A stretch of 64,000 nt of DNA, taken from an uncultured Clostridia bacterium. GTDB lineage: Bacteria > Bacillota > Clostridia > Christensenellales > CAG-138. Location of the stretch: positions 9,263 through 73,262 of the forward strand of contig CAMHJE010000002.1 in the NCBI GenBank assembly GCA_946185305.1. The letters run 5' to 3'. Of the stretch, positions 1-64,000 are shown piece by piece. Positions within the stretch are counted from its first letter, which is position 1, and each line of letters opens with the position of its first letter. Made by a program: the position numbers and the translations under genes. A model generated the notes under the pieces. It was given only the letters and a program-made list of their open reading frames with translations. It was not told where the DNA came from and made no database searches.

Positions 1-1
1 G

Positions 2-283
2 GGCGGCGTCGATATCGTGCTGACCCATGCCGCGCCGCAGGGCTGCGGCGATCTGGACGATTACGCGCACCGCGGCTTTGCGTGCTTTACCGCGCTGATG
101 GATCGCTGGCGCCCCGCCTATTGGGTGCACGGCCATACGCACCTCAATTACGGCGCGAAGCGGCTGCACATCCATGGCGATACGAAGGTCGTCAACGCGT
201 GGCAGAAGCACGTGATCGAGATCGAGCCGAAAGCGCCGGAAAAGAAGCAGTTTTCTTTCTTCCAAAAACGGAAAGCTCTATAA
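2..283 (+). CDS. metallophosphoesterase, C-terminal fragment (5' end outside window)
   Basis: Frame is open from the window edge. Contains the WVHGHTHLNYG (GHTH) motif typical of calcineurin-like phosphoesterases. A hairpin terminator follows. Confidence 0.6.
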   Translation, partial: GGVDIVLTHAAPQGCGDLDDYAHRGFACFTALMDRWRPAYWVHGHTHLNYGAKRLHIHGDTKVVNAWQKHVIEIEPKAPEKKQFSFFQKRKAL

Positions 284-319
284 AATAAGCTGTCAAGCCT
301 TGCGCCTGACAGCTTTTGT
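282..319. terminator. bidirectional hairpin between convergent genes
   Basis: 8-bp stem agctgtca (288-295) / tgacagct (307-314), flanked by an A-run upstream and tttgttt downstream. Lies between the + strand phosphoesterase stop and the - strand MATE stop. Confidence 0.55.
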
Positions 320-1801
320 TTATTCTCGATTTCCGAGCGGTTCAATTTTCTTTTTATAGAGCTTCCACGTCAAAAACGTCGAGAGCAGCAGCGTCATAAA
401 CTCCGCAATCGGGAATGCCCACCAGACGGCCTCGATGGAGTGCGTGAAATACGCCATCAGCCCGGCGACCGGGAGCAGCACAAACAGCTGCCGCGCAAGC
501 GAGGTGATCGTGCCGTATAAGCCCGTATCGGTCGCGCCGTAGACCGTATTCATCGCAATGCAGATCGCCGCGCACACGAAGCCCCACGCGATCACGCGGA
601 TCGCCTCAAGCGTGACGCCGTAGGTGAACGACGACACCGCAAACAGCAGCATCAGCTGCGGCGCGAACAGCTCGAAGATCGCCGTGCCGAGCACCATGAA
701 CGATGCGCAGAACAGCGTCAGCATCCCGTAGGCGCGAAGGAACCGCTTCCTGTTCCGCGCGCCGTAGTTGTAGCCGAGGATGCTCATGGCCGCGTTGTTC
801 AGCCCGAACACCGGCATGAAGATGATCGACTGGAGCCGGAAATACGTGCCGAACGCGCTCTTATATGCATCGACATAGTTGATCGCGGGATCGAGCGTTG
901 CGGCGTGGTATTCGCCGAGCGCCTTTAAGATGCCGTTCATGCCGATATACATGACCGTGCCGACCGCCTGCATCAGAATCGACGGCACGCCGACCGAGTA
1001 GATTTCCCGGATCGTCTGCTTCGAGAGCCGGAAGTCCGGCAGGTGCAGCCGAATCTCGCTCTTGGAACGGACGAGCATGACGAGCGCGAGCGTCATTGAC
1101 GCGAACTGGCCGATCACCGTGGCGATCGCCGCGCCGGTCACGCCCATCGCGGGGATCGGGCCGAGGCCGAGCACAAACACGCGGTCGAGTACGATATTCG
1201 TGATCGCGCCGGTCAGCTGCATCATCATGGCGACGAGCGTGCGCCCCTGCGCGGTCATGATGCGCTCGATGCAGCACGACAGGAACAGCCCGACGCACAG
1301 CGACAGGCAGATCGTCATATACTCGGTGCCGAACAGCCGCACGATGGGGTCGGTATCCTGCCAATGCAAAAACGCCCGTGAGAGCGTGAGGCCGATCACC
1401 GTAAACACCAATGCGGAAAGCACCGCCAGCACCATGCCGTTGCCCGCCGCGCGATTCGCATCAACGGTGCGGCGCTCCCCCAGACGGCGCGAGATCAGCG
1501 AGTTCATGCCGACCGCCGTCCCGACCGCGACCGAAATCATCAGCATCTGCAGCGGGTTGACCGTGGACAGCGCGTTCAGCGCCTTATCCCCGATGGTCGT
1601 TTCCACGCCGGGCGTATAGAGCTCGCCCAAAATGCCGCGCAGCGCGCCCTCGTCCAGCGTCGAAAGGCGCGAGACGAAGATGCTGTCCACAATATTATAC
1701 AGAGCCTGCACGAGCATCGACACGATGATCGGCCAGCCCATCGACAGGAGGAGCTTGCCCTCCCGCTCGGTTCCCATTTTATTTTCGCGCATCTGTTCCA
1801 T
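320..1801 (-). CDS. MATE family efflux transporter
   Basis: 493-aa polytopic hydrophobic protein. The N-terminal LLLSMGWPIIVSMLVQALYNIVDSIFVSRL is a MATE-type signature, and the sequence has a two-halves repeat organisation. Confidence 0.85.
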   Translation of the reverse strand: MEQMRENKMGTEREGKLLLSMGWPIIVSMLVQALYNIVDSIFVSRLSTLDEGALRGILGELYTPGVETTIGDKALNALSTVNPLQMLMISVAVGTAVGMNSLISRRLGERRTVDANRAAGNGMVLAVLSALVFTVIGLTLSRAFLHWQDTDPIVRLFGTEYMTICLSLCVGLFLSCCIERIMTAQGRTLVAMMMQLTGAITNIVLDRVFVLGLGPIPAMGVTGAAIATVIGQFASMTLALVMLVRSKSEIRLHLPDFRLSKQTIREIYSVGVPSILMQAVGTVMYIGMNGILKALGEYHAATLDPAINYVDAYKSAFGTYFRLQSIIFMPVFGLNNAAMSILGYNYGARNRKRFLRAYGMLTLFCASFMVLGTAIFELFAPQLMLLFAVSSFTYGVTLEAIRVIAWGFVCAAICIAMNTVYGATDTGLYGTITSLARQLFVLLPVAGLMAYFTHSIEAVWWAFPIAEFMTLLLSTFLTWKLYKKKIEPLGNRE

Positions 1802-1907
1802 GTGTCCTATTATAAGGAAATAGAAAGGAATTGCAAGGGACTTACATGAATTTCATCGGCGGCATAAAAAAGAGGATCGCATCTGCGATCCTCTCAAAAG
1901 ATTTCCT

Positions 1908-3914
1908 TTAGCCTTCGACCTTTTCAAAGTCCTCCTTACCGTGCTTGCACAGCGGGCAGGTGTAATCGTCGGGCAGCTCCTCGCCCTCATACTCATAGCC
2001 GCAGACCTTGCAGACCCACTTGGTCGTCTTTTTGACCGGCTCGGCCGTGACTTTTTCAAAGTCCTCCTTGCCATGCTTGCACAGCGGGCAGGTGTAGTCG
2101 TCGGGCATTTCCTCGCCTTCATACTCATAGCCGCAAACCTTGCAGACCCACTTGGTCTTTTGTTCGGTCTTGGGTGCGGGCTTCGGCTTGATGTGCGCAA
2201 AGTAGTAGGCATACGTCACGGACGGCGCCTTGGACAGCGTTTCGCTCTCGGTGATATCCGCGACGAACAGCGTATGCGAGCCGCAATCAACGGCCTCGAC
2301 GACGTGGCCGCTAAAGACGGCGTTGACGCTCTCGGTGACGGCCAAGAGCCCGTTTGCGGTGCGCTTGACGGCGGCAAAGCCCGCGAACTTATCGGTGTCG
2401 CGGCCGGAGGCAAAGCCGAAGCGTTTGAAGATGTCGAACGTGGCGTCCTCGGTCAGCACGGAGACGTTGAACAGCCCGGTGCGGGCGATCAGGTCGTGCG
2501 TATAGTTCTGCTTGTTGACGGCAATCGCAATGCGGTTCGGGTTCGACGCGACCTGGATCGCGGTGTTCGTGATGCAGCCGTTGTCCTTGTCGCCCTCGCG
2601 CGTCGTCACGACGAACAGGCCGTAGCTCAGCTTATGCAGGGCGCTCGGGTCGGTCGCGCCGGCCACGGGCGCGGGCGCGGAAACGGTCGGCACGGCGGCA
2701 GCGGCGGGCGCTTCGATCGGCAGCGTGGTGCAGAGCGCGTCGGCCAGCGTATCGAGCGCGGCAAGGCTGTCCTCGTGCAGGGCGCTCTTCACGGTGATCA
2801 TCGGGTCCACGATGGTCATGTTCTTGCAGGAAGCGAACAGCTCCTTCATCTTTTTGCCGCTTGTCGGCGCCCAAGAGCCGTTTTCGAGGAACGCAAGCGT
2901 GCGGTTCTGGATGTTGTGCGCAATGAGGTCGCGCAGGGCTTCGTCCATGCGCACGAAGATTTCGGCGTTGTAGGTCGTGGAGGCAAAGACGAGGTGGCTG
3001 TATTGGAACGCCTTTGCGACAAGCTCGGAGCCGGGCTTGACCGAAACATCCATCATCGTCACGTGTGCGCCGCGCTCGCGCAGCTTGGTTGCGAGGATTT
3101 CGGCGGCGTTTTCGGTGTTGCCGTAGACCGAGGCGTAGGCGATAAGCACGCCCTGCACCTCCGGCGTATAGGTGGACCATTGCTGATACTTTTCGATGTA
3201 ATCGCCAAGGTTCCTGCGCCAGACGAAGCCGTGCAGCGGGCAGATCGTTTTGATCTCCAATTTTGCGGCCTTTTTCAGCACGGCCTGCACCTGCGGGCCG
3301 TACTTGCCGACGATGTTGGTGTAGTAGCGGCGGGCTTCATTCAGATAGTCGCCCATGAAGTCCACTTCGTCCGCGAACAGGTTGCCGTTGAGTGCGCCGA
3401 ACGTGCCGAACGCGTCGGCGGAAAACAGCGTGCCGGTCGAAAGATCGAAGGTCATCATGACCTCCGGCCAATGCACCATCGGCGCCATGACGAACGTGAA
3501 TTCGTGGTGGCCGGTTCTCAGCACGTCGCCTTCCTTGACAAGGTAGGGATCGCAGGCCTCGGAAACATAACCGAACCGCTTCATCATATCAAAGCTCTTT
3601 TGGTTGCAGACGATCACCGCGTCCGGATAGCGCAGCACAAGCTCGCGCAGCGTCGCGCTGTGATCCGGCTCCATGTGGGACACGACGATGTAATCGAGCG
3701 AGCGGTCGCCGAGCGCGTAGGCGACGTTTTCAAAGAACACCTTGTCCACGGCGCGGTCCACGGTGTCGAACAGGACGGTCGTATCGTCCAGCAGCAGGTA
3801 CGAGTTATAGGAAACGCCGTCCGGGACGGAATAGACGCCCTCGAACATGGCAAGCCGCCGGTCATTGCCGCCGACCCAAACGAGATCCGGGTAAATGTTT
3901 CTGGTGCAATGCAT
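1908..3914 (-). CDS. multidomain flavodiiron protein: metallo-beta-lactamase-like diiron + flavodoxin + flavin-reductase domain + two rubredoxin domains
   Basis: HMEPDHS diiron motif near the N-terminus and a flavodoxin-like middle (VLIAYASVYGNTE). A flavin-reductase-like segment (FVVTTREGDKDNGCITNTA) follows, then two C-terminal CxxC...CPxC rubredoxin units. Start moved to ATG 3914, 6 nt after AAGGAGG. Confidence 0.85.
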   Translation of the reverse strand: MHCTRNIYPDLVWVGGNDRRLAMFEGVYSVPDGVSYNSYLLLDDTTVLFDTVDRAVDKVFFENVAYALGDRSLDYIVVSHMEPDHSATLRELVLRYPDAVIVCNQKSFDMMKRFGYVSEACDPYLVKEGDVLRTGHHEFTFVMAPMVHWPEVMMTFDLSTGTLFSADAFGTFGALNGNLFADEVDFMGDYLNEARRYYTNIVGKYGPQVQAVLKKAAKLEIKTICPLHGFVWRRNLGDYIEKYQQWSTYTPEVQGVLIAYASVYGNTENAAEILATKLRERGAHVTMMDVSVKPGSELVAKAFQYSHLVFASTTYNAEIFVRMDEALRDLIAHNIQNRTLAFLENGSWAPTSGKKMKELFASCKNMTIVDPMITVKSALHEDSLAALDTLADALCTTLPIEAPAAAAVPTVSAPAPVAGATDPSALHKLSYGLFVVTTREGDKDNGCITNTAIQVASNPNRIAIAVNKQNYTHDLIARTGLFNVSVLTEDATFDIFKRFGFASGRDTDKFAGFAAVKRTANGLLAVTESVNAVFSGHVVEAVDCGSHTLFVADITESETLSKAPSVTYAYYFAHIKPKPAPKTEQKTKWVCKVCGYEYEGEEMPDDYTCPLCKHGKEDFEKVTAEPVKKTTKWVCKVCGYEYEGEELPDDYTCPLCKHGKEDFEKVEG
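1921..2159. repeat. tandem direct repeat, 132-nt period, encoding duplicated rubredoxin domain
   Basis: ttttcaaagtcctcctt...gcagacccacttggtc occurs at 1921 and again at 2053. The two copies differ at only a handful of positions by eye, and the encoded 36-aa units differ by one residue (M/L). Confidence 0.9.
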
Positions 3915-3943
3915 AAGCATCCTCCTTGCTTGAAGTCATTACC

Positions 3944-3972
3944 AGTATAAAGGAAAAGCGACAGAAAGGCAA
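3944..3972 (-). promoter_or_regulatory. sigma-70-like promoter for the flavodiiron gene
   Basis: On the minus strand: TTGCCT, 17-nt spacer, TATACT, about 25 nt upstream of the RBS. Confidence 0.4.
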
Positions 3973-3973
3973 G

Positions 3974-4004
3974 CAAAAGAAAAGATTCTCCGCAAAGAGA
4001 ATCT
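3974..4004 (-). terminator. Rho-independent terminator after M23 peptidase gene
   Basis: 8-bp stem agattctc / gagaatct (3983-3990 / 3997-4004), followed on the minus strand by TTTTCTTTTG. Confidence 0.65.
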
Positions 4005-4033
4005 CTTGTACGTTTGCATCCGTGATGCGGATA

Positions 4034-5179
4034 TCATTTCACATATTGCAGCGGGTTGAACGGAATGCCGTCGATCAGCAGTTCATAGTGCAGGTGCGGT
4101 TCGGCCTGGCTTTCCTCCTTGGCGAGCACCGCGATCGGGTCGCCGCGATAGACGTGCTGTTCCAGCTCGACCGAGACGGACGCGCAATGCGCAAGGCGCG
4201 AGACGAAGCCGTTGCCGTGCCGGATCTCCACGACAAGGCCGTAATCGCCGCGCTGTCCGATGAAAATGACGGTGCCGCTTTCGGGCGCGCGAAGGGCCTC
4301 GCCGGGCATGCAGGCGTAATCGACGCCGTAGTGCATCACACCGTCCCGCAGGCCAAAATAGCTGCTGACGGCGCCGCTGCACGGCGCGGTAAACCGCAGC
4401 TCGCCGGGGTCCTTGCCGGTGGGGCCGACGGCGTCCGGCGTCTCCGCCGAAGGTTCATACAGATATGTGCCGTTTTCGATCAGCCGCGGGGCAGGGTCGC
4501 TGCCGACGCGCGTTTCTGCCAGCGTGGTCGAGGCCGAGACCGCCATGCCGCTTTTATACAGCGTTTCGCTGAGGCCGAACAGATGCTCGGCCTTGCCGAG
4601 CGACCGGATCAGCCGCGTGCCGACCGGCAGATATGGGTGCGCGCTTTCGGCGGCTTCGACCGTGCCGACCGGCAGCGTCGCCTTTTCGACCGAGCGCACG
4701 ACCGGAATGATCGTCCGGTTGTTCAGAAGCCGCGTCAGAGCTTCGTCATAGGTCAGATATTCCACCGTGCCGTCCACCGGCATCGTCGTCAGCTCGGCGT
4801 CGATATACGCGCGGATCAGATGCTCGGTCGCGCCGAGGTTCTCGTTTGCACAGACGGACAGGTATTCGCCGAGCAGCCGTTCGCTCATCTCCCGGTTGGA
4901 CAGCGCCATGACCGGCACGCCGTTGACAAGCAGGTTCACCGCGTTCGACGGGTACGCCGCTTGCGTGGGCACCGGCGTCGGGGAAGCCGGTGCGGGGGTC
5001 GCTGTCACGGCCACGATCAGCTCGACCGGCCGCGGCGTGGGCGTCGGGGCGGCTTCGTGCGGGCGCAGCGTCGCCATCGTCGGGTGCAGTACGCCGACCG
5101 CCAGCAGCACGAACGTGCCGAGGATCAGCACGCCGATCACGCCGAGCATGATCAGCCAAGAAATATGCTTCTGCTCCAT
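4034..5179 (-). CDS. M23 family metallopeptidase (peptidoglycan DD-endopeptidase-like), N-terminal membrane anchor
   Basis: C-terminal HYGVDYA ... GDYGLVVEIRHGNGFVSRLAHC ... HLHYELLIDG motifs (LytM/M23). TM helix ISWLIMLGVIGVLILGTFVLLAV. Start set at ATG 5179, preceded by AAAGGAG. Confidence 0.85.
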   Translation of the reverse strand: MEQKHISWLIMLGVIGVLILGTFVLLAVGVLHPTMATLRPHEAAPTPTPRPVELIVAVTATPAPASPTPVPTQAAYPSNAVNLLVNGVPVMALSNREMSERLLGEYLSVCANENLGATEHLIRAYIDAELTTMPVDGTVEYLTYDEALTRLLNNRTIIPVVRSVEKATLPVGTVEAAESAHPYLPVGTRLIRSLGKAEHLFGLSETLYKSGMAVSASTTLAETRVGSDPAPRLIENGTYLYEPSAETPDAVGPTGKDPGELRFTAPCSGAVSSYFGLRDGVMHYGVDYACMPGEALRAPESGTVIFIGQRGDYGLVVEIRHGNGFVSRLAHCASVSVELEQHVYRGDPIAVLAKEESQAEPHLHYELLIDGIPFNPLQYVK

Positions 5180-5387
5180 ACGCCGCTCCTTTCCCATGAT
5201 GCAGGAACAGTATACCATACAATGCAAAAATGCGCAAGCCGCCCGCATCGGGTTTATGCCGCCGCGTGCGGCGCGTTCGCCGATTTGAGAGTGTGAAAGC
5301 GTGAAAAAGGCAGAAATAGGGCGACACGCATAAGGAAGTTTTCTTATGTGGGGGACGGAGCAGTCAGGTTGACTGCTCCGTTTCCAT

Positions 5388-7169
<1,782 letters not shown>

Positions 7170-7176
7170 TCATTCA

Positions 7177-7383
7177 TCAATTATCCGCTCTTAAAATCAG
7201 ATCTTTCATCTGCTGAAACATCGTTTGCCGACCGTTCGGATGGAAATGCGTATTGACCACATATTCCGTTTTCCCGATCCATACACTGATTGTCTCCGGC
7301 TCTGTTACCGCCTCCATGCTGTCATACAGATAAGGGATCAAAGAGACGATACAATCATCCGCTTTTCTGTTCGTATCTTTCAT
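7177..7383 (-). CDS. TnpW-like small transposon-encoded protein
   Basis: 68 aa. IGKTEYVVNTHFHPNGRQTMFQQMKDLILR resembles the TnpW family pattern (IG.T.Y.V..F...g..t......L). AGGAGGAAG RBS. Start overlaps the upstream gene's stop. Confidence 0.55.
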   Translation of the reverse strand: MKDTNRKADDCIVSLIPYLYDSMEAVTEPETISVWIGKTEYVVNTHFHPNGRQTMFQQMKDLILRADN

Positions 7384-7781
7384 ATTTTTTCTTCCTCCTG
7401 CTTCGTATGTGCTTTGTACTTCTGTTTCGGACGCTCGCGCTTTGGTATGCTTTGAAGGTCGATCGGAACGTGGCAATAGAGTTCATCTTCGATCCTGTGC
7501 AGATGCTCGGATATATCCCGATGCATTTCCCGGATTTCTTCGTAATGGATGCTTCCGGTGCGGTATGCGATCTTTGCCAGCTTATCCAGATTGCCCAACG
7601 CTTGGAAGAAACCTCCCATCTCTTTCCAGAACTCCGGCGGCGGCAGTTGATTCGGGCAAAAGCCCTCGATCAGAAACCGCAGATATGTTTCCTGAAACAA
7701 TCCACTTTCCTTGACCTGCCGCTTGAATCGGGCAAGTTCTTGATCCGATAGCCGGAACGTGATTTTATTGGTGCGTTTCAT
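7380..7781 (-). CDS. MobC-like ribbon-helix-helix mobilization accessory protein
   Basis: MKRTNKITFRLSDQELARFKRQVKESGLFQETYLRFLIEG matches the MobC/RHH pattern (R..I.FRLS..E...L......G.S...YLR). Start at ATG 7781 with AAGGAGA 8 nt upstream. Confidence 0.6.
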   Translation of the reverse strand: MKRTNKITFRLSDQELARFKRQVKESGLFQETYLRFLIEGFCPNQLPPPEFWKEMGGFFQALGNLDKLAKIAYRTGSIHYEEIREMHRDISEHLHRIEDELYCHVPIDLQSIPKRERPKQKYKAHTKQEEEKI

Positions 7782-7816
7782 GTGTTTGATCTCCTTTTTT
7801 GTCATATGCTGGGGTT

Positions 7817-8012
7817 TAAGGGAACTCCCTTACGTTACGAATTTGGCCGAATGACGGCAAAATTCAATGCTCGCTAATCCAACGCAGCCATGGCTGCATC
7901 GGCTTAGGCCGTTGTGCGGGACACCTTGTCCCGCGTGTCTTCTTTCTTCGCGTGATATGCTGTTTTCAAGGTGCTTGCAAAACAAAAAATGATGATTGTT
8001 AATTATCATCAT
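7817..8012. promoter_or_regulatory. cluster of inverted repeats upstream of MobC-like gene (candidate oriT/operator region)
   Basis: Four palindromes: taagggaactccctta (7817-7832), gcagccatggctgc (7884-7897), gggacaccttgtccc (7918-7932), and atgatgat-N8-atcatcat (7989-8012). Confidence 0.3.
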
Positions 8013-8048
8013 TCTCCACGCAGAATTATAAATGCCGGTTGACAGCTT

Positions 8049-8077
8049 GACAATAGTTTTGTATCATGTTGTTTGTG
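8049..8077 (+). promoter_or_regulatory. sigma-70-like promoter for DUF6076-like gene
   Basis: TTGACA (8049-8054), 17-nt spacer, TATCAT (8072-8077). A ggagaat-ctgt-attctcc inverted repeat (8101-8118) lies between the promoter and the RBS. Confidence 0.5.
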
Positions 8078-8134
8078 ATGATGTGAATACTCCAAATTCA
8101 GGAGAATCTGTATTCTCCAAAAGTGAGGGACAAG

Positions 8135-9691
8135 ATGGATCAAGAAAAAGACTATTCCGAATACGAATTAACGGCGTATGACCGGTATCGGATGCGGCGG
8201 AAGCACCGGAAAGATATTATCTTGGGATATTTCCATAACAAGGTTCGTTTCGATACAGAAAAGCGAATGATCCGCTTTTATGTTGATGATCTGCATGAGA
8301 ATTATTCGATGGACAGCATGATCGACGAATACCTTGCCGAAGAAGAAAAGCGGCGTGGCGCCAAGCTGAAGGACGAGCCGGAAGACAAGGAATATGCTGC
8401 TGCGGAAGTCAAGAAGAATCGGGAGCAGTATGCCCTGCTTCAAAAGAAATACGACATAGAGCGTATGTCGTCGCATGGCGATCCGACCGATTTCTCGTAT
8501 TATCCGACGGATGAAAACGGCAACATTGATTACGAAGCCGAGGAGCCGATTCGTAAGCCGATGAACGATGTGCTCAGCGGAACATGCGTGACCATTCGAT
8601 ATGGCGAAGGAATCTTGGATTTCGTATATGCGGATCTCGTCACGCCGATGAAGGAAAGATACGCTATGTATCGGTTGTTCCGTAAAATACGGGAGAAAGG
8701 AATTGTCGATCTTTCGGAAACAGAACCTGCCGAAGAAGATAAACCGGAAAAGGTGTATAACCGGACGCAGGAGATTGTAGAGCATTACTTTCAGTTTTGC
8801 TCCACCTGCGATGATCTCGGCGATGCGTTGTATGCTTCCCTCTACTCCGCATTGTTCCCGCCGTGCTTTGTTGGATATGACGCGGATACGGATAAAACGA
8901 TGGGGCGGTATGCGGATTATCTGGTAACGCTGCAAAAGGAGTATCGGGAACTCCTTGAGTTCGTTTATGATGAAAACTTCCATCCCGAAGTACTTGGAAA
9001 CCTCTATCCCAGCGAACGATACCGGTTGTATCGGGAAATACATGATCTGCCCGATTTTTATATCCGTCGGGAGGAATTGATGATTTCTCCCGAATATATG
9101 GGCAGTCCGAAGCGTATGCCGTTCGGGATGGAGCACGAGGAATATCTCAACAGAATCATGAAGGCATTTTCCTCGAATTCAACCGAAGCAGAAAAAGCAT
9201 TTGCAGAAGAATACGGATTGGACGCTGGGCACCTTACCATGATGATCCGCCGACCGTCCTTTATGAGCATTCAATACGATGTTTCCACCGCAGCAGAGAT
9301 GTTGGAATTGGAGTTTACGAAGATGCTCGAAGAAAACATTCGCTTTCGCAAATGCAAACGCTGCGGAAAGTATTTCATCATGAAGGGCAATTACGACACA
9401 AACTACTGTGACCGGATCGCAGAGGGCAGCACGCGCACCTGTCAGGAACTTGCGGCAATCGAGAACTACAGAGCGAAGGCAGCGGAAAACAAGGAGTACG
9501 CGCTATACAGCAAATACTACAAACGCTATTCTGCCCGCGTGAAGGTGCGACAGATCAAGGAAGCCGATTTCAAGAAATGGAAGTATCAGGCACTTACGAA
9601 GCGTGATGAATGCGCCGACGGCAAGATCACGGTTGAGGAATATGAAGCGTGGCTCGAAGCGTCATTTGCGAACCGGCAAAAGAAAGGCTGA
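8135..9691 (+). CDS. hypothetical protein, DUF6076-like with C-terminal zinc-ribbon (CKRCGKYF...YCDR...TCQ)
   Basis: 518 aa and acidic, with a conserved-looking C-terminal Cys cluster followed by a basic helical tail. This type of protein commonly sits beside serine recombinases in Clostridia (recalled, not searched). ATG 8135 is preceded by GAGGGA. Confidence 0.4.
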   Translation: MDQEKDYSEYELTAYDRYRMRRKHRKDIILGYFHNKVRFDTEKRMIRFYVDDLHENYSMDSMIDEYLAEEEKRRGAKLKDEPEDKEYAAAEVKKNREQYALLQKKYDIERMSSHGDPTDFSYYPTDENGNIDYEAEEPIRKPMNDVLSGTCVTIRYGEGILDFVYADLVTPMKERYAMYRLFRKIREKGIVDLSETEPAEEDKPEKVYNRTQEIVEHYFQFCSTCDDLGDALYASLYSALFPPCFVGYDADTDKTMGRYADYLVTLQKEYRELLEFVYDENFHPEVLGNLYPSERYRLYREIHDLPDFYIRREELMISPEYMGSPKRMPFGMEHEEYLNRIMKAFSSNSTEAEKAFAEEYGLDAGHLTMMIRRPSFMSIQYDVSTAAEMLELEFTKMLEENIRFRKCKRCGKYFIMKGNYDTNYCDRIAEGSTRTCQELAAIENYRAKAAENKEYALYSKYYKRYSARVKVRQIKEADFKKWKYQALTKRDECADGKITVEEYEAWLEASFANRQKKG

Positions 9692-9843
9692 TCCTGCCGC
9701 CTCTAATCCGCCTTCAGCGCCATCTGATTGTTTTTCCATTGGATAGGCGCTGAAGTAGTAGAACGCTCTGTTGTGGATTAGCCAGCATTGGATTAAGTTT
9801 ACATAATCCGGTCGTAAAGGCGCACCCTTAAACCTCGGCGACA

Positions 9844-11436
9844 TTACAGGCTGAAATCAGCCGTGTTATCACGTTGATAGGAACACCAGTTGCCGTTTTC
9901 GATCAGTTCTTCGCGCGCGATCAATCGAAGCAGCGCATCGGATTCGCCGAAACGGTCAATGCGAGCGAGGACTGCGGCATAAAAGCGCTCCATTTTGACA
10001 TGATCGGATGTTGTGCGCGAAAGCGACAGGCGGCCGTGATAGTTTGAGATAAACAGCGTTGCCGCCGAAATGCTGCCGAGCAGCAGCTTGGACAGCGTGC
10101 GATAGAATTCGGCGTTTGCGATTTTCTGCGAAAACGGCAGCAATCCGCCCCAAATGAGCTCGAAGAGCAACACCGCAAGATACAGCAGAATACTGACCCA
10201 AAGAGCAACGCGGACGATGCGTTCGCTCCCCTTGTCTGCTCGCTTTGACCGACGGACAGACCGTTCGTGATACCTGCGCTGCGCGTCGACCCATGCATCA
10301 CGGATGCGATTTGACCGATCCGGCGGAATGCCGACGGACAGGGCCTTCAGCGCGGCAAAGGTCCATCCGGTTTCCGTCTTGCCAGTCCACGGCAAAACAT
10401 CGGCGGCGGAAATGCCGCTTCCGGCATAGCGCAAAAACGCCTGCACGCGCAGTCCCTCCGCCAGCATCCGATATTCGAGATAGCGCCGGTGCGAAGCAAA
10501 GCGGTTTCCGTACCGCTGCACAAGCCATGCAAGCAGAAGCATCCCGCCGCAAACGAGGATCATCCCGTGCAATTCGGCTTCGTCATACAGAAGAAACGCG
10601 ATCGTGATGACCGTGCTGATGATCGCAAGCGCGGCAAGAATGCGGCGGTACTGTTTAGAAAAGCGAACGCTCAAAGAATCCGCCTTTGCATACAGGGTTT
10701 CTATACGGTCGAGCTGCTTGTCCGGTTCCCGATCCGACGGCAGCAGCGCAAATTCGGATGCGGGCGCTATTTTCGCAAGCCGGTTGAACTCATCGGTTCG
10801 GGTCAGCGTTTCGTCAAAAGCGGTACGGTCGCCGAGAAAACGCACCGCTCCGGCGGCACTCGTTTCGTCGTCTTTACGCGGTGAAAGGATATGCAGCACG
10901 GGGCAGCAGCCGCCGAGCGGGATCGAATTCTGCGGTGCAAACGCGCCGTCCAAGGCGCAATGCACAATTGCCGCCGTGCCGCAGTCGGAAGCGAGCGACT
11001 CCGCTCCGTCCCACAGCGCGAGCAGCACATGGGCGTGCGAAGCAACATAGACGCCCGCCTGCCGATACGCAAAGTCCCGATCCTTCGACGCCGGTGCGCA
11101 TTCCGTGTCGGGCGCAACAAAACAGTCTTCCGCCGCGTCGCAAAGGGCCCGGAAGGCGGGAAGCGCTTCCCCGGAAAAGTCCTTTTCATATTCCGTCTGC
11201 GCCATCGGCAATACTGCGATCAGCGGGATCGAGAGCGACAGCGCGGCCTCGGCGCAAAGCTGATCTGCACCGTCCGCAAGGCTGTTTTGCATCACGATTT
11301 CGGAATGCGGACACCGGCTTTGCAGCGCCATGAGCTCCTGTTTGACTGCGTTGTATAAAACGTCGCGGTCCTCCGTGCGGATGTCCCGGTGTCCCGTTAC
11401 CCCGACGACGATCGGGATCGTATCGTGCAATGTCAT
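9844..11436 (-). CDS. SLOG-like Rossmann domain fused to two SLATT-type 2TM modules (predicted nucleotide-gated membrane effector)
   Basis: N-terminus IPIVVGVTGHRD ... SLADGADQLCAEAALSLSIPLIAVLP ... HVLLALWDG...GT resembles the YpsA/DUF2493/LOG (SLOG) clade. Two hairpin TM pairs follow: ILAALAIISTVITIAFLLY + GMILVCGGMLLLAWLV, and VRVALWVSILLYLAVLLF + LLLGSISAATLFISNY. Each pair is followed by an amphipathic helix (HRRYLEYRMLAEGLRVQ). ATG 11436 is preceded by AAAGGAGA. Confidence 0.6.
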   Translation of the reverse strand: MTLHDTIPIVVGVTGHRDIRTEDRDVLYNAVKQELMALQSRCPHSEIVMQNSLADGADQLCAEAALSLSIPLIAVLPMAQTEYEKDFSGEALPAFRALCDAAEDCFVAPDTECAPASKDRDFAYRQAGVYVASHAHVLLALWDGAESLASDCGTAAIVHCALDGAFAPQNSIPLGGCCPVLHILSPRKDDETSAAGAVRFLGDRTAFDETLTRTDEFNRLAKIAPASEFALLPSDREPDKQLDRIETLYAKADSLSVRFSKQYRRILAALAIISTVITIAFLLYDEAELHGMILVCGGMLLLAWLVQRYGNRFASHRRYLEYRMLAEGLRVQAFLRYAGSGISAADVLPWTGKTETGWTFAALKALSVGIPPDRSNRIRDAWVDAQRRYHERSVRRSKRADKGSERIVRVALWVSILLYLAVLLFELIWGGLLPFSQKIANAEFYRTLSKLLLGSISAATLFISNYHGRLSLSRTTSDHVKMERFYAAVLARIDRFGESDALLRLIAREELIENGNWCSYQRDNTADFSL

Positions 11437-11449
11437 TTCGTCTCCTTTG

Positions 11450-13480
11450 TCAATCAAGCCGATAGATGCGCAGTCCGTCGAACTTGCGGATCAGCTTCAG
11501 CATGGAGTTGAACGGCTTCCAGTCCTTGCCCTGATCCTTCTCGGACAGGTTGAGATAGTGCCGCGCGATCTCCAGCTCCCCAAAATCGCCGTTCATACAC
11601 AGCTTGTGCTGCCGCATCTGCTCCCGCAGCGCATAGCGGTTCGGCTCGTCGTCTGTCGTTACGGTCTCATACAGGCTTCCTGCCGTCCAGCCCATCGCGC
11701 GGTGCGCGCGCACCCAGCGGGCATGCTCCATCGGCGCGAACACGGCGGTCTGCTCGGGGGTGAATGCGCGCAGCATTTCAAAGTCCACGGGGCGATCCGT
11801 ATAGAAGCAGCCGATCGCGTTCAGATATTTCGAAAAGCTCTTGACCTGATTGATATTGCTGAGCTGATATTCGAGCGACATGGTATCAAAATCGCGTTCG
11901 AGCTGCTCTGCCGAGATCTCGTCCTCCCGGCCCTCATACCGATAGCGGCCGTTAATCGCCACCGCAAAATCATACATGTGCAAAAAGCTGCTGCCGGACA
12001 GGTACGTATGCTTGCTCTTGCGATCCGCCGTGCGTATGAACGTCGTGATGAACAGCGGATAGCCGCTTAGATCGACGATCTTTTCAATGTCCGTGCGGAA
12101 GCGCTGTTCGGTTTCCGCCATGTCGCTGTACGCTTTGAGGCGCGGCGGCGCATCCTGCCGGTCGCCCTGCTCCCATGCGCGGTAGCGCGCTTCATATTCT
12201 CCGATCTTTTCGGACTCCTCCGCGTCGAAGCAATAGAGCGCATGGATCATGCCTCTGCCGAAATCGAACTCGGCGTCCATCGGATGCAGTTCGGTGCGTG
12301 AATTCCGACCGTAAGCGGTGCGATCCCAACATTGCAGTTCGTCGCACAACATCAAAAGGTATGCAAGCGGATGCAGCTCAGCCTTCAAGGGTGCTTTATG
12401 CTTTTCCTTATCCTTATAAAACGCAATCGCAAACTTAAACAGGCTGTTGTGCAGCATGATCGCGGTCAATGCATCGACGTGCGCTTCGGTCAACGCCTCT
12501 TCGCCGAGCACCTCGCAAAGCTCCTGATACAGCCGCGTCGCGGAAAAGTATGCGTGATCCATGAAGTACCCGAACCGGTTCGGCTCGGTCGGCTTGCGGC
12601 GGATCGTGTCGCAAAGGTATTCCTCCGTCACCTCGTAAGCCGCGCCGAGGCGCTTGGCAATGCCGTAGGCAAGCAAATCTTCGACGGACTCGAACGGACG
12701 GGAAAACAGCTTTGCAAAGTGCGCCTTTTGCGCGTCGCTCATGCCGGACAGACAATCGAGGTCGCGGTAGGCAAGGTACAAGCTGCCCTTGCCGCGCTTC
12801 TTGCGATCCACCTCAAAGTAGGCCAACACCTGCTCGAACGGGATCTCAAACGGATAGCCGATATCGTGGAACAGCGAGGTCAGGCCCCAGTATTCGAGAA
12901 AGAATGCCGCCGCCCGGTGCTCGTCCGTTCCCGGCGCAAAGCCGTAGAAGCGTTGGAACGTCGTCCGGAACTGCTCGTTCGTTTCATAGATCGCAAGGCC
13001 GAGCGCAAACACGTAGACCGAATGCGAATAGTGGTCGCGGTGCTTCATCAAAAGGGAGCTTGCGTTGGACTCAAATTCCGACAAAAGCTCGATCATCTTG
13101 CTCGACCGCCCATAGGTGCCGAGGAACATCTTCAAAAAGCTGTAATAAACGGTGTAGGCGTCCTCGGCAACACCGGAATCGATGAAGGCTTCCAGCTCGC
13201 GCTCGAGGCAAAGCCGGTCGATGTCCATCTGCATATTGTACGGAATCTGATTCGGATAAAAGCTTGTGCCGAGATACTGCCCGGTTTGCTCCTCCTTCTT
13301 TGCGATCTCCGGCGAAAAGCGCAGCCCCTCGCACCGCTCGTGCAAAAACCGCAGCGCAGCGGACTTCAGATCGCTGCCCGTTCTGCCCGCGCCGAACATC
13401 GCCGGTTCAAACGGACCGACATCCACGTTATAGCGTTCTTTGTTGATCCTTCGCATCTGTTCTAAAGCCGTGTATGCCAT
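11450..13480 (-). CDS. HD-superfamily phosphohydrolase fused to tandem C-terminal RyR domains
   Basis: HD motifs: HYSHS (about aa 150), LFHDIGYP (about aa 205), MLHN (about aa 343), LCDELQCWDR (about aa 379). C-terminal repeats: FAVAINGRY...LEYQLSNINQVKSFSKYLNAIGC and MEHARWVRAHRAMGWTAG...HKL...YLNLSEKDQGKDWKPFNSMLKLI..GLRIYR, matching the RyR-domain pattern. GGAGGA RBS. Confidence 0.65.
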   Translation of the reverse strand: MAYTALEQMRRINKERYNVDVGPFEPAMFGAGRTGSDLKSAALRFLHERCEGLRFSPEIAKKEEQTGQYLGTSFYPNQIPYNMQMDIDRLCLERELEAFIDSGVAEDAYTVYYSFLKMFLGTYGRSSKMIELLSEFESNASSLLMKHRDHYSHSVYVFALGLAIYETNEQFRTTFQRFYGFAPGTDEHRAAAFFLEYWGLTSLFHDIGYPFEIPFEQVLAYFEVDRKKRGKGSLYLAYRDLDCLSGMSDAQKAHFAKLFSRPFESVEDLLAYGIAKRLGAAYEVTEEYLCDTIRRKPTEPNRFGYFMDHAYFSATRLYQELCEVLGEEALTEAHVDALTAIMLHNSLFKFAIAFYKDKEKHKAPLKAELHPLAYLLMLCDELQCWDRTAYGRNSRTELHPMDAEFDFGRGMIHALYCFDAEESEKIGEYEARYRAWEQGDRQDAPPRLKAYSDMAETEQRFRTDIEKIVDLSGYPLFITTFIRTADRKSKHTYLSGSSFLHMYDFAVAINGRYRYEGREDEISAEQLERDFDTMSLEYQLSNINQVKSFSKYLNAIGCFYTDRPVDFEMLRAFTPEQTAVFAPMEHARWVRAHRAMGWTAGSLYETVTTDDEPNRYALREQMRQHKLCMNGDFGELEIARHYLNLSEKDQGKDWKPFNSMLKLIRKFDGLRIYRLD

Positions 13481-13507
13481 GTTGCGTCCTCCGTTTTGTG
13501 TATTGGT

Positions 13508-14914
13508 TTACCGAATCTGCTGTCCATAAGGCGGGCAATAACCGCCGCCGTCCGTTTGCGAATAATAGACCCAGTATAGATGCCCTTCGTAGCCGACCTT
13601 CAAGGTGCTCCATTCCGCGTCGTCGATCGTTTCACCCTCTTCATATTCCGGTACAAAGCCGAAATGCGCCTGCAGCGCTTCAGGCAGAGCGCGGAACACA
13701 TCGACAAGCTTGCTCCCGATATGACCGTTTTCGGTGCGGATTTCATCCAGCACCGGCAAAACAAGCGCGTCGATCGCCGCAAGGTCGCCATTCTTTTGCA
13801 GCCGCTTCACCGCAATCTCCAACGCAAACACACGGTATGTCCAGTCCGGATGCAGCTTGACAATTTCGATCAGTTTTTCCGTCGGAAATGCCGAAAGGCG
13901 GCGCTCCCATTCATCCCTCGAACGACCGCGTCCCATTTTCAAAAGGTCGTTCATCAGCTCGTCGTTGATCGCGCTTTGCGGCAATCGCCGCACGATCTCC
14001 AGCTTGTCCTCGCTTCGATGCTCGTCAAGCATTCCGTACAGCCCTTTCAGATGCGCTGCATCCAGCAAGCCGAGCGCAAGGTTCCGACAAATCGTGCTTT
14101 GCGCCGCGAGGTGCCGCACCAATACATCCTGCTGCGTGTCCGTCAGCGGCGGCAAGCCTTGCCCCTTGCCGTCGTACAGCCAATACAGCGTGCTTGCGGC
14201 TTCCCGGGAAAGATCAGCGTCACGGCTTTGCTCCAAGAGTGCAATTAAGCGGGACGGCTCCGCCAATACTCGCGTGACCGCATATTCCGAACCCTTCAGT
14301 TCGCCGCAAAGGCTCATTCGCAGCACAGCATTTTGAAACGCTTCGCCGCAATGCTGATCCGGCTGCTGCGCCCGCTTCAGCACCGCTTGCGTAACGGCGT
14401 AATCGACGTTCGCGGTCAGCAGGCGCAAAAGCGCGTCTTCGCTGTTGATTTTGGCAACGGCGTCCCAAGCGGATTCGGTCACTTCCCGATCAAGCAGCAG
14501 TTTCAAAAGAGCCGCCTCGTCCGGCGCTGCGGCGATCGCCTTCGTTTCATGCTCCCGCAACAGCGCAACGGTCTTTGCTTCGACCGGGTAGAGACTTGCC
14601 GTTTCCCGGCTCCAATGCTTTGCCGAGGCCTTGACCGCAAGCAAGTACGCACGCTCCTTCGGCATTCGCTCGAACGCGGCCATGCGAACCTCTGTCCGGG
14701 CGTCCGATGTGACGATCTCTAAAAGCGCTTCGGGATCCTCGATCCCGTCGATCACGGACTGTGCGAGCGGCAGCAGTTCCTGCTGCCGACAGGCGATCGC
14801 GCATACCGCTTTTTCCGCGTCGATTTTCAGCAACTTACTGTACAGCCGCTTTCCCCAAACCGGCACGTGTTCGTTTTGGCAGAGTCGGGCGATCCTTTCA
14901 AACTGTTTTGTCAT
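13508..14914 (-). CDS. hypothetical helical-repeat (HEAT/PBS-lyase-like) protein
   Basis: 468 aa and mostly alpha-helical. Recurring ..D.EALL.L(L)......VR.AA motifs (EDPEALLEIVTSDARTEVRMAAFERM; DEAALLKLLLD; SEDALLRLL). Short Gly/Tyr-rich C-terminal tail. ATG 14914 is preceded by GGGAGG, 10 nt after the upstream stop. Confidence 0.4.
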   Translation of the reverse strand: MTKQFERIARLCQNEHVPVWGKRLYSKLLKIDAEKAVCAIACRQQELLPLAQSVIDGIEDPEALLEIVTSDARTEVRMAAFERMPKERAYLLAVKASAKHWSRETASLYPVEAKTVALLREHETKAIAAAPDEAALLKLLLDREVTESAWDAVAKINSEDALLRLLTANVDYAVTQAVLKRAQQPDQHCGEAFQNAVLRMSLCGELKGSEYAVTRVLAEPSRLIALLEQSRDADLSREAASTLYWLYDGKGQGLPPLTDTQQDVLVRHLAAQSTICRNLALGLLDAAHLKGLYGMLDEHRSEDKLEIVRRLPQSAINDELMNDLLKMGRGRSRDEWERRLSAFPTEKLIEIVKLHPDWTYRVFALEIAVKRLQKNGDLAAIDALVLPVLDEIRTENGHIGSKLVDVFRALPEALQAHFGFVPEYEEGETIDDAEWSTLKVGYEGHLYWVYYSQTDGGGYCPPYGQQIR

Positions 14915-14924
14915 GCCCGCCTCC

Positions 14925-17900
14925 CTATTCGATTTCCAGTTCAAATCCGTATTCGTCGCCCAGGGATCGAATCGCGGACTGCATATTGTTTGACACACAC
15001 GCCGCACGAAGATGCTGCAGCGTCAAAAGCGGCGAAATGTCGGTCAGTTCCGGCGTCCATGATACCTTGATGTATTCGAGTTCCGGGTGCTGCTCGATGA
15101 AGCTTCGGAATGTCTCGTTGGTGAAGCGACAGCCGCCCGCGTGAATCTCGTGGATTTTCACATCCTTCACGGCGTCCATCCAAAGCGCGCAGTCCGTGTT
15201 GAACACATTGAGACTTTGATACTCCGGCACGGCGGACAGCACCGCATACTGCTCACCCGGGATTTTCCCCTGCAAATTATCTACGCCGAGAACAAAATAT
15301 GGCACATTGCCGTCCTCGTCCGGCGTCATACAGAACGTATAGTCGATTTTGGCGATCGCGCTGATGTCCGTGAGGTCGTTGCCACCGATATTGAGATCGG
15401 TCAGATGCGGAAGCTTCTCAACGCCCTCGATCGAAGTGACCGTTTCCGTGTCCTCCACGCTGATGATCTCGAGCGTCTCCAGATCGAACAGCGGAGACAG
15501 ATCGGAAAGATTTGCCCATTTGGCTTGGAATCGGCGCAGCTTTGCAGCCGCCTCGATCCCGCCGAGCGATTCGATCGGCTGTCCGTATAGATACAGCGTT
15601 TCAAGATTCGGAAGTCGATTCAAAAATGCAAGATCGGCAATCGATCCTTCCCCGATCGGGAAGCGCTCGCCGGTTGCGTTGTCGTGAATATACAAGTCCG
15701 GTTTGTCGCCGCCGTCCCAGTCCTCTTCGAGCCACAGTTCGCCCCACGGATCTTTCGTTACATAGTTGCCGAAGAACCCGACCTCGCGGATGCGGGACAG
15801 CACGTTGTCCGGCAGGGCAAGGAACTCGTCTTTGGTCATCAACGGGATTTCGAAAGCAAAATCACAGTCCTCCGAAATCGCACCAAGTGGGGTGAGATCG
15901 TCGAGCTTGAGTCCGTTCAGATCTGCCCGTTGCAGCTTCTGGAGGTTTTGGATGCCTTGTATGCTTGTCACGCCGGTATATTGCAGCCGAAGCTCTTCCA
16001 GCTCCTGCAGAGTGAATGCCGGGGAAGCATCCGTCAGGGTCGGCGTGAACGAAAGTTCGAGATTCTTCAACTTCTGCAGATTCTGAATCCCCTCGATCGA
16101 CGTCAGCGACTGATCGATCAGGTTCAGATATTCGAGTCCGGTCAGCTTGGACAGCTTGGAAAAATCGGTCATTGTACCGGGGTGCTCGATTGCGATATCA
16201 TGGCTGGGGTCACCGTCGTTCGACCGCAGTACAAAGGTCGGTTTGTCGTCATCCCATTGCTGATCGAGCCAATATTCCTCCCAGGAGAAGATCGTGTCGC
16301 CGACTGCATGCAGATCCTTCACGCGGCTCAATACCGCGCTTGGCAGCGTGTCGAGCTCGTCGAACGACAAGAGCTTCACGTCAAACTCGGCGGGTTGCCA
16401 CCATTCGTCCGGATAGACGACCTCGTAATTGCGGAAATTACCACTGTCCACAAGCAGCTGCGCCTGCTCCTGAAGATGCGCCGGGACCTTCAGCACGTTG
16501 CCTTTTTTGATCCCGTACAGCGGGGAAAGGTCGGTCACGTCGTTGGTTTCGATCAGCTCGATCGAAACGCTCTTTTCGGGGTTCATGCCGTCGAAGCACT
16601 GCAGATCATGGAGATCGACCGGCGTGCAAAGCGAGATCCAATCCGCTTCGAACGTCAAGAAATCGGGCAGGGTAAAGGTGCTGTCCAGATAGATCTGGTT
16701 GAATTTCAATCCGTTCATCGCTGACCAGTCAGTCAAGCGCGGACAGCCGGTGATTTCCAGATACAGCGTGCCGTAGCGCGTAGCAAGCAGGTTCTGAATA
16801 CCGTCGAGCGAGGTTAAAAGCTGCGAATCGTCAATGATCAACCGATGCAGCGAAAGCTCCGGCATGCCCGAAAGCGACACGACGCCGTGCAGCAGCAGCT
16901 CCTGGGAGACATGCGGGAACAGCGACCAGTCGAGCGGTTCTCGGCTCCAATCGCTGTAGCCGCTGCGGCACCAAAGCTCAAATTCGTGGATTGTCGCATT
17001 CTTGATATAGGGCAAGGCGCTGCCGGTGCGGTCTGTGACGTTCAGATAGTTATAGTTTTTGATCGCTTCCAGTCCCGACCAGTCCTCCACCTCGGCAATG
17101 CCGAAGGAAAAGCCGTCCTTGTTGACGACATCCCAAAGGAAATTGACATCGTGCAGATCGGAGCCGTAGATGGCAAGATCGTTAAGGTGCGGCAGCTTCA
17201 CGATCGGAGAGATGTCCGCAAGATCGAAGACGCGATTCAGGTGAACCTGCTGAATTCCCGTGCAGCTTTCGAGCGCGGAGATGTCGGAAAGATGATCAAG
17301 CCCCTCGATATACACGCGCCGCAGACTTGTATGGTCTTCCAGGCCATGCAGGTTCCGGACGCTGTGCATACCCCAAAGGGCCAGTTCTTCGAGATTCTTT
17401 GCGTTTTCGAGCCAAGAAAGGTCGGACAGCGCATCGTTGTGCAGGTCAACGAATTTCAGACTTGTATTGTCCGAAAGCGCGGACATGTCAGATAGGTCTT
17501 CGCTTTGATAATCCACAAACAGGCGCGTCAGGCTTTGATGATCCTGCAGCCCGTTGATGCTTCGAAGCTCCGACAGGTTCACAAGCTCCAGTTCGCGGAG
17601 CTTCTTGGACGCGGAAAGACAGTCGAGATCGGTCAAAGGCAGACTGTCGAGCCGAACGAGCGAAAGCTCGGAACAGTTTTGCAGACCGGACAGGTCGATC
17701 ATCCGTGCCGTGCTGTCGGTGTCAAGGTAAAGCTCGGTCAAATTCGGCGGTCCGAAGGACGTCAGATCGGAGGGGATCGGATCGAACAGCGTCAGATTCG
17801 CATAGCGAAGCCGTTCGCAATCGGACAGCGGCGAAAAGTCCGTCAAAGAATTGCCGGAATAGCCGAAGCTGCGGATGCGCGTGTGTTTCAACCCGGCAAG

Positions 17901-18773
17901 GCTCGTGACGCCACAATCGAACAGCTCGACAACGTCAAGCTGTTCCAGTCCGGACAGCTCGGGAAGCTCGCCAATGACCCGCACCAGTGTGATGAACTTC
18001 ACATTCTTCATGTACCGCAAAAAGTCGAGATCGTTCCATTCCGCCGTCCCGATCTCGTGTCCATCCTCCTTGCTGTACCAATGCCTTTTGCCTTCCTCCT
18101 CGGTGCGGTTGACAAAGTACTCCGCGCCGATACGCGCCCAGCCGTTCTGCTTCGCAATCCCCTCATCACCGGTGAAGTAGTGCAGCGTATCGCCGACGAT
18201 GATCAGCTCATAGACCTTTTCGAGATCCTCGGCGGTAAGCCCCGCTTCGGAGGGAATGACCGGTTCCGCCGTCGGCGCGGGTGTGCTCTCCGGCAGCATC
18301 GTTTCCTTTGCGGGCAGCAGTTTTGTTGCAAGGAAGATACCTCCGGCGATCACGAGCGCGGCGGCAGCGGCCGCAAGGATGATCGGCAAAGGCTTTTTTG
18401 TTGCTTCAAACGGCTTTGCGGTTGCGATACGCTGTGCAAGCTCTTCTACGGAGTACCGTTCGGCGAAGATCGTGTTGCGGGAATACAGCGCGTTTTTCAG
18501 CAGCTCCGGCGGCGTTGAGCCGTCGAGGTTTATCGGCACCGTCTCCACGCCCTTCGCGTCATTGGCGAAGAACGTTTCCATAAGTGTGATGGCTTCGTTC
18601 AGTCGTTCGGACATGAACAGCAGCATGACGCCGCTTTTCTTCGGCATTTCGCTTTCGTCTGCGATCGGAAATCCCTTTGCCCGCAGCGCATCGAGGATCG
18701 GTGCGACGCGTTCTTTGTCGGCTTTGGCATAAAGGGGAAACAACTTCATTTTTCGGTACGTCATCTTTGCCAT
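14925..18773 (-). CDS. TIR-like domain / single TM / very large leucine-rich-repeat ectodomain protein (1282 aa)
   Basis: N-terminus KLFPLYAKADKERVAPILDALRAKGFPI...VMLLFMSERLNEA (divergent TIR-like fold, no signal peptide). TM PLPIILAAAAAALVIAGGIFLATKLL and a Pro/Thr linker. About 1,100 aa follow of internalin-like ~22-residue LRRs (L..L..L..L.L....L.D(I/L)S.L) in at least three modules. No LPXTG motif. Confidence 0.65.
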   Translation of the reverse strand: MAKMTYRKMKLFPLYAKADKERVAPILDALRAKGFPIADESEMPKKSGVMLLFMSERLNEAITLMETFFANDAKGVETVPINLDGSTPPELLKNALYSRNTIFAERYSVEELAQRIATAKPFEATKKPLPIILAAAAAALVIAGGIFLATKLLPAKETMLPESTPAPTAEPVIPSEAGLTAEDLEKVYELIIVGDTLHYFTGDEGIAKQNGWARIGAEYFVNRTEEEGKRHWYSKEDGHEIGTAEWNDLDFLRYMKNVKFITLVRVIGELPELSGLEQLDVVELFDCGVTSLAGLKHTRIRSFGYSGNSLTDFSPLSDCERLRYANLTLFDPIPSDLTSFGPPNLTELYLDTDSTARMIDLSGLQNCSELSLVRLDSLPLTDLDCLSASKKLRELELVNLSELRSINGLQDHQSLTRLFVDYQSEDLSDMSALSDNTSLKFVDLHNDALSDLSWLENAKNLEELALWGMHSVRNLHGLEDHTSLRRVYIEGLDHLSDISALESCTGIQQVHLNRVFDLADISPIVKLPHLNDLAIYGSDLHDVNFLWDVVNKDGFSFGIAEVEDWSGLEAIKNYNYLNVTDRTGSALPYIKNATIHEFELWCRSGYSDWSREPLDWSLFPHVSQELLLHGVVSLSGMPELSLHRLIIDDSQLLTSLDGIQNLLATRYGTLYLEITGCPRLTDWSAMNGLKFNQIYLDSTFTLPDFLTFEADWISLCTPVDLHDLQCFDGMNPEKSVSIELIETNDVTDLSPLYGIKKGNVLKVPAHLQEQAQLLVDSGNFRNYEVVYPDEWWQPAEFDVKLLSFDELDTLPSAVLSRVKDLHAVGDTIFSWEEYWLDQQWDDDKPTFVLRSNDGDPSHDIAIEHPGTMTDFSKLSKLTGLEYLNLIDQSLTSIEGIQNLQKLKNLELSFTPTLTDASPAFTLQELEELRLQYTGVTSIQGIQNLQKLQRADLNGLKLDDLTPLGAISEDCDFAFEIPLMTKDEFLALPDNVLSRIREVGFFGNYVTKDPWGELWLEEDWDGGDKPDLYIHDNATGERFPIGEGSIADLAFLNRLPNLETLYLYGQPIESLGGIEAAAKLRRFQAKWANLSDLSPLFDLETLEIISVEDTETVTSIEGVEKLPHLTDLNIGGNDLTDISAIAKIDYTFCMTPDEDGNVPYFVLGVDNLQGKIPGEQYAVLSAVPEYQSLNVFNTDCALWMDAVKDVKIHEIHAGGCRFTNETFRSFIEQHPELEYIKVSWTPELTDISPLLTLQHLRAACVSNNMQSAIRSLGDEYGFELEIE

Positions 18774-18809
18774 GGTGGGCCTCCTTGTCCTGTGCTAAGG
18801 GGAAATGGG

Positions 18810-19985
18810 TTACGGGACTAAAATGACATCGAACGCCGCATCGTCCGGGAAGATCAGCAGCAGCATATCGATACTCACAGTCACGGTCTCAAGCGATGGC
18901 TGTGCGTTCAGCACGGAAAGGTCGCGCACATTGCTGTGCTCCAGATGGAGGGTTTTAAGGCTCGGCAGAACCGGCAGCGTCGAAAGGTCCACGCGTTCGC
19001 ACCCCGCAAGGTTCAGTTCGTTCAGCAGCACAAGCCGATTGAGCGCGGCAAGCGACTGTACCGGCTGCATGAGAAGAGAAAGCGCCTTTAGATACGGCAT
19101 GCGCCCGATCACGGAAAGATCCTCGACAGGACCCGTCAGCGGCTTTGCGCCGTTTACGGCGTATGCGCCGTCTGTGAAAGCGACACCGGATAAATCGTTC
19201 AGCACCATCGTGCCGCAAAAATGCAGTTCCGTCACGCCGCCGAGATCGGACAGTGTTATATCGCCATCAGGAATACCCAGCGCGTTGCGCACCGCTGCTT
19301 CCTGCTTTGCATCGGGGAACGCGACCGTATCCATGCCGGGAACATACGGTGTCGCCGTCGGCTCCGGCGTTTCGGTCGGCACAGGCGTGGGGGTCGGCGT
19401 CAGTCGTGCCGTAGGTACGGGTGTCGGGTTTGGCAGGAGATAGGCGTCCAATCGACCGGTCATAAGCGCATACAGACCTGCCGCTGCAGCGGCAAACAGC
19501 AGCATCGCAAGCACAAGCATCAACCAATCAAACCGCAGTTTTTCAAACGGCTTGCGATAATATGCGCGCGTGATCTGTTTGCAGGAAAGAATGGTTTCGG
19601 CACGCGCAGATGCATCGGAACTGGACGAAAGCCTTGTGCATTGTGAAAGCAGATCGTTCCATTCTGCGTTCGGCGCCGTATCCGAAAGCGGCAGCAGCAG
19701 AACCGGCTTCTTCAGAACAAGCGCTGCTTCGATCTCGCTTCGGCAGTTGGGTGAAGCAAAAGCTGTTTCGGAAACAAAGAACAACACCATAGAGCAGCTT
19801 TGCATATGCTCTTCGATGTTCTTCGGCCAATCGCTGCCCGCCGGAATGCCCTCGTCGTACCACAGTCGCAGTTTGCGGTTGTGCAGCAGTGTAATGGCTT
19901 TCAGAACCGCTTCGGAATCGCGGTGCGAATAACTGATGAAAAGATAGGGACGGCGACCCTCATATGGCTTAAAGTAGACGCTCAT
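18810..19985 (-). CDS. TIR domain / single TM / PT-linker / LRR ectodomain protein (391 aa)
   Basis: Canonical bacterial TIR_2-type motifs: RPYLFISYSHRDSEAV, RLWYDEGIPAGSDW, MVLFFVSETAFASPNCRSEIEAAL (candidate catalytic Glu at aa 84). TM WLMLVLAMLLFAAAAAGLYALM, then PNPTPVPTARLTPTPTPVPTETPEPTATP, then FPDAKQEAAVRNALGIPDGDITLSDL followed by LRRs. The ATG overlaps the upstream stop (ATGA). Confidence 0.8.
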   Translation of the reverse strand: MSVYFKPYEGRRPYLFISYSHRDSEAVLKAITLLHNRKLRLWYDEGIPAGSDWPKNIEEHMQSCSMVLFFVSETAFASPNCRSEIEAALVLKKPVLLLPLSDTAPNAEWNDLLSQCTRLSSSSDASARAETILSCKQITRAYYRKPFEKLRFDWLMLVLAMLLFAAAAAGLYALMTGRLDAYLLPNPTPVPTARLTPTPTPVPTETPEPTATPYVPGMDTVAFPDAKQEAAVRNALGIPDGDITLSDLGGVTELHFCGTMVLNDLSGVAFTDGAYAVNGAKPLTGPVEDLSVIGRMPYLKALSLLMQPVQSLAALNRLVLLNELNLAGCERVDLSTLPVLPSLKTLHLEHSNVRDLSVLNAQPSLETVTVSIDMLLLIFPDDAAFDVILVP

Positions 19986-20791
19986 GATCCGCCTCCCGTC
20001 AGCACGATATCATACCGTTCGAGAAGCGGAGCGGCATCGACCGCGTTCGTCTGATTCAGTTCAATTCGGGAAAGATTGGAAAGCAGGGCAAACTCATCCG
20101 TGCGTTCGGGTAAAGTGTCAAAACGAAGTGTCGTAACCGTTACAATCGACTCTTCGGTGATCGGTTCGCCGCTGAGCGCGTCGCGTACCGCTGCAGTCAG
20201 AACGGGATCGGAAAAGAAAACAGTATCACCATTTTTTTCGATCGATGGCGCGCGAAGACGTCGTACAAGAACCGCTGCGCCGATCAGCAGAAACGCCGCG
20301 GCGACAATTGCGGCTGCGATCGCAAGAACAGCCTTTTTGCGAACGGGCAGCGGAGGGCCGATCAACTCATGCGAAAATCCGTCTGCATGGAGCAATGCTG
20401 CTTCCGCCGCATCGACGCTGCACAGCTTGATATGCACTGCGCGCGAATCCAACCCCATGGACAGCGTGCTTTCCGCATTATCTACGTCGACGCTGATGAT
20501 CGGGATGCTTTTCTCCTGACAAACGAGTACTGCGCTCTTTACCGCCTGATCCGTACGCGCACGTTTGGTTTGATACAGAACCACAAGCCGTGCCTTGCGC
20601 ATACGCGCATCGCGCCGTTCGCGCTCTGCTACGGTGCCGCTGTGCCCCGTGGGGTACCAGATGCGGCAGCCGCGTTCGTACAGCCGTCGAAACAGCGGCC
20701 GCAGCCGATCTTTATCCGCATCTGAAAAGCAAAAATACAGATACGGCTGATCGCCGCCGTACGGCGGAAAAAGCTCCGAAAACCTCGCCAT
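19982..20791 (-). CDS. TIR-like domain / single TM / short LRR-type ectodomain protein (269 aa)
   Basis: QPYLYFCFSDADKDRLRPLFRRLYERGCRIWY parallels the PYLFISYSHRD...WYD motifs of the neighbouring TIR. TM AVLAIAAAIVAAAFLLIGAAVLV. C-terminal DPVLTAAVRDALSGEPITEESI... LRR-cap-like segment. ATG 20791 is preceded by GGGGAGGA. Confidence 0.6.
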   Translation of the reverse strand: MARFSELFPPYGGDQPYLYFCFSDADKDRLRPLFRRLYERGCRIWYPTGHSGTVAERERRDARMRKARLVVLYQTKRARTDQAVKSAVLVCQEKSIPIISVDVDNAESTLSMGLDSRAVHIKLCSVDAAEAALLHADGFSHELIGPPLPVRKKAVLAIAAAIVAAAFLLIGAAVLVRRLRAPSIEKNGDTVFFSDPVLTAAVRDALSGEPITEESIVTVTTLRFDTLPERTDEFALLSNLSRIELNQTNAVDAAPLLERYDIVLTGGGS

Positions 20792-20825
20792 TCGTATCCT
20801 CCCCGCGCGCTCCGCTTTTGCTTCT

Positions 20826-20869
20826 ATACTACCAAAATATATCGTATACGCAAATGCTGTTTCTGTCAA
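20826..20869 (-). promoter_or_regulatory. candidate promoter of the TIR-LRR/SLOG operon
   Basis: On the minus strand: TTGACA (20864-20869), 17-nt spacer, TACGAT (20841-20846). A second TGgTAGTAT extended -10 lies at 20826-20834. Confidence 0.4.
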
Positions 20870-20991
20870 TCCCAAATGTAAAAAGCGCCAGAACTGTTAC
20901 AGTTTCAAGTCAGACGCCATGCGTATCCATCTGCTTCCGTACCGATGGTTCCGCGCTCCTTCATTTCCTAAGAGCGGTTCTCAATCGGTGC

Positions 20992-21018
20992 AAAGAAAAA
21001 GGCGCATTGCTGCGCCTT
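20992..21018 (-). terminator. orphan Rho-independent terminator (minus strand) in intergenic region
   Basis: Perfect 8-bp stem aaggcgca / tgcgcctt with a ttgc loop. On the minus strand it is followed by TTTTTCTTTG. No annotated minus-strand gene lies upstream of it. Confidence 0.5.
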
Positions 21019-21164
21019 CGAGCATCTTGTCTGATATTCAAAAAACATGCGGAGAAAACACTCTGCTTTCTCCACATATCCTTAGCCCTTACTGCAAAGC
21101 CCGATATGGATTATTTGCTTCCTTATCGGTGTCCCGCAATACCGGGCTTTTTTCGCATTGAGAA

Positions 21165-21193
21165 TTGACAGCCGCAGACGAAGCCGCTATACT
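21165..21193 (+). promoter_or_regulatory. sigma-70 promoter of mscS-like gene
   Basis: TTGACA (21165-21170), 17-nt spacer, TATACT (21188-21193). Confidence 0.6.
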
Positions 21194-21284
21194 GAAATCG
21201 AAGAAAAAGCAAGCTATGGGCTTTTTGCGTTTGCGGTAGCTTCACCTGCCGGCCGCATTTTTACACCCTCGAAAGGAGACTCCC

Positions 21285-22160
21285 ATGAAAAAAAGAAATC
21301 CTCTGATCCGCGTCGCCGTCCTTTTGGTGATCGGCGTGCTTGTGTACATCTTAGGCCGCAGTCTCGGCTGGATCGACCCGGTTCCCAAGCTCCAATGGAA
21401 CGGGGAACGGATCGTCAACGGGCTTTTGCTGCTGCTCGGCCTGCTGATTCTGGAGGGCATCGTGAGCTTTATTCTCGACAAGCTCAACCCGAAGGGCAAC
21501 CGCACCAAAACGCTGATCGCGCTCGGCCGGAACATCATGCACTACGCGGTCGTGCTGCTGACGATCTGCATCCTTTTGACGATGCTGAACGTGGATATCG
21601 TGACGATTCTTTCCGGCCTCGGGATCATCGCGCTGATCATCGGCTTCGGCGCGGAAAGCCTGATCGCGGACGTGGTGACCGGCATGTTCATTCTGATGGA
21701 CAACCAGTATAATATCGGGGACATCATCGAGATCAACGGCTTCCGCGGCACCGTCACGGACGTGAGCGTCCGCACGACCGTGCTGACCGACGTGGGCGGC
21801 AACGTGAAGATCATCAACAATTCCGACATGAAGAATATTCTGAACCGGTCGGACAATACCTCCCGCTCGGTCGCGGAATTCGGTATCCCGTATGAAACGG
21901 ATCTCGAAGCCCTCGAGGAGAAGATCCCGGCGCTGCTGCAGAGCATCTATGACGCGCACCGCGATCTGATGAAGGATGTGCCGGTGTACGTCGGCGTCGA
22001 TCAGCTCGGCGACAGCGCTGTAGTGCTGAAGTTCGTCGTCGAGGTTGCCGAAAAGGATATCTACGCGGGCGCCCGCGTGCTGAACCACGACCTGTTTATC
22101 GGCATGCGCAAGCTCGGCGTCGAGGTGCCGTTCCCGCAGGTTGACGTGCATCAAAAATGA
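21285..22160 (+). CDS. mscS: small-conductance mechanosensitive channel (MscS family)
   Basis: Three N-terminal TM helices, then IIGFGAESLIADVVTGMFILMDNQYNIGDIIEINGFRGTVTDVSVRTTVL, the MscS beta-domain signature. AAAGGAGA RBS. Confidence 0.85.
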   Translation: MKKRNPLIRVAVLLVIGVLVYILGRSLGWIDPVPKLQWNGERIVNGLLLLLGLLILEGIVSFILDKLNPKGNRTKTLIALGRNIMHYAVVLLTICILLTMLNVDIVTILSGLGIIALIIGFGAESLIADVVTGMFILMDNQYNIGDIIEINGFRGTVTDVSVRTTVLTDVGGNVKIINNSDMKNILNRSDNTSRSVAEFGIPYETDLEALEEKIPALLQSIYDAHRDLMKDVPVYVGVDQLGDSAVVLKFVVEVAEKDIYAGARVLNHDLFIGMRKLGVEVPFPQVDVHQK

Positions 22161-23503
22161 AGCGCGTACACGACCTGCTGGGGCTCCCGCCCGAATACCA
22201 CGAGGACGGGCCGCCCGAATATACGACGCCGCCCGACGAGTATAACCGCTTCGCGCCGACCGAGCCGCCCGCCAAGGCGGGCAAGTCCCGGATGGTGAAG
22301 ATGCTGCTGCTCGCTGTGGCGGGGTTGTCGCTGCTCGGCGTGGCGCTGCCGGGTTTTTCGCTTGTGCCCCCGGCCGAACCGGAGCCGACGCCCGCCGCTG
22401 TTTCCCCCACCCCCGCGCCCGCCGTGGCGGTCGTGCCGGAGGAACGGTATACGGTACAGGCGTGGCACGAGCCGCCGTCCGGCGCAAGGGTCACGCTCAC
22501 ATGGGAAGGCGTCGGTGAAAGCGCCGACGGCGCCACGGGGCTTTCGGTGCCGGAGGGCGCGCGCGTGCGGCTGTCCTATGTCCCCGCGGTACCGTACACG
22601 ATGGAGGATGTATCGCTCGGCGGCGTGATGCTCGACGGCGCGATCACCCAAACCGACGACCCGCTGCTGTTCACGGTCGGCAAGGGCGGCGGCGTGATCC
22701 ATTTCTACCTGAACTACCCGTCCGATGGAGCGCCAACACCCACGCCCGAGCCGACGCCGGAGCCAACGCCTGCGCCGACGCCGGAGCCGACGCCCGGCGT
22801 GACGATCACCTATTACCGCCGCTCCGCGGTCTACGAAGCCTTTGCCTACTGGACGATGCCGGAGCAGATGGAATCGGTGACGGTTCGGCTGACCGATCCC
22901 TATATGGGCACGATCTTCGAGCATGAACTGACCGCCGAGGAGGTCGCATTCGGCTATTATGAGCTGAACCATTTTGACCTGTATAACTATCTGTTTACGA
23001 ACGGCTTTTCCTTCGACAATCTGCCGTCCGACTACGATCCGAACCCGCTGCTGGAGGTGACCTACGCATACGGTGAAAACGGGCCGGCCGGTACGGAAAC
23101 CGCCGAAGCCGCATATGAAATGTGGGTCAATCTCTCCTACGACGACCCGGACGATGATATGTCGTGGATATGGGGCAGCTACTATCCCGACTGCTTCGTG
23201 GTGCGCATAGAAGACCGGCTGAACTATGATGGGCTGAAGATCTATTACGGTGAGCAGGATGAGCTGTCGCCCGGCGACGTATGGGTAAAGGTCACGGTGG
23301 ACGGACAGGATATTCCGGCGGAGACGTGCCGGTTGGTGCTCGAACCGTATGAGGAAGCGAACGGCGAGGTGTACTATGCCTACACGTTCGTCATGCCGCG
23401 CCCCGACACCTTCCCCGAACACGGCACCGCGCACTTTGTGATCACGCAAAAGCTTGTGCATTACGATACGACGGTAACGCGCGAGCGGGATTATACGTAC
23501 TAA
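22157..23503 (+). CDS. hypothetical single-pass membrane protein with Pro-rich N-terminus and PT-rich linkers
   Basis: ATGA overlap with the mscS stop. TM MVKMLLLAVAGLSLLGVALPGF. PTPTPEPTPEPTPAPTPEPTP linker. No recognisable catalytic motif. Confidence 0.5.
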   Translation: MKRVHDLLGLPPEYHEDGPPEYTTPPDEYNRFAPTEPPAKAGKSRMVKMLLLAVAGLSLLGVALPGFSLVPPAEPEPTPAAVSPTPAPAVAVVPEERYTVQAWHEPPSGARVTLTWEGVGESADGATGLSVPEGARVRLSYVPAVPYTMEDVSLGGVMLDGAITQTDDPLLFTVGKGGGVIHFYLNYPSDGAPTPTPEPTPEPTPAPTPEPTPGVTITYYRRSAVYEAFAYWTMPEQMESVTVRLTDPYMGTIFEHELTAEEVAFGYYELNHFDLYNYLFTNGFSFDNLPSDYDPNPLLEVTYAYGENGPAGTETAEAAYEMWVNLSYDDPDDDMSWIWGSYYPDCFVVRIEDRLNYDGLKIYYGEQDELSPGDVWVKVTVDGQDIPAETCRLVLEPYEEANGEVYYAYTFVMPRPDTFPEHGTAHFVITQKLVHYDTTVTRERDYTY

Positions 23504-23516
23504 CCAATATGATACG

Positions 23517-23546
23517 CAAAAAGGACGCGCGCGGCGCGTCCTTTTA
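23517..23546. terminator. bidirectional Rho-independent terminator
   Basis: aaaaaggacgcgc-gcg-gcgcgtcctttt: 9-bp GC stem (23522-23530 / 23534-23542) flanked by A-run and T-run, between convergent genes. Confidence 0.8.
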
Positions 23547-23563
23547 TGATACTCCTTTGATCT

Positions 23564-24568
23564 TTACAATAAAGTGATTCCCGCCTCGGCGGCCGCCCTG
23601 CGCTGCTCATCGGGCCAGACGGAAACCTGCACCTCCCCGATATGCGCTTTGCGGAGGAAGAACATACAGATGCGGCTTTGCCCGATGCCGCCGCCGATCG
23701 AAAATGGCAGCTCGTCGTTCAGCACAGCCTTTTGGAACGGCAGCTTGGCGCGATCCATGCAGTCCGCCGCTTTCAGCTGCTCACGCAAAGCCGCGGCGTC
23801 CACGCGCACGCCCATTGAGGACAGCTCCAGCGCGATATCGAGCACCGGATAGTAGGCGAGAATATCGCCGTTCAGGGTCCAGTCGTCATAGTCCGGCGCG
23901 CGGCCGTCGTGCCGTTCGCCGTTGGAAAGCCGCCCGCCGATCTGCATAAGGAACACCGCGCCCTTTTCCTTGGTGATCGCGTATTCGCGCTCGCGCGCGG
24001 ACAGGTTCGGATAGCGATCCAACAGCTCCTGCGCCGTCAGAAAATAGATATCCTTCGGCAGAATTTCCTCAATATAATCGTACTGCACGGCCATATACTT
24101 TTCGGTCTTTTTCAGCGCGCGGTAGACGCGGCGCACGGTCTCCTGCAGCGTTTCGAGCGTACGCTCCCCGCGCGCGATCACGCGCTCCCAGTCCCATTGA
24201 TCGACGTAGATCGAATGGATATTGTCCATGACCTCGTCGCGGCGGATCGCGTTCATATCGGCATACAGGCCCTCATGCAGCCCCATGCCGTAGCTGTGCA
24301 GCGCCATCCGCTTCCATTTGGCCAGCGACTGGACGATCTCGACCTCGCGCGCGTCCATGTCCTTCACGTCGAAGCGCACGGGGCGCTCGACGCCGTTCAG
24401 ATTGTCGTTGAGGCCCGATTCGGGCGTGACAAACAGCGGCGCGGAGACGCGCAGCAGGTTCAGCTCGGCGGCAAGCCGTGCCTGAAAGAAGTCCTTGACG
24501 GTCTTGATCGCCACCTGCGTGTCGTGCAGCGACAGCGCGGAGCGGTATCCGGCGGGAAAAGTCAGCAT
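23564..24568 (-). CDS. asnA: aspartate--ammonia ligase (asparagine synthetase A)
   Basis: 334 aa. N-terminal ...TQVAIKTVKDFFQARLAAELNLLRVSAPLFV and class-II aaRS-like motifs typical of AsnA (GGGIGQSRICMFFL). Confidence 0.85.
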   Translation of the reverse strand: MLTFPAGYRSALSLHDTQVAIKTVKDFFQARLAAELNLLRVSAPLFVTPESGLNDNLNGVERPVRFDVKDMDAREVEIVQSLAKWKRMALHSYGMGLHEGLYADMNAIRRDEVMDNIHSIYVDQWDWERVIARGERTLETLQETVRRVYRALKKTEKYMAVQYDYIEEILPKDIYFLTAQELLDRYPNLSAREREYAITKEKGAVFLMQIGGRLSNGERHDGRAPDYDDWTLNGDILAYYPVLDIALELSSMGVRVDAAALREQLKAADCMDRAKLPFQKAVLNDELPFSIGGGIGQSRICMFFLRKAHIGEVQVSVWPDEQRRAAAEAGITLL

Positions 24569-24583
24569 GAAATCCTCCTTGGG

Positions 24584-25330
24584 TCAATCGAACAGATACG
24601 ACAGCATCCGTTCCGGGTGGTTCAGAAATTCGCGGTAGACCGTGAAATGCTCGGTCGCGCGGTAATCGACGCGGTGCATTCCCTCGCCGGTCAGCTCCCA
24701 CACCTCCGCGCCCGGAATCGCCATCAGGATCGGGGAGTGCGTGGACAGGATGATCTGTGAATCCGCATCCGCAAGCTGCTTCAGCTCGACCAGCAGCGTC
24801 ATCTGCTTTTGCGGGCTCAGCGCCGCCTCCGGCTCGTCCAGAAGGTACAGCCCCTGCCCGCCGAAGCGGTGCTGCACGGCGGCAAGGAAGCTCTCACCGT
24901 GCGACTGCTGATGCAGCGATACGCCGCCGAAGCCCGTGATGATCGGCCCGCCCGATTCCGGATCGGCGTCGTGCTGGTCGATATAGGTCGCCATGTTGTA
25001 AAAGCTCTCGGCGCGCAGGAAAAATCCGTCGCGCGGGCGGCGGCGCTTCGCAAGCCGAATGCAGCGGTACAGCCCGGAATGGGAATCCTCGGTCGAAAAC
25101 GTAAAGTTCAGCGTGCCGCCCTCCGGGTTGAACCCGTAAGCCACCGCGACGGCCTCTAACAGCGTCGATTTACCAGTGCCGTTCTCGCCGCACAGCACGG
25201 TCACGGGGCTTGACAGCCGCCATTCGCCGTTTTCGATCAGCCAGCGCACGGCGGGGATCGCCGAAAGGTAGGAATCCTCCCCCGGCGGCTCGCGCAGCAG
25301 CACCCGATCTATATATAATCCGTTCGTCAT
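24584..25330 (-). CDS. AAA/ABC-like ATPase of unknown role (COG3910-type predicted ATPase)
   Basis: Walker A GENGTGKST, signature-like QQSHGESF, Walker B LYLLDEPEAALS, H-loop STHSP. 15 nt upstream of asnA. Confidence 0.6.
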   Translation of the reverse strand: MTNGLYIDRVLLREPPGEDSYLSAIPAVRWLIENGEWRLSSPVTVLCGENGTGKSTLLEAVAVAYGFNPEGGTLNFTFSTEDSHSGLYRCIRLAKRRRPRDGFFLRAESFYNMATYIDQHDADPESGGPIITGFGGVSLHQQSHGESFLAAVQHRFGGQGLYLLDEPEAALSPQKQMTLLVELKQLADADSQIILSTHSPILMAIPGAEVWELTGEGMHRVDYRATEHFTVYREFLNHPERMLSYLFD

Positions 25331-25382
25331 GGCGACAGTATAGCGGATTTGCCGCGCGTTGACAAGTATTTTATATGCGAAA

Positions 25383-25409
25383 ACCGGAGGGAAAAAATCC
25401 CTCCGGCTC
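25383..25409. repeat. hairpin repeat copy 1 (accggagggaaaaaatccctccggctca)
   Basis: 8-bp stem ccggaggg / ccctccgg. A near-identical copy lies at 25688-25714. A second hairpin ctcagcgtgtcaaaa / ttttgacacgctgag (25406-25439) follows immediately. Confidence 0.8.
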
Positions 25410-25687
25410 AGCGTGTCAAAAAACTTTTGACACGCTGAGGGAGACCGCCAAGAAAGAGTTCAGAAGCCGGAATTTCCACTCCGCTTCGCTTCGTTACAGA
25501 TGTGCCGTCGCGCGCTCCCCGCGCGTCGCCATCAGCCGAAGGCTATACTCAGCTATGCCGAGGCTGAGAAACCGGCTAATTTTCGGCATAAAATCAAAGA
25601 AACGGACGTTTTTTCGCCCGTTTCTTCCTGCCGATTTTTGTATACAAAGTCCGCCGAAAATGGTCTGGGCCTTTATTGACGGTCTGA

Positions 25688-25714
25688 ACCGGAGGGAAAA
25701 ATCCCTCCGGCTCA
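25688..25714. repeat. hairpin repeat copy 2 (accggagggaaaaatccctccggctca)
   Basis: Direct repeat of 25383-25409 with one A fewer in the loop. Lies 13 nt downstream of the lipoprotein gene stop (minus strand). Confidence 0.8.
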
Positions 25715-25726
25715 TGCGGATCCACT

Positions 25727-26752
25727 TTACAGCCCCGGCGTCGGGAACACGACCGAGACGGCGTTTTCGTCCGGGATCGCACCCTTTTCGACCGCGCAAA
25801 ACAGCAGCCATGCGCCCATGTCGCTGGTGCCGACCTCCGGCATCTCGCATTTAACCGCGACGGTCACGCCGTCCGCATCACGCTGTATATCCATGACCGC
25901 ATAGCGCGCCGAGCCGCTGCCCGCAGAAACGTACAGCACGAGCAGATCCTGCTCCGCAAAGAACGACGCGTCATAGGTTTTCTGCAGCTCGTTCAGCCGT
26001 TCGTTCTCGCTGCCGGGAGCAAAGTGCGGCGCAAGGCAGTGCGAAAGCGCGTCCGCATCGGTCAGCAGGCGCACCAGCGTTTCGCCCTCCTCCGTCCATC
26101 CGACGCGAACGATCTCCTGCGTGAACGGCACCGCGGCGGCGTCCTTTTTGCCGGTCAGCCAGAAGGCATACGTCGCCTTGCCGCGGCCCGCGCCGTCGAA
26201 CGACGCCGTGACCTCATAGATCGCGCCGCCATTGGGCAGCGTCATCGTTATCTCGTCCCCGTCCCGCGTCCAATCGGGCGTGAACGCCTTGCCGTCGTTT
26301 TCATAATCGCCCGCATACGCTTCGTCCCACGCGCGGATCGCCACGTCGGTCAGCGTGCAGCCCGGCGCGAACGACAGCACGGCGGTATTCCCGCGGCTTG
26401 GCAGCGGATCGAGATAGGCGGTGCTTTCGAGCGGGTGCATCCCGCATGCCTCGACGCCGGTGCCGGTGCCGTCGGCGTTGGCGTAGAACCATTCATAGCT
26501 GCCCGTGGACGCCAAGCCCGACGCGTCCGCGACCGAGACATACAGCGCGGGCGGCACGGTCATCGTGCCCTCGGCGGGCGCGGGATCGTTCTTTTGCGGC
26601 TTGCTCCACAGTCCGAGCGCCTCCGGCGAGGGCGAATCGGTGACGATCACCGTCACGTCCGGATGCGTGTCCTTCTCCACAGACGTTCCCTCCTTTGCGG
26701 CGCAGCCCATCAGCAGCAGCGCCGCGAGCATGGCATATACCCACCGTTTCAT
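25727..26752 (-). CDS. hypothetical lipoprotein
   Basis: MKRWVYAMLAALLLMGCAAKEG lipobox. ATG 26752 is preceded by AAGGAGGA. No catalytic motif recognised. Confidence 0.55.
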   Translation of the reverse strand: MKRWVYAMLAALLLMGCAAKEGTSVEKDTHPDVTVIVTDSPSPEALGLWSKPQKNDPAPAEGTMTVPPALYVSVADASGLASTGSYEWFYANADGTGTGVEACGMHPLESTAYLDPLPSRGNTAVLSFAPGCTLTDVAIRAWDEAYAGDYENDGKAFTPDWTRDGDEITMTLPNGGAIYEVTASFDGAGRGKATYAFWLTGKKDAAAVPFTQEIVRVGWTEEGETLVRLLTDADALSHCLAPHFAPGSENERLNELQKTYDASFFAEQDLLVLYVSAGSGSARYAVMDIQRDADGVTVAVKCEMPEVGTSDMGAWLLFCAVEKGAIPDENAVSVVFPTPGL

Positions 26753-26810
26753 ACGCGGTTCCTCCTTTGTCCCTTTACCCATAACACCGCGCATACCGCC
26801 TTTCGGTTAC

Positions 26811-26839
26811 AAAAAAAGAGCCGATCTTCCGGTCGGCTC
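26811..26839 (-). terminator. Rho-independent terminator after plsX
   Basis: Stem gagccgatc / ggtcggctc (one G-U pair) with a ttcc loop, followed on the minus strand by TTTTTTTG. Confidence 0.65.
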
Positions 26840-26850
26840 CCGTTGGCAAA

Positions 26851-27873
26851 TTATTCCGCTGTTCCCTGCGGCAGCGCCGCGATGGCCTCGCGCAGTTTTT
26901 CCGTCATGCTTGCCGTCTGCATCCGGTAGGCCTGCTCGATGCACTTTGCTACCGCCGCATCGTTGCTGGAGCCGTGCCCCTTGACGACGATCTTTTTGCA
27001 GCCGAGCAGCACGCTGCCGCCGTAGTTGCGGTAGTCCATGAACCGCTTTTCCTCGGCGAACATCCGCTTCATCAGCAGCGCGCCGAGCTTGTAGAGCGTG
27101 CGCGAATAGATATCCGTCTTGAGCTTTTTCAGCATTTCAAGGCACGCGCCCTCGGTGGACTTGATGAGCACATTCCCCGAAAAGCCGTCGCACACGACCA
27201 GATCGTATTGCCCGGTCAGCAGATCGCGGCTTTCCATGTTGCCGACAAAGTGAATGCCGGGTGTTTCCTTGAGCAGCGGATAGGCGGCCTTTCGCAGCTC
27301 GTCGCCCTTTTCGGCCTCGGTGCCGATATTCAGCATTGCCACGCGCGGGCGTTCGACGCCGTAGGCGCATTGCAGATACAGACTGCCCATCACGGCGAAC
27401 TGCTGCAAGAGCTTCGGCGTGATATCCACGTTGGCGCCGCTGTCGCACACGCCGACCATGCCGCCGTTCATCGTCGGCAGGATCGGGCAGAACGCGGGCC
27501 GCTTTATGCCGTGCACGCGGCCGAGCCGCAGCGTCGCCGCCGCAACGAGCGCGCCGGTCGAGCCGGTCGTGACGATGCCGTGCACGTCCTCGTCGGTGCG
27601 GAGCCGTTCGATGGCACGCATTAAGGAGCTGTCCGCCTTTTGCTTGATCGCAAGGGTCGGCTGCTCGTCGCACCCGATGACCTCTGGCGCATGGACGATC
27701 TCGACGCGGCTCTTGTCATACGATTCTTTTGCAAGCACCGCCTTGAGCTTCGCTTCATCGCCGAACAGCAGCACGGCAAGGTCAGGAAAGGTTTTCAGCG
27801 CCAGCAGCGCGCCGCCGACGTTCGCTTCGGGGCTGTGGTCGCCGCCGAAGCAGTCGATGCAAAGCCGGATCAT
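26851..27873 (-). CDS. plsX: phosphate acyltransferase PlsX
   Basis: MIRLCIDCFGGDHSPEANVGGAL... and GSTGALVAAA, GNVLIKSTEG motifs typical of PlsX. 340 aa. Confidence 0.9.
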   Translation of the reverse strand: MIRLCIDCFGGDHSPEANVGGALLALKTFPDLAVLLFGDEAKLKAVLAKESYDKSRVEIVHAPEVIGCDEQPTLAIKQKADSSLMRAIERLRTDEDVHGIVTTGSTGALVAAATLRLGRVHGIKRPAFCPILPTMNGGMVGVCDSGANVDITPKLLQQFAVMGSLYLQCAYGVERPRVAMLNIGTEAEKGDELRKAAYPLLKETPGIHFVGNMESRDLLTGQYDLVVCDGFSGNVLIKSTEGACLEMLKKLKTDIYSRTLYKLGALLMKRMFAEEKRFMDYRNYGGSVLLGCKKIVVKGHGSSNDAAVAKCIEQAYRMQTASMTEKLREAIAALPQGTAE

Positions 27874-29000
27874 TTGTCGTCCTCCAGTTGTTTCACAAAC
27901 GCGCGGCGGCGCTTATGCGGCACCGCGACAAATCGCTTCCATTGGTTCTGGATCGCGTAATTATCCTCTAAATTCAGGTTCGTTTCGGCGTACTCCACGC
28001 CGTCCTCGCGCAGCATCCGTTCGAGCGCCGCGGACACCGCCACCGAAATGCCGCGGTTTGCCCACGCCGGGTCGATGCCGATCAAGCCGAGGTCGATGAT
28101 CTTCGGATGCCGGATCGCGTGCAGGATCCGCACAATCGCCGCCGGAGTGAGATGTCCCCTGGAGGGCTGCACGGCCTTGGCAATCGACGGGAAGCAGATC
28201 CCGAGCAGCACGACGTTGTCGTTCTCGTCGAGCAGCACCGCCACGTGGTCGAGGTCGATGATCAGACGGAAATTGTCGATCATCAGTTTTTTCATGCCGT
28301 CCGTGAACGGCACCGTGCCGTAGAGCTGCTCATAGGACTTATCCAAAAGCTCGAACAGCGGATCGGCGTAACGGTTCAGAAAATCATTGACGTTCTTCGC
28401 CGGGCCGAAGCGCAGATGATAGCGGTTCATCAGCTTTTCGGTCACGCGCGCCAAAGCGCCGTCATTCTTTTCCGGCGGGTAGATTTTGCTCTCGGTCCAA
28501 TCGACCTCCTTGGTATAGCCGAGGTTTTCGATCAGACGCTGATAATACGGCGCGTTATACTGCTCCTCGAACGTGGACAGCTGATCGAAGCCCTCGATCA
28601 AAAGCCCTTCGCGCTCTAAATCCGAAAACCCGAGCGGGCCGCAGACCGTGTCCATGCCCTTCGCCTTGGCCCACGCCTCGACCGCGCCGAACAGGGCGGC
28701 GGCGACCTCCTGATCGTCGATGCTGTCGAACCGCGTGAAGCGGATGCGCTTTTCATGATTCTTTTCGTTCGCGGCCTTTTGCAGGATCCCGGAGATGCGT
28801 CCGACGATCTTGCCGTCATGGTACGCGTTGTAATACACCGCCTCGCAAGTGTCGTAATAGACGTAGTCCTTGCGGAAAATCTTTTTCTCGTCGCCGTACA
28901 GCGGCGGAACGAAGTTCGGGTTGTCCCGATACAGATTCAGCGGGAAGTTCAAAAACTCGCGCTGCTCCTTCTTCGTTTGTACCTCCCTGACCGTAACCAT
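27870..29000 (-). CDS. GNAT-family N-acetyltransferase-like protein (376 aa)
   Basis: N-terminal VREVQTKKEQREFLNFPLNLYRDNPNFVPPLYGDEKK is characteristic of a conserved clostridial GNAT-like family. C-terminal acetyl-CoA-type segment IGIDPAWANRGISVAV. ATGA overlap with plsX. Confidence 0.55.
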   Translation of the reverse strand: MVTVREVQTKKEQREFLNFPLNLYRDNPNFVPPLYGDEKKIFRKDYVYYDTCEAVYYNAYHDGKIVGRISGILQKAANEKNHEKRIRFTRFDSIDDQEVAAALFGAVEAWAKAKGMDTVCGPLGFSDLEREGLLIEGFDQLSTFEEQYNAPYYQRLIENLGYTKEVDWTESKIYPPEKNDGALARVTEKLMNRYHLRFGPAKNVNDFLNRYADPLFELLDKSYEQLYGTVPFTDGMKKLMIDNFRLIIDLDHVAVLLDENDNVVLLGICFPSIAKAVQPSRGHLTPAAIVRILHAIRHPKIIDLGLIGIDPAWANRGISVAVSAALERMLREDGVEYAETNLNLEDNYAIQNQWKRFVAVPHKRRRAFVKQLEDDK

Positions 29001-29005
29001 GCCGC

Positions 29006-29875
29006 TTACCTATGCTTGGCGTGGAAGCAGATCCCGACGCCGTTCGGCCCGCAATGCCCGCCGGTCGTGGGGTTAACCGCGACGGTTTCGATGCAAAGCC
29101 CCTCGCCGAACTTGGCCTTCAGCTCGTTCATGACCTCGGTCGCAATCTCCTCGGCGTCGGTGTGGCCGACAATCACGCGATGCCCCTTCACGTCGTCGCC
29201 GAGCTCGTCCACGTACTGCATCAGCTTACGGATCGCCCTTACCCGGCCGCGCTCGGAGCCGATGGACACCATCTTGCCCTCGGTGTTCATATAGATGATC
29301 GGCCGCACGCCGAGCAGCGTGCCCATCGTCGCCGCAAGGCCGGACACACGGCCGCTGTGCTTGAAGAATTTCAGATCGTCGGCAAAGAAGTAGATCGCAA
29401 AATGATCGACCTCGGTCTTGGCCCATTCCAAAACCTCGTCCACGCTCTTGCCGGCCCGGATCATGTCCCCGACCTCCAGCACAATCGCGCGGCTGATGAT
29501 CGTGATGCCCTTGGTGTCGATATCGGAAAAGCGCACGTTCGGGTACTTTTCGGACAGCTCCTTCACGGCCTGATCCATCGCGTCAAACGTCGCCGTCATC
29601 GCGCGGGAGAAATGCACGTACAGGATATCGTCGCCCGCGGCAAAGACCGGCTCGAAGATTTCGAGGTACTTTTCGCGGCTGATCGCGCTCGTGTTCGGCA
29701 ACGCCCCCGCACGAAGCTGATCGTAAAACGCCTTGGCGTCGAACGTATCGAAATCCTCATAGGGGTAAACGGTTTTGCCGTCGATGGCATACGGCATACT
29801 GATCAGCGTGTAGCCGTATTCGGCGGCGTCCGCCGGGGTGATATCGCAATCGGTATCGGTGAATAAGCGCAGCAT
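29006..29875 (-). CDS. DegV family fatty-acid-binding protein (FakB-type)
   Basis: 289 aa. LFTDTDCDITPADAAEYGYTLISMPY N-terminus and the overall DegV pattern. AAGGAGGAA RBS. Confidence 0.8.
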   Translation of the reverse strand: MLRLFTDTDCDITPADAAEYGYTLISMPYAIDGKTVYPYEDFDTFDAKAFYDQLRAGALPNTSAISREKYLEIFEPVFAAGDDILYVHFSRAMTATFDAMDQAVKELSEKYPNVRFSDIDTKGITIISRAIVLEVGDMIRAGKSVDEVLEWAKTEVDHFAIYFFADDLKFFKHSGRVSGLAATMGTLLGVRPIIYMNTEGKMVSIGSERGRVRAIRKLMQYVDELGDDVKGHRVIVGHTDAEEIATEVMNELKAKFGEGLCIETVAVNPTTGGHCGPNGVGICFHAKHR

Positions 29876-29885
29876 GGTTTCCTCC

Positions 29886-31535
29886 TTATTCCAAAATCAT
29901 GATATAGTCGTAGATCGGCTGTCCGCCGTCCAGCAGGATCACTTCCGTCAGCGGGTGCGCGCTTTGCAGCGCCGTACGCATGGCCTCGGCCTCGGCTTGG
30001 TCGGCGTCGATGCCCTTCACCAGCAGCAGGATCCCGAAATCGTCGGCGCCGAGCGCGTCGGCAAGCCGCAGCGCTGCGTTTTTCGCGTCGGGATCGTCGG
30101 CATAGATCGTGCCGCCCTCATAGGCGATATAGTCCCCTTCCCGCACCGAAACGCCGTCGCGCTCGGTCGTGCGGGACGCGTGGGAAACCGTGCCGGTCTT
30201 GACGCTCTGCATGATGTCGATAGAGCCCTGCTCGATCGTGTCGATATCGTTGGACGAGGTATCGAGCAGCGACAGCGCCGCATAACATTCGCCGATCGTG
30301 TGGCTCGGCATCACGCGCACGTCCGCGTCCGTATAGAGCGCGGCGGCCTGCTCGGCGGTCAGGATGATATTGCTGTTGTTCGGATAGACGAGGATCGTCT
30401 CGGCGTTGACCTCGCAAAAAGCCTCCAAAAAGCTCTCCGCGGAGGGGTTCATGCTCTGCCCGCCGTCCACGACCGCGTCCGCGCCGATGGACAGGAACGT
30501 TTCGCGGATGCCCGCGCCCGCCGCGACCGCGACGATGCCGAATTTCTTGCGCGGCTTTTGCGGCTTATAGTTGTTGCGGATCGTCGTCTCATGGTGCTGC
30601 AGCATCATGTTTTCGATCTTCATCGTCAAAAATTCGCCGTACTTATGGCAATGCGCCAAAATATCCTCCGGCGTTTTGGTGTGGATATGCACGCGCAAGA
30701 GGCTCCCGTCGCGGAACGCCACGACCGAATCGCCGCTTGCAATCAGCCAGTCGATCAGCGGCTTTTCGTCAAAGTCCGAAACCTTGCCAACCTTCTTGGT
30801 CTGGAACCGCAGGATGAACTCGGTGCAGAAGCCGAATTCCAGCTCGTCGTCCTCGGTAAACGACGCGATATTCACCTGCTGCGGCCGCGGCGCATGGCCG
30901 CCCGCATTCGTAAACGCGACGCCGTGCAGCGCATCCTGCATTCCCTCCGCGATATAGACAAAGCCCGCGCCGCCGCTGTCCACGACTCCGGCCTCCCGCA
31001 GCACCGCCAAAAGCGTCGGCGTGCGGTCGAGCGAAGCGCGCAGCTCGGTCAAAAATGCATCAAAATACTGTTCAAAATCCGTTTCGTCGGTGATCTCGCG
31101 GTTCGCCTTATGCACGGCGTCGGAATAGACAGTGAGGATCGTTCCCTCCACCGGCGTCTGCACCGCGTTGTAGGATTCCCTGACGCCGCATTCGAGCGCC
31201 GCCGCAAAGGTTTTCAGATCGGCAGTCTTTACGCCCGAAAGCCCCTGCGAAATGCCCGCGAAAATGCGGGACAGGATCACGCCCGAATTGCCGCGCGCGC
31301 CGAGCAGCATCCCCCGCGCGATCTGCTGCGAGGTCTGCCCCAGCTCACCGTCCGCCCCCTCCGAAACGGCGGAGCAGCCGGAGTCGATGGTCATGTACAT
31401 ATTGTCGCCGGTGTCCCCGTCCGGAATCGGGAATACGTTCAGTTCGTTGACGACCGTGCGGTGCGTGTTCAGCTTGGCGGCGCCGCCCTCGACCATGCGG
31501 GCGAAGAGCGCGCCGTTCAATGTTTTGGTTTCCAT
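29886..31535 (-). CDS. DAK2-domain protein (YloV/FakA-type fatty acid kinase ATP-binding subunit)
   Basis: LNVFPIPDGDTGDNM and GARGNSGVILS Dak2 motifs. About 550 aa. Sits directly upstream of the degV-type gene. Start at ATG 31535 (METKTL). Confidence 0.8.
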   Translation of the reverse strand: METKTLNGALFARMVEGGAAKLNTHRTVVNELNVFPIPDGDTGDNMYMTIDSGCSAVSEGADGELGQTSQQIARGMLLGARGNSGVILSRIFAGISQGLSGVKTADLKTFAAALECGVRESYNAVQTPVEGTILTVYSDAVHKANREITDETDFEQYFDAFLTELRASLDRTPTLLAVLREAGVVDSGGAGFVYIAEGMQDALHGVAFTNAGGHAPRPQQVNIASFTEDDELEFGFCTEFILRFQTKKVGKVSDFDEKPLIDWLIASGDSVVAFRDGSLLRVHIHTKTPEDILAHCHKYGEFLTMKIENMMLQHHETTIRNNYKPQKPRKKFGIVAVAAGAGIRETFLSIGADAVVDGGQSMNPSAESFLEAFCEVNAETILVYPNNSNIILTAEQAAALYTDADVRVMPSHTIGECYAALSLLDTSSNDIDTIEQGSIDIMQSVKTGTVSHASRTTERDGVSVREGDYIAYEGGTIYADDPDAKNAALRLADALGADDFGILLLVKGIDADQAEAEAMRTALQSAHPLTEVILLDGGQPIYDYIMILE

Positions 31536-31587
31536 ACGTTTCCTTTCCTCTTCGGCGGTCCCTTCCCCGCCGGACACAATGGTTTCG

Positions 31588-32169
31588 TTATGCCATAAAG
31601 GCCGCGATGCCGGTCTTTAAAAACAGCTCAAGCTGCTTGGCGATCTCCTCCAGAGGCTGCTGCATGCCCGCGTTCAGCCAGTCGCGGTACAGCGTCAGCG
31701 TGCCGCCCGTGATAAAGTCCGCGTACAGCTTCGTGTAAGCGATTTTGGGCGGCGAGACGTGCTTTTTCAGCAGCGCGCTCACCCGCGTGGCAAACGCGTC
31801 GCCGAGCTTTTGCAGCACCTGCGAATATTTGTTCTTCCGCACCAGCGGCACGGTCAGCTCGTCGTGCGCCGCAAACGCGTTCGTCACCGCCTGCAGAAAG
31901 CCGAGCGGATCGCGCGGGCAGCGTTCGAGATCGGCCTCCCCAATGGCCTTGGCGACGAGCCGCACCAGCTCGTCCTCCAATTCGTCGCGGATCGCCGTCA
32001 CGCCCTCGTAATAGTTGTACACCGTCTTGCGATCCACGTCCGCGGCCTCGGCGATATCCGTGACCGTGATCGTGCCGCCCTCCCTTTGGCCGAGCAGCTT
32101 TAAGTATGCACGGCGGATCGCGGCCTTGGTCCGCGCCACGCGGCTGTCACACTTTCTTTCCTTTTTCAT
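31588..32169 (-). CDS. TetR/AcrR family transcriptional regulator
   Basis: ARTKAAIRRAYLKLLGQREGGTITVTDIAEAADVDRKTVYNYY HTH. Start at ATG 32169 with a GAGGGAA RBS. Confidence 0.8.
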   Translation of the reverse strand: MKKERKCDSRVARTKAAIRRAYLKLLGQREGGTITVTDIAEAADVDRKTVYNYYEGVTAIRDELEDELVRLVAKAIGEADLERCPRDPLGFLQAVTNAFAAHDELTVPLVRKNKYSQVLQKLGDAFATRVSALLKKHVSPPKIAYTKLYADFITGGTLTLYRDWLNAGMQQPLEEIAKQLELFLKTGIAAFMA

Positions 32170-32217
32170 GATTCGTTCCCTCTTGTCGGATCGTGTCGAA
32201 TTTTTCCACACCTGTGT

Positions 32218-32246
32218 ATTATAATGCAACAGCCGGCACATTGCAA
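32218..32246 (-). promoter_or_regulatory. sigma-70 promoter of tetR-fak-plsX operon
   Basis: On the minus strand: TTGCAA, 17-nt spacer, TATAAT. A near-palindrome cacacctgtgta just downstream is a possible TetR operator. Confidence 0.5.
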
Positions 32247-32326
32247 CCGTTTTCCCCGAAAAAGCGGGATTTTTTGCAGTCGCGTTCTGCGATAGGCAAT
32301 CGTTACCGAATCGTTACAATTTGGGG

Positions 32327-32355
32327 ATGACCGCGCGCGCCCGATTTGCTATAAT
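32327..32355 (+). promoter_or_regulatory. promoter of two-component operon
   Basis: ATGACC, 17-nt spacer, TGcTATAAT (extended -10), 26 nt upstream of the start codon. Confidence 0.45.
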
Positions 32356-32381
32356 GCAGGTAAAGAAAGGCGGAGAACGAT

Positions 32382-33044
32382 ATGCGAACGATTTTCATAG
32401 TCGAGGACGACGAGGCGATCAACCGGCTGCTGTGCATGAACCTGTCCGTGACCGGGTATATGGTGACCGGCGAATACGACGGTGCGGAGGCAAAAGCGCG
32501 CATCGAGCGCGGCGAACGCTATGACCTTGCCCTGCTGGATATCATGCTGCCGGGCCTGGACGGCTTCGAGCTGCTGGACACGTTCAAGGCGGCGTCAATC
32601 CCGGTGATCTTTCTGACGGCCAAGAACGCCGTGGAGGATCGCGTGAAGGGTCTGCGCGACGGCGCGGAGGATTACATCGTCAAGCCGTTTGCGCTTGAAG
32701 AGCTGCTTGCGCGGATCGACAAGGTGCTTTCGCGGCACCTGCCGCCGCCGGACTCGATCCGTCTCGGCGATATCGAAATCTTCCCGAAAAGCCGCTCGGT
32801 CACAAAAGCCGGGCAGCCTCTTGAGCTGACGCCGACGCAGTATGACCTGTTGCTGCTGCTTGCCAAGAACAAAAACGTCGCCCTCTCGCGCGAACGCATC
32901 CTGTCCGAGATCTGGAACAGCGATTTTATCGGGGAATCCCGCGCCATCGACAACCATATTTCGCAGCTGCGCCGCCGTACCGGGCTGCCGATCGTCGCGG
33001 TGAGCCGCGTCGGCTACCGGCTCGAAACGGATGAGGGGGTATAA
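32382..33044 (+). CDS. OmpR-family response regulator
   Basis: Receiver domain (IFIVEDDEAI ... LALLDIMLPGLDG ... LTAK) plus a winged-helix C-terminus (LTPTQYDLLLLLAKN...GYRL). Confidence 0.9.
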   Translation: MRTIFIVEDDEAINRLLCMNLSVTGYMVTGEYDGAEAKARIERGERYDLALLDIMLPGLDGFELLDTFKAASIPVIFLTAKNAVEDRVKGLRDGAEDYIVKPFALEELLARIDKVLSRHLPPPDSIRLGDIEIFPKSRSVTKAGQPLELTPTQYDLLLLLAKNKNVALSRERILSEIWNSDFIGESRAIDNHISQLRRRTGLPIVAVSRVGYRLETDEGV

Positions 33045-33071
33045 CCGGCACAGCTGTGCCGCACAACCGGC

Positions 33072-34433
33072 ATGAAACTGTCTCTGAAAATGAGTCTGCT
33101 CTCCATAGGACTATCGGCGCTGACGCTGCTCGCGGTCGGCGCTGTTGTGCTGCGCGCAGCGTATCGGCAATCGCTCGACGCCGAGCGTGAAAACGCGCGG
33201 GCGCGGCTCAGCTTTTTGACGACCTCCTACGCCGTCGCCGTGGACCGCGAAGGGCTCGAGCCGCTGTCCTCCTTTGCGGAAAAGAACCGGCGGCAATACC
33301 TGTTTCGCCGCTTTGACAAGGGCGACGAGAAGTGGCAGTTCGTCTATATGGGCGACACGCTCTATAACGATTCGTCGCTTGCGCTCGACCGGCTGATGAA
33401 CGGCGCGGGCGAACGGCTGTTTGCGATGGGCGACCGGTATGTGATCGTGCTCTGCGAATCGCTCCCGGACGGCAGCGATATCTACCTGCTGCACGACTGC
33501 ACGGCAGTCATCGACGCGGCGCGCCGCCTGACGCACACGTTTCTGCTGATCGGCGGCGTCGCTTTTTTGGCGCTTGCCGTAGCGCTGTGGCTGTTGACGC
33601 ACGCGGCGCTCGGCCCGCTTGCGGAGCTCGAACGCGCGGCGCGGCGCATGGCGGCGGGCGATTACGAAACCCCGATCCGAAGCCGGCACCGTGACGAGGT
33701 CGGCTCGCTCGCACGGAGCTTTGAGCAGATGCGTCTGAGCGTGCAGGAGCAGATCGCGGCGGTGTCCGAGGTCGCGGAGCAGCGGAAGCTGCTGGTCGGC
33801 GCGCTCACGCATGAGCTGAAAACGCCGATGACCGCAATCGTGGGTTACAGCGAAGCCCTGCACACGCTGCGGCTTTCGGAGGAACAGCAGGCCGAAAGCC
33901 TCCGGTTTTTGTACGCGGAAAGCAAACGGCTGGAGGCGCTGACGCAGAAGATGATGCGCCTGATCGCCGTGGACGGCGGCGAGGCCATTGCGCTTTTGCC
34001 CGTGACCGGCGAGGCGCTTTCGCAAACGCTGCGCCCGATGCTGTCCAAGCTCGCCGAGCAGCGCGGCGTGGCGCTGCATCTTGCGCTGAACGGCTTTGCC
34101 GCGATCGGCGACGCCGACCTGTTGTGCAGCGTCCTGACCAATCTGTTTGATAACGCGGTTTCCGCCGGTGCGAGCGAGGTTTGGCTGGCCGGGCGCGGCC
34201 CCGTGCTCGTCGTGACCGACAACGGCCCCGGCATGACCAAGGAGGTGCTTGCCCGCGTGACCGAGCCGTTCTATCGCGCGGACAAGGCGCGCAGCCGCAA
34301 AACCGGGCACGCGGGGCTCGGCCTTGCGCTCGTGCAGCGGATCGTGACGCTGCACCGCGGCACGCTGCTGATCGAAAGCGAACCGAACCAAGGCACGACC
34401 GTGACCGTGAAGCTGCGGGAGGCGGAGGCATGA
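33072..34433 (+). CDS. sensor histidine kinase (2 TM, HAMP, HisKA, HATPase_c)
   Basis: H-box LTHELKTPMTAI, N-box LFDNAVSA, G-boxes DNGPGM and GLGLALV. Periplasmic-type loop between two TM segments. Confidence 0.9.
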   Translation: MKLSLKMSLLSIGLSALTLLAVGAVVLRAAYRQSLDAERENARARLSFLTTSYAVAVDREGLEPLSSFAEKNRRQYLFRRFDKGDEKWQFVYMGDTLYNDSSLALDRLMNGAGERLFAMGDRYVIVLCESLPDGSDIYLLHDCTAVIDAARRLTHTFLLIGGVAFLALAVALWLLTHAALGPLAELERAARRMAAGDYETPIRSRHRDEVGSLARSFEQMRLSVQEQIAAVSEVAEQRKLLVGALTHELKTPMTAIVGYSEALHTLRLSEEQQAESLRFLYAESKRLEALTQKMMRLIAVDGGEAIALLPVTGEALSQTLRPMLSKLAEQRGVALHLALNGFAAIGDADLLCSVLTNLFDNAVSAGASEVWLAGRGPVLVVTDNGPGMTKEVLARVTEPFYRADKARSRKTGHAGLGLALVQRIVTLHRGTLLIESEPNQGTTVTVKLREAEA

Positions 34434-35983
34434 AAAAGAAGCGAATCGCGGGGCTGCTCGCCCTGCTGCTGCTTTGCGGCTGTATGACGGAGGAATTTGC
34501 CGCCGTCTCGCCCGAGGCTTTCCGTCCCGAACCGACGCCCACGCTGCCGCCCGCCGCACAGGCGACCGCAAGCCCGACCCGCGCCGCCAATGAGCAGGTG
34601 CTGTTTACCTACCCCGATACGGTTTCGTTCTCCGCCAAGCAGGGACTTTTGACCGTGACCGGCGAAGCCGCCGTGGACGCGTCCTCCCTTTCCTCGCTGA
34701 TTGCCCGCGTCGGCCCCGCTGACTTCACCGCCGAGCGCACCGCCCTGCTGTACGACGCCTGCATGGACGGCGATATAACCTATTTCTACCCGTACAGCAG
34801 CGCCGCCTATCTCTACTATCCCGAATTTTCCGATGAGGAGCTTTCCGCCGCGGCCGACGCAATACAGACGCTGATCGACGCGGGTCTCGGCAGCACCGGC
34901 CATGAGGACGGGCATGCGCAATGGTCGCTCATCCGGCAGCGCGCCCTCGCTCGCACAGCCGACCACCCGGCGCACATCGACCGCGAAAGAACCGCGCCGA
35001 CCCTGTCGGACGCGCCGGGCAGCGTGACGCTGACAAACGAGCGCGGCCGCCCGGTTGGGGAGGCCCGCTATACCCGTAAGGAAACCGGCGCTTTGGAAAC
35101 GGCCCTGCGGGGGCTTGGGAAAAACTTTGTCGTGCAGAACGCCGCGCGGTGGGAAAACGCGGACGAAGCCGCCGCCGCGCTGCGGGAGATGCCGCCCGCG
35201 CTGTCGTGGTTTTCCTCGTTCCGCTATACGAACAACCTGCCGCTGGTGAACGGGCTTGTCGGAAAAGAGTTTGCCGCCCGGCTCGATGTGACCGACCTTG
35301 CCGAAACGGACGAAACGCCCGCGGGCTGTACGCTTGCGCTGTCGCCAAAGGCGGCCTTCGACGCCGCGCGGCAGTTTTTGCACCGCGCCGGGGTGATGAA
35401 TTTCGAGCCGTATCGCATCACCTTTTTTGCCGGTCCTACGGGAAAACAATGGTATGAGGTGCGCTGCGCGCGCTGTTACGACGGTCTGATGGTTTACTGC
35501 CTGACCGGGCAGAATCTGTTGCCCTACGGCTCGTTTGCCCATGATGCGCAGACGCCGTCCGACTGGACGAACGAGTTTTGCGGGATGCTGCTCGACGACG
35601 GCGGCGTGTTCGCCGCGACATGGGAGCATCCGCTTCGGCTGCTCCGCACGGAGCCGGACGGCGCCCGCGATACGGTCGTGCTGCAGGAAGCCGTGGACTT
35701 GGCGACGGCCTATCTTTTGGCGCAATACGGCGATACGCGCGTCGCCCGCACCGCGACGGTGCAGCGCGTGTCCCTGGTGCTTTGCTGCGTGCCGGATCCG
35801 AATGCCGACCGGGAGGGGCGGCTCCTTCCCGCATGGCTTGTGCAATACGCCTACGGGCGGGACGATACCGCCGCCGAGCGTGACAATCTGCACCTTGTCG
35901 CGTTCTCCCAAATCACCGGCGAAAAGCTCGGCGAAAGCGCGCTGCCGCCCTCGTTTGACCGACGCAATGCGGAGGAGAGATAA
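34430..35983 (+). CDS. hypothetical lipoprotein (paralogue 1), translationally coupled to the kinase
   Basis: ATGA overlap with the kinase stop. MKKKRIAGLLALLLLCGC lipobox. Same frame as the 600-aa track ORF. Confidence 0.6.
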   Translation: MKKKRIAGLLALLLLCGCMTEEFAAVSPEAFRPEPTPTLPPAAQATASPTRAANEQVLFTYPDTVSFSAKQGLLTVTGEAAVDASSLSSLIARVGPADFTAERTALLYDACMDGDITYFYPYSSAAYLYYPEFSDEELSAAADAIQTLIDAGLGSTGHEDGHAQWSLIRQRALARTADHPAHIDRERTAPTLSDAPGSVTLTNERGRPVGEARYTRKETGALETALRGLGKNFVVQNAARWENADEAAAALREMPPALSWFSSFRYTNNLPLVNGLVGKEFAARLDVTDLAETDETPAGCTLALSPKAAFDAARQFLHRAGVMNFEPYRITFFAGPTGKQWYEVRCARCYDGLMVYCLTGQNLLPYGSFAHDAQTPSDWTNEFCGMLLDDGGVFAATWEHPLRLLRTEPDGARDTVVLQEAVDLATAYLLAQYGDTRVARTATVQRVSLVLCCVPDPNADREGRLLPAWLVQYAYGRDDTAAERDNLHLVAFSQITGEKLGESALPPSFDRRNAEER

Positions 35984-35985
35984 AA

Positions 35986-37515
35986 ATGAAACGGAGTCTT
36001 TGTTTGCTGCTCGCTTTGCTGCTGCTCGGCTGCGCGAGCGAATTTGCCCCGCTCGATACCGCGGCCTATCCCGCCGCGCCGGTCGAGGGCGACCCGTATG
36101 TGCGTGACGCTTCGCTTCCGCTCGAAAAGCGGCGCTATCTGATGGAACGGCTTGGGCTGACCGAGGACGAGCGCACATGGACGGAGCCGGGGCTTTCCGG
36201 CACGTTCCCGATCCATGTGCCGGACGTGCTGGCGATGCCGGTGTACCGGCTCCATGCGATGCAGTTCAGCGAGGAAAATCTCCAATACCTTGCCGAAGCC
36301 TGCTTCCCGGACGGCAGGATGACAAACGAAGTGTTTTCCGATGCCTTCAGCCAAGACGAGCTGCAATACATGATCGCGCGGCTTAAGGAAGCGCTTGCCA
36401 CCTATACGGACGAGATGATAAGTGAGGATCCTCTCTTTGTCCGGCAAAAGGAAGAAATACAGGAAACGATCGACCGCTACACCGCCATGCTTGCGGATGC
36501 GCCGGCCACCATCGAGCGCACCCCGGCAAGCGTTCATTTTATGCCGATGGACGCCTATGGCTGTACTTCGCTGACGCATAACAAGGAAGAAATCCTGCTC
36601 CATCAGCAGGATTGCGAATGGCTTTCGGATGTTCCTTCTCCTTATATATGCTCCTTTTTAAGCGTTACAAACTTTTATCCGACCTCCGAGGAAATCTTTT
36701 ATGTTTCGCAAGAGATAGATCAAAACAGGGAAACCGTGATCGACGGGCATTGGGAAGGGCCAAAGGGCAGCAGCGTCTTATTCTTTTATTCAACTTATAA
36801 CGGAATAGCGGTAAGCGAGACCAATTGCGGCAGCCGAATCGACGTGCTTCCCTATTTGGACGGAGACGAAAAGCCGGAGGAATGTTTTCTCGAAAAGACG
36901 CCGAAAGAAGCGGCGGAGGACGTAAAAGCCTTTTTGCATGCCGCGCACATTCCGGCTTCGTTCGGACGGTTCGATCTCTGCACCACACCCGGCGGATCGC
37001 TGCAATCCTATAACGTCCGGTGCAATCCCGTGGTAGACAATATCCCGGTCGTGTCCGTGATGAACCGCAGCCCCCTGACCGCCCCGCCCTATGGAGAGCC
37101 GCATCTGCCGGTGGAGGATGAAACCTGGACGTATACCGTTCTGCGTTTTATCGTGTCGGGATCGCGCATCGTGTTTGTGAATTGGTTTTCCCCGATCCGG
37201 GCCGGCGAGCAGCTGGAGGCCGATGCCGCGCTGCTGCCGTATGCGGAGGTGGAGGCCGTGGCAAAGGCCGCGCTGTCCGGGGACTGTCCGGAGGGGATCA
37301 TCCCGCTTTCGGCGTCTCTGGTGCTCCGTGCAATCAACGACCCGACGCTGCTGCACGAGGGGCTGCTGCGCCCCGCCTGGTGCTTTGTCTACCGCCCGCG
37401 ATCCGCAGACGAGGACGTGCGCTATACGCTCTCCGTCGACGCCGTGACCGGCGAGCCCATCGACTTCGGCACGGATCTTTGCGATTTGAAACCGTCGGAG
37501 ATCCCGGATCATTGA
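35986..37515 (+). CDS. hypothetical lipoprotein (paralogue 2)
   Basis: MKRSLCLLLALLLLGC lipobox, 2 nt after the previous stop. C-terminal half parallels the previous protein (A..FL..AG....F........Y.VRC ... LLPAW motif). Confidence 0.6.
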   Translation: MKRSLCLLLALLLLGCASEFAPLDTAAYPAAPVEGDPYVRDASLPLEKRRYLMERLGLTEDERTWTEPGLSGTFPIHVPDVLAMPVYRLHAMQFSEENLQYLAEACFPDGRMTNEVFSDAFSQDELQYMIARLKEALATYTDEMISEDPLFVRQKEEIQETIDRYTAMLADAPATIERTPASVHFMPMDAYGCTSLTHNKEEILLHQQDCEWLSDVPSPYICSFLSVTNFYPTSEEIFYVSQEIDQNRETVIDGHWEGPKGSSVLFFYSTYNGIAVSETNCGSRIDVLPYLDGDEKPEECFLEKTPKEAAEDVKAFLHAAHIPASFGRFDLCTTPGGSLQSYNVRCNPVVDNIPVVSVMNRSPLTAPPYGEPHLPVEDETWTYTVLRFIVSGSRIVFVNWFSPIRAGEQLEADAALLPYAEVEAVAKAALSGDCPEGIIPLSASLVLRAINDPTLLHEGLLRPAWCFVYRPRSADEDVRYTLSVDAVTGEPIDFGTDLCDLKPSEIPDH

Positions 37516-37518
37516 ACG

Positions 37519-37551
37519 CAAAACGCACGGGAACGAACCCGTGCGTTTTTT
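37519..37551. terminator. bidirectional Rho-independent terminator
   Basis: 9-bp stem acgcacggg / cccgtgcgt with loop aacgaa, flanked by an A-run and TTTTTT, between convergent genes. Confidence 0.8.
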
Positions 37552-37568
37552 GATTGCCTTCTTTTTCG

Positions 37569-39476
37569 TTATTCCGCTTCCTTCAAAATGTACGCCGCGA
37601 CCGCGCGGGGCGTATTGAGCTCCGGGGCGGCATGGGTGTCGATGGTGACGCCGAAATCGGCGCCGATCCGTTCGATCAGCGAGAAGTATTGCAGCGAATC
37701 GCCGCCGAGGTCGTACTGGAAATGGCTGTCCGGCGTGACGTTGTCCATGCCGGTCACGTCGGCAAACGCCGCCATCACGCGCGGCAGAATCTCCTCCAAG
37801 CCCTTTTCATAGAGCGTCTCGGCCTTTTCGGTCGGCCGGTCGGCGGCGTGGACGCGGAGGGTGCCGTTGGCAAGGCGCTTTTTGACCTCGCCGTTTTGCA
37901 CCTTCATCGTCAGCGCCAAGGGCAGCGGCTCCTCGGCAAAGACGATCCGATCCACACGATAGGCACGCGGCAGAGCCGCGTTTTTGGCATACAGCTGTTC
38001 GGCAAGGTTGCCGAGCGCGTAGGCGTTATGCTGCTTCGGCTCGACGACAAGCACCGCCATCGTCCCGCCGCCCGGACGCTTCTGCTCCACGGCGGCCAGA
38101 TTTTGAATCAGCGGGCTGCCGAACGCGGCTTCGATCACGGCGGGGGCGATGCGCTCGCCGTTTTCGCCGTTGATCATATCGTCGGTACGTCCCGCAAAGA
38201 ACAGATACCCGCCCTTGCGAATCTCGATGCAGTCCTTGGTATCGAACCACGCCAAGGGGTCATGCGGGATGCGGACGCCGTTTTCGTAGGTGGCGGTATA
38301 GCAGGTGCGGCCGCGCACCCACAGGCTGTTTTCGCCCTGCTTCGCCTCCATCGATGGGAACAGCTTGCCGATAGAGCCTTCCATGCGCGCCTTGGCGCTG
38401 TGCCGCAGCTCAACCGAGGCGATGCCGATTTCGGTCATGCCGTAGCCGTTATACAGCGGGTAGGCAATGCCGTTGATCAGCCGCATCGTGTCCTCGCGCA
38501 CGGCGCCGCCGCCGGTGATGCAGAACCGCACCGCATTGCCGAGCGCCTGCCTTTGCACCGAGCGGAACAGGACTTCCCTTGCAAACCACCGGCCGAGCCG
38601 CGGAAACAGCCCGCTTTGCAGCGCAAGGGACAGCTTCAGGCCCTTTTCGAGCTTTTCGGCCTGCCCGGTGCGCTTGGCGGTGCGCAGCACGGCGTCCGCG
38701 ACGGCGTTCCAAAAGATCGGCAGGCAAAAGATGTGCGTGACCTCGTGCTTTTGGCACGTTTCGGAAATGACCTCCGGCGCCAAGGACGGCAGCAGCACAA
38801 GCGTTCGGCCAAAGCAGGAGAACCACAGCAGCACCGCCGAAAGGCCGAAGATGTGATAGAACGGCAAAAAGGCGAGCAGCTTAAGATGCCCGTGGTAGAA
38901 CGTGGCGACGGTGTGGTTTTCCTTCAGCACATAGCCGGAGTTGCGGATCTGCGCACAGACGGCTTTGCCGTCGAACGCGATCAGGCGCGGTTTGCCCGTC
39001 GTGCCGGAGGTGCAAAGGATGATCTCGTCCGCCCAGTCGCAATAATCGCCGCTTGCCGTCAGCGCGTCCGGCGCTATCGTTTCGGCGGCGGTAAAATCGC
39101 GGTTGCCGATCACATGCTTTGCGGCACATTCCGTAAGGCACCCTTCGACCATATCCAAAGGCGCGTTGGTGTTCAAAAGCAGTGGCCTGTACCCTGCGCG
39201 CAGGATCGCCCAAAAGGCCACGACCCAATCGATGCCGTTCGGGAGGTAGATCCCGACCGGGCCGCCCGCGGGATACGCCGAAAGGCGCGTATGCAGCGCG
39301 GCGGTCGCACTTTCGATGCGGCGCTGCGCCTCGCCGTAGGTGACGGTGCAAATCCTGCCGTTTTCGTCCCACTCGAAAAGCGCCTCGTTTGTGAAGCGGA
39401 ACGCGAACGTATATACGGTGGAGAGGGACTGTTCGGCCCTCTCCAGCTCTTGTATGATCTTTTCGTAGAATGTCAT
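37569..39476 (-). CDS. AMP-binding (adenylate-forming) enzyme fused to a C-terminal acyl/peptidyl carrier domain
   Basis: TSGTTGKPR (A3), YGMTE (A5), GRTDDMI (A8) motifs. C-terminal LGGDSLQYFSLIERI phosphopantetheine-attachment motif. ATGA overlap with the glgA stop. Confidence 0.8.
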   Translation of the reverse strand: MTFYEKIIQELERAEQSLSTVYTFAFRFTNEALFEWDENGRICTVTYGEAQRRIESATAALHTRLSAYPAGGPVGIYLPNGIDWVVAFWAILRAGYRPLLLNTNAPLDMVEGCLTECAAKHVIGNRDFTAAETIAPDALTASGDYCDWADEIILCTSGTTGKPRLIAFDGKAVCAQIRNSGYVLKENHTVATFYHGHLKLLAFLPFYHIFGLSAVLLWFSCFGRTLVLLPSLAPEVISETCQKHEVTHIFCLPIFWNAVADAVLRTAKRTGQAEKLEKGLKLSLALQSGLFPRLGRWFAREVLFRSVQRQALGNAVRFCITGGGAVREDTMRLINGIAYPLYNGYGMTEIGIASVELRHSAKARMEGSIGKLFPSMEAKQGENSLWVRGRTCYTATYENGVRIPHDPLAWFDTKDCIEIRKGGYLFFAGRTDDMINGENGERIAPAVIEAAFGSPLIQNLAAVEQKRPGGGTMAVLVVEPKQHNAYALGNLAEQLYAKNAALPRAYRVDRIVFAEEPLPLALTMKVQNGEVKKRLANGTLRVHAADRPTEKAETLYEKGLEEILPRVMAAFADVTGMDNVTPDSHFQYDLGGDSLQYFSLIERIGADFGVTIDTHAAPELNTPRAVAAYILKEAE

Positions 39477-40951
39477 GCTTCGGTTTTGGGCTTTCTCTTT
39501 CTCGGTGCGCGGACGGTCAGACCCAGCATTTCCTTATACAGCGCGAGGTACTTTTTGGCGGAGGCCTTCCAGCTGAAATCCTCCTTCATCGCGCGGTGCA
39601 CAAGGCGGCTCCACATCTCGGGATCGTTGCGCCAATAGGTAACGGCGTCCTCGATCTGCTTGAGCATTTCATGCGCGTTGTAGTTGCGGAAGCCGAAGCC
39701 CGTGCCCTCGTCGGTATACTTGTTGTACGGAATGACGGAGTCCTTGAGTCCTCCGGTTTCGCGCACGATCGGGATCGTGCCGTAGCGCATGGCGATCATC
39801 TGACTGAGGCCGCACGGCTCGAACTGGCTCGGCATCAAATACATATCCGACGCGGCATAGACCTTGCGGGCGAGCTGCTCGTCGAGCACGCTGCACAGCA
39901 CGACCTCCCCGGGGAAGCGGCGCTGCGCGTCGCGCAGCATGTCGGTATACTTCTGATCGCCAAGGCCCAAGACGACCAGCTGCACGTCCAGCGACAGAAT
40001 CTCCGGCAGCACGCGGGCGATCAGGTCGAGGCCCTTCTGATCGGTCAGGCGCGACACAATCGAGAGCATCGGAACGTCGCGCTCGGGCAGGCCGAGGTCC
40101 TTTTGCAGCTTGGCTTTTAAGGACTTTTTCACCTGCGGGTTGCGTACCGAATAATGCTCGGACAGCGCCGGATCGGTATGCGGGTCATACGAGCCGGTGT
40201 CGATGCCGTTCAGAATACCGGACAGCGAGTATTTACGGGAGCGCAGCAGGCCGTCGAGCCGTTCGCCGTAATAATCGGTGCAGATCTCCTCGGCATAGGT
40301 GGGGCTGACGGTCGTGACGCGGTCGGCGTAGACGATGCCGCCCTTCATGAACGACAGCAGGCCGTAAAACTCCAGCGCATCGGAGGTGAAATAGCGGCCG
40401 TCGATGTGCAGCACATCCGCAATGCGGTTCCAGCAATAGAGGCCCTGGAACCGGAGGTTATGGATCGTATAGACGGTCTTGATTTTGGCATACTCGGGGT
40501 CGAGCGCGTACTGCGTTTTCAGAAGCGCGGGGATCAGGCCGGTCTGCCAGTCGTTGCAATGGATCACGTCGGGGAAGAAGTCCACCTTGGGCAGAGAATC
40601 CAATACCGCGCGGCAGAAGAATGCATAGCGGAAGCCCTCCTGCTCGTCGCCGGTGTACACGCCGTCGTGACCGAACATGGCAAGGTTGTCGATGAAATAA
40701 AAGCGGACGCCCTCGTATTCGATCGTATCAATGCCGCAAAACACGCTCCCGTTGCCGAACGGCAGCTGATAGTGCGCGATATGCTCCATGTTGGCAATAT
40801 AGCTCCAATCAATGACGCGGTACTTCGGGATCATCACGCGAACGTCGCAGCCTTGCTTGAGCAGTTCCTTGGGCAGCGAGCCGACAACGTCGGCCAGTCC
40901 CCCGGTTTTCACGAACGGGACACATTCGCTGGCGCAAATCAATACCTTCAT
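39473..40951 (-). CDS. glgA: glycogen synthase
   Basis: MKVLICASECVPFVKTGGLADVVGSLPKEL N-terminal signature. 492 aa. Confidence 0.9.
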   Translation of the reverse strand: MKVLICASECVPFVKTGGLADVVGSLPKELLKQGCDVRVMIPKYRVIDWSYIANMEHIAHYQLPFGNGSVFCGIDTIEYEGVRFYFIDNLAMFGHDGVYTGDEQEGFRYAFFCRAVLDSLPKVDFFPDVIHCNDWQTGLIPALLKTQYALDPEYAKIKTVYTIHNLRFQGLYCWNRIADVLHIDGRYFTSDALEFYGLLSFMKGGIVYADRVTTVSPTYAEEICTDYYGERLDGLLRSRKYSLSGILNGIDTGSYDPHTDPALSEHYSVRNPQVKKSLKAKLQKDLGLPERDVPMLSIVSRLTDQKGLDLIARVLPEILSLDVQLVVLGLGDQKYTDMLRDAQRRFPGEVVLCSVLDEQLARKVYAASDMYLMPSQFEPCGLSQMIAMRYGTIPIVRETGGLKDSVIPYNKYTDEGTGFGFRNYNAHEMLKQIEDAVTYWRNDPEMWSRLVHRAMKEDFSWKASAKKYLALYKEMLGLTVRAPRKRKPKTEA

Positions 40952-41054
40952 GGCAGGTTCTCCTTTGTTTCGATATTCGGAAAAGATTCCGTTTCAGCCG
41001 TGCGGCGCCGCTTCGCTTCGGACGCCGCACGGGTTGGGGTCATGCAATTTACGG

Positions 41055-42179
41055 TTAGACGGTCTGGCCTTTTTTCAGCACGATCGGGAAGTTCTCATAG
41101 CCGATCAGCGAGCGGCCCGGACGGATCACGCAGTTCTTGTCGAGGATAACATGGTCGAGAACCGCGCCCGCGCCGACGGAGGTGCCCTGCAGCAGGATCG
41201 AGTTGGTGACCTTCGCGCCCTCGGCGACGGTGACGCCGCGGAACAGGATGGAATCGGTCACGGTGCCGTCGATGCTGCAGCCATCGGCCAGCATCGAGTT
41301 AGAGACATCGGCATTCGGGCCGTACTTTGCGGAGATCTGATCCTTGACCTTGGTGACGATCGGATGATCGTGGTTATACAGGTCGCGGGCATAGTTGACG
41401 TTCAGCATGTCCATGCTGCACTTATAGTACGTGTTGATGGAATCGAGACGCGCCACATAGCCGTCATAGCGCCAGCCGTAGATCTTCAGCGTGCCGCACA
41501 GGCGCTGGAGAATGTCGCGGGTGAAGTCGGAATCGCCGCGGGCATAGGCTTCCTCGATCAGGTACTCGAACAGCTTCTTTTCCATGATCATCGCGTCGCA
41601 GGAGCGGGCGTTCGTGCGCGGACGGTAGGGATTCCACTCCATCTCCGTCACTCTGCCGTCCTCCCGCATGATGAGCCGCAGATCGCGGTTCTGATCCTCG
41701 GCGGAGAAATGCGGGTCGTTGTTGTACATGATCGTGATATCCGCGCTGGTATCGACATGCTTCTGCAGCATGGCCTCAAACGTGGTGTTGTAGATGATGT
41801 GGCTGCCGGTGAACAGCACGTACTTTTGTGTGCTGCGGCGCACATACGTCATGACGGAATGGATCGCATCGATATCGCCGCGGAACACGCCGGGGTTGTC
41901 CTTCGTCATAAACGGCGGGAGAATGAACATACCGTCATGCTTGCGGTCGAGATCCCATTCCTTGCCGGAACCGATGTGGTCCATCAGGGAGTGGTAGTTC
42001 TTCTGCATGATGACGCCGACGTTGTCGATGCCGGAATTGACGATGTTCGACAGGACGAAGTCGATCACGCGATAGCGGCCGCCGAACGGCACCGCCGCGA
42101 CGGAACGGGACAGGGTCAGCTCCCTAAGAAGGGGGTTGGTGTCGCCGGTATAAATCAGAGCAAAGGTATCGTGAATCAT
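41055..42179 (-). CDS. glgD: glucose-1-phosphate adenylyltransferase, GlgD subunit
   Basis: AVPFGGRYRVIDFVLSNIVNSGI, lacking the GGxGxRL motif of GlgC. Position after glgC and C-terminal left-handed beta-helix repeats. Confidence 0.85.
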   Translation of the reverse strand: MIHDTFALIYTGDTNPLLRELTLSRSVAAVPFGGRYRVIDFVLSNIVNSGIDNVGVIMQKNYHSLMDHIGSGKEWDLDRKHDGMFILPPFMTKDNPGVFRGDIDAIHSVMTYVRRSTQKYVLFTGSHIIYNTTFEAMLQKHVDTSADITIMYNNDPHFSAEDQNRDLRLIMREDGRVTEMEWNPYRPRTNARSCDAMIMEKKLFEYLIEEAYARGDSDFTRDILQRLCGTLKIYGWRYDGYVARLDSINTYYKCSMDMLNVNYARDLYNHDHPIVTKVKDQISAKYGPNADVSNSMLADGCSIDGTVTDSILFRGVTVAEGAKVTNSILLQGTSVGAGAVLDHVILDKNCVIRPGRSLIGYENFPIVLKKGQTV

Positions 42180-42182
42180 ACG

Positions 42183-43412
42183 TTAAGCCTCCTTGGTGTA
42201 GAGATGGAGCGTGTCCGCGTTGACAACCGCGCCGCGCGGAATGTAGGTGCCGGCGGGAATCGTAACGTCGTTGCCGACCAGCGTGATATCGTCGGTCAGC
42301 TTGTTATCGACGGTTTCGCCGTCCCGGAGATCGCCGCCGATGGTGCAGCCGTCGCCGATCACGACGTTCTCGCCGATGATTGCCTTATGCACCTTGCCGT
42401 TCTTGCCGATGAACGCGTTCGGGAATACGACGGAATCGACGATCTCGGTGTTGATGTCCTCATGCGTGCCCGCAAACAGCACGGAATGCTTGACGACGCC
42501 GCGCACCACGCAGCCCTCGGTGACAAGGCTGTCGCTGACCTTCGCGGTCTTATCCATATAGTGCGGCGGCAGGGCGAGGTTATGCGTATAGATGCGCCAT
42601 GCGGGATCGTTGAGCTCGAGCACCGGCGGTTCGCCGAGCATGTCCATGTTCGCTTCCCACAGCGAGGTGATCGTTCCGACATCCTTCCAATACCCGTCGA
42701 ACGGATAAGCCATCATCTTTTCGCCCGCGTTCAGCATCGCCGGGATGATGTTCTTGCCGAAGTCGTTCTCGGAGTTCGGATCCTTGTCGTCCAGTTCCAT
42801 GAACTTGCGCAGGAGCTTCCAGTTGAAGATATAAATACCCATCGAAGCGTTGCCGCTCTTCGGATTCTTCGGCTTCTCCTCGAACGAGGTGATCTGGTTC
42901 TTCTCGTCCGCGTTCATGATGCCGAAGCGGTGCGCTTCCGAAAGCGGTACACGGTAGACGGCAATCGTCGCCGCCGCGCCGTTTTCGATGTGGAAATTCA
43001 GCATCTTGTGGTAGTCCATCTTATAGATATGGTCGCCCGACAAAATCAGAACGTATTCCGCATCATACTGGTCGATGAACTCGCGGTTCTGCCAGATCGC
43101 GTTCGCGGTGCCGCTGTACCAGCGGCCGTCCTTCTCGGTCATGTACGGGGGCAGCACGAACACGCCGCCGTCGCTTCTGTCGAGGTCCCAGTGCTGACCG
43201 GTGCCGAGGTACGCATTCAGCGCCAGCGGACGGTACTGGGTGAGGACGCCGACCGTGTCAATATCGGAATTGACGCAGTTGGACAGCGGGAAGTCGATGA
43301 TGCGGTACTTGCCGCCAAACGGTACGGCAGGCTTCGCCATGTGGGAGGTCAGGATACCGAGACGGCTGCCCTGGCCGCCCGCAAGCAGCATGGCAACGAT
43401 TTTTTTCTTCAT
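42183..43412 (-). CDS. glgC: glucose-1-phosphate adenylyltransferase
   Basis: [45 protein letters not shown]. Start set at the internal ATG 43412. Confidence 0.9.
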
Positions 43413-43431
43413 AACGTTCTCCTTTGTGAAA

Positions 43432-45297
43432 TTATTCCGGATCCGGGGTAAATTGCAAATAGCAGGCGCCATACGGCGGAAGCTTCAAATGGATGGCGTG
43501 GGCGAACCGATCCTGCGGCTCGTCCTCGGTATGGACCGTACCGTTATGGTACAGATCGGTGCCGCCGAAGCGCGGCTCGTCGGTCGAAAAGACCTCGGTA
43601 TAGGTGCCGGCCTTCTCGCTGCCCATGCGGTAGTCGTCCCACGGGACCGGCGTGAAGTTGTAGGCGCAAAGCAGCGTATTGTCCTGATCGTCGTGCCGCA
43701 CGAACGCCGTCACCGAATGCAGCGAATCGTCGACCACGACCCAGTCGAACCCGCGCCAGTCGTCGTCCCGCCGCCACAGCGCGGGCGTTTCCCGATAGAA
43801 ATGGTTCAGCTCGCGCACATACCGCTGCATCTCCGCATGCTTCGGGTATTCCAGCAGCAGCCAGTCCAAAGAATCGTCGAACCGCCATTCGATGAACTGC
43901 CCGAGCTCCATGCCCATGAACGTGAGCTTTTTGCCCGGATGCGCGAACTGGTACGCGTACACCAATCTGAGCTGCGCGAATTTCTGCCAGTAGTCGCCGG
44001 GCATCTTGTTCAGCATCGACAGCTTGCCGTGTACGACCTCGTCATGCGAGAACGGCAGCACATAATACTCGGAGAACGCATACATCAGCGAGAACGTCAG
44101 CTTGTCGTGATGCCATTTGCGATAGAGCGAATCCATCTGCATGTAGGACAGCGTGTCGTTCATCCAGCCCATGTTCCATTTATAGTCGAACCCGAGCGAT
44201 TCGCCGCCCTTGTCGGTGACATGCGGGAACGCGGTGCTTTCCTCAGCAATCAGGATCTTGCCGCCGGGCAGCGCATGCACGGCCTCGCCGAGCTGCTGGA
44301 ACAGCGCGATGGCGTCGAGGTTCTCCCGGCCGCCGAAGATATTCGGCACCCACTCGCCGTCGTCGCGGCCGTAGTCAAGATAGAGCATACACGAAACGGC
44401 GTCCACGCGCAGACCGTCGAAGTGGAACTCCTTGAGCCAGTAGAGCGCGCTGCCGATCAAAAAGCTCTTGACCTGCGTTCTGCCGTAATCGAACAGCAGC
44501 GTTCCCCACTGCTTCATGTCCGAACGGCGGGGATCGGGATGCTCATACAGCGGCGTGCCGTCGAAGCGGGCAAGGCCGTAGGCGTCGCGCGTGAAGTGCG
44601 CGGGGACCCAGTCCATGATCACCGCGATGCCCTTTTCATGGGCGCGGTTGATCAGGTACTTGAGATCGTCCGGCGCGCCGTAGCGCGCGGTCGGGGCATA
44701 GTAGCCCGTGACCTGATACCCCCAGCTCGGCCCGAACGGATAGGCCATCAGCGGCATGACCTCGATATGCGTATACCCCATATCGACCGCGTAATCGATC
44801 AGCTCGTCGCCGAGCTGCCGGTATCCGAGGCCCTTTTTCCACGAGCCGAGATGCACCTCATAGATGTTCATCGGCTCCTCGTGCTGCCGGGTGCGCCCGG
44901 CAAGGTAGGCGGCGTCGGTCCACGGGTATTCGCCGTTTTCCCACACCATCGAGGCCGAGCCGTTCGGCTCGACGCGCACCGCATACGGGTCCGCCTTCTG
45001 CACGGTGACGTTGTCTGCGCCGAGGATCGAGTATTTATAGAGCATTTCCTCTTTGGCAATGCCGATAAACGCTTCCCAGACACCCGTTTCTCCGACACGT
45101 TCCATCGGATCGGCGCACTCATTCCAACTGTTCCAGTCGCCGACGACCGAGATCCGCTGTGCATTCGGCGCCCAGACCGAGAATCGCCACATCGGATAAC
45201 CGTTGTGCTCGACGCGATGGCAGCCGAGGGATGCATACGGTGTCAGCGTCGTCCCCTCGTTGAAATAGTAAAGCTCCAGATCGCTTAAATGTGACAT
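43432..45297 (-). CDS. glgB: 1,4-alpha-glucan branching enzyme
   Basis: GH13 motifs [29 protein letters not shown]. Start at ATG 45297 with a GAGAGGAAG RBS. Confidence 0.9.
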
Positions 45298-45461
45298 GGC
45301 TTCCTCTCTTTGCGAAGATTTCTCGCCCCGCAGGGCGGATAAGCGGAAAGGGGAATCGGGCATTCCCCTAATTTTCCATATCTATCATAGCATACTTCGG
45401 GGAAAAAGGGAATGGTAAATTTTACTTCCGTTGTAATATATCAGTTGCTTTTTCGCAGCAA

Positions 45462-45492
45462 ACAAAAAAGGCTCTCCGTTTTTCGGAAAGCC
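45462..45492 (-). terminator. Rho-independent terminator after prsA-like gene
   Basis: Stem ggctctccg / cggaaagcc (one mismatch), followed on the minus strand by TTTTTTGTTTG. Confidence 0.6.
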
Positions 45493-45520
45493 CTTGTGTC
45501 TGTGTTTGCTTTTTTCGGCG

Positions 45521-46969
45521 TCAGTTGCCCACATACGCATACGCGTCCGCAAACCGTTCGGCGGCGTTCAGCGCCTCCTGCTGCCACGCGTCAAGCTGCT
45601 CGTTCCATGCGGCCTCCTGCGCCTCGGCGGTTGCCGCGGCAAGGATCGCTTCCTCGATCGGGAGCCGGTCGGCAGGGCCGGCGGCGAGACGGCCGACGAG
45701 CTGCACAATGTAATAGGTTTCACCGTCGGTTACGACGCCGGAATACGCGCCCTCTTGGAGCGCGGCAAGCGTCGTCCGCACGATCTCGGCGGTCTCGGGG
45801 TCCTCGCCCGTATACCAAACGACCTGCTCGCCGGCATAGCCTTCGGCGTCCTTGGCGACGGTGTCAAAGTCCTCGCCGGACACAAGCCGCGCATACGCCG
45901 CTTCCGCCGCGGCCTTGGCCTTGCCGCCGTAGGTTTCGCCCAGCGCGTCGGTCTCGGTCTTCAAAGCGGTGTACGCCGCCAGGATCTCCGCCATGCGGGC
46001 TTCGTCGCCGCCGTTTAAGGCCAGCGCGCCGTATTCGGCTTCATAGTCCTTCAGCGCCGCTTCGTTCTCAGCCAGCTCCGCCGGGGCGTCCCCGTCGGGC
46101 GTGAACGCAAGCACCTTGGCAATCGCAAGCCCCTCCGGCACATACAGGAGCGGCGTCGTATCCGAACCGAGCAGGATGTTTTCGCGCACATCGCGGTACA
46201 ATGTCGGGTCGGCGTCGAACTGCTCCTTCTGGTCGGCATAGTTCGTTTCATACCACGCCTCGACCGTCGCTTCGTCCGCGGCGACCTCGGCGTCGCTCTT
46301 GGCGCGCAGCTTGTCCGCATACGCGCTGATCGTGCCTTCCTCTTTATAGTGATCGTAGGCGTCGGCCACATACACGTCGATATCCGCCATCGAATCGTTA
46401 TAGAAGCTCTGCACGTCGAGGTTCAGATAATAGATCGCGTCGTTTTTCTGTTCCTCGGTCAGCTGTGCGATATCCGTGACCTCGCCCGCGTCGGTGTAGT
46501 AGGACGCATAGGACAGCACAAGATCGGTGTACTCGGCGTCGGCCTGGTTATGCGCGTCCGCATCCACGGCGCTCAGTTCGTCCTCGGACAGCGTGACGCC
46601 GAGCTGCTTCGCCTTCCACATCGGCAGCCGCTGCGCAATCAGGTCCTCGATGATCATATCAAGAATTTCGTCGATCTGCTCGCGGTCGGTCGGCGCGGTC
46701 ATGCCGTAATAGGTCATCATCTGGACGTAGCTTGCATAGTTGTCCTCGATCTCGCCCGCCTTGATCTCGATATCGTCGAGCCTGATCGCAACCGCGTCGC
46801 GGTCGCCCGCGGCTTCGGCGGTTTCGGCGGTTTCCGCAGACGGATCGGCCTTGGTTTCGGTCTTGGACGAATCGGTCGTCGAGGCCGTATTATTGACGAG
46901 GCAACCGACCGAACCGAGCAGCAGCAGGGCCAGCAGCAGCGCCGTAATCGTTCTGATTCTATGTTTCAT
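45521..46969 (-). CDS. SurA-N/PrsA-like foldase lipoprotein (parvulin-type PPIase region degenerate)
   Basis: MKHRIRTITALLLALLLLGSVGC lipobox. Long helical chaperone-like region. Located downstream of mfd, as is common in Firmicutes. Confidence 0.5.
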   Translation of the reverse strand: MKHRIRTITALLLALLLLGSVGCLVNNTASTTDSSKTETKADPSAETAETAEAAGDRDAVAIRLDDIEIKAGEIEDNYASYVQMMTYYGMTAPTDREQIDEILDMIIEDLIAQRLPMWKAKQLGVTLSEDELSAVDADAHNQADAEYTDLVLSYASYYTDAGEVTDIAQLTEEQKNDAIYYLNLDVQSFYNDSMADIDVYVADAYDHYKEEGTISAYADKLRAKSDAEVAADEATVEAWYETNYADQKEQFDADPTLYRDVRENILLGSDTTPLLYVPEGLAIAKVLAFTPDGDAPAELAENEAALKDYEAEYGALALNGGDEARMAEILAAYTALKTETDALGETYGGKAKAAAEAAYARLVSGEDFDTVAKDAEGYAGEQVVWYTGEDPETAEIVRTTLAALQEGAYSGVVTDGETYYIVQLVGRLAAGPADRLPIEEAILAAATAEAQEAAWNEQLDAWQQEALNAAERFADAYAYVGN

Positions 46970-47016
46970 AAATGGAGATTTCCTTTCCATTCGCCCCGAT
47001 GGGCGCGTTTTTCCCA

Positions 47017-50000
47017 TTATAAATCGTTTTCCCGCAGGATACAATGCTTCAGCCTGTAAAGAAATTGTGGCAGTATTTTGACAAGCTCCGCCACATTTGC
47101 CTTTTTCCGCCGCCATACGATCTTGGCGGGCGATCCGGCCAACAGTCTTGCGTCGGCTTCCTCGGAGAGGATCGCCAAAAGCCGCATCCCGTCCGGCTTG
47201 GCGGACGCGTCGTATTGCAGCGTCACCGCGCCGTCGCGGATCGACACATCCGAAAAGCCCGCCGCGCGTGCGCCCGCGCGGATCAGCGAAAGCTGCATCA
47301 GGTTCATTACCGCGTCCGGCAGATCTCCGTAGCGGTCGTTGAACTCGTCCAGAAGGTCGGTGAAGCTGTCGTTGTCGTCGATCTTTGCAATGCGCTTGTA
47401 CATCGCAAGCCGATGCAGCTCGCTCGGCAGAAACGCTTTCGGGATGTACGCGTCGATCGGCGCATCCACGCTCGTTTCGATCTCGGCGGCGCTCTGTTCG
47501 CCGCGCGCCTCGGCCACCGCCTGCCGCATCAGCTTGCAGTAGTATTCATAGCCGACGTCGGTGATATGCCCGTGCTGCTCCGCGCCGAGTAAGCTTCCCG
47601 CGCCGCGAATCTCCAGATCGCGCATCGCAAGCCGGAAGCCCGCGCCGAACTGCGTAAATTCGCGGATCGCCAGCAGCCGCTTTTGCGCGACCTCGGACAC
47701 CATCTGCGACATCGGCACGGTCAGATACGCATACGCCATGCGCGTGGAGCGCCCGACCCTGCCGCGCAGCTGATAGAGCTGCGCCAGACCGAATTTATCG
47801 GCCTCGAGTACAACGAGCGTGTTCGCGTTCGGGATGTCCACGCCGCTTTCGATGATCGTCGAGCAGATCAGAATATCGCTTTCGTGGTTCAAGAACCGCA
47901 GCATGACGGCTTCCAGCTCGGCCTCCGGCATCTGCCCGTGCGCAAACTCGATGCGCGCGTCCGGCAAAAGCTCCCGAAAATGCTTCGCGGTCGTCGGCAT
48001 CGACGCGACGCGGTTGGAGATGATAAACGCCTGGCCCCCGCGTGACAATTCACGCGTTAACACACCTGCGATCATCGCGTCGTTGTATTCGAGCACGAAC
48101 GTCTGCACCGGGAAACGGTTTTCCGGCGGCGTCTCCATCGTCGAGATATCCCGGATGCCGGTCATCGACAGGTTCAGCGTGCGCGGGATCGGCGTTGCGG
48201 TCAGGGTCAGCACGTCCACGTCGCCCTTCAATGCCTTGATCTGCTCCTTATGGTTCACGCCGAAGCGGTGCTCCTCGTCGATGATCAGAAGCCCGAGGTT
48301 TTTGAACACAACAGTCTTGGCAAGCAGCGCGTGCGTGCCCACAACGATGTCGATTTCTCCGGTGGACAGCCGCTTTTTGATTTCGGCGGCCTCCTTGGGG
48401 GACTGGAAGCGGCTGAGGCACGCGACCCGCACCGGGTATTCGGCAAACCGCGCCGACAGCGTCGCAAAGTGCTGCTGCGCAAGGATCGTGGTCGGCACCA
48501 AAAACGCGACCTGCTTGCTGTCCTGCACGGCCTTGAACGCGGCGCGCATCGCGACTTCCGTTTTGCCGTAGCCCACGTCGCCGCACAGCAGCCGATCCAT
48601 CGGCCGCGGCGCCTCCATGTCACGCTTGACGTCGCGGATCGCAGCTGCCTGATCCGGCGTTTCCTCATACGGGAACGCCTCCTCCATGCGCTTTTGCCAC
48701 GCATTGTCCGGCGAAAACGCAAAGCCGCGGTTCTCGGTGCGCTCGGCGTACAGCCGCGCCAGGTCCACTGCTAACTTTTTCGCGCTCTCCTTGGCCTTCG
48801 ATACGCGGTTCTGCCAGTCATTGCCGCCCAGCTTGGAAAGCTGCGGCGGGTGCTCCTCGTCGGAGCCGATGTATTTTTGAATCCGGTCGAGCTGATCGGT
48901 CGGGATATAGAGCCGATCCTCGCCGCGATACGCAAACAGCAGATAATCGCGCGTGCTGTTCTGCACGGTCAGCTGCTCGACGCCGAGGAACCGACCGATG
49001 CCGTGCACCTCATGCACGACAAGATCGCCCGGCACCAGATCGGTCTCCTGCAAGGCGTTCGTCTTGCGCTTCGCCTTGGACGCGGGCCGCTTGCCGAACA
49101 GCTCATACGCCGTCAGCACGACCAAATGCAGCGCCGGGAATACAAAGCCCTGCGGCAGCGATTCGCCGAGCACCAGCACCTCGCCGCGCACCGGCGGGCG
49201 GGTCAGCGCGTCGGCCTCGGCAAACGGCAGGTCGGTTCCGGCCAAATGCTCCGCAATGCGCGTTTTGCCCTCGCCCGCATAGAGCAGCACGGCCTCGCGC
49301 TTGTCCCGCATGGCGGCAAGCTCGCTTGTGAGCTGTCCGAGGTCGGAAAGGTACTGCGGCGCCGGTTCGGTGGCAAAGCTCACGCGCGCATGGTGCGAAA
49401 GCGCCGGGCAAGTCCGAAACAGCGCGTAAAACGCCGCCGTGTGCGGGGTATCGAGCAGGGCGGCAAGCCGGTCGGCGGGACAAAGCAGATTGCCCTGCAG
49501 GCGATGGCCCTCGCCGCGCTCCAGCGTCGCCGCGACGGTCTCGGCAAAGACGAGCTCCGCCGCCTTCGCTTCGTCCAAAATCCGCTGCGGCTCGTTCAGC
49601 AGGAACACCGCCGAGCCGGGCAGATAATCGAACAGCGTCGCAGGCTCGGTGTACAGCAGCGGCACAAGCATGTCTGCGCCCTCGCACGGCTGCCGCTGTT
49701 CCCATGCCTCGCGCTGCAGATCAAAGCCGTTCGCGTTTTTCAAAAGCCGCGCCGCCCGCGCCATCGCGTCCGGGGTCTGCGGTGTCTCAAAGGCCGGGGG
49801 CAGCACCGCCCGTGCGGCCTGCTCCAGACTGCGCTGTGTCAGCGGGTCGAAGGTGCGGATCTGGTCGATCTCGTCTCCGAAAAACTCGATCCGGTACGGA
49901 TACGGCGCCTGCGGTGGAAATACGTCTAAAATATCGCCGCGCTGCGCGCATTGCCCCGCGCCCTCGATCTGCTCGCAGCGTTCATAGCCCGCCGCGATCA

Positions 50001-50457
50001 AATCCGCCAGCAGCGCGCGCGGATCGTGCTCCTCCCCGACCGAAACCGTCTTTAGTTGCGACAAAAATGTCGCAGGTGGAGCCAAACGCTCCATCAGCGC
50101 CTCGGCGCAGGTGACGATCAGGCTTTCGGTGCCGAGCGCAAGGCGCGACAAAACGGCAAGCCGCTGCGCGCGGCGCTCGGTGGATACAGCCTGCAGATGC
50201 ACAAGCGGCAGTTCGCGCGGGAGGTACAGCAGCGCGTCCGGCGCATAGGCGCGAAGGGCGGCATGGAGCCGCAGCGCCTCCACCTGCGTGGACGCAACGA
50301 GCAGCGCCGTCCTGCCCGCGCCGAGCGCGGCCGTGACGACGGGGCGGTGCGCTTCGCCGAGGCCGTACACCGCGACGGTGCCGCCCCCGGAGGAAAGCGC
50401 GGTATCCAATTGTTTCCAGCCCGCATCCTTGCGGACGGCCGACAACAGCTCCTTCAT
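47017..50457 (-). CDS. mfd: transcription-repair coupling factor
   Basis: 1146 aa. Superfamily-2 helicase motifs GDVGYGKTEVA, DEEHRFGV, TATPIPRT. UvrB-homology N-terminus and TRG motif region. Confidence 0.95.
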   Translation of the reverse strand: MKELLSAVRKDAGWKQLDTALSSGGGTVAVYGLGEAHRPVVTAALGAGRTALLVASTQVEALRLHAALRAYAPDALLYLPRELPLVHLQAVSTERRAQRLAVLSRLALGTESLIVTCAEALMERLAPPATFLSQLKTVSVGEEHDPRALLADLIAAGYERCEQIEGAGQCAQRGDILDVFPPQAPYPYRIEFFGDEIDQIRTFDPLTQRSLEQAARAVLPPAFETPQTPDAMARAARLLKNANGFDLQREAWEQRQPCEGADMLVPLLYTEPATLFDYLPGSAVFLLNEPQRILDEAKAAELVFAETVAATLERGEGHRLQGNLLCPADRLAALLDTPHTAAFYALFRTCPALSHHARVSFATEPAPQYLSDLGQLTSELAAMRDKREAVLLYAGEGKTRIAEHLAGTDLPFAEADALTRPPVRGEVLVLGESLPQGFVFPALHLVVLTAYELFGKRPASKAKRKTNALQETDLVPGDLVVHEVHGIGRFLGVEQLTVQNSTRDYLLFAYRGEDRLYIPTDQLDRIQKYIGSDEEHPPQLSKLGGNDWQNRVSKAKESAKKLAVDLARLYAERTENRGFAFSPDNAWQKRMEEAFPYEETPDQAAAIRDVKRDMEAPRPMDRLLCGDVGYGKTEVAMRAAFKAVQDSKQVAFLVPTTILAQQHFATLSARFAEYPVRVACLSRFQSPKEAAEIKKRLSTGEIDIVVGTHALLAKTVVFKNLGLLIIDEEHRFGVNHKEQIKALKGDVDVLTLTATPIPRTLNLSMTGIRDISTMETPPENRFPVQTFVLEYNDAMIAGVLTRELSRGGQAFIISNRVASMPTTAKHFRELLPDARIEFAHGQMPEAELEAVMLRFLNHESDILICSTIIESGVDIPNANTLVVLEADKFGLAQLYQLRGRVGRSTRMAYAYLTVPMSQMVSEVAQKRLLAIREFTQFGAGFRLAMRDLEIRGAGSLLGAEQHGHITDVGYEYYCKLMRQAVAEARGEQSAAEIETSVDAPIDAYIPKAFLPSELHRLAMYKRIAKIDDNDSFTDLLDEFNDRYGDLPDAVMNLMQLSLIRAGARAAGFSDVSIRDGAVTLQYDASAKPDGMRLLAILSEEADARLLAGSPAKIVWRRKKANVAELVKILPQFLYRLKHCILRENDL

Positions 50458-51053
50458 GCCTTATGATCCACCGAGACGGACACGTTCGCCTCGTGCTTCT
50501 TATTATATTTCGTCTGCGCGTCTGTGATGCGCCCCGCCGCGATCAGCTCGGCGGCGTCGGCGGCCTTGTCAAAGACCTCTTCGAGCACCTTTTGCTCGTC
50601 CTTGGACGGCTTCTTCAGCACGTAGTCCGCGAGCAGCAGCGATTCATCCTTGCCGACGCCGATGCGCACCCGCGCAAATTTCTCCGAATGGACGCACGTA
50701 ATGATCGAGCGCATCCCGTTGTGCGTGCCCGCCGAGCCGCTGCCGCGAATCCGCAGCGAGCCGATGGGCAGCTCGATATCGTCGTAGAGCACGATCAGAT
50801 TCTCCGGCGGCAGCTTATAAAAGTTCAAAATCTGCTGCACCGCGTCGCCGGAGTTGTTCATATACGTCTGCGGCTTCACAAGGATCGCGCGCGCACCGCC
50901 GATCTGCCCCTCGCCGTACACCGCCGAAAAGCCCTTTTTATTGAATTTCACGCCGTTCTTTTCCGCAAGCCGGTCGATGGCCTGAAAGCCCGCGTTGTGC
51001 CGCGTTTTCCGATAGGTAAGGCCGGGATTCCCAAGCCCCACGATCACAAACAT
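50454..51053 (-). CDS. pth: peptidyl-tRNA hydrolase
   Basis: MFVIVGLGNPGLTYRKTRHNAGF signature. ATGA overlap with the mfd start. Confidence 0.95.
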   Translation of the reverse strand: MFVIVGLGNPGLTYRKTRHNAGFQAIDRLAEKNGVKFNKKGFSAVYGEGQIGGARAILVKPQTYMNNSGDAVQQILNFYKLPPENLIVLYDDIELPIGSLRIRGSGSAGTHNGMRSIITCVHSEKFARVRIGVGKDESLLLADYVLKKPSKDEQKVLEEVFDKAADAAELIAAGRITDAQTKYNKKHEANVSVSVDHKA

Positions 51054-51263
51054 AGTCTATCCTTTCCGCCCCGATGGGACGTGCCTTTTCCATGCCTTTT
51101 GCCCCACGTTTTGAAAACGTGGGGTGTATTCGTATTATAGCAGATGAGCGGAAGAAAAGGAAGTAAAAGTTTCCGAACAAAGCGGACGAAAAGCGGGAGT
51201 TCGTCCATTTTGTCCCCATTTTGAAAAGATTGTGACGGCAAAGCAAACTCCCCCTTCCCCCTC

Positions 51264-51291
51264 TTGCAAATTACAAAAGGTGTGGTATAGT
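51264..51291 (+). promoter_or_regulatory. sigma-70 promoter of clpB
   Basis: TTGCAA (51264-51269), 16-nt spacer, TGgTATAGT extended -10 (51283-51291). Confidence 0.6.
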
Positions 51292-51295
51292 ATGA

Positions 51296-51322
51296 TTAGC
51301 ACTCGGAGAGCGAGAGTGCTAA
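51296..51322 (+). promoter_or_regulatory. CIRCE operator (HrcA binding site)
   Basis: TTAGCACTC-ggagagcga-GAGTGCTAA is a perfect match to the CIRCE consensus TTAGCACTC-N9-GAGTGCTAA. Lies immediately downstream of the -10. Confidence 0.9.
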
Positions 51323-51366
51323 AACGAAACTAACCCACACAACCGGCCCGAAGGGAGGCATGTGAT

Positions 51367-53949
51367 ATGACGGCAAATCAACTGACACAAAAGAGCTTGG
51401 AAGCGATCCAGACCGCACAGCGGCTTGCAAGCGAGCGGCAAAACACGCAGCTTGAACAGCTGCACCTGTTCTATGCGCTGATCGACGAGCAAAGCGATCT
51501 CAACGCGCAGCTGTTTGAAAAGCTGGGTGTGGACGTGGCGCGGCTGAAAAATGAGACGACGCAGGCGCTTTCAGGCCTTGCGTCTTACAGCGGCGGCACC
51601 GGCGAGCCTTACGCGTCGCCCGCCTTGAACCAGGCGCTTAACGCGGCGGAAACCGAAGCCAAGCGCATGGGCGACAGCTATATTTCGGTCGAGCATTTGA
51701 TGCTCGGCCTGATGGAAAAAGCGGACGCGGCATTGAAGAAGCTGCTGCGGCAGCACAACATCGACCGGAACCGCTACCTTGCGGCGCTCAAAGAGGTGCG
51801 CGGCAACCGGCAGGTGGACACCGACAATCCGGAGGGCACTTACGACGTGCTGAAAAAATACGGTCAGGACCTTGTGGAGCTGGCCAAGCAGCATAAGCTG
51901 GACCCGGTAATCGGGCGTGACAACGAGATCCGTTCGGTCATCCGCATCTTGTCGCGCAAAACGAAGAACAACCCGTGCTTGATCGGTGAACCGGGCGTCG
52001 GCAAAACCGCGATTGCGGAGGGACTTGCCCTGCGGATCGTGCGCGGCGATGTACCCGACAACCTGAAGGACCGCCGCCTGTTCGCGCTCGATATGGGCGC
52101 GCTCGTTGCGGGCGCGAAGTACCGCGGCGAATTTGAGGAACGTTTGAAGGCGGTGCTCACCGAGATCAAAAAGAGCGACGGCAAGATCATCCTGTTCATC
52201 GACGAGCTGCATACCATCGTCGGCGCGGGCAAGACCGACGGCGCGATGGACGCCGGCAACCTTTTAAAGCCGATGCTGGCGCGTGGTGAACTGCACTGCA
52301 TCGGCGCAACGACGATCGACGAATACCGCAAGTACATCGAAAAGGACGCGGCGCTTGAACGGCGTTTTCAGCCGGTGATGATCGCCGAGCCGTCCGTGGA
52401 GGACACGATCTCGATTCTGCGCGGACTTGAAGAGCGTTACGAGGTCTATCACGGCGTGAAGATCCACGACGCGGCGCTGATCGCGGCGGCGACGCTGTCC
52501 GACCGGTACATCTCCGACCGGTTCCTGCCGGACAAGGCCATCGACCTTGTGGACGAGGCGTGCGCCATGATCAAGACGGAAATGAACTCGATGCCGAGCG
52601 AAATGGACGAAACCATGCGTAAGATCATGCAGCTCGAAATCGAGGAAACGTCCCTAAAGCAGGACGACGATCCCCATTCGCAGGCGCATTTGGCGGAGAT
52701 CCGCGCACAGCTTTCCAAGCTGAAGGATTCGTTCAACGAAATGAAGGCGCGCTGGGAGAACGAAAAGGCAGACATCGGCAAGGTGCAGCAGCTGCGCGAG
52801 CAGATCGAGCAGGTGCAGAACGAAATCACCTCGGCCGAGAACGCGTATGATCTGAACAAGGCCGCCGAGCTGAAATACGGCAAGCTGCCGCAGCTGCAAA
52901 AGGAGCTGGCCGAACAGGAGGCTAAGGCGCAGTCTCGTGGAAAGACGCTGCTGCGCGACGCGGTCACCGAGGAGGAGATTGCGCAGATCGTCGCCCGGTG
53001 GACGGGTATTCCGGTCTCGAAGCTATTGGAGAGCGAGCGGCAAAAGCTCCTGCACCTCGACGACGTGCTGCATCAGCGCGTGGTCGGGCAGAACGACGCG
53101 GTCAATCGCGTGTGCGACGCGATCCTGCGCTCCCGCGCGGGGATTCAGAACCCGAACCGGCCGATCGGCTCGTTCCTGTTCCTCGGCCCGACCGGCGTCG
53201 GCAAAACGGAGCTGTCGAAAGCCCTTGCCGAAGCGTTGTTTGACGATGAACGCTCGATGGTGCGTATCGACATGAGCGAATACATGGAGCAATACTCCGT
53301 GTCGCGTCTGATCGGCGCCCCTCCGGGATACGTCGGCTATGACGAGGGCGGACAGCTGACCGAGGCCGTGCGCCGCAAGCCGTATGCCGTCGTGCTGTTC
53401 GACGAGGTCGAAAAGGCGCACCCGGACGTGCTGAACGTGCTGCTGCAGGTGCTCGACGACGGGCGTATCACCGACGGACAGGGCCGCACGGTCGATTTCA
53501 AGAACACGATCATCATTCTGACCTCGAACATCGGCTCCGACATTCTGTTGGAGGGCATGGACGAAACCGGCGCCTTGAAGCCCGGCGTGGAGGACTTTGT
53601 CCGCAGCGAATTGAAGCAGCGGTTCCGTCCGGAGTTCATCAACCGTCTCGACGAGATCGCGTTCTTCAAGCCGCTGACCGGCAGCGATCTCAAGTCGATT
53701 GTCGATCTGCTGTTCAACGATCTCAAGAAGCGGCTTGCCACGCGCGGCCTGACGCTGACCGTCACCGACGCGGCCAAGGCATACATCGTCGAAAACGGCT
53801 CCGATCCGCAGTTCGGCGCGCGTCCGCTGAAGCGGTATATCCAGTCCCATGCCGAATCGCTGCTGGCGCGGTACATCATCCGCGAATCCCCGGCCGAGGG
53901 CACGGCGCTGACGCTCGACGCGGACGAAAACGGGCTGACCGTTCGGTAA
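51367..53949 (+). CDS. clpB: ATP-dependent chaperone ClpB
   Basis: 860 aa. Two AAA+ modules ([10 protein letters not shown]; [10 protein letters not shown]) with a long middle coiled-coil. No ClpP-binding IGF loop was noticed. Confidence 0.9.
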
Positions 53950-53968
53950 AACAAACAGGCAAAGCAAA

Positions 53969-54009
53969 AAAATACAGGTTGTCGCATGACGGCAGCCTGT
54001 ATTTTCGTT
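53969..54009. terminator. bidirectional terminator between clpB and PAP2 gene
   Basis: 12-bp stem aaatacaggttg / cagcctgtattt (one G-U pair), flanked by an A-run and ttcgtttt. Confidence 0.6.
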
Positions 54010-54013
54010 TTCC

Positions 54014-54760
54014 TTATTCCCGTTTCGCCTTCCGGTTCTCCAGGCGCGTCAGCGCCGCATCGAACCGCGTCGTTCGCCCAAGCCAAAGTCCCAGCTCCGC
54101 GACGAGAATCGCGGCGGGCAGATCGACAAGGACGTGCTGCTTGACCAGCAGCGTCGAGCAAAAGACGAGCATCGAAAAGACGGCCATGACCGGCGCGACC
54201 CACTTTGGCAAGCCCTTCGCCTCGAATGCCATGCGTGCGCAGAGCCAGCTTTGCAGGCAATGCACCGAGGGCAAAAGGTTCGTCGGCGTATCGAGCAGAT
54301 ACACAAGCTGCAGTACGCGGTCGAACACGCCGCCGCCCGCTGCAGCCGGGCGCGTCAGTGTCGTCGGAAAGACGACGAATACAACGGCGCACAGCAATTT
54401 TGCGAGCAGCTCGCCCGCCAGATACCGGCTGCGCAGCGCCTGTCCCTGCCAGCCGAGCAGCAGCCAGTACGCCGTCCATTGCGCGAATGCAAGCACGTAC
54501 ACCGCAACGGCGGGCGTCCACAGCGGGATCGCCGCGTCGAGCGGCAGCGAAAGATCGTGCGGTGCAAGCCCCGTCGGGATCAGCTTGGGCGGAAAGTACG
54601 TCAGAAAGTGGACAGCCACCGCCGGCAGCACCGTCCAAAGCGCGCGGCGCGGCATCCGGGTCAGCGCAATCGTAAACCCGCCGCAGACCAGCACGGCGAC
54701 AAGCGCGGTCAGCACCGTCGCCAAAAGACGATTGTCCGCGATCCACGCTGCAAATGTCAT
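54014..54760 (-). CDS. PAP2-superfamily membrane phosphatase-like protein
   Basis: Polytopic. LLPSVHC ... LLVKQHVLVDLP resembles the PAP2_C S.H / H...D motifs. Confidence 0.5.
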   Translation of the reverse strand: MTFAAWIADNRLLATVLTALVAVLVCGGFTIALTRMPRRALWTVLPAVAVHFLTYFPPKLIPTGLAPHDLSLPLDAAIPLWTPAVAVYVLAFAQWTAYWLLLGWQGQALRSRYLAGELLAKLLCAVVFVVFPTTLTRPAAAGGGVFDRVLQLVYLLDTPTNLLPSVHCLQSWLCARMAFEAKGLPKWVAPVMAVFSMLVFCSTLLVKQHVLVDLPAAILVAELGLWLGRTTRFDAALTRLENRKAKRE

Positions 54761-54850
54761 GCCGCACCTCCCGTCGTTTTCGAGGGATTATACCACCGAA
54801 CGGCGGGAGGTGCAAGCGTATTTTCGTTTTCTTTATGAAGTCCTAAGTAT

Positions 54851-56179
54851 TTATCGTGCAGTTTCGCTGGCTGTGCCGCGCAGTGTGCTTGCGAAGAAGT
54901 CCGCCGCAGCGTTGGCGATGCGCTCGCTCAGCTCGGCGTTCTCGGCATAGAAGCCGTAGCTGTGGCCGCCGGTTTCCAGCACGAGCGTTTGGGCGCCGAG
55001 GGCTTCGGCAACGGCCTTGCTTGCATCGGGACGAACGGTCGTGTCGTTCTGCGCCCAGATCACGAGCGTGCGATCCGCGCGATCCTTTCCGATCTGCGAC
55101 GCGGGATCGTCGTTCATTTCCAGATCGGTGAACCATTGCATGGCGATGTCGCGCACGGTGCCGAGCGGGGATGTGACCGTCGTGTAGTTGTTCAGCTCGG
55201 CGTCGGCCTTGTCCTTTTCCCACGCGTCCTGCCCGCCGAACAGCGTTACGGTGTCCGCGTTCGCGTTGGACGGCGCAAGCAGCACGGCGGCACGGAAGTC
55301 GAACAGCTTTTGCGCCAGGATATGCAGCGCCACGCGTCCGCCCATGTCAAAGCCGAACACGCCGATCTCGTTCGCATCGACCGGATAGGTCGCCTTGGCA
55401 AACTCGATGGCCGCGAGCGCATCCGTATACATCGAGGTCAGATGGTTCTCGGTAAACGGCTCCTCGCTGTCGCCGCTGCCCGGCATGTCCATGCGGATCG
55501 ACGCAATGCCGCGCTCCGCCAGGGTGTGCGCAAGCGTCGCAAAGCCGCCGTGCTCGTTGCGTTCGCCCTCAAAGCTGTGCAGGAACACCACCAGCGGCCA
55601 TCCGCCCGCCGGCTGCTCGTTTTCCGAAATCGGCATCGGGGACGTATAGGCGTGCATCTCCGGCGTCGCCGTTGCCGTGTACGCGTGCATTTCCGGTTCC
55701 GGCGAGGCGGAAGCCTCCGCCGAACGGGCGCTCATGCCCGCCGCTGTCGTATCGGGCTTTGCCGTGTCCATCGGCTGTGCCGAAGCGTCCGGCGACGCCG
55801 GGCCGGTTGTCTCGGTCGCGCCGGTTGTGTCAGTTGTGTCGTCGGTCTTGCCGATGCTCGTGCTGCCGGGCAGCACGACGGTCGCATGCACCTGCACCCC
55901 GCGCGAGGGGTAGGTCACTTCATATTCCCGATAGGACGCATCGCGCACGGGTTCGTCCGTGTCCGGCGTCTGCTGCTCCGGCGCGTTCGTTGCCGAAGCA
56001 TCGGGCACGGCGGTATGGTCGGGCGCCGCAGACGACTGCGGCGCATCGGTCGGGCGGGCTTCCCCGGTCGCGGCGGGCTGTTGGGTCGCCGTCGGCGTCG
56101 GCCGCACGACGTTCCGGTGACAGCCGCCCGCCGCCAGCAGTGCCGTCACCCATAAAAACAGGATTATTTTTCGCATCAT
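54851..56179 (-). CDS. alpha/beta-hydrolase-fold lipoprotein with low-complexity N-terminal region
   Basis: MMRKIILFLWVTALLAAGGC lipobox and a Thr/Pro/Ala-rich linker. Hydrolase core WPLVVFLHSFEG...VFGFDMGGRVAL...HSYGF. The nucleophile elbow reads G-F-D-M-G. Confidence 0.6.
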   Translation of the reverse strand: MMRKIILFLWVTALLAAGGCHRNVVRPTPTATQQPAATGEARPTDAPQSSAAPDHTAVPDASATNAPEQQTPDTDEPVRDASYREYEVTYPSRGVQVHATVVLPGSTSIGKTDDTTDTTGATETTGPASPDASAQPMDTAKPDTTAAGMSARSAEASASPEPEMHAYTATATPEMHAYTSPMPISENEQPAGGWPLVVFLHSFEGERNEHGGFATLAHTLAERGIASIRMDMPGSGDSEEPFTENHLTSMYTDALAAIEFAKATYPVDANEIGVFGFDMGGRVALHILAQKLFDFRAAVLLAPSNANADTVTLFGGQDAWEKDKADAELNNYTTVTSPLGTVRDIAMQWFTDLEMNDDPASQIGKDRADRTLVIWAQNDTTVRPDASKAVAEALGAQTLVLETGGHSYGFYAENAELSERIANAAADFFASTLRGTASETAR

Positions 56180-56347
56180 CCATTCTCCTTTTCTGCGTTT
56201 TGTCGATAGTATGCGCCGGAAAAGGGAAATGTTGCGCCATCGCGCGTGACAGTTTTTGACATGCAACGTTCCATCTTTTTATTGGAAGTTTTTCGTTCTC
56301 GCACGCCGTCCCTTGCCATTTTTTGCGGTTCATGGTATGATACGGAT

Positions 56348-57142
56348 ATGAGAGCAAGCAAAGAATGGATTGTTGCGGCGCTAGCCGAAATCGAACATAC
56401 GCCGAACCGCGCCCTCGGGCAGAACTTCTGCATCGACGGGGCGCGGCTGCAGCGGTGCGTGGAGGCGCTCGGCCTTGCGGGCGAGCCGATCACGGAGATC
56501 GGGCCGGGGCTCGGCGGGCTGACCGAGCTGCTGCTGCCTTTCGGCCCCGTGACCGCCGTTGAAAAGGACCCGGCGATGGTCGAATACCTGTCTGCGTCGA
56601 TGCCGGACGAACGGCTGACCGTCGTGCAGGGCGACGCGCTGCGCTGTCGCTTCGGCGAGGTGCGGCCGTTTTCGGTCGTCGGCAATCTGCCGTACTACAT
56701 CACCACGTCGATTGCCGAGCGCGTTCTGCTCGCGCGGCCGCGCGTGTTCGGCTGCATGGTGCAGAAGGAGGCCGCGGATCGGTTCTTTGCCGTGCCGAAA
56801 GCCGACAACTACGGCCCGCTTTCGGTGATCACGCAGCTGTATTACGACGGCGGCGTTTTGGAAACGTTCGGCGAGGATTGTTTTTATCCGTCGCCCAACG
56901 TCCAGTCGGTCTTTGTCGGGCTTACGGAAAAGCCGGATGCGCCCGCCCTGCCGGTCGAAAAGGTCTTTGCCGCCGTCCGCGCGTGCCTTTTGATGCGGCG
57001 CAAGACGCTGAAAAACAATCTCAAGGCCGTCCCGCACGGGCTCGACGCACTCGCGGCGCTCGGCATCCCGCCCGAAACGCGCGGCGAAACGCTGACGCCC
57101 GCGCAATTTCTGGCCTTTGCGCAACAATTGGAGGAGTTATGA
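56348..57142 (+). CDS. rsmA: 16S rRNA (adenine1518/1519-N6)-dimethyltransferase
   Basis: ALGQNFCID, EIGPGLGGLT (SAM motif), VVGNLPYYITT motifs. Start at the internal ATG 56348. Confidence 0.9.
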   Translation: MRASKEWIVAALAEIEHTPNRALGQNFCIDGARLQRCVEALGLAGEPITEIGPGLGGLTELLLPFGPVTAVEKDPAMVEYLSASMPDERLTVVQGDALRCRFGEVRPFSVVGNLPYYITTSIAERVLLARPRVFGCMVQKEAADRFFAVPKADNYGPLSVITQLYYDGGVLETFGEDCFYPSPNVQSVFVGLTEKPDAPALPVEKVFAAVRACLLMRRKTLKNNLKAVPHGLDALAALGIPPETRGETLTPAQFLAFAQQLEEL

Positions 57143-57567
57143 ACGAAACCGCTTTGCCGTCCCTCGACGAATTGACGCTGCACGATCTGCAGCCCTCGCA
57201 GTTTTATGTCTCCGAGGATAAGTATAACGCCGTCCTACGTTGGTTCGACCCAAATGATCTGTCGGGCTTCGAGCCGATCCCGCTGAAAGTATTGGACGGC
57301 GTGGTCATCATGCTCGACGGGCATACCCGCGCCGTCGCCGCGCTGAATGCGGGGCTTGTGCGTGTCCCGCTGCTTTGGGAACCGGAGGAATGGGACTGGG
57401 AAATGTACCGCCGGTGCGTCCGAGAATGTCGCCTGCGCGACGTATTCACGCCCGCCGACCTTGTTCCGCGCGTGATCCCCGCCGAGGAATACTGGCAAAA
57501 ATGGGACGCGTGGTGCGACCGGATGCAGGCCGAGGTGCAGCGGGAGCGAGACGAAAAGAACGAATAA
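57139..57567 (+). CDS. ParB/sulfiredoxin-fold-like small protein
   Basis: ATGA overlap with the rsmA stop. LQPSQFYVSEDK...IMLDGHTRAVAA resembles the ParB N-domain/Srx DGHHR-type motif. Confidence 0.4.
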   Translation: MNETALPSLDELTLHDLQPSQFYVSEDKYNAVLRWFDPNDLSGFEPIPLKVLDGVVIMLDGHTRAVAALNAGLVRVPLLWEPEEWDWEMYRRCVRECRLRDVFTPADLVPRVIPAEEYWQKWDAWCDRMQAEVQRERDEKNE

Positions 57568-57575
57568 CCAAAATG

Positions 57576-57616
57576 CAAAACGAGCCGGAGAACCGGCTCG
57601 TCGTTTTGTGTTTTTT
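57576..57616. terminator. bidirectional Rho-independent terminator
   Basis: aaaacgagccgg-agaa-ccggctcgtcgttttgtgtttttt, lying between the convergent ParB-like gene and rex. Confidence 0.75.
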
Positions 57617-58220
57617 ATCTTGCCACCATCTTGACATGCGCCAGCGACAGCGCAAGGTTCTCCTGCAGTAAAAATACGGATTCGGGAACCGTGACCGGCG
57701 AAAAGCTCCAGATCGCGGTGATGCCGTTTTCGACCATTAGATCCGCGACGCTCTGCGCCGCGCTGCCGGGAACGGTGATGATGCCGATTTTTATGCCGTT
57801 TTCGCGGCAATAATCCGCAAACCGATCCATCGGATAGATCGGCTTGTCGCCTGCGTCGGGATCGGGCTTTAGATCGAAGCCCGCCGCGATATCGACGCCG
57901 AAGATCAAAAAGCCGCGATAGTTCAGCAGCGCCTTGCCGAGCTTGCCGGTGCCGACAAGCACCGCCTTGGTCGGGTTATGCGCACCGAGCAGAACCTCGA
58001 TGCGCTCGATCAGCTGCGAGGTCTGATAGCCGATGCGCGGCCGTCCGTCGCCCGACGCTGCATGCAGGTCTTTACGCACCTGCACCTCGCCGATGCCGAG
58101 ATCGTGCGCAATCGTCGTCGAAGAAATAAAATCCTCTTCGCCGTGCGGCTGCGCGCGCAGATAGCTCAAATACTTCGGCAATCGACCAAGCGTCTGCTTG
58201 GGCAGCGACTTTTGCTCCAT
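57615..58220 (-). CDS. rex: redox-sensing transcriptional repressor Rex
   Basis: TLGRLPKYLSYLR winged-helix N-terminus. Rossmann VLVGTGKLGKALLNY. Confidence 0.9.
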   Translation of the reverse strand: MEQKSLPKQTLGRLPKYLSYLRAQPHGEEDFISSTTIAHDLGIGEVQVRKDLHAASGDGRPRIGYQTSQLIERIEVLLGAHNPTKAVLVGTGKLGKALLNYRGFLIFGVDIAAGFDLKPDPDAGDKPIYPMDRFADYCRENGIKIGIITVPGSAAQSVADLMVENGITAIWSFSPVTVPESVFLLQENLALSLAHVKMVAR

Positions 58221-58357
58221 AGTGCCTCCTCACTTGCGTGACCGATACGGTTTTATGCTGTCTGCATTATACCACACCCGCCGCGCCCTCGGCAAGGTCA
58301 AAACCCGCATATCCATCATATTTTATCGATATAACTTATCGAATCCGCCGCGTTCGG

Positions 58358-58389
58358 GAATAAAAGAAGCAGACGCGTCACACGTCTGC
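58358..58389 (-). terminator. Rho-independent terminator after LysR gene
   Basis: Stem gcagacg / cgtctgc (58369-58375 / 58383-58389), followed on the minus strand by TTCTTTTATT. Confidence 0.55.
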
Positions 58390-58406
58390 CATTCTGTCAT
58401 GCGGTT

Positions 58407-59339
58407 TTACCCCTCATACGGCACATACTTATCCCGCGCGGCTTCGAGCTCCGCGATGAAGCGCAGGTCGAGGTCGGTGAAGCGATAATTGGTCTTGGCG
58501 ATCAGCACGTCGCGGTGGATGCGCGTATTGTCCTTGCAGACGCGCTCGACAAGGCCGAAGCGGTCGAGCGTGGTCTGCGGCACCGGCGAGACCCACATAA
58601 ACGTATCGTGGTTCTCTGACAGCAGATCATACTGGCTGCCGCGCTCGAACACGAAGATGCGGCGCTCGATCTCCGGGTTCAGCAGGTTCTTTCGAAGCTC
58701 CGTGACCGGCAGGGACGGCACATACGGATCGGCGTGCGCGATCTCGATGTAGGGCGAAAGGTCCGCGCGATGGATCGTTTTCTTGCTCGCAAGCGGATGA
58801 TCCTTGTGCATCAAAAGGTGGTAGGAAAACTCGGTGACGGTTTCGGCGGTCAGGCCCTTCTCGGGGAGCATGGCCTCGAAATACCGGTCATACTCGGTAG
58901 AATACCGGATGATGCCGAGCCGGTAATCGGAACGCAGGATGTTTTCGATGGCGCGATTGGAGTTTGTCTCCATATAGAAAATCTCGGCGGCGTCGGGGCC
59001 GATGTCGTTGGAGAACCGCGCGAACGCCTCGGCAATATAGCTCGCGCGCGGAACGGAGATCGAAAAACGCTGCTTTTTCACCGTGCCGTCGCGGTAGATC
59101 GCTTCGATCTCGTCGATCTCTGCCAGAATCTTGCGCGCATAGGTCAAAAACTGCTCGCCGTCCGCAGTCGGCACCATGCCGCGTGCCGAGCGGTCGAAAA
59201 TGATGATGCCGAGCGAGCTTTCCAGCTCCTTGATCGCGCGGGACAGGTTCGGCTGCCCCATATACAGCGATTCGGCGGCTTTGTTGATCGAACCCGCGTC
59301 CGCGACCTCGACGGCGTATTTCAGATGCAGTATGTTCAT
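58407..59339 (-). CDS. LysR family transcriptional regulator
   Basis: MNILHLKYAVEVADAGSINKAAESLYMGQPNLSRAIKELE HTH, plus a substrate-binding domain. Start at ATG 59339. Confidence 0.85.
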   Translation of the reverse strand: MNILHLKYAVEVADAGSINKAAESLYMGQPNLSRAIKELESSLGIIIFDRSARGMVPTADGEQFLTYARKILAEIDEIEAIYRDGTVKKQRFSISVPRASYIAEAFARFSNDIGPDAAEIFYMETNSNRAIENILRSDYRLGIIRYSTEYDRYFEAMLPEKGLTAETVTEFSYHLLMHKDHPLASKKTIHRADLSPYIEIAHADPYVPSLPVTELRKNLLNPEIERRIFVFERGSQYDLLSENHDTFMWVSPVPQTTLDRFGLVERVCKDNTRIHRDVLIAKTNYRFTDLDLRFIAELEAARDKYVPYEG

Positions 59340-59368
59340 GGCGGTTCCTTTCGGGGGCTGGGACTTAC

Positions 59369-59406
59369 TGTTTTTCCTCTTTTCTTTCATGGAGAAGAAA
59401 AGAGGA
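59369..59406. repeat. 15-bp perfect inverted repeat of homopyrimidine/homopurine arms
   Basis: ttttcctcttttctt - tcatggag - aagaaaagaggaaaa, 30 nt upstream of the LysR start codon. Confidence 0.85.
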
Positions 59407-59535
59407 AAAGAGAAAAGAAAGCAGAATTATGTCGTCGAACGTGCGGAAACATCCCGAAAAGGAGGCAACCCCTTCCTTGGCTTCTTTTCGGTTCCTTTTC
59501 TTCTTCACAGAAGAAACGGAATATCTCCCTCCGTC

Positions 59536-61275
59536 TTACAGTCTCTCCGGCACCTTGGCGTTGATCGCGCTCGTCAGCTCGGCGATCTTAGCGAACACCT
59601 CGGACACGGCGAACTGCGGGTCGATATCCTCGCGGAACGACTTGTCGCGTGCGGAAAGCTCGAAGCACCCGCGGGACAGCGTCTTGGGGCTGACGACCAC
59701 GCGAAGCGGGCAGCCGAGCAGGTCCGCGTCGGAAAACAGCACGCCTGCGGAAACCGGACGGTCGTCGTAGATCACCTCGATGCCCGCATCGGTCAGTGCC
59801 TTATAGAGATTGTCGGCAGCTTCGCGCACCTGCGGGTTATCCACGCGCAGCGCGCAGACCTCGACCTGCCACGGCGCAATCGTGATCGGCCAGATCGGGC
59901 CGTAATCGTCGTGCCGCACCTCGCAGACCGACGCGATCAAGCGTCCCACGCCGATGCCGTAGCAGCCCATGATCGGGTTCACGCGGTTGCCGTTCGCGTC
60001 GTCGAACGTCATGCCCATCGCTTCGGTGTAGCGTTTGCCGAGCTGGAAGATATTGCCGACCTCGATGCCGCGGCTGATCTTTAAGCTGTGCTTATGGCAC
60101 GCCGGACATTCAAAGCCGTCCTGCGTCTTACTGAGGTCGAGATATTCGGTGTTTTCCGGCAGATCGCGCGCGGGCGTGAAGCCGGTGTAGTGGTATTCGG
60201 CCTTGTTCGCGCCGCAAACCAGGTTCTGCGCGTCCTTGATCGACCGGTCGAACAGCACCGTCGCGGGCGTTTCGAGGTTGACCGGACCGATATTGCCTGC
60301 GGCAAGGTTCGCCGCGTCGATATCGACGGCGGGATGAATCTCCGCCTTGAGGTAGTTGGTCAGCTTCGTTTCGTTGATTTCGAGATCGCCGCGCGTGAAG
60401 ATCAGCACATAGCTGTCGTCCAAGTTGCGCTGATACACGACCGCCTTGCAGGAATTTTTCGCGTCGCTCTTCAGCAGGTCGCAGACCTCCTCGATGGTCT
60501 TGGCTTCGCCGGTAAAGACCTCTGTGAGCGGGAGCAGCGTTTCGTCCTTCGCGTTATCAACGAGCGTTTCCGCCGCCTCCATGTTCGCGCGATAGCCGCA
60601 TTCCGGGCAAATGACGATGGAATCCTCGCCGATATCGCAGAGCAGCATGAATTCGTGGCTGACCTTGCCGCCCATCATGCCGGAATCGGACTTGACCGCC
60701 ACAACCTCCGGAACGCCTGCGCGGGCATAGATGCGCTCATAGGCGCGATAGGCGCGCTCATAGTACGCTTCCAGATCCGCCTGCGAGGTATGGAACGAAT
60801 ACGCGTCCTTCATCGTAAATTCGCGGACGCGGATCAGACCGCCGCGGGCGCGGGGCTCATCGCGGAACTTGGTCTGGATCTGATAGATCATGAACGGATA
60901 CTTCTGATATGTGCCCGCCACGTTCATCGCCATGTGCACCGCGGCTTCCTCGTGCGTCATGCCGAGCACCATATCCGCACCGCTGCGATCCTTGAACCGG
61001 AGCAGCTCCTTGCCGATGGATTCCCAGCGGCCGGAGGACTGCCAAAGCGTTGCCGGCATGACGACCGGGAACAGCACCTCCTGCCCGTCGATCGCGTCCA
61101 TTTCCTCGCGCAGGATCTGCTCGATCTTGTTTTGGATGCGTTTGGTCGGTGTGAACAGCGAATAGATGCCGTTGCCGACGAGCTTCATATAACCGCCGCG
61201 CGTCATGAGATTCTGACTTTCGATCTCAAACGCGCGTTCCTTGAATCGTTCTCCGAGTAATTGACTGACTTTCAT
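59536..61275 (-). CDS. proS: proline--tRNA ligase (bacterial type with editing INS domain)
   Basis: 579 aa. MKVSQLLG...RGGYMKLVGNGIYSLF N-terminus, class II motifs (FRDEPRARGGLIRVREF), and a central insertion domain. Confidence 0.9.
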   Translation of the reverse strand: MKVSQLLGERFKERAFEIESQNLMTRGGYMKLVGNGIYSLFTPTKRIQNKIEQILREEMDAIDGQEVLFPVVMPATLWQSSGRWESIGKELLRFKDRSGADMVLGMTHEEAAVHMAMNVAGTYQKYPFMIYQIQTKFRDEPRARGGLIRVREFTMKDAYSFHTSQADLEAYYERAYRAYERIYARAGVPEVVAVKSDSGMMGGKVSHEFMLLCDIGEDSIVICPECGYRANMEAAETLVDNAKDETLLPLTEVFTGEAKTIEEVCDLLKSDAKNSCKAVVYQRNLDDSYVLIFTRGDLEINETKLTNYLKAEIHPAVDIDAANLAAGNIGPVNLETPATVLFDRSIKDAQNLVCGANKAEYHYTGFTPARDLPENTEYLDLSKTQDGFECPACHKHSLKISRGIEVGNIFQLGKRYTEAMGMTFDDANGNRVNPIMGCYGIGVGRLIASVCEVRHDDYGPIWPITIAPWQVEVCALRVDNPQVREAADNLYKALTDAGIEVIYDDRPVSAGVLFSDADLLGCPLRVVVSPKTLSRGCFELSARDKSFREDIDPQFAVSEVFAKIAELTSAINAKVPERL

Positions 61276-61382
61276 AAGCCACCTCCGTTTGTACTGCCCC
61301 TATTTTACCGAAAAACCGTCCCGCTTGCAAGCCCCGCGCGCGACTTTGCACACGGTTTTTTCATGTCTGCAGGGCGTTTTTC

Positions 61383-61417
61383 ATAAAAGAAAAAGCCCCG
61401 CGCTTTGCGCACGGAGC
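61383..61417 (-). terminator. probable terminator after CHAP-like gene
   Basis: GC-rich imperfect stem ccgtgcgc-aaa-gcgcgggg on the minus strand, followed by CTTTTTCTTTTAT. Confidence 0.4.
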
Positions 61418-61426
61418 CAAACCCTT

Positions 61427-62086
61427 TCATGCAAACCAAATCACGCCGTCCAGCTTGTATTTTTTGTACTGCTCGCAGAACACGGCGATGGAGCAGACGA
61501 TCGGTTCGCCCTCCTCATAGCGCACGTCCTCCACGGTCTGCGCATAGCTGTCCGAAAAATAAACCTCGCCGTTTTCAATGCCGTGGATCAGCAGCACATG
61601 GCCGTACTTCTTGCCCGCCGAGCTTGTACCCTTTTGAAAGCCGACCATGATATAGCGCGCATGGGGATTCTCCGCTTCGATGGCGAGCAGCGCCTCCTCC
61701 AGCGAATACTGCTTTGCGCCATAGGCATGGATCGTATAGCCGCCGTCGGTCGTTTCCTTGCGGCAATACACATCGTACGCCTTGTTGCCGTTGCAGCCGA
61801 TATAGGACTTGTTGATGCCGAGCAGCACCAGCTGCCGGTTCACATACGCCGCGCACCGGCCCTTGAACGTCTTGACCTTTGACTTGGCCTTGGCCGCCGT
61901 GTAGGTGGACGCGATCTGTTCGGTCAGCATATCGTTTTGCACAGGCCCTTTTGCGGTTTGTGAGGCCTTGGCAGCCGTCGTTTTCACAAGCTGCTCGGGC
62001 AGCTCGTCTGCGGCCGCCGTCGGCAGCAGCGCCATAGCAGCGCACAGCAGCATCAGCAGGGCCGTCAGCTTCCGTCTCCGCTTCAT
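61427..62086 (-). CDS. secreted hypothetical protein with CHAP/papain-like Cys...His arrangement
   Basis: Signal peptide MKRRRKLTALLMLLCAAMALLPTAAA. FKGRCAAYVNRQL (candidate Cys) and KYGHVLLIHGIENGEVYF (candidate His). Confidence 0.35.
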   Translation of the reverse strand: MKRRRKLTALLMLLCAAMALLPTAAADELPEQLVKTTAAKASQTAKGPVQNDMLTEQIASTYTAAKAKSKVKTFKGRCAAYVNRQLVLLGINKSYIGCNGNKAYDVYCRKETTDGGYTIHAYGAKQYSLEEALLAIEAENPHARYIMVGFQKGTSSAGKKYGHVLLIHGIENGEVYFSDSYAQTVEDVRYEEGEPIVCSIAVFCEQYKKYKLDGVIWFA

Positions 62087-62452
62087 ACGATCACCTCCGT
62101 GGTTCGGTCATCGTATCACAGCCAAAAGGCGGGCGTCCCGCTTTTCGATGTTTCTTCAAAATGAGTTTTCAAAATATCCGATTCCGCTCTCGGAAAAGTC
62201 CCAACCCCTTTTCTTTTTCATACTTTGTACATAATCCGGGACGCGCGCCGTAAATTTGTATATAAACCGGGAAAATGCCTTGACTTTTACCGGCCGCGGT
62301 GCTACATTTTATCCATACGTTTTACCCATCGTGACGGAAGGGAGACCCCTTATGCGAAGCCTTCGCAGCGGCAGCTATACCGGCTTTACGGCCTGCGCCT
62401 TTGCATGCCGCTATTGCCGCGCCTGCTGACCGTTCCGCTCACGCTGTTTCTT

Positions 62453-62485
62453 TGGCGGCTCCGCGGACGGAGCCGTCGTTTTTTA
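62453..62485 (+). terminator. Rho-independent terminator-like hairpin in the aroB leader (candidate attenuator)
   Basis: Perfect stem cggctccg / cggagccg (62456-62463 / 62468-62475) with loop cgga, followed by tcgTTTTTT. 26 nt upstream of the aroB ATG. No + strand gene lies upstream. Confidence 0.55.
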
Positions 62486-62510
62486 TCGGTACACAAAAAA
62501 GGAGAGCCCC

Positions 62511-63521
62511 ATGCAAATACCCGTTCGGCTGAAGGAGCACAGTTATCCGATTTTCATAGAGCGCGGCGCGCTGCAAGCGGTCGGGACGCACTTTGCCTTA
62601 GACCGCAAGGCGCTTGTCCTGACCGACGACGGCGTACCTCCCCAATACGCCGAGGCCGTTGCCGCCGCGTGCCAAACGCCGGTTGTGATGACCGTTCCGC
62701 AGGGCGAGGGCAGCAAGAGCTTTGCCGTGCTCGAACGCATATTGGATCGAATGCTCGAGGCGGGCTTTTCCCGCAGGGACTGCGTTGTGACCGTGGGCGG
62801 CGGGGTCGTTTCCGATCTCGGCGGGTTTGCGGCGTCGGTGTACATGCGCGGGATCGACTGCTATGCGGTATCGACGACGGTGCTGTCCTCGGTGGACGCG
62901 TCGGTCGGCGGCAAGACCGCGATCAATTTTGCGGGGATCAAGAACGTGATCGGTGCGTTCAAGCAGCCGAAGGGCGTGCTGATCGACCCCGACACGCTGA
63001 AAACGCTTCCCGCGCGGCAGGTTCATAACGGCCTTGCCGAAGCCGTGAAGATGGCGCTGACCTCGGACGCGAAGCTGTTTTCGATGTTCGAGAACGGCGA
63101 TCCGGAAAAGGACATCGACGAGGTGATCGCCCGCGCCGTTATGATCAAGCGCGACGTGGTCGAGCGCGACGAAACCGAGCAGAACCTGCGGCGGATCCTG
63201 AACTTCGGACACACCATCGGCCACGGCATCGAAAGCGCGGCAAGCGGCGCGCTGTACCACGGCGAGTGCGTCGCCGTCGGAATGCTGCCGATGTGCAGCG
63301 AGCCGGTACGGGCAAGGCTCTTGCCGGTGCTGAAAAAGCTCGGCCTGCCGACACATGCGGCGCTCGATCCCAAAGATGTCTATGCCGCGCTGACGCATGA
63401 TAAAAAAGCAAACGCCGACCGTGTGGCGGTCGTGCGCGTGGACGAGATCGGCTCCTGCCGCATCGAAACGGTGCCGCTTGCGTCGCTCCGTCCGTTGATC
63501 GAATCGGTCGTTACCCGGTAA
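62511..63521 (+). CDS. aroB: 3-dehydroquinate synthase
   Basis: VGGGVVSDLGGFAASVYMRGI..., DASVGGKTAIN, and NFGHTIGHGIE...HGECVAVGM metal-binding motifs. GGAGAG RBS. Confidence 0.9.
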   Translation: MQIPVRLKEHSYPIFIERGALQAVGTHFALDRKALVLTDDGVPPQYAEAVAAACQTPVVMTVPQGEGSKSFAVLERILDRMLEAGFSRRDCVVTVGGGVVSDLGGFAASVYMRGIDCYAVSTTVLSSVDASVGGKTAINFAGIKNVIGAFKQPKGVLIDPDTLKTLPARQVHNGLAEAVKMALTSDAKLFSMFENGDPEKDIDEVIARAVMIKRDVVERDETEQNLRRILNFGHTIGHGIESAASGALYHGECVAVGMLPMCSEPVRARLLPVLKKLGLPTHAALDPKDVYAALTHDKKANADRVAVVRVDEIGSCRIETVPLASLRPLIESVVTR

Positions 63522-63531
63522 GGAGGTTCCC

Positions 63532-64000
63532 ATGAAAAACACCTACGGCAGCACCGTCACCGTAACGCTGTTCGGCGAAAGCCACGGCGCCATGATCGGC
63601 GCGGTGCTCGACGGGCTTTGCCCCGGCATCCCGGTGGACGAGGCTGCAATCAAAGCGGCGCTCGACCTGCGCCGTCCTTACGGCAAAATCTCGACCGCTC
63701 GCCGCGAGGCCGACGAATTTTCCATTGTCTCCGGCGTGTTCGAGGGCAAAACGACCGGGACGCCGCTGTGCATTCTGATTCCGAACACGAACGTCAACAG
63801 CGGCGACTATGATCGGCTGCGCGCCGTGGCGCGCCCCGGTCATGCCGACTATACGGCCTACGCAAAATATCACGGCTTTTCCGACCCGCGCGGCGGCGGA
63901 CATTTTTCCGGTCGGCTGACGGCGCCGCTCGTTGCGGCGGGCGCGATCGCGCAGACGATGCTTGCCGCAAAGAACATAACCCTCGGCACGCATATCGCGC
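63532..64000 (+). CDS. aroC: chorismate synthase, N-terminal part (3' end outside window)
   Basis: MKNTYGSTVTVTLFGESHGAMIGAVLDG...RRPYGKISTARREADEF.I.SGVFEGKTTGTPL, the AroC signature. AAGGAGG RBS. The frame is open to the window end, which is why it is not in the ORF track. Confidence 0.85.
   Translation, partial: MKNTYGSTVTVTLFGESHGAMIGAVLDGLCPGIPVDEAAIKAALDLRRPYGKISTARREADEFSIVSGVFEGKTTGTPLCILIPNTNVNSGDYDRLRAVARPGHADYTAYAKYHGFSDPRGGGHFSGRLTAPLVAAGAIAQTMLAAKNITLGTHIA

Follow-up and report, generated by a model that had tools for sequence, protein, structure and literature searches.

The window analysed here, a 64,000-nt stretch of contig CAMHJE010000002.1 from an uncultured Clostridia bacterium, carries six consecutive genes that were predicted to couple three membrane TIR-LRR proteins to an HD-RyR enzyme and a SLOG-SLATT membrane effector in an undescribed signalling system. 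The locus raises the question of which of these genes belong together, what their products may do and how much of the arrangement is new.

Gene layout and cassette borders

The six genes and their promoter are on the minus strand. A re-check of the open reading frames upheld the predicted series g1 (19982-20791, 269 aa), g2 (18810-19985, 391 aa), g3 (14925-18773, 1282 aa), g4 (13508-14914, 468 aa), g5 (11450-13480, 676 aa) and g6 (9844-11436, 530 aa), spaced by -4, 36, 10, 27 and 13 nt. As proposed, each gene has its own ribosome-binding site, of the GGAGG/AGGAG type and located 6-9 nt 5' of the ATG, and the end of g6 faces a convergent gene, which encodes a DUF6076 protein (8123-9691). The 4-nt overlap between the g1 stop and the g2 start is conserved. 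The upstream promoter is present as a putative sigma-70-type sequence, TTGACA-17-TACGAT (20841-20869; 10/12 matches), with the g1 ATG 50 nt downstream. Support for it is positional only, because promoter-like sites in the region are no more numerous than in shuffled sequences (6 vs 5.1 +/- 1.9).

Comparison by blastn with the metagenome-assembled contig JAFSPW010000057 (L005), which carries a copy 91-94% identical to that in the window, delimits a transferable cassette. DNA homology ends at positions 9825 and 21135, and the flanks of the two copies are different. The GC content of the cassette (0.55-0.59) differs from that of both the chromosomal neighbours (~0.60-0.65) and an adjacent recombinase element (0.48). 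Some cassette copies adjoin recombinase or integrase genes.

Domain organization of the encoded proteins

Of the three TIR proteins, g2 is the canonical TIR/TM/LRR protein that it was thought to be. The TIR domain (aa 14-123) matches Pfam TIR_2 (E=4.6e-17) and ThsB_TIR (E=5.9e-4), and PADLOC gives weak ThsB-like TIR matches. The catalytic Glu84 (codon 19734-19736) is kept in 25/29 homologues. C-terminal to this domain lie a single TM helix (aa 155-173), a linker rich in Pro and Thr and an ectodomain whose LRRs match LRR_4. The TIR domain is placed inside the cell because five K/R residues precede the TM helix and one follows it; Pro/Thr-rich linkers sitting behind the TM helix are further evidence of topology alongside this positive-inside rule.

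The other two proteins carry degenerate versions of the same fold, and only g2 retains the catalytic Glu. The N-terminus of g1 matches Pfam TIR_2 at E=0.0038 and aligns with the g2 TIR profile with 99.7% probability (hhalign, E=9e-26), the catalytic position being occupied in its family by Ala, Ser, Arg or Asn. One TM helix (aa 158-176) precedes an ectodomain of ~90 residues. The TIR fold and TM helix proposed for g1 are thus confirmed, while the proposed short LRR is reduced to perhaps one LRR-like unit (E=6e-4, probability 30%). The description of g3 as a TIR-like/TM/giant LRR protein is accurate: the N-terminus aligns with the g2 TIR (hhalign 96.7%, E=3e-10), a single TM helix spans aa 131-149, and the ectodomain of ~1100 residues consists of internalin-type LRRs (LRR_4 E=1e-21, internalin_A E=4e-29). 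Sequence comparisons thus show g1, g2 and g3 to be paralogous type-II membrane proteins, in each of which a single TM helix connects an N-terminal TIR fold, predicted to be cytoplasmic, with LRRs predicted to lie outside the cell. In g3, identity to the L005 protein per 100-aa window runs 90, 97, 73, 40, 73, 73, 36, 51, 96 and onwards. Two hypervariable segments (aa ~300-400, 17574-17876, and aa ~600-800, 16374-16976) stand out, and this mosaic hypervariability is confined to the ectodomain of g3 (36-51% identity, vs 90-97% in flanking sequences).

The g6 protein combines a YpsA-type SLOG domain, predicted to be cytoplasmic (aa 7-205, 10822-11418) and featuring invariant GxxGH and GAD motifs, with two TM modules. 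The SLOG assignment is borne out by the AF2 model (pLDDT 86.8), which Foldseek matches to YpsA 2nx2 (E=2.6e-4, probability 1.0), followed by ShosA, DprA and TM1055. Only one of the two predicted SLATT modules is substantiated. The first 2TM module (aa 240-337, 10426-10719) belongs to DUF4231/SLATT, which is matched by 19/27 members of the family (best E=9e-8), as is YAcAr (19/27), the window copy itself scoring 20.7 bits against a DUF4231 cut-off of 24.7 bits. The second 2TM helical module (aa 379-496, 9949-10302) is recognised by its TM helices and has no significant similarity to the first (E=0.03). Taken alone, the g5 and g6 proteins of the window both fall below Pfam gathering thresholds.

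The g5 protein, predicted to be cytoplasmic (AF2 pLDDT 81.7), was described as an HD phosphohydrolase with tandem RyR domains; we find a single RyR domain at the C-terminus (aa ~575-676, 11453-11758). The family profile matches animal RyR Repeat12 in the PDB (E=2.7e-19) and B. thetaiotaomicron 3nrt (E=1.4e-9), Pfam RyR is matched by 13/26 family members, and a 575-residue variant occupying the g5 operon slot also carries the domain (E=1.8e-15). The ligand-contacting His/Trp/His/Asp positions (H586, W589, H625 and D653) are invariant across the family. The putative HD-type domain (aa ~145-390, 12311-13048) is called from the motifs RDHxxH, FHDIGYP, DH, LHN and LCDELQCWDR, conserved down to 25% identity, and from sub-threshold Pfam matches (HD in 5/26 family members); Foldseek and PDB searches gave no significant support for the HD fold.

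On this basis, g2 is the predicted signal-producing enzyme and g6 a predicted signal-gated membrane effector. The TIRs might instead deplete NAD+ directly, as do many bacterial TIR effectors, for example those associated with CBASS, Pycsar, pAgo and Avs; SLOG-SLATT and HD-RyR would then work in parallel as effectors or regulators, with NAD+/ADPR levels as their input rather than a dedicated messenger. That one TIR of three is catalytic is compatible with such a role. However, one active TIR tethered to the membrane is ill-suited to removing NAD+ in bulk, and the SLOG and RyR domains occur together here, characterised relatives of which bind cyclic ADPR isomers specifically. We regard NAD+ depletion as improbable.

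Conservation and mobility of the gene set

To assess co-conservation, 41 species-level (species-representative) g6 loci were surveyed, and partners were scored within 10 kb of g6. TIR genes are present at 33/41 loci (80%), g5 at 29/41 (71%) and both at 26/41; no TIR gene was found within 10 kb at the remaining 8/41 loci, five of which also lack g5. Gene order is permuted between loci, g5 being, for instance, the first gene in L026, L040 and L082, and the g1-g2-g3-g5-g6 cassette recurs in unrelated genomic contexts. Minimal loci consist of a TIR-TM-WD40 gene, g5 and g6, and other loci use TIR-TM-LRR_5 or TIR-TPR proteins instead. The conserved core comprises a TIR-TM-extracellular-repeat protein, in which the repeats are LRRs or a beta-propeller, an HD-RyR protein and a SLOG-4TM protein. 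Because co-occurrence persists despite permuted order and unrelated contexts, the comparisons support the view that the TIR, SLOG-SLATT and HD-RyR genes form a functionally linked unit, and they show, on genomic grounds, that the g1, g2, g3, g5 and g6 families move as a unit in a mobile cassette.

These data also bear on the notion that the TIR-LRR genes encode internalin/BspA-like adhesins adjoining an unrelated SLOG-SLATT/HD-RyR pair by chance. Although g3 scores on internalin models and BspA-type LRR surface proteins are common in gut anaerobes, the association of TIR genes with g6 withstands shuffled gene order and varied ectodomains, the g1/g2 overlap is conserved, and an adhesin has no use for a cytoplasmic N-terminal TIR. 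This reading is already strongly disfavoured.

Co-conservation of all six genes, as originally envisaged, holds across dozens of species for g1, g2, g3, g5 and g6 and fails for g4. In blastn alignments, the match of the window to L005 is interrupted exactly at 13492/14920, and g4 is precisely absent from L005. Only eight g4 homologues were found in 5.8 billion proteins; one copy is located in L081, and others adjoin hipBA. The protein, once taken for a HEAT-like repeat protein, has no Pfam, NCBIfam or PADLOC match and no internal repeats. On this comparative evidence, g4 is a sporadic 1.4 kb insertion with its own ribosome-binding site, an unrelated passenger rather than a component. A six-gene system was consequently rejected in favour of one of five genes, minimally three.

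Most of the genomic contexts surveyed consist of housekeeping genes rather than recognisable defence islands, and the family is found mostly in ruminant-gut Clostridia. Both observations would suit non-immune transmembrane signalling, in which the LRR or beta-propeller ectodomains perceive a rumen cue coming from the environment, the host, plant fibre or kin cells. SLOG-SLATT would then be a regulated ion channel, gated by the nucleotide that the TIR makes and serving physiology, dormancy or cell-cell recognition rather than abortive infection, and HD-RyR would reset the signal. Sensing outside the cell is typical of signal transduction, one cassette includes a receptor Ser/Thr kinase-TM-LRR gene, and a dedicated signal-degrading enzyme would make the response reversible. 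Moreover, the two candidate "TIR + SLOG and 4TM" operons tested by others, from Streptomyces and Nitrospira, did not protect E. coli from phages (10.64898/2025.12.03.692087, Table S2). In contrast, the cassette is mobile and patchily distributed, with different insertion sites in close relatives, mosaic ectodomain hypervariability is typical of arms races, and all bacterial TIR + SLOG/SLATT pairings experimentally characterised so far are anti-phage. Non-immune signalling is the less likely explanation, though the likeliest of the alternatives considered.

Proposed mechanism and relation to known systems

We favour, with a probability of about 60%, a Thoeris-like TIR second-messenger conflict system in which membrane receptors are the sensors. 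In its favour are the co-conservation of the genes, their domain content and the topology of the receptors, together with signatures of conflict: the mosaic g3 ectodomain, the discrete borders and differing flanks of near-identical cassette copies, and the recombinase or integrase genes beside some copies. The hypervariable ectodomains would bind an external ligand, most likely a phage particle or some other attacker that acts at the cell surface. Binding would cluster the receptors, the degenerate g1 and g3 TIRs scaffolding the catalytic TIR of g2, which would convert NAD+ into a cADPR-type messenger. Upon binding of the messenger to the g6 SLOG domain, the SLATT module would open or oligomerise, depolarising the membrane and leading to cell arrest or death. 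The g5 RyR domain would read the same messenger. Either this would activate the HD hydrolase, making g5 a second effector, or the RyR and HD domains would jointly degrade the signal and so provide a built-in off-switch. If correct, this would be a Thoeris-like immune pathway set off from outside the cell. Known Thoeris TIRs respond to intracellular cues, and to our knowledge an extracellular trigger is thus without precedent, which counts against the model.

Thoeris TIRs produce cADPR isomers that are read by SLOG and SLATT effectors (10.64898/2025.12.03.692087), and a route from TIR through a nucleotide signal to a SLOG-gated membrane effector fits this established biology. Such logic and the co-occurrence over dozens of species both argue for the sensor-signal-effector linkage of TIR, SLOG-SLATT and HD-RyR that had been proposed. 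The idea that HD-RyR may also sense the signal, or clear it enzymatically, now has strong independent support, as RyR-domain proteins from phages act on 2'/3'cADPR by binding or cleaving it (PMC13232231, a 2026 preprint) and the His/Trp/His/Asp positions are invariant; the analogy suggests either role. The conflict-system reading is tempered by the housekeeping contexts, the lack of phage defence from the two "SLOG and 4TM" operons, the loci without a TIR gene, the sub-threshold g5 and g6 matches and the unsupported HD fold. In addition, PADLOC assigns the cluster to no described system, and the cassette reaches the cut-off of no curated Thoeris model, the NCBIfam type III model ThcB4 scoring 17.8 bits against a cut-off of 220 bits.

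Thoeris type III combines several TIR proteins with a SLOG effector (van den Berg et al. 2024, as cited in 10.64898/2025.12.03.692087), and type VII a TIR with the SLATT effector ThsH and a canonical cADPR signal (10.64898/2025.12.03.692087). The cassette likewise encodes TIR proteins with a SLOG and SLATT effector, and shares the presumed logic of an NAD-derived TIR messenger acting on a membrane-disrupting or other effector. It differs in that the TIRs are membrane-anchored, carry large extracellular repeats and in two of three cases lack the catalytic Glu, in that SLOG is fused to a 4TM module, and in the conserved HD-RyR component. The TIR plus SLOG/SLATT logic is therefore already known or predicted, and the claim of an undescribed system narrows to what is apparently new, namely the membrane-receptor TIR layer, which had been singled out as novel, and the host RyR component. 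The literature searched yielded no description of a transmembrane receptor TIR layer, nor of a TIR operon with a RyR domain encoded by the host.

SLATT/SLOG nucleotide-centric conflict systems were reportedly predicted by comparative genomics in 2015 by Burroughs, Aravind and colleagues. SLATT is a predicted 2TM pore effector responsive to nucleotide signals and linked to TIR and other nucleotide-generating enzymes, and SLOG a predicted ligand sensor (PMC7159879, PMC9503650). A SLATT effector and a SLOG sensor are common to these systems and the cassette; the later SLATT/SLOG literature searched mentions no RyR, HD-RyR or transmembrane TIR-LRR partners. Compared by architecture, g6 has the layout of the effector of the "SLOG and 4TM" operons and of a DUF4231(SLOG-SLATT) + TIR + WD40 cluster on Caballeronia plasmid pSBC2-4, where SLOG and four TM helices/DUF4231 are likewise adjacent to a TIR gene. 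Those clusters, unvalidated and unnamed, consist of two or three genes; their TIR is soluble, and they lack a RyR protein. The WD40 repeat protein of the plasmid has one TM helix.

The C-terminal domain of g5 belongs to the same family (PF02026) as phage RyDEP, a RyR-domain glycosidase or sponge for 2'cADPR/3'cADPR (PMC13232231), and the ligand-contacting His-x-x-Trp, His and Asp positions of RyDEP and animal RyR Repeat12 are kept. RyDEP is small, phage-encoded and anti-defence, whereas g5 is host-encoded within a TIR operon and fuses RyR to an HD-type enzyme of ~400 residues and middle domains.

Animal Toll-like receptors offer an architectural analogy to the TIR-TM-LRR proteins rather than evidence that the whole design is of common descent. 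Both are single-pass proteins with LRRs outside and TIR inside, and in both paralogues probably hetero-oligomerise, with non-catalytic TIRs as scaffolds. In contrast to Toll-like receptors, the domain order of g1-g3 is reversed (TIR-TM-LRR, N-in), LRRs are swapped for beta-propellers at some loci, and the predicted output is an enzymatic nucleotide signal rather than adaptor recruitment. The receptors may thus be read as inverted Toll-like receptors, with TIR inside and LRR outside, carried by a mobile cassette of rumen Clostridia.

Organization and mobility of the cassette

The candidate operon consists of six minus-strand ORFs, numbered 5' to 3' as g1 (19982-20791, 269 aa), g2 (18810-19985, 391 aa), g3 (14925-18773, 1282 aa), g4 (13508-14914, 468 aa), g5 (11450-13480, 676 aa) and g6 (9844-11436, 530 aa). 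The layout is that of the original prediction: the junctions measure -4, 36, 10, 27 and 13 nt, a Shine-Dalgarno sequence of the GGAGG/AGGAG type lies 6-9 nt 5' of every ATG, a putative TTGACA-17-TACGAT promoter is found at 20869-20841, 50 nt before the ATG of g1, and a convergent gene, encoding a DUF6076 protein, faces the 3' end of g6. The region contains 6 promoter-like sites, as revealed by scanning, and shuffled sequences contain 5.1 +/- 1.9; since there is no excess over shuffles, TTGACA-17-TACGAT is meaningful by position alone. The operon observation is real and non-random. The start of g1 and a divergent MscS-like gene (21285-22160, plus strand) are separated by a gap of ~490 nt. In this gap, ~130 nt 5' of the putative promoter, a strong terminator-like hairpin (20998-21019, minus strand), featuring a 9 bp stem with 5 GC pairs and a T-run, insulates the operon from transcription arriving from upstream. 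The remaining window is ordinary chromosome, carrying genes for AsnA, FakA, glycogen synthase, Mfd and ClpB; scanning it for Rfam families and tRNAs gave no matches.

Comparison with a homologous locus, L005 (MAG contig JAFSPW010000057), delimits the transferable DNA. Positions 9825 and 21135 mark the limits of homology to L005, beyond which the two loci have different flanks, indicating that a cassette of ~11.3 kb, 91-94% identical in DNA sequence between the two loci, moves as a unit. A low-GC block (0.46-0.51; 5388-9691) directly adjoins the cassette. It includes a large serine recombinase (Resolvase+Recombinase+Zn_ribbon+DUF4368; 5388-7115, minus strand), a NikA-like mobilisation protein (7380-7805, minus strand) and the DUF6076 protein (8123-9691, plus strand). 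The block resembles a small mobilisable element of the integrative kind that landed next to the cassette, and it is not shared with the near-identical L005 cassette. At another locus, L082, a phage-type integrase adjoins the cassette, ~6 kb from a kinase-TM-LRR gene. An extra receptor-like protein, composed of a Ser/Thr kinase, a TM helix and an LRR ectodomain, is encoded directly upstream of g5 in L082 (8150-9862).

Homology between the window and L005 is broken exactly at 13492/14920, around g4, which is a 1.4 kb single-gene insertion (13493-14919) between g3 and g5 with its own RBS. This gene had been read as a HEAT-like repeat protein belonging to the system; the repeats are not supported, and membership of the system is rejected. 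The protein has no Pfam match and no self-similarity, has 8 homologues in 5.8 billion proteins, and is missing from the L005 cassette. Relatives showing 55% identity are encoded by two tandem genes (476 + 473 aa; L079/L080, 8520-11422) adjoining a hipBA toxin-antitoxin module. Genes for aconitase, isocitrate dehydrogenase and ACP are found both at that locus and directly upstream of the cassette in L001. One possibility is that g4 is a passenger acting independently in defence or anti-defence.

Genes associated with the SLOG-4TM protein

Homologous loci were surveyed using one genome per GTDB species, and genes in the fetched loci were mapped by tblastn and HMM. Nearly all of the 74 loci are from ruminant gut Clostridia MAGs, and 41 have enough flanking sequence for counts. 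Around g6 homologues at 55-67% identity, the same cassette, devoid of g4, is found among unrelated housekeeping genes. One or more TIR genes are present within 10 kb of g6 in 33/41 loci (80%); exactly three are found in 16 loci, and four or five in 6. A g5 homologue occurs within the same distance in 29 of the 41 loci (71%). Both partners are present in 26 loci and neither in 5. Co-conservation holds for the TIR, g5 and g6 genes, found together in these 26/41 loci, and not for g4.

Gene order is permuted among loci; for instance, g5 comes first in L026, L040 and L082. The trio of LRR proteins may be substituted by TIR-TM-WD40/PQQ beta-propeller proteins (~930-1050 aa), by TIR-TM-BspA-type LRR proteins or by TIR-TPR/Sel1 proteins, and a minimal form, consisting of a TIR-TM-WD40 gene plus g5 and g6, is found in L083. 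Co-occurrence, shuffled order and sensor substitution therefore define the conserved unit as a membrane TIR receptor, an HD-RyR protein (g5) and a SLOG-4TM protein (g6).

Coriobacteriales/Actinomycetes MAGs (L068, 8356-10909; L070, 2711-5294; L072, 10001-10612) carry a g6 homologue lacking the SLOG domain and matching residues ~229-530. In L068 and L070, this SLOG-less 4TM gene directly follows an HD-RyR gene encoding a g5 variant of the 575-aa type. TIR genes were not detected within 10 kb of the SLOG-less homologues, and Pfam gave no match for the large ORFs upstream (601-1043 aa). The Coriobacteriia arrangement hints that the RyR protein is able to partner the membrane module directly.

Homologues of g6 with neither TIR nor g5 nearby were also identified in L030 (5426-9948) and L048 (4770-9947). 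They are preceded either by genes for a 1059-aa clostripain-family (Peptidase_C11) protein and a 443-aa protein, or by a gene for a 1725-aa protein with no Pfam match. The SLOG-4TM protein may use these neighbours as alternative partner modules.

Domain composition of the cassette proteins

The g2 protein is a canonical TIR protein, as originally predicted, and matches TIR_2 (E=4.6e-17), ThsB_TIR (E=5.9e-4) and the ThsB-like models of PADLOC. Beyond the TIR domain, it features one TM helix, a Pro/Thr-rich linker and LRRs. Family profiles of the N-termini of g1 (99.7% probability, E=9e-26) and g3 (96.7% probability, E=3e-10) match the g2 TIR profile, and all three are consequently TIR-TM-ectodomain proteins. 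The catalytic Glu84 of g2 is kept in 25/29 g2-type sequences. At this position, g1-type sequences carry Ala, Ser, Arg or Asn, Glu being absent, and g3-type sequences are variable (Asp in 15, Glu in 8 and Lys in 6; n=34). The conservation pattern therefore points to one likely enzyme, g2, and two likely scaffolds, g1 and g3.

Five Lys/Arg residues precede the TM helix of g2 and one follows it; in a TIR-WD40 relative, the corresponding numbers are 7 and 2. This charge distribution puts the TIR domain on the predicted inner side and the repeats on the predicted outer side of the membrane; TIR-inside is the sole orientation giving the TIR domain access to NAD+. The g3 protein is 75% identical to its L005 allele, and g1, g2, g5 and g6 are 92-96% identical to theirs. 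Variation in g3 occurs in two patches, corresponding to residues ~300-400 (17574-17876; 40% identity) and ~600-800 (16374-16976; 36-51% identity), flanked by segments that are 90-97% identical. Such a pattern points to recombination of a cassette-like kind or to diversifying selection within the LRR region, and the mosaic hypervariability of the putatively outward-facing part of g3 looks like that of a recognition surface under diversifying pressure. Hypervariable ectodomains are a natural library for mapping recognised targets.

The g5 protein had been described as an HD phosphohydrolase with tandem RyR domains. The RyR domain stands: it is found (E=1.8e-15) in the 575-aa g5 variant, which takes the place of g5 in the operons of other genomes, and a profile of diverse g5 homologues matches the RyR Repeat12 structure 6uhi (E=2.7e-19), RyR2 and RyR3, as well as the Bacteroides RyR-like protein 3nrt (E=1.4e-9). 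The tandem is not supported, as the RyR match covers one single stretch and profile self-comparison gave E=0.18-0.28. Invariant residues of the g5 family (H586, W589, H625 and D653) align with the ligand-contacting His/Trp/His/Asp positions. The g5 sequence of the window alone had no significant match in Pfam, RyR included. PDB sequence searches found nothing with g5 alone or with a profile of close homologues (A2), and RyR structures were reached with the diverse profile (A4) only.

The HD assignment derives from motif conservation combined with sub-threshold Pfam matches. The motifs RDHxxH, FHD(I/V)GYP, DH, LHN and LCDELQxW are conserved in the family down to 25% identity; Pfam HD matches 5/26 family members (best E=3e-3), and the L052 match has a sub-threshold E=7.6e-4. 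Foldseek searches of PDB and BFVD with the full-length g5 model, a multidomain query that probably hurt detection, gave no significant match, the best being PPX C-terminal domains (E~0.1).

The AlphaFold model of g6 has a pLDDT of 86.8. In line with the predicted SLOG domain, its N-terminal part matches the structure of B. subtilis YpsA, which represents a named SLOG family (Foldseek E=2.6e-4, probability 1.0, TM 0.60), and the best matches all belong to the SLOG superfamily, YpsA being followed by ShosA, DprA and the LOG-like TM1055. Residues G12, G15, H16, A54 and D58 are invariant in the family, and the YAcAr profile matches 19/27 members. Two SLATT modules had also been predicted. The first is recognizable at the family level, as DUF4231 (SLATT) matches 19/27 members (best E=9e-8), the window protein scoring 20.7 bits against DUF4231 (cut-off 24.7) and 15.4 against NCBIfam SLATT_3 (cut-off 45). 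The second is not detectably SLATT, and profile self-comparison of the two 2TM modules, performed for a tandem arrangement, gave a non-significant E=0.03. The comparative-genomic prediction of SLATT as a nucleotide-gated pore reportedly dates from 2015.

Close g6 homologues number in the hundreds, and the g6 profile retrieved 8,810 representatives from a library of 1.84 billion proteins. No matches were obtained in a PDB sequence search with g6 alone. Full-length g6 was not found in phage and plasmid collections, which yielded SLOG-domain matches only.

Proposed mechanism and relation to known systems

Binding of a ligand to the ectodomains would cluster the receptors, and the TIR domains of g1 and g3 would scaffold the catalytic TIR domain of g2; the 4-nt overlap of g1 and g2, which is conserved, suggests co-translation of partners. 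Clustered TIR domains would then produce a cADPR-type messenger, and the messenger would act on the SLOG-gated SLATT module of g6, leading to membrane perturbation. The RyR domain of g5 would read the same messenger as g6, and g5 might be either a second effector, with RyR as sensor and HD as output, or a two-step signal-clearing enzyme. A built-in off-switch would be sensible for a receptor open to triggering from outside without productive infection.

Everything in this scheme beyond domain identity is what we infer from the sequences. Caution is warranted since the neighbourhoods are mostly housekeeping and related operons gave a negative result: 'SLOG and 4TM' effectors encoded beside TIRs in Streptomyces and Nitrospira conferred no defence in E. 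coli and are unnumbered (10.64898/2025.12.03.692087, Table S2). We regard as tentative, with roughly three chances in ten of being correct, the reading in which bacteria have true pattern-recognition receptors at their surface, whose LRR or beta-propeller ectodomains sense a phage or another attacker before genome entry and whose TIR domains assemble in the cytoplasm, and the resulting cADPR-type messenger reaches both a SLOG-SLATT pore and a host RyR enzyme. If true, the cassette would correspond in prokaryotes to Toll-like receptor signalling, and could be where animal cADPR-RyR coupling has its evolutionary root; should the HD-RyR protein degrade the signal, TIR signalling would also have its first example of a host-encoded off-switch.

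To our knowledge, characterised bacterial TIR and Thoeris systems sense infection intracellularly. Outward-facing TIR sensors would show bacteria coupling surface recognition to nucleotide second-messenger immunity, and would fill a gap in the parallels between bacterial and animal innate immunity by providing a TLR-like layer. The cassette is the first host-side genomic context that our searches found for the RyR domain. It makes testable the role of this domain as a physiological cADPR receptor and the existence of TIR pathways with their own signal-clearing enzyme. The phage-host biology of ruminant gut Clostridia, in which the system is abundant, has been little explored.

Upon infection, the TIR proteins of Thoeris use NAD+ to make cADPR isomers or ADPR conjugates, signals that are read by SLOG (ThsA) and SLATT (ThsH) effectors (10.64898/2025.12.03.692087). 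The cassette shares with Thoeris a TIR protein with a catalytic glutamate (g2) and co-operonic genes for domains known to bind TIR-made signals, namely the SLOG domain of g6 and the RyR domain of g5. RyR-domain proteins used by phages in counter-defence (RyDEP) either have nanomolar affinity for 2'/3'cADPR or cut its ribose-ribose bond (PMC13232231, May 2026 preprint). The action of SLATT as a nucleotide-gated pore is a comparative-genomic prediction restated in PMC7159879 and PMC9503650. PADLOC ThsB models match g2 weakly (E=2.5e-5 to 6e-3), and NCBIfam Thoeris ThcB4 scores 17.8 bits (cut-off 220). As originally expected, PADLOC assigns the cluster to no described system; PADLOC and NCBIfam searches with all six proteins, using a 2023 PADLOC-DB release that predates types III-XI, assigned no system, and their Thoeris models matched neither g5 nor g6. 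The type I effector (SIR2-SLOG or TM-Macro ThsA) has no equivalent, as neither SIR2 nor Macro domains were found in the six proteins.

Type III Thoeris combines several TIRs with a SLOG effector, and type VII combines TIR and SLATT and uses canonical cADPR (10.64898/2025.12.03.692087). Compared by description, type VII has the SLATT effector ThsH beside a single TIR gene, whereas in the cassette the DUF4231/SLATT module of g6 is preceded by a SLOG domain and followed by another 2TM pair, and three membrane TIRs are present. An analogous triad in a distant phylum is encoded by the proteobacterial plasmid pSBC2-4 of Caballeronia sp. SBC2 (L087, record 20529-27929), where a DUF4231 protein (SLOG-SLATT, 577 aa) is associated with a soluble TIR protein (539 aa) and a WD40 protein (1190 aa) with one TM helix; the cluster has no RyR gene. 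Animal Toll-like receptors feature an N-terminal LRR region, a TM helix and a C-terminal TIR domain; the order is reversed here (TIR-TM-LRR), but the inside/outside topology is equivalent.

Full-text searches, in which subscription journals were thinly covered, returned no description of a sensor layer made of TIR, TM and extracellular LRR or propeller domains, nor of a host-encoded RyR protein in a TIR operon. The logic by which TIR signals reach SLOG/SLATT effectors is already known. In outline, the original interpretation was largely right, with the corrections that the genes are five, that one TIR is probably active, that one RyR repeat is present, and that the effector pairing was partly anticipated. 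We class the cassette as a Thoeris-like system with two unusual features, a membrane TIR receptor layer and a host RyR protein.

Follow-up and report, generated by a model that had tools for sequence, protein, structure and literature searches.

The window, the 64,000-nucleotide stretch of DNA from an uncultured Clostridia bacterium that was analysed here, contains an 11-kb cassette of genes on the minus strand (Table 1). It encodes three TIR-TM-LRR proteins and a RyR-domain partner, and its last gene encodes a protein that combines a SLOG domain with four membrane helices, here called the SLOG-4TM protein. A promoter-like site is found ahead of the operon, at 20869..20841.

Table 1 Coordinates of the SLOG-4TM gene, the domains it encodes, and the neighbouring genes of the cassette.
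Feature	Position	Strand	Description
SLOG-4TM gene	9844..11436	minus	530 aa, intact; stop codon 9844-9846
SLOG domain, aa 5-200	10837..11424	minus	YpsA/DprA/YAcAr clade; predicted cytoplasmic; GVTGHR loop, G56-A-D58, YRQAG and ALWDG...CGT motifs
2TM module 1, aa 240-340	10417..10719	minus	Juxtamembrane helix, TM1 (nt 10579-10647), DEAE hairpin, TM2 (nt 10501-10563)
2TM module 2 and C-terminal helices, aa 379-530	9847..10302	minus	Juxtamembrane helix, TM3 (nt 10153-10221), TM4 (nt 10039-10107)
Shine-Dalgarno sequence AGGAGA	11441..11446	minus	4 nt before ATG 11436 (5 nt spacing by the usual downstream-edge count)
Partner gene, 676 aa	11450..13480	minus	C-terminal RyR-type domain; gene end 13 nt from the SLOG-4TM start codon
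469-aa all-helical protein gene	13508..14917	minus	Insertion specific to the window's lineage
1282-aa protein gene	14925..18773	minus	Divergent TIR-like N-terminus, single TM helix, long ectodomain of internalin-like LRRs
391-aa TIR-TM-LRR gene	18810..19985	minus	Canonical TIR_2 domain; SxxCxxE-type glutamate E84 (motif read from sequence)
~269-aa TIR-like-TM gene, short LRR	19982..20791	minus	Opens the operon; inferred start codon ATG 20791

The longest open reading frame at the SLOG-4TM locus (9844..11457, minus strand) is initiated by TTG and would give a protein of 537 residues. The sequence places the true start at the ATG at 11436, which is preceded by the Shine-Dalgarno sequence and gives a protein of 530 residues; the TGA stop of the gene upstream is at 11452..11450. 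More than 642 full-length homologues were found, with identities of 51–93% among the matches listed, and 25 aligned sequences share 78 invariant columns, so that the gene is clearly not a chance reading frame. The AlphaFold2 model of the protein has a pLDDT of 85.8 and a pTM of 0.84.

The three TIR paralogues are all predicted to have the same arrangement, with a single TM helix linking an N-terminal TIR domain inside the cell to an internalin-like LRR on the outside. The 391-residue protein matches Pfam TIR_2 (E 4.6e-17), ThsB_TIR (5.9e-4) and LRR_4, as well as the generic ThsB models of PADLOC (E 2.5e-5). The protein of about 269 residues lacks a catalytic-type glutamate and matches TIR_2 weakly (E 0.0038), and was reached at E 4e-41 by an iterative search starting from the 391-residue TIR. 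The N-terminus of the 1282-residue protein was reached in the same way; its remaining features are a TM helix, read from the sequence, and matches to LRR_4 (E 1e-21) and to internalin models. PADLOC left the LRR protein unmatched.

The 676-residue partner itself has no match in Pfam, NCBIfam, PDB-sequence, Foldseek or PADLOC searches. It is homologous (BLASTP 1e-34) to proteins of 575 residues that occupy the same position elsewhere and match the RyR domain PF02026 (E 2e-14). HD-like motifs (HSVYVF...LFHDIGYP...LCDELQCWDR) were noticed in the partner by eye only, and are given little weight. The 469-residue protein has no family match in profile searches. The corresponding segment of the window (13492..14920) is missing from a 92%-identical locus (L017), and the gene is also missing from three further loci (L005, L006 and L008).

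Domain organisation of the SLOG-4TM protein

The protein consists of an N-terminal SLOG domain followed by two 2TM hairpins, each with a juxtamembrane helix before it and conserved cytoplasmic helices after it. The initial annotation, which had only the sequence to go on, quoted four Rossmann-type motifs in the N-terminal region and proposed a SLOG-like domain of the YpsA/DUF2493 kind. All four motifs are present in the translation (IVVGVTGHRD, LADGADQLCAEAA, PLIAVLPM and LLALWDG..CGTA), and the assignment is borne out by profile and structural matches. Pfam YAcAr matches the N-domain in 24 of 25 family members, with a best E of 3.5e-5 (the window's protein scores 17.6 bits, the gathering cut-off being 28.2), and one homologue, P0037, has a precomputed PF10686 match. 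Foldseek against the PDB retrieved SLOG/LOG-type structures, the top match being B. subtilis YpsA (2nx2; E 1.8e-4, TMt 0.63), followed by DprA, ShosA, TM1055 and (type-II) LOG, all at a probability of 0.9–1.0. Matches in BFVD were to a DprA-like phage protein (E 6e-6, TMt 0.79), to YspA/cpYpsA SLOG, and to DUF2493 proteins. The residues G12, G15, H16, D58, R125, Q126, W142, G144, C152 and G153 are invariant in the SLOG domains of the 25-sequence alignment; the first three of them belong to the glycine-rich GVTGHR loop that follows strand 1. The GxD/E motif, defined as the substrate-binding motif of the YpsA clade (PMC6459960), is intact as G56-A-D58, with G56 conserved in at least 90% of the sequences and D58 in all of them.

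Hydropathy and the AlphaFold2 model place the membrane helices at residues 264–286 (TM1), 292–312 (TM2), 406–428 (TM3) and 444–466 (TM4) of the 530-residue protein. The TM pairs originally given as aa 272–313 and 414–473, in the numbering of the 537-residue frame, agree with these after subtraction of 7. The predicted cytoplasmic flanks carry 4, 5, 9 and 4 lysines and arginines, and the two outer loops 0 and 1. On the basis of this distribution around the four helices, the SLOG domain and both termini are predicted to be intracellular. The helix preceding TM1 is continuous with it (H240–287) and is moderately amphipathic (muH 0.45), whereas the helix following TM2 (residues 315–337), in which conservation is higher than anywhere else in the protein (0.86 in the family alignment, A1), is charged, with a muH of only 0.11. 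The description of conserved amphipathic helices on both sides of the first TM pair thus holds for the amphipathicity of the helix before TM1 and for the conservation of the helix after TM2, but the latter is not amphipathic.

Across 33 sequences with 27–67% identity, the invariant residues include Y284, E426, G454 and Y466, which lie inside TM helices or end them. This would suggest that the TM region is more than a mere anchor. Mean column identity in alignment A1 is 0.74 for the TM helices, 0.69 for the juxtamembrane regions and 0.67 for the SLOG domain. Foldseek searches with the TM region returned ABC-transporter noise alone, with TM-scores of 0.1 or below, and sequence searches of the PDB, using either the single protein or a profile from the diverse alignment, gave nothing useful.

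The first 2TM module ends in a conserved HRRYLEYRxLAExLRVQ helix. Pfam DUF4231 matches residues 251–334 of the window's protein with an E of 5.7e-4 and a score of 20.7 bits, against a threshold of 24.7. The same family matches module 1 in 23 of 25 members and 22 of 33 (best 9.2e-8), and exceeds its threshold in some homologues, as seen from precomputed PF14015 matches and from the NCBI name of one of them (P0020, 'DUF4231 domain-containing protein'). We take DUF4231 to be a member of the Pfam SLATT clan. NCBIfam SLATT_3 and SLATT_1 also match this region of the window's protein, and among the 33 diverse members they match module 1 in 16 (best 8e-7) and 9 (best 6e-6) respectively. By these profile matches, module 1 is a DUF4231/SLATT-type 2TM unit.

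The second module has a 13-residue outer loop between TM3 and TM4, and continues into three cytoplasmic helices, the last of which ends in a AREELIENGNWCSYQRDN motif. NCBIfam SLATT_4 matches it in 13 of 25 members (best E 1e-5) and in 12 of 33 (best E 3.3e-6), all of the matches being sub-threshold, since the best score is 25.5 bits and the curated cut-off is 55. Profile positions of about 6–105 (of 154) align with residues of about 386–497, in a consistent register in 8 of 10 sequences. Unrelated models, including PRK09209 and DUF2207_C, reach comparable E values (1e-3 to 1e-6) on the same sequences, and a Pfam search with module 2 alone found no SLATT family. We therefore regard the second 2TM unit (residues 379–497) as SLATT_4-like, which is probable rather than proven. 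The proposal of two SLATT-type modules is accordingly firm for module 1, with its DUF4231, SLATT_3 and SLATT_1 matches, and tentative for module 2. The further proposal, that the pair arose by tandem SLATT duplication, was not upheld: an hhalign comparison of the two module profiles fell short of significance (E 0.026 with 25 sequences and 0.12 with 33 diverse ones, probability below 2%), and the modules are collinear only in the order of their elements.

Distribution and gene context

Clustering at 50% identity puts the number of clusters in which the 4TM unit is conserved at 417 or more. The unit is present in no fewer than 130 species genomes, and almost all of these belong to ruminant-gut Clostridia. 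In most family members it is fused to the SLOG domain in one chain. The architecture had been considered unusual; the 4TM unit is in fact the rule in hundreds of clusters, and a 'SLOG and 4TM' class beside TIR genes has already been catalogued (discussed below). Relatives were found solely in Clostridia, Family XIII and one Tannerella MAG, and a search outward from a distant member (P0387) retrieved no relatives from Streptomyces or Nitrospira.

Versions of 325 residues also exist, in which the 4TM unit occurs without SLOG. Their genes are solitary, with no TIR or SLOG neighbour. An origin of these versions by splitting of a longer gene was considered and rejected, as the genes upstream encode an unrelated oxidoreductase C-terminus and a C_GCAxxG protein. 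That the 4TM unit exists without SLOG suggests that it has a function of its own.

The gene context was surveyed in 58 loci with at least 8.5 kb of upstream sequence. The TIR set and the partner occur together in 20 of these; a further 18 have just the TIR set, 14 have just the partner, and the remaining 6 lack both, so that one or both are present in 52 of the 58. TIR genes on the same strand and within 9 kb are found in at least 38 loci; the TIR profile used leaves 20 loci without a TIR gene, and this is an undercount, since it missed a TIR of locus L013 that Pfam detects. The distant loci L013 and L014 also have TIR genes. The partner gene adjoins the SLOG-4TM gene in 34 of the 58 loci. The SLOG-4TM gene is in an operon with TIR genes, an association that persists in relatives down to about 33% identity; taken together with the RyR partner, the operon link is kept from 93% to about 32% identity. 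The SLOG-4TM/TIR cassette is common in rumen Clostridia. The cassette (window 9825..21129) is differently flanked in a 92%-identical genome.

Possible functions

Given that the protein combines a SLOG domain with SLATT-type helices, and that its gene is the terminal gene of a TIR-receptor operon, it is probably a Thoeris-like membrane effector. We infer this ligand-gated role from domain identity and gene context, and estimate the probability at roughly 60% that the SLOG-4TM protein is the inner-membrane effector of a TIR-based, Thoeris-like cassette, gated by a NAD-derived signal made by a TIR protein. When the receptor set is triggered, the 391-residue TIR, which is the only one with a catalytic-type glutamate (E84), would convert NAD+ into an ADPR-derived signal. 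This would bind to the SLOG domain and make the 4TM unit change conformation or oligomerise, so that the membrane is permeabilised or depolarised, with growth arrest or death of the cell as the outcome. The path may be lined by conserved acidic residues found where TM1 (Y284-D285-E286) and TM3 (E426) meet the outside, and the RyR-domain partner would probably modulate either the effector or the signal.

The proposal has precedents in Thoeris types I, III and VII and in the catalogued 'SLOG and 4TM' class, which are compared below. Several observations count against it. The genes around the cassette are housekeeping genes and not a defence island; conservation of the partner (65% identity at rank 120) is higher than is usual for a defence gene; the TIR proteins have extracellular LRRs, unlike the cytoplasmic ThsB sensors; and there are the loci that appear TIR-less by the undercounting profile, and the solitary SLOG-less genes. 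PADLOC v2 (2023), which does not include Thoeris types III–XI, gave no match to the SLOG-4TM protein or its relatives. The two systems of similar description that were assayed in E. coli showed no phage defence (see below), the SLATT matches of module 2 are sub-threshold, and a motif of the SLOG domain that is like the catalytic motif of LOG leaves some room for an enzymatic role. The same housekeeping neighbours, the strong purifying selection on the partner, and the topology of the three TIR paralogues would fit with a non-lethal signalling pathway from outside to inside, in which the LRRs sense a surface or extracellular cue, the TIRs make a messenger, and physiology is controlled, without killing, by the SLOG-4TM protein acting as a reversible ligand-gated ion channel that the RyR partner tunes. 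The cassette is also widespread and well conserved within one habitat (130 species genomes, nearly all from the ruminant gut), and there is a precedent in the cation channel TRPM2, which is gated by a SLOG domain (PMC13143021). Against this, every role known or predicted for SLATT modules to date is that of a killing or arrest effector, the variable flanks and patchy composition of the cassette resemble those of mobile conflict systems, and no feature indicating ion selectivity can be read in the sequence. We consider this explanation rather unlikely. The large extracellular LRRs on the TIR proteins hint that the surface of the cell, and not its cytoplasm, is where sensing takes place, which if true would be new for bacterial TIR systems. 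A more specific version is a pathway with the topology of Toll-like receptors, in which three receptors with LRR out and TIR in sense an event at the surface (phage adsorption, wall damage, or a molecule from host or neighbour) and produce an ADPR-derived messenger that opens a SLOG-gated 4TM channel, assisted by the RyR-domain protein. This is speculative and we regard it as unlikely; if correct, it would be a prokaryotic counterpart of the cADPR/ADPR-gated cation channels RyR and TRPM2, and no TIR signalling system before it would have had its trigger outside the cell.

Two further explanations turn on the nature of the SLOG domain. It could be an enzyme, either a membrane-tethered N-glycosidase or a nucleotide processor, that makes or destroys the signal, with the 4TM unit there to position it or to link it with another partner. 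SLOG domains of the LOG clade are N-glycosidases, viral YpsA-like SLOGs have been proposed to degrade cADPR-type signals (PMC9503650), the domain keeps a conserved GCGTxE motif that recalls the catalytic motif GGxGTxxE of LOG, and LOG and TM1055 are among the structures matched by Foldseek. However, it is the YpsA/DprA/YAcAr clade and not LOG that gives the best matches, both in structure and in profile searches, the TM and juxtamembrane regions are as well conserved as the SLOG domain, and the 4TM unit occurs without SLOG, which together make an enzyme improbable. Far more improbable still is the alternative offered in the initial annotation, a DprA-like N-domain that binds DNA, which would make the protein a membrane-anchored factor handling ssDNA. 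DprA structures (5mll, 3uqz and 4ljk) and the DprA-like ShosA do occupy Foldseek ranks 2–10, the third BFVD match is annotated as DprA-like, and one diverse member matches Pfam DNA_processg_A (E 0.0026). Yet it is YpsA that comes first in the PDB search and YAcAr that is the consistent Pfam match, the accessory domains of DprA (SAM, winged helix) are absent, and the context is one of TIR, LRR and RyR proteins, with no competence or recombination genes.

Recognition of a TIR-made nucleotide by SLOG, and membrane effectors of the SLATT type, have each been established separately; the SLOG-4TM family joins both in one chain. If the membrane-effector proposal is true, the family would provide a compact model of how ligand binding to SLOG is relayed to a membrane pore, which is the same question that is posed by TRPM channels. 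The members are at present annotated only as hypothetical or as DUF4231, and a known function would annotate thousands of genes.

Comparison with known systems

The SLOG domain is close to YpsA (2nx2), its best match among solved structures, and to the YAcAr/DUF2493 SLOG family. The identity to YpsA is 18% and the Pfam scores are under the gathering level. YpsA itself is soluble, has a single domain, and has been connected with cell division and with GpsB. The TRPM channels, including TRPM2, share the logic of an N-terminal cytoplasmic SLOG for an ADPR-type ligand (of the LSDAT type, MHR1/2), fused to a permeation unit (PMC13143021). This is an analogy only, since the TRP pore has 6TM and is unrelated to the 4TM SLATT-type unit, and the SLOG clade differs. 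It may be set beside this analogy that the operon containing the SLOG-4TM gene also encodes a RyR-type domain.

The closest description is that of 'SLOG and 4TM' proteins beside a TIR gene, listed as putative Thoeris effectors (Yirmiya et al. 2025, bioRxiv 10.64898/2025.12.03.692087, Table S2). These have a like architecture, a TIR-gene context, and a predicted response to a TIR-made signal, the comparison being by description only. Two such systems (from Streptomyces sp. GKU 895 and Ca. Nitrospira nitrosa COMA1) gave no phage defence in E. coli (Yirmiya et al. 2025). The catalogued systems are two-gene operons, whereas the rumen cassette has three TIR-TM-LRR genes and the RyR-domain partner.

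Of the known Thoeris types, three are relevant here. In type I, the SLOG of ThsA (SIR2-SLOG) is the receptor for a TIR-made ADPR derivative and binds 3'cADPR (Yirmiya et al. 2025; PMC13276650); the output there is SIR2, in place of the 4TM SLATT-type unit of the SLOG-4TM protein. Type III has several TIRs and a DprA-type SLOG effector, ThsD (Yirmiya et al. 2025; PMC13276650), and thus, compared by description only, resembles the rumen cassette in having several TIR paralogues together with a SLOG of the DprA/YpsA type (DprA/SMF in ThsD) and not of the STALD type. Type VII, consisting of the ThsB TIR and ThsH, shares with the cassette a TIR gene and a SLATT-type membrane effector. ThsH responds to canonical cADPR (Yirmiya et al. 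2025), and is presumed to form oligomers and disrupt the membrane once its ligand has bound. It is described only as SLATT, with ligand pockets between SLATT protomers, and compared with this arrangement the SLOG-4TM protein adds a SLOG sensor and a second 2TM module.

Gene, family and N-terminal domain

The SLOG-4TM protein has 530 residues and is encoded on the minus strand. Reading of open reading frames gives a 537-aa version with a TTG start (9844..11457), but the true start is the ATG at 11436, with AGGAGA ahead of it at 11446..11441, which confirms the coordinates of the initial annotation. The TGA stop codon of the upstream gene lies at 11452..11450, and the two genes are therefore tightly packed.

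More than 642 relatives were identified among 5.8 billion proteins. Of these, the 120 best are nearly all full length (approximately 530 aa), are 51–93% identical to the SLOG-4TM protein, derive from MAGs of Clostridia, Lachnospiraceae and Oscillospiraceae, and almost all lack a protein name. When a single genome was scanned for each species, relatives were present in 130 species. Nearly all of the 80 loci retained are from ruminant gut MAGs, the closest being a Clostridia MAG from goat reticulum (92% identical). Walking out from a 30%-identical relative reached Family XIII and one Tannerella MAG. The alignment of 25 close sequences has 78 invariant columns. The protein is thus a member of a real, large family.

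By hydropathy, three segments are strongly hydrophobic and a fourth is less so. The AlphaFold2 model, generated from the 25-sequence alignment, is confident (pLDDT 85.8, pTM 0.84), and has an α/β domain at residues 9–201, followed by a long helix (240–287), helices 292–313 and 315–337, a second long helix (379–428), a helix at 442–468, and three more up to the C-terminus. The predicted cytoplasmic flanks contain 4, 5, 9 and 4 Lys and Arg residues, against 0 and 1 in the two short outer loops, and therefore the N-terminal domain, the segment between the two membrane modules, and the C-terminus are cytoplasmic. The initial annotation is borne out overall, with one correction: of the conserved amphipathic helices that it described around the first TM pair, the one after TM2 is indeed very conserved, but is charged rather than amphipathic.

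The N-terminal domain is a SLOG domain, and its earlier placement in the YpsA/DUF2493/LOG clade was right. All four motifs originally noted are present in the translation. The Pfam family YAcAr ('YspA, cpYpsA-related SLOG family') matches 24 of the 25 close members (best E 3.5e-5, every score being below the gathering score). Foldseek against the PDB gives B. subtilis YpsA (2nx2) as the top match (E 1.8e-4, TM-score 0.63 on the target), followed by DprA, the DprA-like defence protein ShosA, TM1055 and a type-II LOG. The top named matches in a search of viral models are a DprA-like phage protein (TM 0.79), several 'YspA cpYpsA-related SLOG' proteins and DUF2493 proteins. [quoted passage not shown]

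The two membrane modules

Module 1, the first 2TM unit (aa 240–340), is matched by Pfam DUF4231 in 23/25 close and 22/33 diverse members (best E 9.2e-8), and NCBIfam SLATT_3 and SLATT_1 match the same residues. Some homologues exceed the curated threshold and bear the NCBI name 'DUF4231 domain-containing protein'. From these sequence matches we consider module 1 to be a SLATT-type unit, largely as initially proposed.

Module 2 (aa 379–497) has no match in Pfam. NCBIfam SLATT_4 matches it in 13 of the 25 and 12 of the 33 members (best E 1e-5 and 3.3e-6), these being related sequences and hence not independent trials, with all scores far below the 55-bit cut-off. The matches keep a consistent register, which takes in the juxtamembrane helix, the two TM helices and the helix after them; unrelated models (RNR subunit, DUF2207_C) match the same sequences at E 1e-3 to 1e-6. 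We rate module 2 as probably SLATT_4-like, and the earlier SLATT call for this TM pair is tentative. The tandem SLATT duplication also proposed is not demonstrated, the profile-profile comparison of the two modules being not significant (E 0.026 and 0.12). Their elements are collinear in order, and any duplication, if one occurred, was ancient.

Nor is the tandem unit unusual, as had been supposed. A module 2 profile matched 417 proteins at E <= 1e-3 among 1.84 billion cluster representatives, and the four-helix unit is the rule. Among 150 of the 417, most are 485–660 aa long and share the architecture of the SLOG-4TM protein, with module 2 C-terminal. Another class of matches, approximately 300–350 aa, has both modules without SLOG, and the two such genes inspected are genuine stand-alone genes with unrelated neighbours. 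These encode P0262 (locus L010, 484–1461) and P0284 (L012, 512–1525), of approximately 325–337 aa; their neighbours include a sugar ABC transporter and a C_GCAxxG protein, and neither locus has a TIR or SLOG gene close by.

Residues that do not vary in the 33 diverse sequences (27–67% identity) include one at the outer end of TM1 (Y284), one in TM3 (E426) and two in TM4 (G454 and Y466). The membrane modules match the SLOG domain in conservation, which argues for a membrane function rather than a plain anchor.

The operon and its surroundings

The SLOG-4TM gene is the last of six in a minus-strand operon.

Genes of the operon, in order of transcription (window coordinates)
Product	Position	Strand	Features
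~269-aa protein	~19982..20791	-	TIR-like domain, TM helix, short LRR
391-aa protein	18810..19985	-	TIR_2 (E 4.6e-17), TM helix, Pro/Thr linker, LRR
1282-aa protein	14925..18773	-	TIR-like N-terminus, TM helix, long internalin-like LRR
469-aa protein	13508..14917	-	all-helical; no family match
676-aa partner	11450..13480	-	no family match of its own
530-aa SLOG-4TM protein	9844..11436	-	last gene of operon

The N-termini of the 269-aa and 1282-aa proteins were recovered by iterative search from the 391-aa TIR, and only the 391-aa protein keeps a catalytic-type glutamate (E84, SxxCxxE-type). The three paralogues (14925–20791) share one layout: a TIR or TIR-like domain in the cytoplasm, a single TM helix, a linker rich in Pro and Thr, and an internalin-like LRR domain outside the cell. 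This is the topology of a Toll-like receptor with the order reversed. Many related loci have the trio too, the genes measuring approximately 0.85, 1.2 and 3–3.9 kb.

The 676-aa partner is homologous (E 1e-34) to 575-aa proteins in the same position in other loci, which carry a Pfam RyR domain (E 2e-14), and through these we infer an RyR-type domain at its C-terminus. The structure search gave no match for it. Its family is very large and strongly conserved (more than 2202 matches, 65% identity at rank 120), without family annotation, and HD-like motifs can be seen by eye (HSVYVF, LFHDIGYP, LCDELQCWDR).

In relatives at 53–67% identity the order TIR-like, TIR-LRR, long LRR, RyR partner, SLOG-4TM is kept beside differing housekeeping genes, and relatives at 32–36% identity retain the RyR partner, a TIR gene or both. 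Of the 58 loci whose upstream flank reaches at least 8.5 kb, the partner and the TIR set occur together in 20; 18 carry the TIR set without the partner, 14 the partner without the TIR set, and 6 lack both, the TIR count being a lower bound (the lineage profile missed the Pfam-detected TIR of locus L013). The link to TIR genes suggested initially is largely right.

Similarity to L017, the locus of a 92%-identical genome, spans 21129 to 9825 and ends on both sides, and the 469-aa gene (13492..14920) is absent from it. The unit is thus an 11-kb cassette with a lineage-specific insertion. The 469-aa gene sits between the long LRR and partner genes, and the less closely related loci L005, L006 and L008 lack it as well. 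At eight Ruminococcaceae/Oscillospiraceae-type loci (L042, L050, L052, L056, L058, L059, L060, L070), ORF spacing suggests that the TIR trio directly abuts SLOG-4TM with no RyR partner, in which case some lineages can do without it. At L014 (4402–8379), a 619-aa relative (33% identity) lies downstream of a TIR_2 gene and of a 335-aa gene whose match to Orn_Arg_deC_N is weak; the latter replaces the RyR partner as the middle component in an operon of the same kind.

Approximately 150 nt past the SLOG-4TM stop codon, and beyond the end of the L017 similarity, begins a block of low GC (5388–9691; 0.48 against approximately 0.59). It encodes a large serine recombinase (Resolvase, Recombinase, Zn_ribbon_recom, DUF4368), a NikA-like protein and a DUF6076 protein, and therefore looks like an integrated mobile element. 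A second contig, L001, which codes for an identical SLOG-4TM protein, has these neighbours too. On the other side, approximately 3.7 kb upstream of the cassette, is a solitary gene (24584–25330, minus strand) for a 248-aa protein that has a Walker A motif (GENGTGKST) and is ABC/AAA-like in its C-terminal part.

Proposed mechanism and known systems

The domain identities (tentative for module 2), topology and gene linkage of the SLOG-4TM protein are shown by the analysis. We hypothesise that a catalytic TIR would generate an NAD-derived nucleotide, which would be bound by the SLOG domain; the 4TM unit would then change conformation or oligomerise, and so permeabilise the membrane. We give this whole chain a probability of roughly 0.6. 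The main rival, which we regard as rather unlikely, has the same wiring serving reversible, non-lethal signalling from the cell surface, and would fit the extracellular LRR domains of the TIR proteins, the strong conservation of the partner and a context that is not a defence island. It is improbable that the SLOG domain is enzymatic. A DprA-like role in DNA binding is most improbable. The DprA-like alternative raised in the initial annotation concerns an adjacent clade within the superfamily, and the surrounding genes do not speak for it. The most interesting side of the system is its sensors, three TIR proteins of Toll-like-receptor topology that would feed a SLOG-gated membrane unit accompanied by a partner with a putative RyR domain.

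SLOG and SLATT were reportedly defined by Burroughs et al. in 2015, and this exact architecture may be drawn there. In type I Thoeris, 3'cADPR is sensed by a SLOG domain; in type III, several TIR genes accompany a SLOG effector of the DprA/SMF type, of uncharacterised signalling; and in type VII, the TIR acts together with a SLATT effector responding to canonical cADPR (bioRxiv 10.64898/2025.12.03.692087; PMC13276650). TIR-SLATT neighbourhoods occur in Firmicute phages (PMC9503650), and eukaryotic TRPM channels have an N-terminal SLOG-type domain, which in TRPM2 binds ADPR (PMC13143021). 'SLOG and 4TM' is catalogued among putative effectors beside TIR genes, and two such systems, one each from Streptomyces and Nitrospira, conferred no defence on E. 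coli (bioRxiv 10.64898/2025.12.03.692087); the likeness to these is one of described architecture and TIR neighbour. The protein described here is a new variant of an already known type of system.

Follow-up and report, generated by a model that had tools for sequence, protein, structure and literature searches.

A putative Thoeris-like operon of rumen Clostridia predicted to couple membrane-spanning TIR-LRR proteins to RyR-domain and SLOG-SLATT partners

Thoeris, with types I–XI, is the closest known system to the operon described here. Its type III combines several TIR proteins with a SLOG effector, and its type VII has the SLATT effector ThsH. Thoeris ThsA senses cADPR isomers through its SLOG domain, and the SLATT proteins, membrane effectors associated with TIR and CBASS systems, have so far been described as cell-killing (bioRxiv 10.64898/2025.12.03.692087; PMC9503650). 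Binding and cleavage of TIR signals by RyR domains were shown only recently, in phage proteins. The RyR-domain enzyme RyDEP binds and cleaves the TIR-made 2'cADPR and 3'cADPR; its His75 and Asp117 are catalytic and its Trp78 stacks on the adenine (PMC13232231; 2026 preprint). In the literature searched, characterised bacterial TIR immunity senses intracellular events. An earlier sequence-only reading of this DNA had likewise taken characterised bacterial TIR defence proteins to be cytoplasmic sensors. Bacterial TIR-TM-LRR proteins were not described in this literature, and one paper states that TM and LRR features are apparently absent from bacterial TIR systems. A prior mention is possible in the 2015 SLOG/SLATT paper of Burroughs et al.

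The window analysed, 64,000 nucleotides from an uncultured Clostridia bacterium (contig CAMHJE010000002.1), encoded a compact system of five or six genes (Table 1), for which the predictions are sharp and testable. Genes A, B and C were abutting minus-strand ORFs with ATG starts, each behind a good Shine-Dalgarno sequence, and the stop codon of gene A overlapped the ATG of gene B (ATGA). These features ruled out a wrong start codon for the three genes, an artefact that the sequence-only reading had named as a risk. That reading had ended at gene C; the downstream genes E (RyR/HD-like) and F (SLOG-SLATT) carry the mechanistic argument. LRR receptor-kinase-like genes adjoined the cassette.

Table 1. 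Coordinates of the genes, predicted domains and signals of the operon, numbered from the first nucleotide of the window.
Feature	Position (nt)	Strand	Residues (aa)	Description
Gene A	19982..20791	-	269 in total	Predicted non-catalytic TIR-like domain, TM helix, short ectodomain
Gene A, TIR-like domain	20357-20752	-	~14-145	Profile homology to gene B TIR
Gene A, TM helix		-	158-176	
Gene A, ectodomain	19985-20239	-	185-269	
Gene B	18810..19985	-	391 in total	TIR, TM, Pro/Thr linker, LRR
Gene B, TIR	19581-19946	-	14-135	Pfam TIR_2; Glu84 codon 19734-19736
Gene B, TM helix	19458-19529	-	about 153-176	Hydrophobic segment 157-175
Gene B, Pro/Thr linker		-	185-218	
Gene B, internalin-type LRR domain	18813-19328	-	220-391	AF2 model, Foldseek
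Gene C	14925..18773	-	1282 in total	Truncated TIR-like domain, TM, linker, LRR ectodomain
Gene C, truncated TIR-like domain	18414-18752	-	8-120	Without BB-loop segment and catalytic Glu
Gene C, TM helix		-	131-149	Followed by Pro/Thr/Glu-rich linker
Gene C, ectodomain	14928-18308	-	~1130 in total	Several LRR blocks
Gene D	13508..14914	-	468 in total	Without family match
Gene E	11450..13480	-	676 in total	HD-like and RyR domain
Gene E, N-terminal domain	12281-13063	-	~140-400	All-helical, with HD-like motif set
Gene E, C-terminal RyR domain	11453-11818	-	~555-676	His586, Trp589, Asp653
Gene F	9844..11436	-	530 in total	SLOG-like and DUF4231/SLATT-type membrane domain
Gene F, SLOG-like domain	10837-11436	-	1-200	N-terminal
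Gene F, TM helices		-	about 266-284, 289-307, 410-428	Numbering from ATG at 11436
Promoter-like site	20841..20869	-		TTGACA-17-TACGAT, ~50 nt upstream of gene A; 10/12 consensus matches, pattern match only
Terminator-like hairpin	20998-21019			Strong; closes transcript upstream of gene A

Protein B matched Pfam TIR_2 (PF13676) above the gathering cut-off of 28 bits (63.1 bits, E = 4.6e-17). A scored below it (18.5 bits, E = 0.003); the whole of C gave no hit, and its N-terminus alone reached 14.3 bits (E = 0.057). In profile–profile comparisons of the families (hhalign), the TIR of B was matched by A with 99.7% probability (E = 4.5e-26) and by C with 96.9% (E = 1.6e-10). The AF2 model of B (mean pLDDT 84) showed alternating strand and helix elements at aa 15–135. 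Foldseek with the whole model was uninformative on the TIR fold, its top 50 matches all being to LRRs. Glu84 of B (S-E-I, in the alpha-C region) was kept in 81 of 86 family sequences and was invariant in a 28-sequence alignment. The aligned position was Ala87 in A, variable in the family (A/R/S/N), and Thr67 in C (A/R/K/T in the family). C also had a 13-residue gap opposite the DEGIPAGSDWPKN stretch of B, in the BB-loop region; the corresponding stretch WYDEGIPAGSDW (aa 42–53) was conserved in B. By these alignments, the intact TIR catalytic signature with its catalytic-type Glu is assigned to B and to neither A nor C. A TIR(-like) N-terminal domain had been described for all three proteins: that of B is the only bona fide TIR, whereas A and C are read as divergent TIR-like domains homologous to it.

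Each of the three proteins contained exactly one strong hydrophobic segment (Kyte-Doolittle 2.3–2.9). None lay near the N-terminus, which means that signal peptides are absent, as the sequence-only reading had stated. The rest of its description was largely recovered: three genes with a TIR(-like) domain, one TM helix and C-terminal LRRs, those of A by reading only; basic residues before the helices (VRKK, YYRKPFEKLR and TKK); a Pro/Thr-rich linker after the helix in two of the three (strong in B, moderate in C); and post-TM regions given as about 100, 220 and 1,130 aa, which measured 93, 216 and 1133 aa. The topology proposed then, N-in/C-out with the TIR inside and the LRRs outside, is also our best reading. 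The 15 residues before and after the helix contained on average 2.8 and 1.7, 3.4 and 1.1, and 3.9 and 1.9 K/R in the three families; in gene A itself, the flanking charges were non-discriminating (3 K/R before, 4 after). The large N-terminal domains without signal peptide that precede the helix, and the Pro/Thr linkers on its other side, support the same orientation. So do neighbouring genes that encode a Ser/Thr kinase domain, a TM helix and then the same type of LRR ectodomain, because the kinase has to be cytoplasmic.

In animal Toll-like receptors, a single TM helix joins an LRR ectodomain to a cytoplasmic TIR. The predicted layout here is the same with the domain order reversed, as had been pointed out, and all three elements were present in the sequence. 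Probable hetero-oligomerisation, with non-catalytic TIRs as scaffolds, would be a further likeness. Unlike Toll-like receptors, the proteins have a predicted type II topology with an N-terminal TIR and no signal peptide, and a type I orientation was not found. Their LRRs are of the internalin type, and the TIR that signals is predicted to act as an enzyme, producing a small molecule instead of recruiting adaptors. The system is TLR-like in layout but not a member of the TLR family, and the TIR-TM-LRR architecture almost certainly arose here by independent domain fusion and not by common descent as a whole. It would be a clear example of convergence on a TLR-like design. Bacterial nucleotide-signal immunity would gain a means of sensing at the surface from a TIR receptor that spans the membrane and carries a large, variable ectodomain.

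Among E family members, 11 of 39 matched the RyR domain PF02026 (best E = 6.1e-16), and the family profile matched RyR domains in the PDB (E = 1.9e-13). His586, Trp589 and Asp653 were invariant in all 46 sequences, at the spacing of RyDEP His75, Trp78 and Asp117; this mapping was counted through a RyR-like chain of B. thetaiotaomicron, not aligned to RyDEP. The counterpart of RyDEP His100, aa 636, was variable (E/L/S/D). From this conservation we predict that the domain binds an ADPR-type TIR signal. E thus shares its RyR (R12, PF02026) domain and the invariant His/Trp/Asp with RyDEP. Unlike that small phage anti-defence protein, it is host-encoded, lies in a TIR operon and is fused to an HD-like domain of about 500 aa. 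The motifs of the latter (H150, H153, H205-D206, D308-H309, H344 and D380) were likewise invariant in 46 of 46 sequences. In Foldseek searches of the PDB, the AF2 model of E (pLDDT 82, pTM 0.88) had no significant match; the non-significant ones included the PPX C-terminal domain, PDE2A/PDE10 and an HD-GYP protein. The N-terminal domain had no Pfam, phmmer or PDB sequence match either, and for this reason it is called HD-like on its motifs.

In the F family, DUF4231 was detected in 21 of 31 members (best E = 9.2e-7) and a YspA-type SLOG model in 13 of 31 (best E = 6.8e-6). The F protein of the window itself scored under both cut-offs (20.7 bits against 24.7 for DUF4231; 17.6–19.3 bits against 28.2 for SLOG), and NCBIfam SLATT_3 matched the DUF4231 stretch weakly (E = 0.014). 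DUF4231 is a member of the SLATT clan. We read the motifs GVTGHR, SLAEGAD and GCGTAE as similar to the glycine-rich loops known from the DprA/YpsA group. The sole PDB match of the F profile, KtrA, was judged spurious, and a large homologue search returned close family members only and no independent context. A TTG lay seven codons upstream of the ATG of gene F.

A survey for the TIR-TM-LRR architecture, as the sequence-only reading had suggested, found it in 149 species-level genomes. The A-B-C triad kept a fixed order in 80 or more species-level genomes; all of them were Clostridia, and most came from the ruminant gut. In the 80 best species-level loci, A abutted B in 79, and C followed within 150 nt in 74 of 76. 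This recurrence and fixed adjacency argue that the architecture is not due to chance. Linkage at the family level extended to E and F: in 29 A-B-C loci with sufficient flank, both were present in 21, E only in 2 and neither in 6, and no other neighbour recurred in more than 6 of 84 loci. Viewed from E, 46 of 80 metagenome loci contained a TIR ORF within 6 kb; among the 20 that had 3 kb or more of flank on both sides, the figure was 14. With or without F, E also adjoined TIR-TM-coiled-coil-beta-propeller proteins (L085, L092 and others), a TIR-TM-Pro/Thr-linker-LRR_5 protein (L090) and soluble TIR proteins. Some of these loci (L092, L113 and L116) had TIR and E but lacked F within 10 kb, an argument for E acting as an effector and not just as a terminator of the signal. 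A host-encoded RyR-domain protein as a regular TIR partner in rumen Clostridia gives the phage RyR finding a cellular context. The spread of the system, wide and fairly uniform in one ecological group, was unlike the patchy spread of typical defence systems.

In Thoeris, a TIR gene shares its operon with an effector whose domain binds the signal; here, E (RyR) and F (putative SLOG) stand in that position. As in Thoeris, a TIR gene with a catalytic-type Glu stands beside proteins with domains known or predicted to bind ADPR derivatives (SLOG, SLATT), several TIR-type genes share one operon, and sensor genes swap as effector genes stay constant. Unlike in Thoeris, the TIR proteins are predicted to pass the membrane once and to carry large extracytoplasmic LRRs, two of the three TIR-type domains are predicted to be non-catalytic, the putative SLOG and SLATT domains belong to a single protein, and the constant partner is a RyR and HD-like protein for which we found no description as a Thoeris effector. 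PADLOC gave weak ThsB-type hits for B (E from 2.5e-5 to 6e-3) and for no other protein; NCBIfam ThcB4 reached 17.8 bits against a cut-off of 220, and no curated Thoeris or defence model matched.

We lean towards a Thoeris-like operon for TIR nucleotide signalling that has a membrane-spanning sensor, with defence against phage or competitors at the cell surface as its most probable purpose. A, B and C belong to separate families that are always found together and in the same order, and so they look like subunits. In the scheme that we infer for the topology, complex formation, chemistry, ligand and outcome, A, B and C would form a hetero-oligomeric single-pass receptor with the LRRs in the zone of the Gram-positive wall and the TIR-type domains inside. 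The large, variable ectodomain of C would bind the cue, and B would be the sole catalytically equipped TIR, with A and C as non-catalytic scaffolds. When the receptor is engaged or clustered on the outside, its TIR domains in the cytoplasm would be rearranged, and B would turn NAD+ into an ADP-ribose-derived signal, e.g. a cADPR isomer. The RyR domain of E would read this signal and control or feed the HD-like hydrolase domain, and may also cleave it. The SLOG domain of F would read it as well and open the SLATT-type membrane pore, leading to growth arrest or death. Against this reading count the ambiguous flanking charges of A, the six of 29 loci without E or F, the sub-threshold scores of F in the window, the HD-like fold of E without a significant match, the failure of curated defence models to match, the mostly housekeeping flanks, the lack of relatives in IMG/VR, the fairly even spread within one ecological group and the purifying selection on the ectodomains. 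A bolder form can be put forward tentatively: A-B-C might be a prokaryotic pattern-recognition receptor that senses virions, bacteriocins or competitors before DNA entry and passes a cADPR-type messenger to a RyR effector and a SLOG-gated pore. If true, outside-in TIR signalling and a TIR-cADPR-RyR axis would be bacterial inventions that foreshadow the TLR layout and the debated link between cADPR and ryanodine receptors in animals.

The same chain could serve a purpose other than immunity, which we consider unlikely. It would then be a reversible second-messenger pathway reporting a surface cue (plant fibre, host glycan, wall status or cell–cell contact), in which B makes the messenger, the RyR/HD-like protein E destroys it and F adjusts physiology as a ligand-gated channel instead of killing the cell. 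The flanks of the system were mostly housekeeping genes, no defence-island context was seen in the flanks examined, and no relatives of B were found in IMG/VR viral contigs. Such flanks fit a pathway of this kind, as do its wide and fairly even occurrence across 149 species that share one habitat and purifying selection on all parts; the RyDEP-type catalytic dyad kept in E would suit signal turnover, and the adjoining receptor-kinase-like genes suggest ordinary surface signalling. However, the TIR and E pairs without F and the soluble TIR partners resemble sensor–effector defence pairs, SLATT is known so far from cell-killing effectors, and the swapping of C ectodomains and the variation in copy number are better explained by an arms race than by a fixed ligand.

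The variation of the ectodomains also bears on whether they sense at all. The sequence-only reading had taken the three proteins for paralogues forming a recognition repertoire. Across A, B and C, which are distinct families, this was not supported; within family C the idea survived. There, sizes ranged from 661 to 1788 aa, with one to three tandem copies per locus, and tandem copies shared a mean identity of 75% in the N-terminal 150 aa versus 43% in the ectodomain. The C ectodomain was a mosaic between the two closest strains (window and L005), and the 90%-identity cluster of C had 4 members versus 47 for A. Repertoire-like variation, we conclude from these comparisons, resides in family C, with a constant signalling part and a variable recognition part. 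The proposed variability of the ectodomains did not extend to the families at large: ectodomains were about as conserved as cytoplasmic domains, and family-wide hypervariability was rejected, identities being similar inside and outside. Positive selection on A, B and C was also rejected (dN/dS < 0.4), with values of 0.1–0.4 throughout, ectodomains included, that indicate purifying selection. We regard it as quite improbable that the ectodomains sense nothing and hold the TIR proteins in position within the envelope, e.g. where the wall grows or phage enters, with the TIRs responding to a cytoplasmic cue. The B ectodomain was conserved to the same degree as the B TIR, characterised ThsB proteins all sense intracellular events, and E has soluble TIR partners too, all of which would suit an anchor. 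An LRR region of more than 1100 aa would nevertheless be a costly one, the variability of C in length, copy number and close-strain sequence is typical of a ligand-binding surface, and the three unrelated ectodomain types (internalin-type LRR, LRR_5 and beta-propeller) are classic binding modules.

The LRRs had been called internalin-like, and the AF2 model bore this out for B, the ectodomain modelled: residues 220–391 had a pLDDT above 90, and the best Foldseek matches were internalins H, F and B (E ~ 3e-6). C matched Pfam LRR_4 (E = 1.1e-21) and internalin-type models, which were its best NCBIfam matches. No LRR model matched the tail of A (about 90 aa), which we ourselves read as an LRR N-cap motif and about two repeats. 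The LRR fold and the N-cap are shared with Listeria internalins; unlike these, the proteins lacked both a signal peptide and an LPXTG or GW anchor, and their scores were far under the family cut-offs (101 bits versus 1600). Internalin-type LRRs are typical of adhesins, and A, B and C might be surface adhesins or wall-associated LRR proteins with an odd N-terminal membrane anchor, their TIR-like domains aiding oligomerisation and E and F being unrelated neighbours. The missing catalytic residues of A and C and the six loci without E and F would agree with this. We hold it to be very unlikely, given the high conservation of the B TIR including its Glu, the linkage of E/F in 21–23 of 29 loci where other neighbours were not conserved, and the re-pairing of E and F with other TIR proteins. 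That the starts are wrong or the segment does not span the membrane, leaving the LRRs cytoplasmic as in plant NLRs, is extremely improbable despite the charges around the helix of A: the starts are fixed as described above, a hydrophobic stretch of at least 19 residues was kept in about 250 A/B/C family members (mean KD 2.3–2.6), the AF2 model of B showed a single long helix followed by a disordered Pro/Thr linker, and the kinase-TM-LRR relatives have the same layout.

Gene D was a lineage-specific insertion between C and E. It was missing from L005, L007, L008, L001 and all 84 related loci compared, and it had no match in Pfam, PADLOC or NCBIfam. Only near-identical copies were found, and its 90%-identity cluster had 18 members.

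The sequence-only reading had described A, B and C as proteins without signal peptides, in which a TIR(-like) domain, one transmembrane (TM) helix and LRRs follow one another, and this layout was confirmed by TIR homology, a single helix and LRR matches. One strong hydrophobic segment was found in each protein (residues 158–176 in A, 157–175 in B and 131–149 in C), and none had a hydrophobic N-terminus. The regions beyond the helix were 93, 216 and 1133 aa long, in agreement with the approximately 100, 220 and 1,130 aa first estimated. B contained a clear TIR domain (Pfam TIR_2, 4.6e-17), A fell below the Pfam threshold and C was essentially missed by Pfam. In profile-to-profile comparisons using alignments of 80–89 family members, the N-terminal domains of A (99.7% probability, E = 4.5e-26) and C (96.9% probability, E = 1.6e-10) were homologous to the TIR of B. 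The structure prediction that had been proposed for the ectodomains gave, for B, an AlphaFold2 model in four parts (mean pLDDT 84) with a confident LRR domain, the closest structural matches of which were Listeria internalins. C showed strong matches to LRR and internalin-type models. No LRR model matched the short tail of A, which we read as a putative LRR N-cap with approximately two repeats.

The B family had more than 365 members, all approximately 390 aa long. A survey of the TIR-TM-LRR architecture, also proposed earlier, found relatives in 149 species when one genome per species was scanned; all were Clostridia (by label Oscillospiraceae, Ruminococcaceae, Lachnospiraceae, Christensenellales and others), and ruminant guts were the source of most. 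A adjoined B in 79 of the 80 best loci, and C started no more than 150 nt past the B stop codon in 74 of 76, with F lying between B and C in the other two. The TIR of B retained the WYDEGIPAGSDW stretch, and its Glu84 was present in 81 of 86 family sequences. The aligned position was Ala87 in A and Thr67 in C, variable in both families, and C lacked 13 residues at the BB-loop region of B. Since the catalytic-type glutamate was conserved in B only, we infer that the TIR of B is of the enzyme type and that the TIR-like domains of A and C are of the scaffold type. With the gene order fixed and Glu84 confined to B, the suggested repertoire of three paralogues gave way to a reading with a single enzyme, two scaffolds and variability in C, so that by these comparisons A, B and C are putative subunits and not a repertoire.

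The three genes first described were real, but the minus-strand operon reaches on to E and F and comprises six genes, A to F. The C-terminal part of E is a RyR domain. PF02026 was matched by 11 of 39 members of the E family (best E = 6.1e-16), and the profile of the family reached solved RyR domains at 1.9e-13. RyDEP, a phage RyR-domain enzyme, both binds 2'cADPR and 3'cADPR, which TIR proteins produce, and cleaves them; for this it uses His75, Trp78, His100 and Asp117, which are conserved across PF02026 (2026 preprint, PMC13232231). All 46 E-family sequences, those of a subfamily with just 25% identity among them, kept His586, Trp589 and Asp653; the counterpart of RyDEP His100 was a variable position. 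The His/Trp/Asp spacing of E in an aligned B. thetaiotaomicron RyR-like sequence equalled that of RyDEP His75, Trp78 and Asp117, by our own count and not by an alignment with RyDEP. The first approximately 500 aa of E were all-helical (AlphaFold2 pLDDT 82, pTM 0.88), and the invariant motifs RDH..H, HD, DH, HN and DE resemble HD-superfamily metal sites; sequence and structure searches did not confirm an HD-like fold. F carries a predicted SLOG-like domain at its N-terminus and a predicted membrane domain of the DUF4231/SLATT type (13 and 21 of 31 family members matched the SLOG and DUF4231 models, and the window copy lay just below both cut-offs). SLOG and SLATT were reportedly defined in a 2015 comparative-genomics paper. 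SLOG is the cADPR-isomer sensor of ThsA in the anti-phage Thoeris systems, and SLATT proteins are membrane effectors that occur in association with TIR proteins (bioRxiv 10.64898/2025.12.03.692087; PMC9503650).

What was observed is which domains the proteins carry, which residues are conserved and how the genes are linked at the family level. On this basis we hypothesized that A, B and C form an assembly in the membrane and that engagement of the variable C ectodomain would reorganise the cytoplasmic TIR-type domains. B would convert NAD+ to an ADPR-derived signal, E (through RyR) and F (through SLOG) would read it, and growth arrest or death would protect the population. We lean towards this chain as a whole. 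The same chemistry might instead serve non-immune, reversible surface signalling, which we regard as unlikely. Several observations do not favour a part in immunity: no curated defence model matched, no viral relatives of B were found in IMG/VR, the flanks hold housekeeping genes, and within a single habitat the system is spread widely and uniformly.

The proposed check of LRR variability and dN/dS came out divided: the ectodomains were not hypervariable, but C varied in copy number and as a mosaic. Across the families, ectodomains were approximately as conserved as cytoplasmic domains (mean pairwise identity 0.43 vs 0.46 in A, 0.49 vs 0.53 in B and 0.34–0.40 vs 0.40 in C). Against three close relatives, dN/dS was 0.1–0.4 in all parts, with no sign of positive selection by point mutation. 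C occurred in 1–3 copies per locus, with ectodomains of 661–1788 aa; in their first 150 aa, tandem copies of one locus averaged 75% identity with maxima of 99–100%, against 43% in the ectodomain. Between the window and its closest relative L005, dS in A, B and C was 0.03–0.15 over the cytoplasmic and TM segments. In the C ectodomain dS rose to 0.46–0.84, amino-acid identity was 66–77% and some stretches had no nucleotide match; when window 16562–17905 was compared with L005 12080–13405, nucleotide similarity went from 94% to 82% or no match and then back up to 87%. The dS jump and the unmatched stretches made the C ectodomain look like a recombination mosaic limited to the extracellular part. 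The 90%-identity clusters (4 members for C, 47 for A) were consistent with a variable C. Beside this mosaic, it seems improbable that the ectodomains only localise a cytoplasmic sensor.

Among 29 loci with enough flank, 21 had E and F, two had E only and six had neither; no other neighbour recurred in more than six of 84 loci. Slightly less probable still is that A, B and C are adhesins with unrelated neighbours. When loci were gathered from E, E (with or without F) also adjoined other TIR proteins. Of 80 rumen-type metagenome loci, 46 had a TIR ORF at most 6 kb from E; among the 20 loci in which each flank reached 3 kb or more, 14 did. F accompanied E at L085 and L090, two loci with other TIR-TM partners; at L090 the partner was adjoined by a 571-aa secreted neighbour with a signal peptide. 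Soluble TIR proteins of 420–940 aa adjoined E in L110, L132, L152 and L157. Exchanged sensors with constant partners follow the logic of Thoeris-like systems. In L092, L113 and L116, TIR and E occurred without F within 10 kb; such a two-gene system points to E as an effector, possibly degrading its own activator as well. The proposed TIR signal and SLOG/SLATT-type readers resemble those of Thoeris, but the A-B-C-E-F system is in no curated Thoeris type, and the terms LRR and RyR occur in neither the text nor the supplements of a 2025 survey that proposes 29 types (bioRxiv 10.64898/2025.12.03.692087). According to a 2024 study on TIR systems of E. coli, bacterial TIR systems seem to lack TM and LRR features. 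In the papers searched we found no description of a bacterial TIR protein with an extracytoplasmic LRR domain, although an earlier passing mention is possible. The system is a real and conserved variant of TIR signalling, apparently undescribed, in which the LRR sensor would span the membrane.

Sequence features favour the N-in/C-out orientation. In A, B and C the helix comes after a folded domain of 130–160 aa that has no signal peptide, and in B and C a Pro/Thr linker lies beyond it. Across the families, the 15-residue stretches on the near and far sides of the helix held 2.8/1.7 (A), 3.4/1.1 (B) and 3.9/1.9 (C) K/R, with net charge positive ahead of the helix and slightly negative past it; the window A is charge-ambiguous (three K/R before, four after). 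Several related loci encode a Ser/Thr kinase domain, RKKRKR, a TM helix and an ectodomain resembling those of B and C by BLAST. A Ser/Thr kinase needs cytoplasmic ATP, so these relatives also argue for N-in/C-out. An artefact or inverted topology is hardly credible beside these features. The predicted layout resembles that of TLRs, but the domain order is reversed and A, B and C do not have the TLR orientation. The kinase protein of locus L087 has an LRR ectodomain related to those of B and C and is encoded beside the TIR cassette; it is a predicted bacterial 'LRR receptor kinase'. Similar ORFs of approximately 570 aa lie upstream of E in L034, L037, L066, L067, L072, L121, L122, L126, L137, L153 and L154.

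Features of the operon, its surroundings and related loci (positions in the window unless a locus or model is named)
Feature	Position	Strand	Length	Remarks
A	19982–20791	-	269 aa	
B	18810–19985	-	391 aa	
B model	15–135			strand-helix alternating domain
B model	152–176			one long helix
B model	189–216			disordered Pro/Thr linker
B model	220–391			confident LRR domain
C	14925–18773	-	1282 aa	
D	13508–14914	-	468 aa	no family match
E	11450–13480	-	676 aa	
F	9844–11436	-	530 aa	
Large serine recombinase	5388–7115			in low-GC patch
DUF6076 protein	8123–9688			in low-GC patch
Surface protein candidate	22157–23503	+	448 aa	no Pfam match
AAA_21/AAA_15-type ATPase	24584–25330	-	248 aa	AbiEii-like kind
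LRR receptor kinase-like ORF	L087:8150–9862			kinase aa 1–250, RKKRKR, TM 265–283, LRR ectodomain
TIR-RRRRR-TM-coiled-coil-beta-propeller	L085:7209–9989, L092:6266–8971		~900 aa	E partner
TIR-TM-Pro/Thr-linker-LRR_5	L090:5544–6986		480 aa	E partner

GGAGG-type ribosome-binding sites precede the ATG of A, B and C, and the A stop overlaps the B start. A promoter-like site lies approximately 50 nt upstream of A, with a terminator-like hairpin just ahead of it. The window belongs to a contig of 88.6 kb from an uncultured Clostridia genome. Among species-level genomes, the nearest relative of the window genome was a goat-reticulum Clostridia MAG. D is inserted exactly between C and E (13493–14919), resembles a helical-repeat protein by eye and could be an accessory or regulatory component; it was found in neither the closest relatives (L005, L007, L008 and L001) nor any of 84 related loci, and had 18 near-identical copies in public assemblies. 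Cassette similarity to L005 stopped abruptly at 9825 and 21135, so the surroundings differ between close relatives. Directly downstream of F lies a low-GC patch (5388–9700; 48% vs approximately 59%), and in the related locus L008 a recombinase (77% identity to that of the window) and a DUF6076 fragment likewise lie downstream of F. By eye, a hydrophobic helix (MVKMLLLAVAGLSLLGVALPGF), linkers rich in Pro and Thr (TPTPEPTPEPTPAPTPEPTP) and a short tail at the N-terminus can be made out in the 448-aa protein, which may be another membrane-anchored surface protein built as A, B and C are. The ATPase, 3.8 kb from the operon, is the sole other nearby gene with a possible defence flavour.
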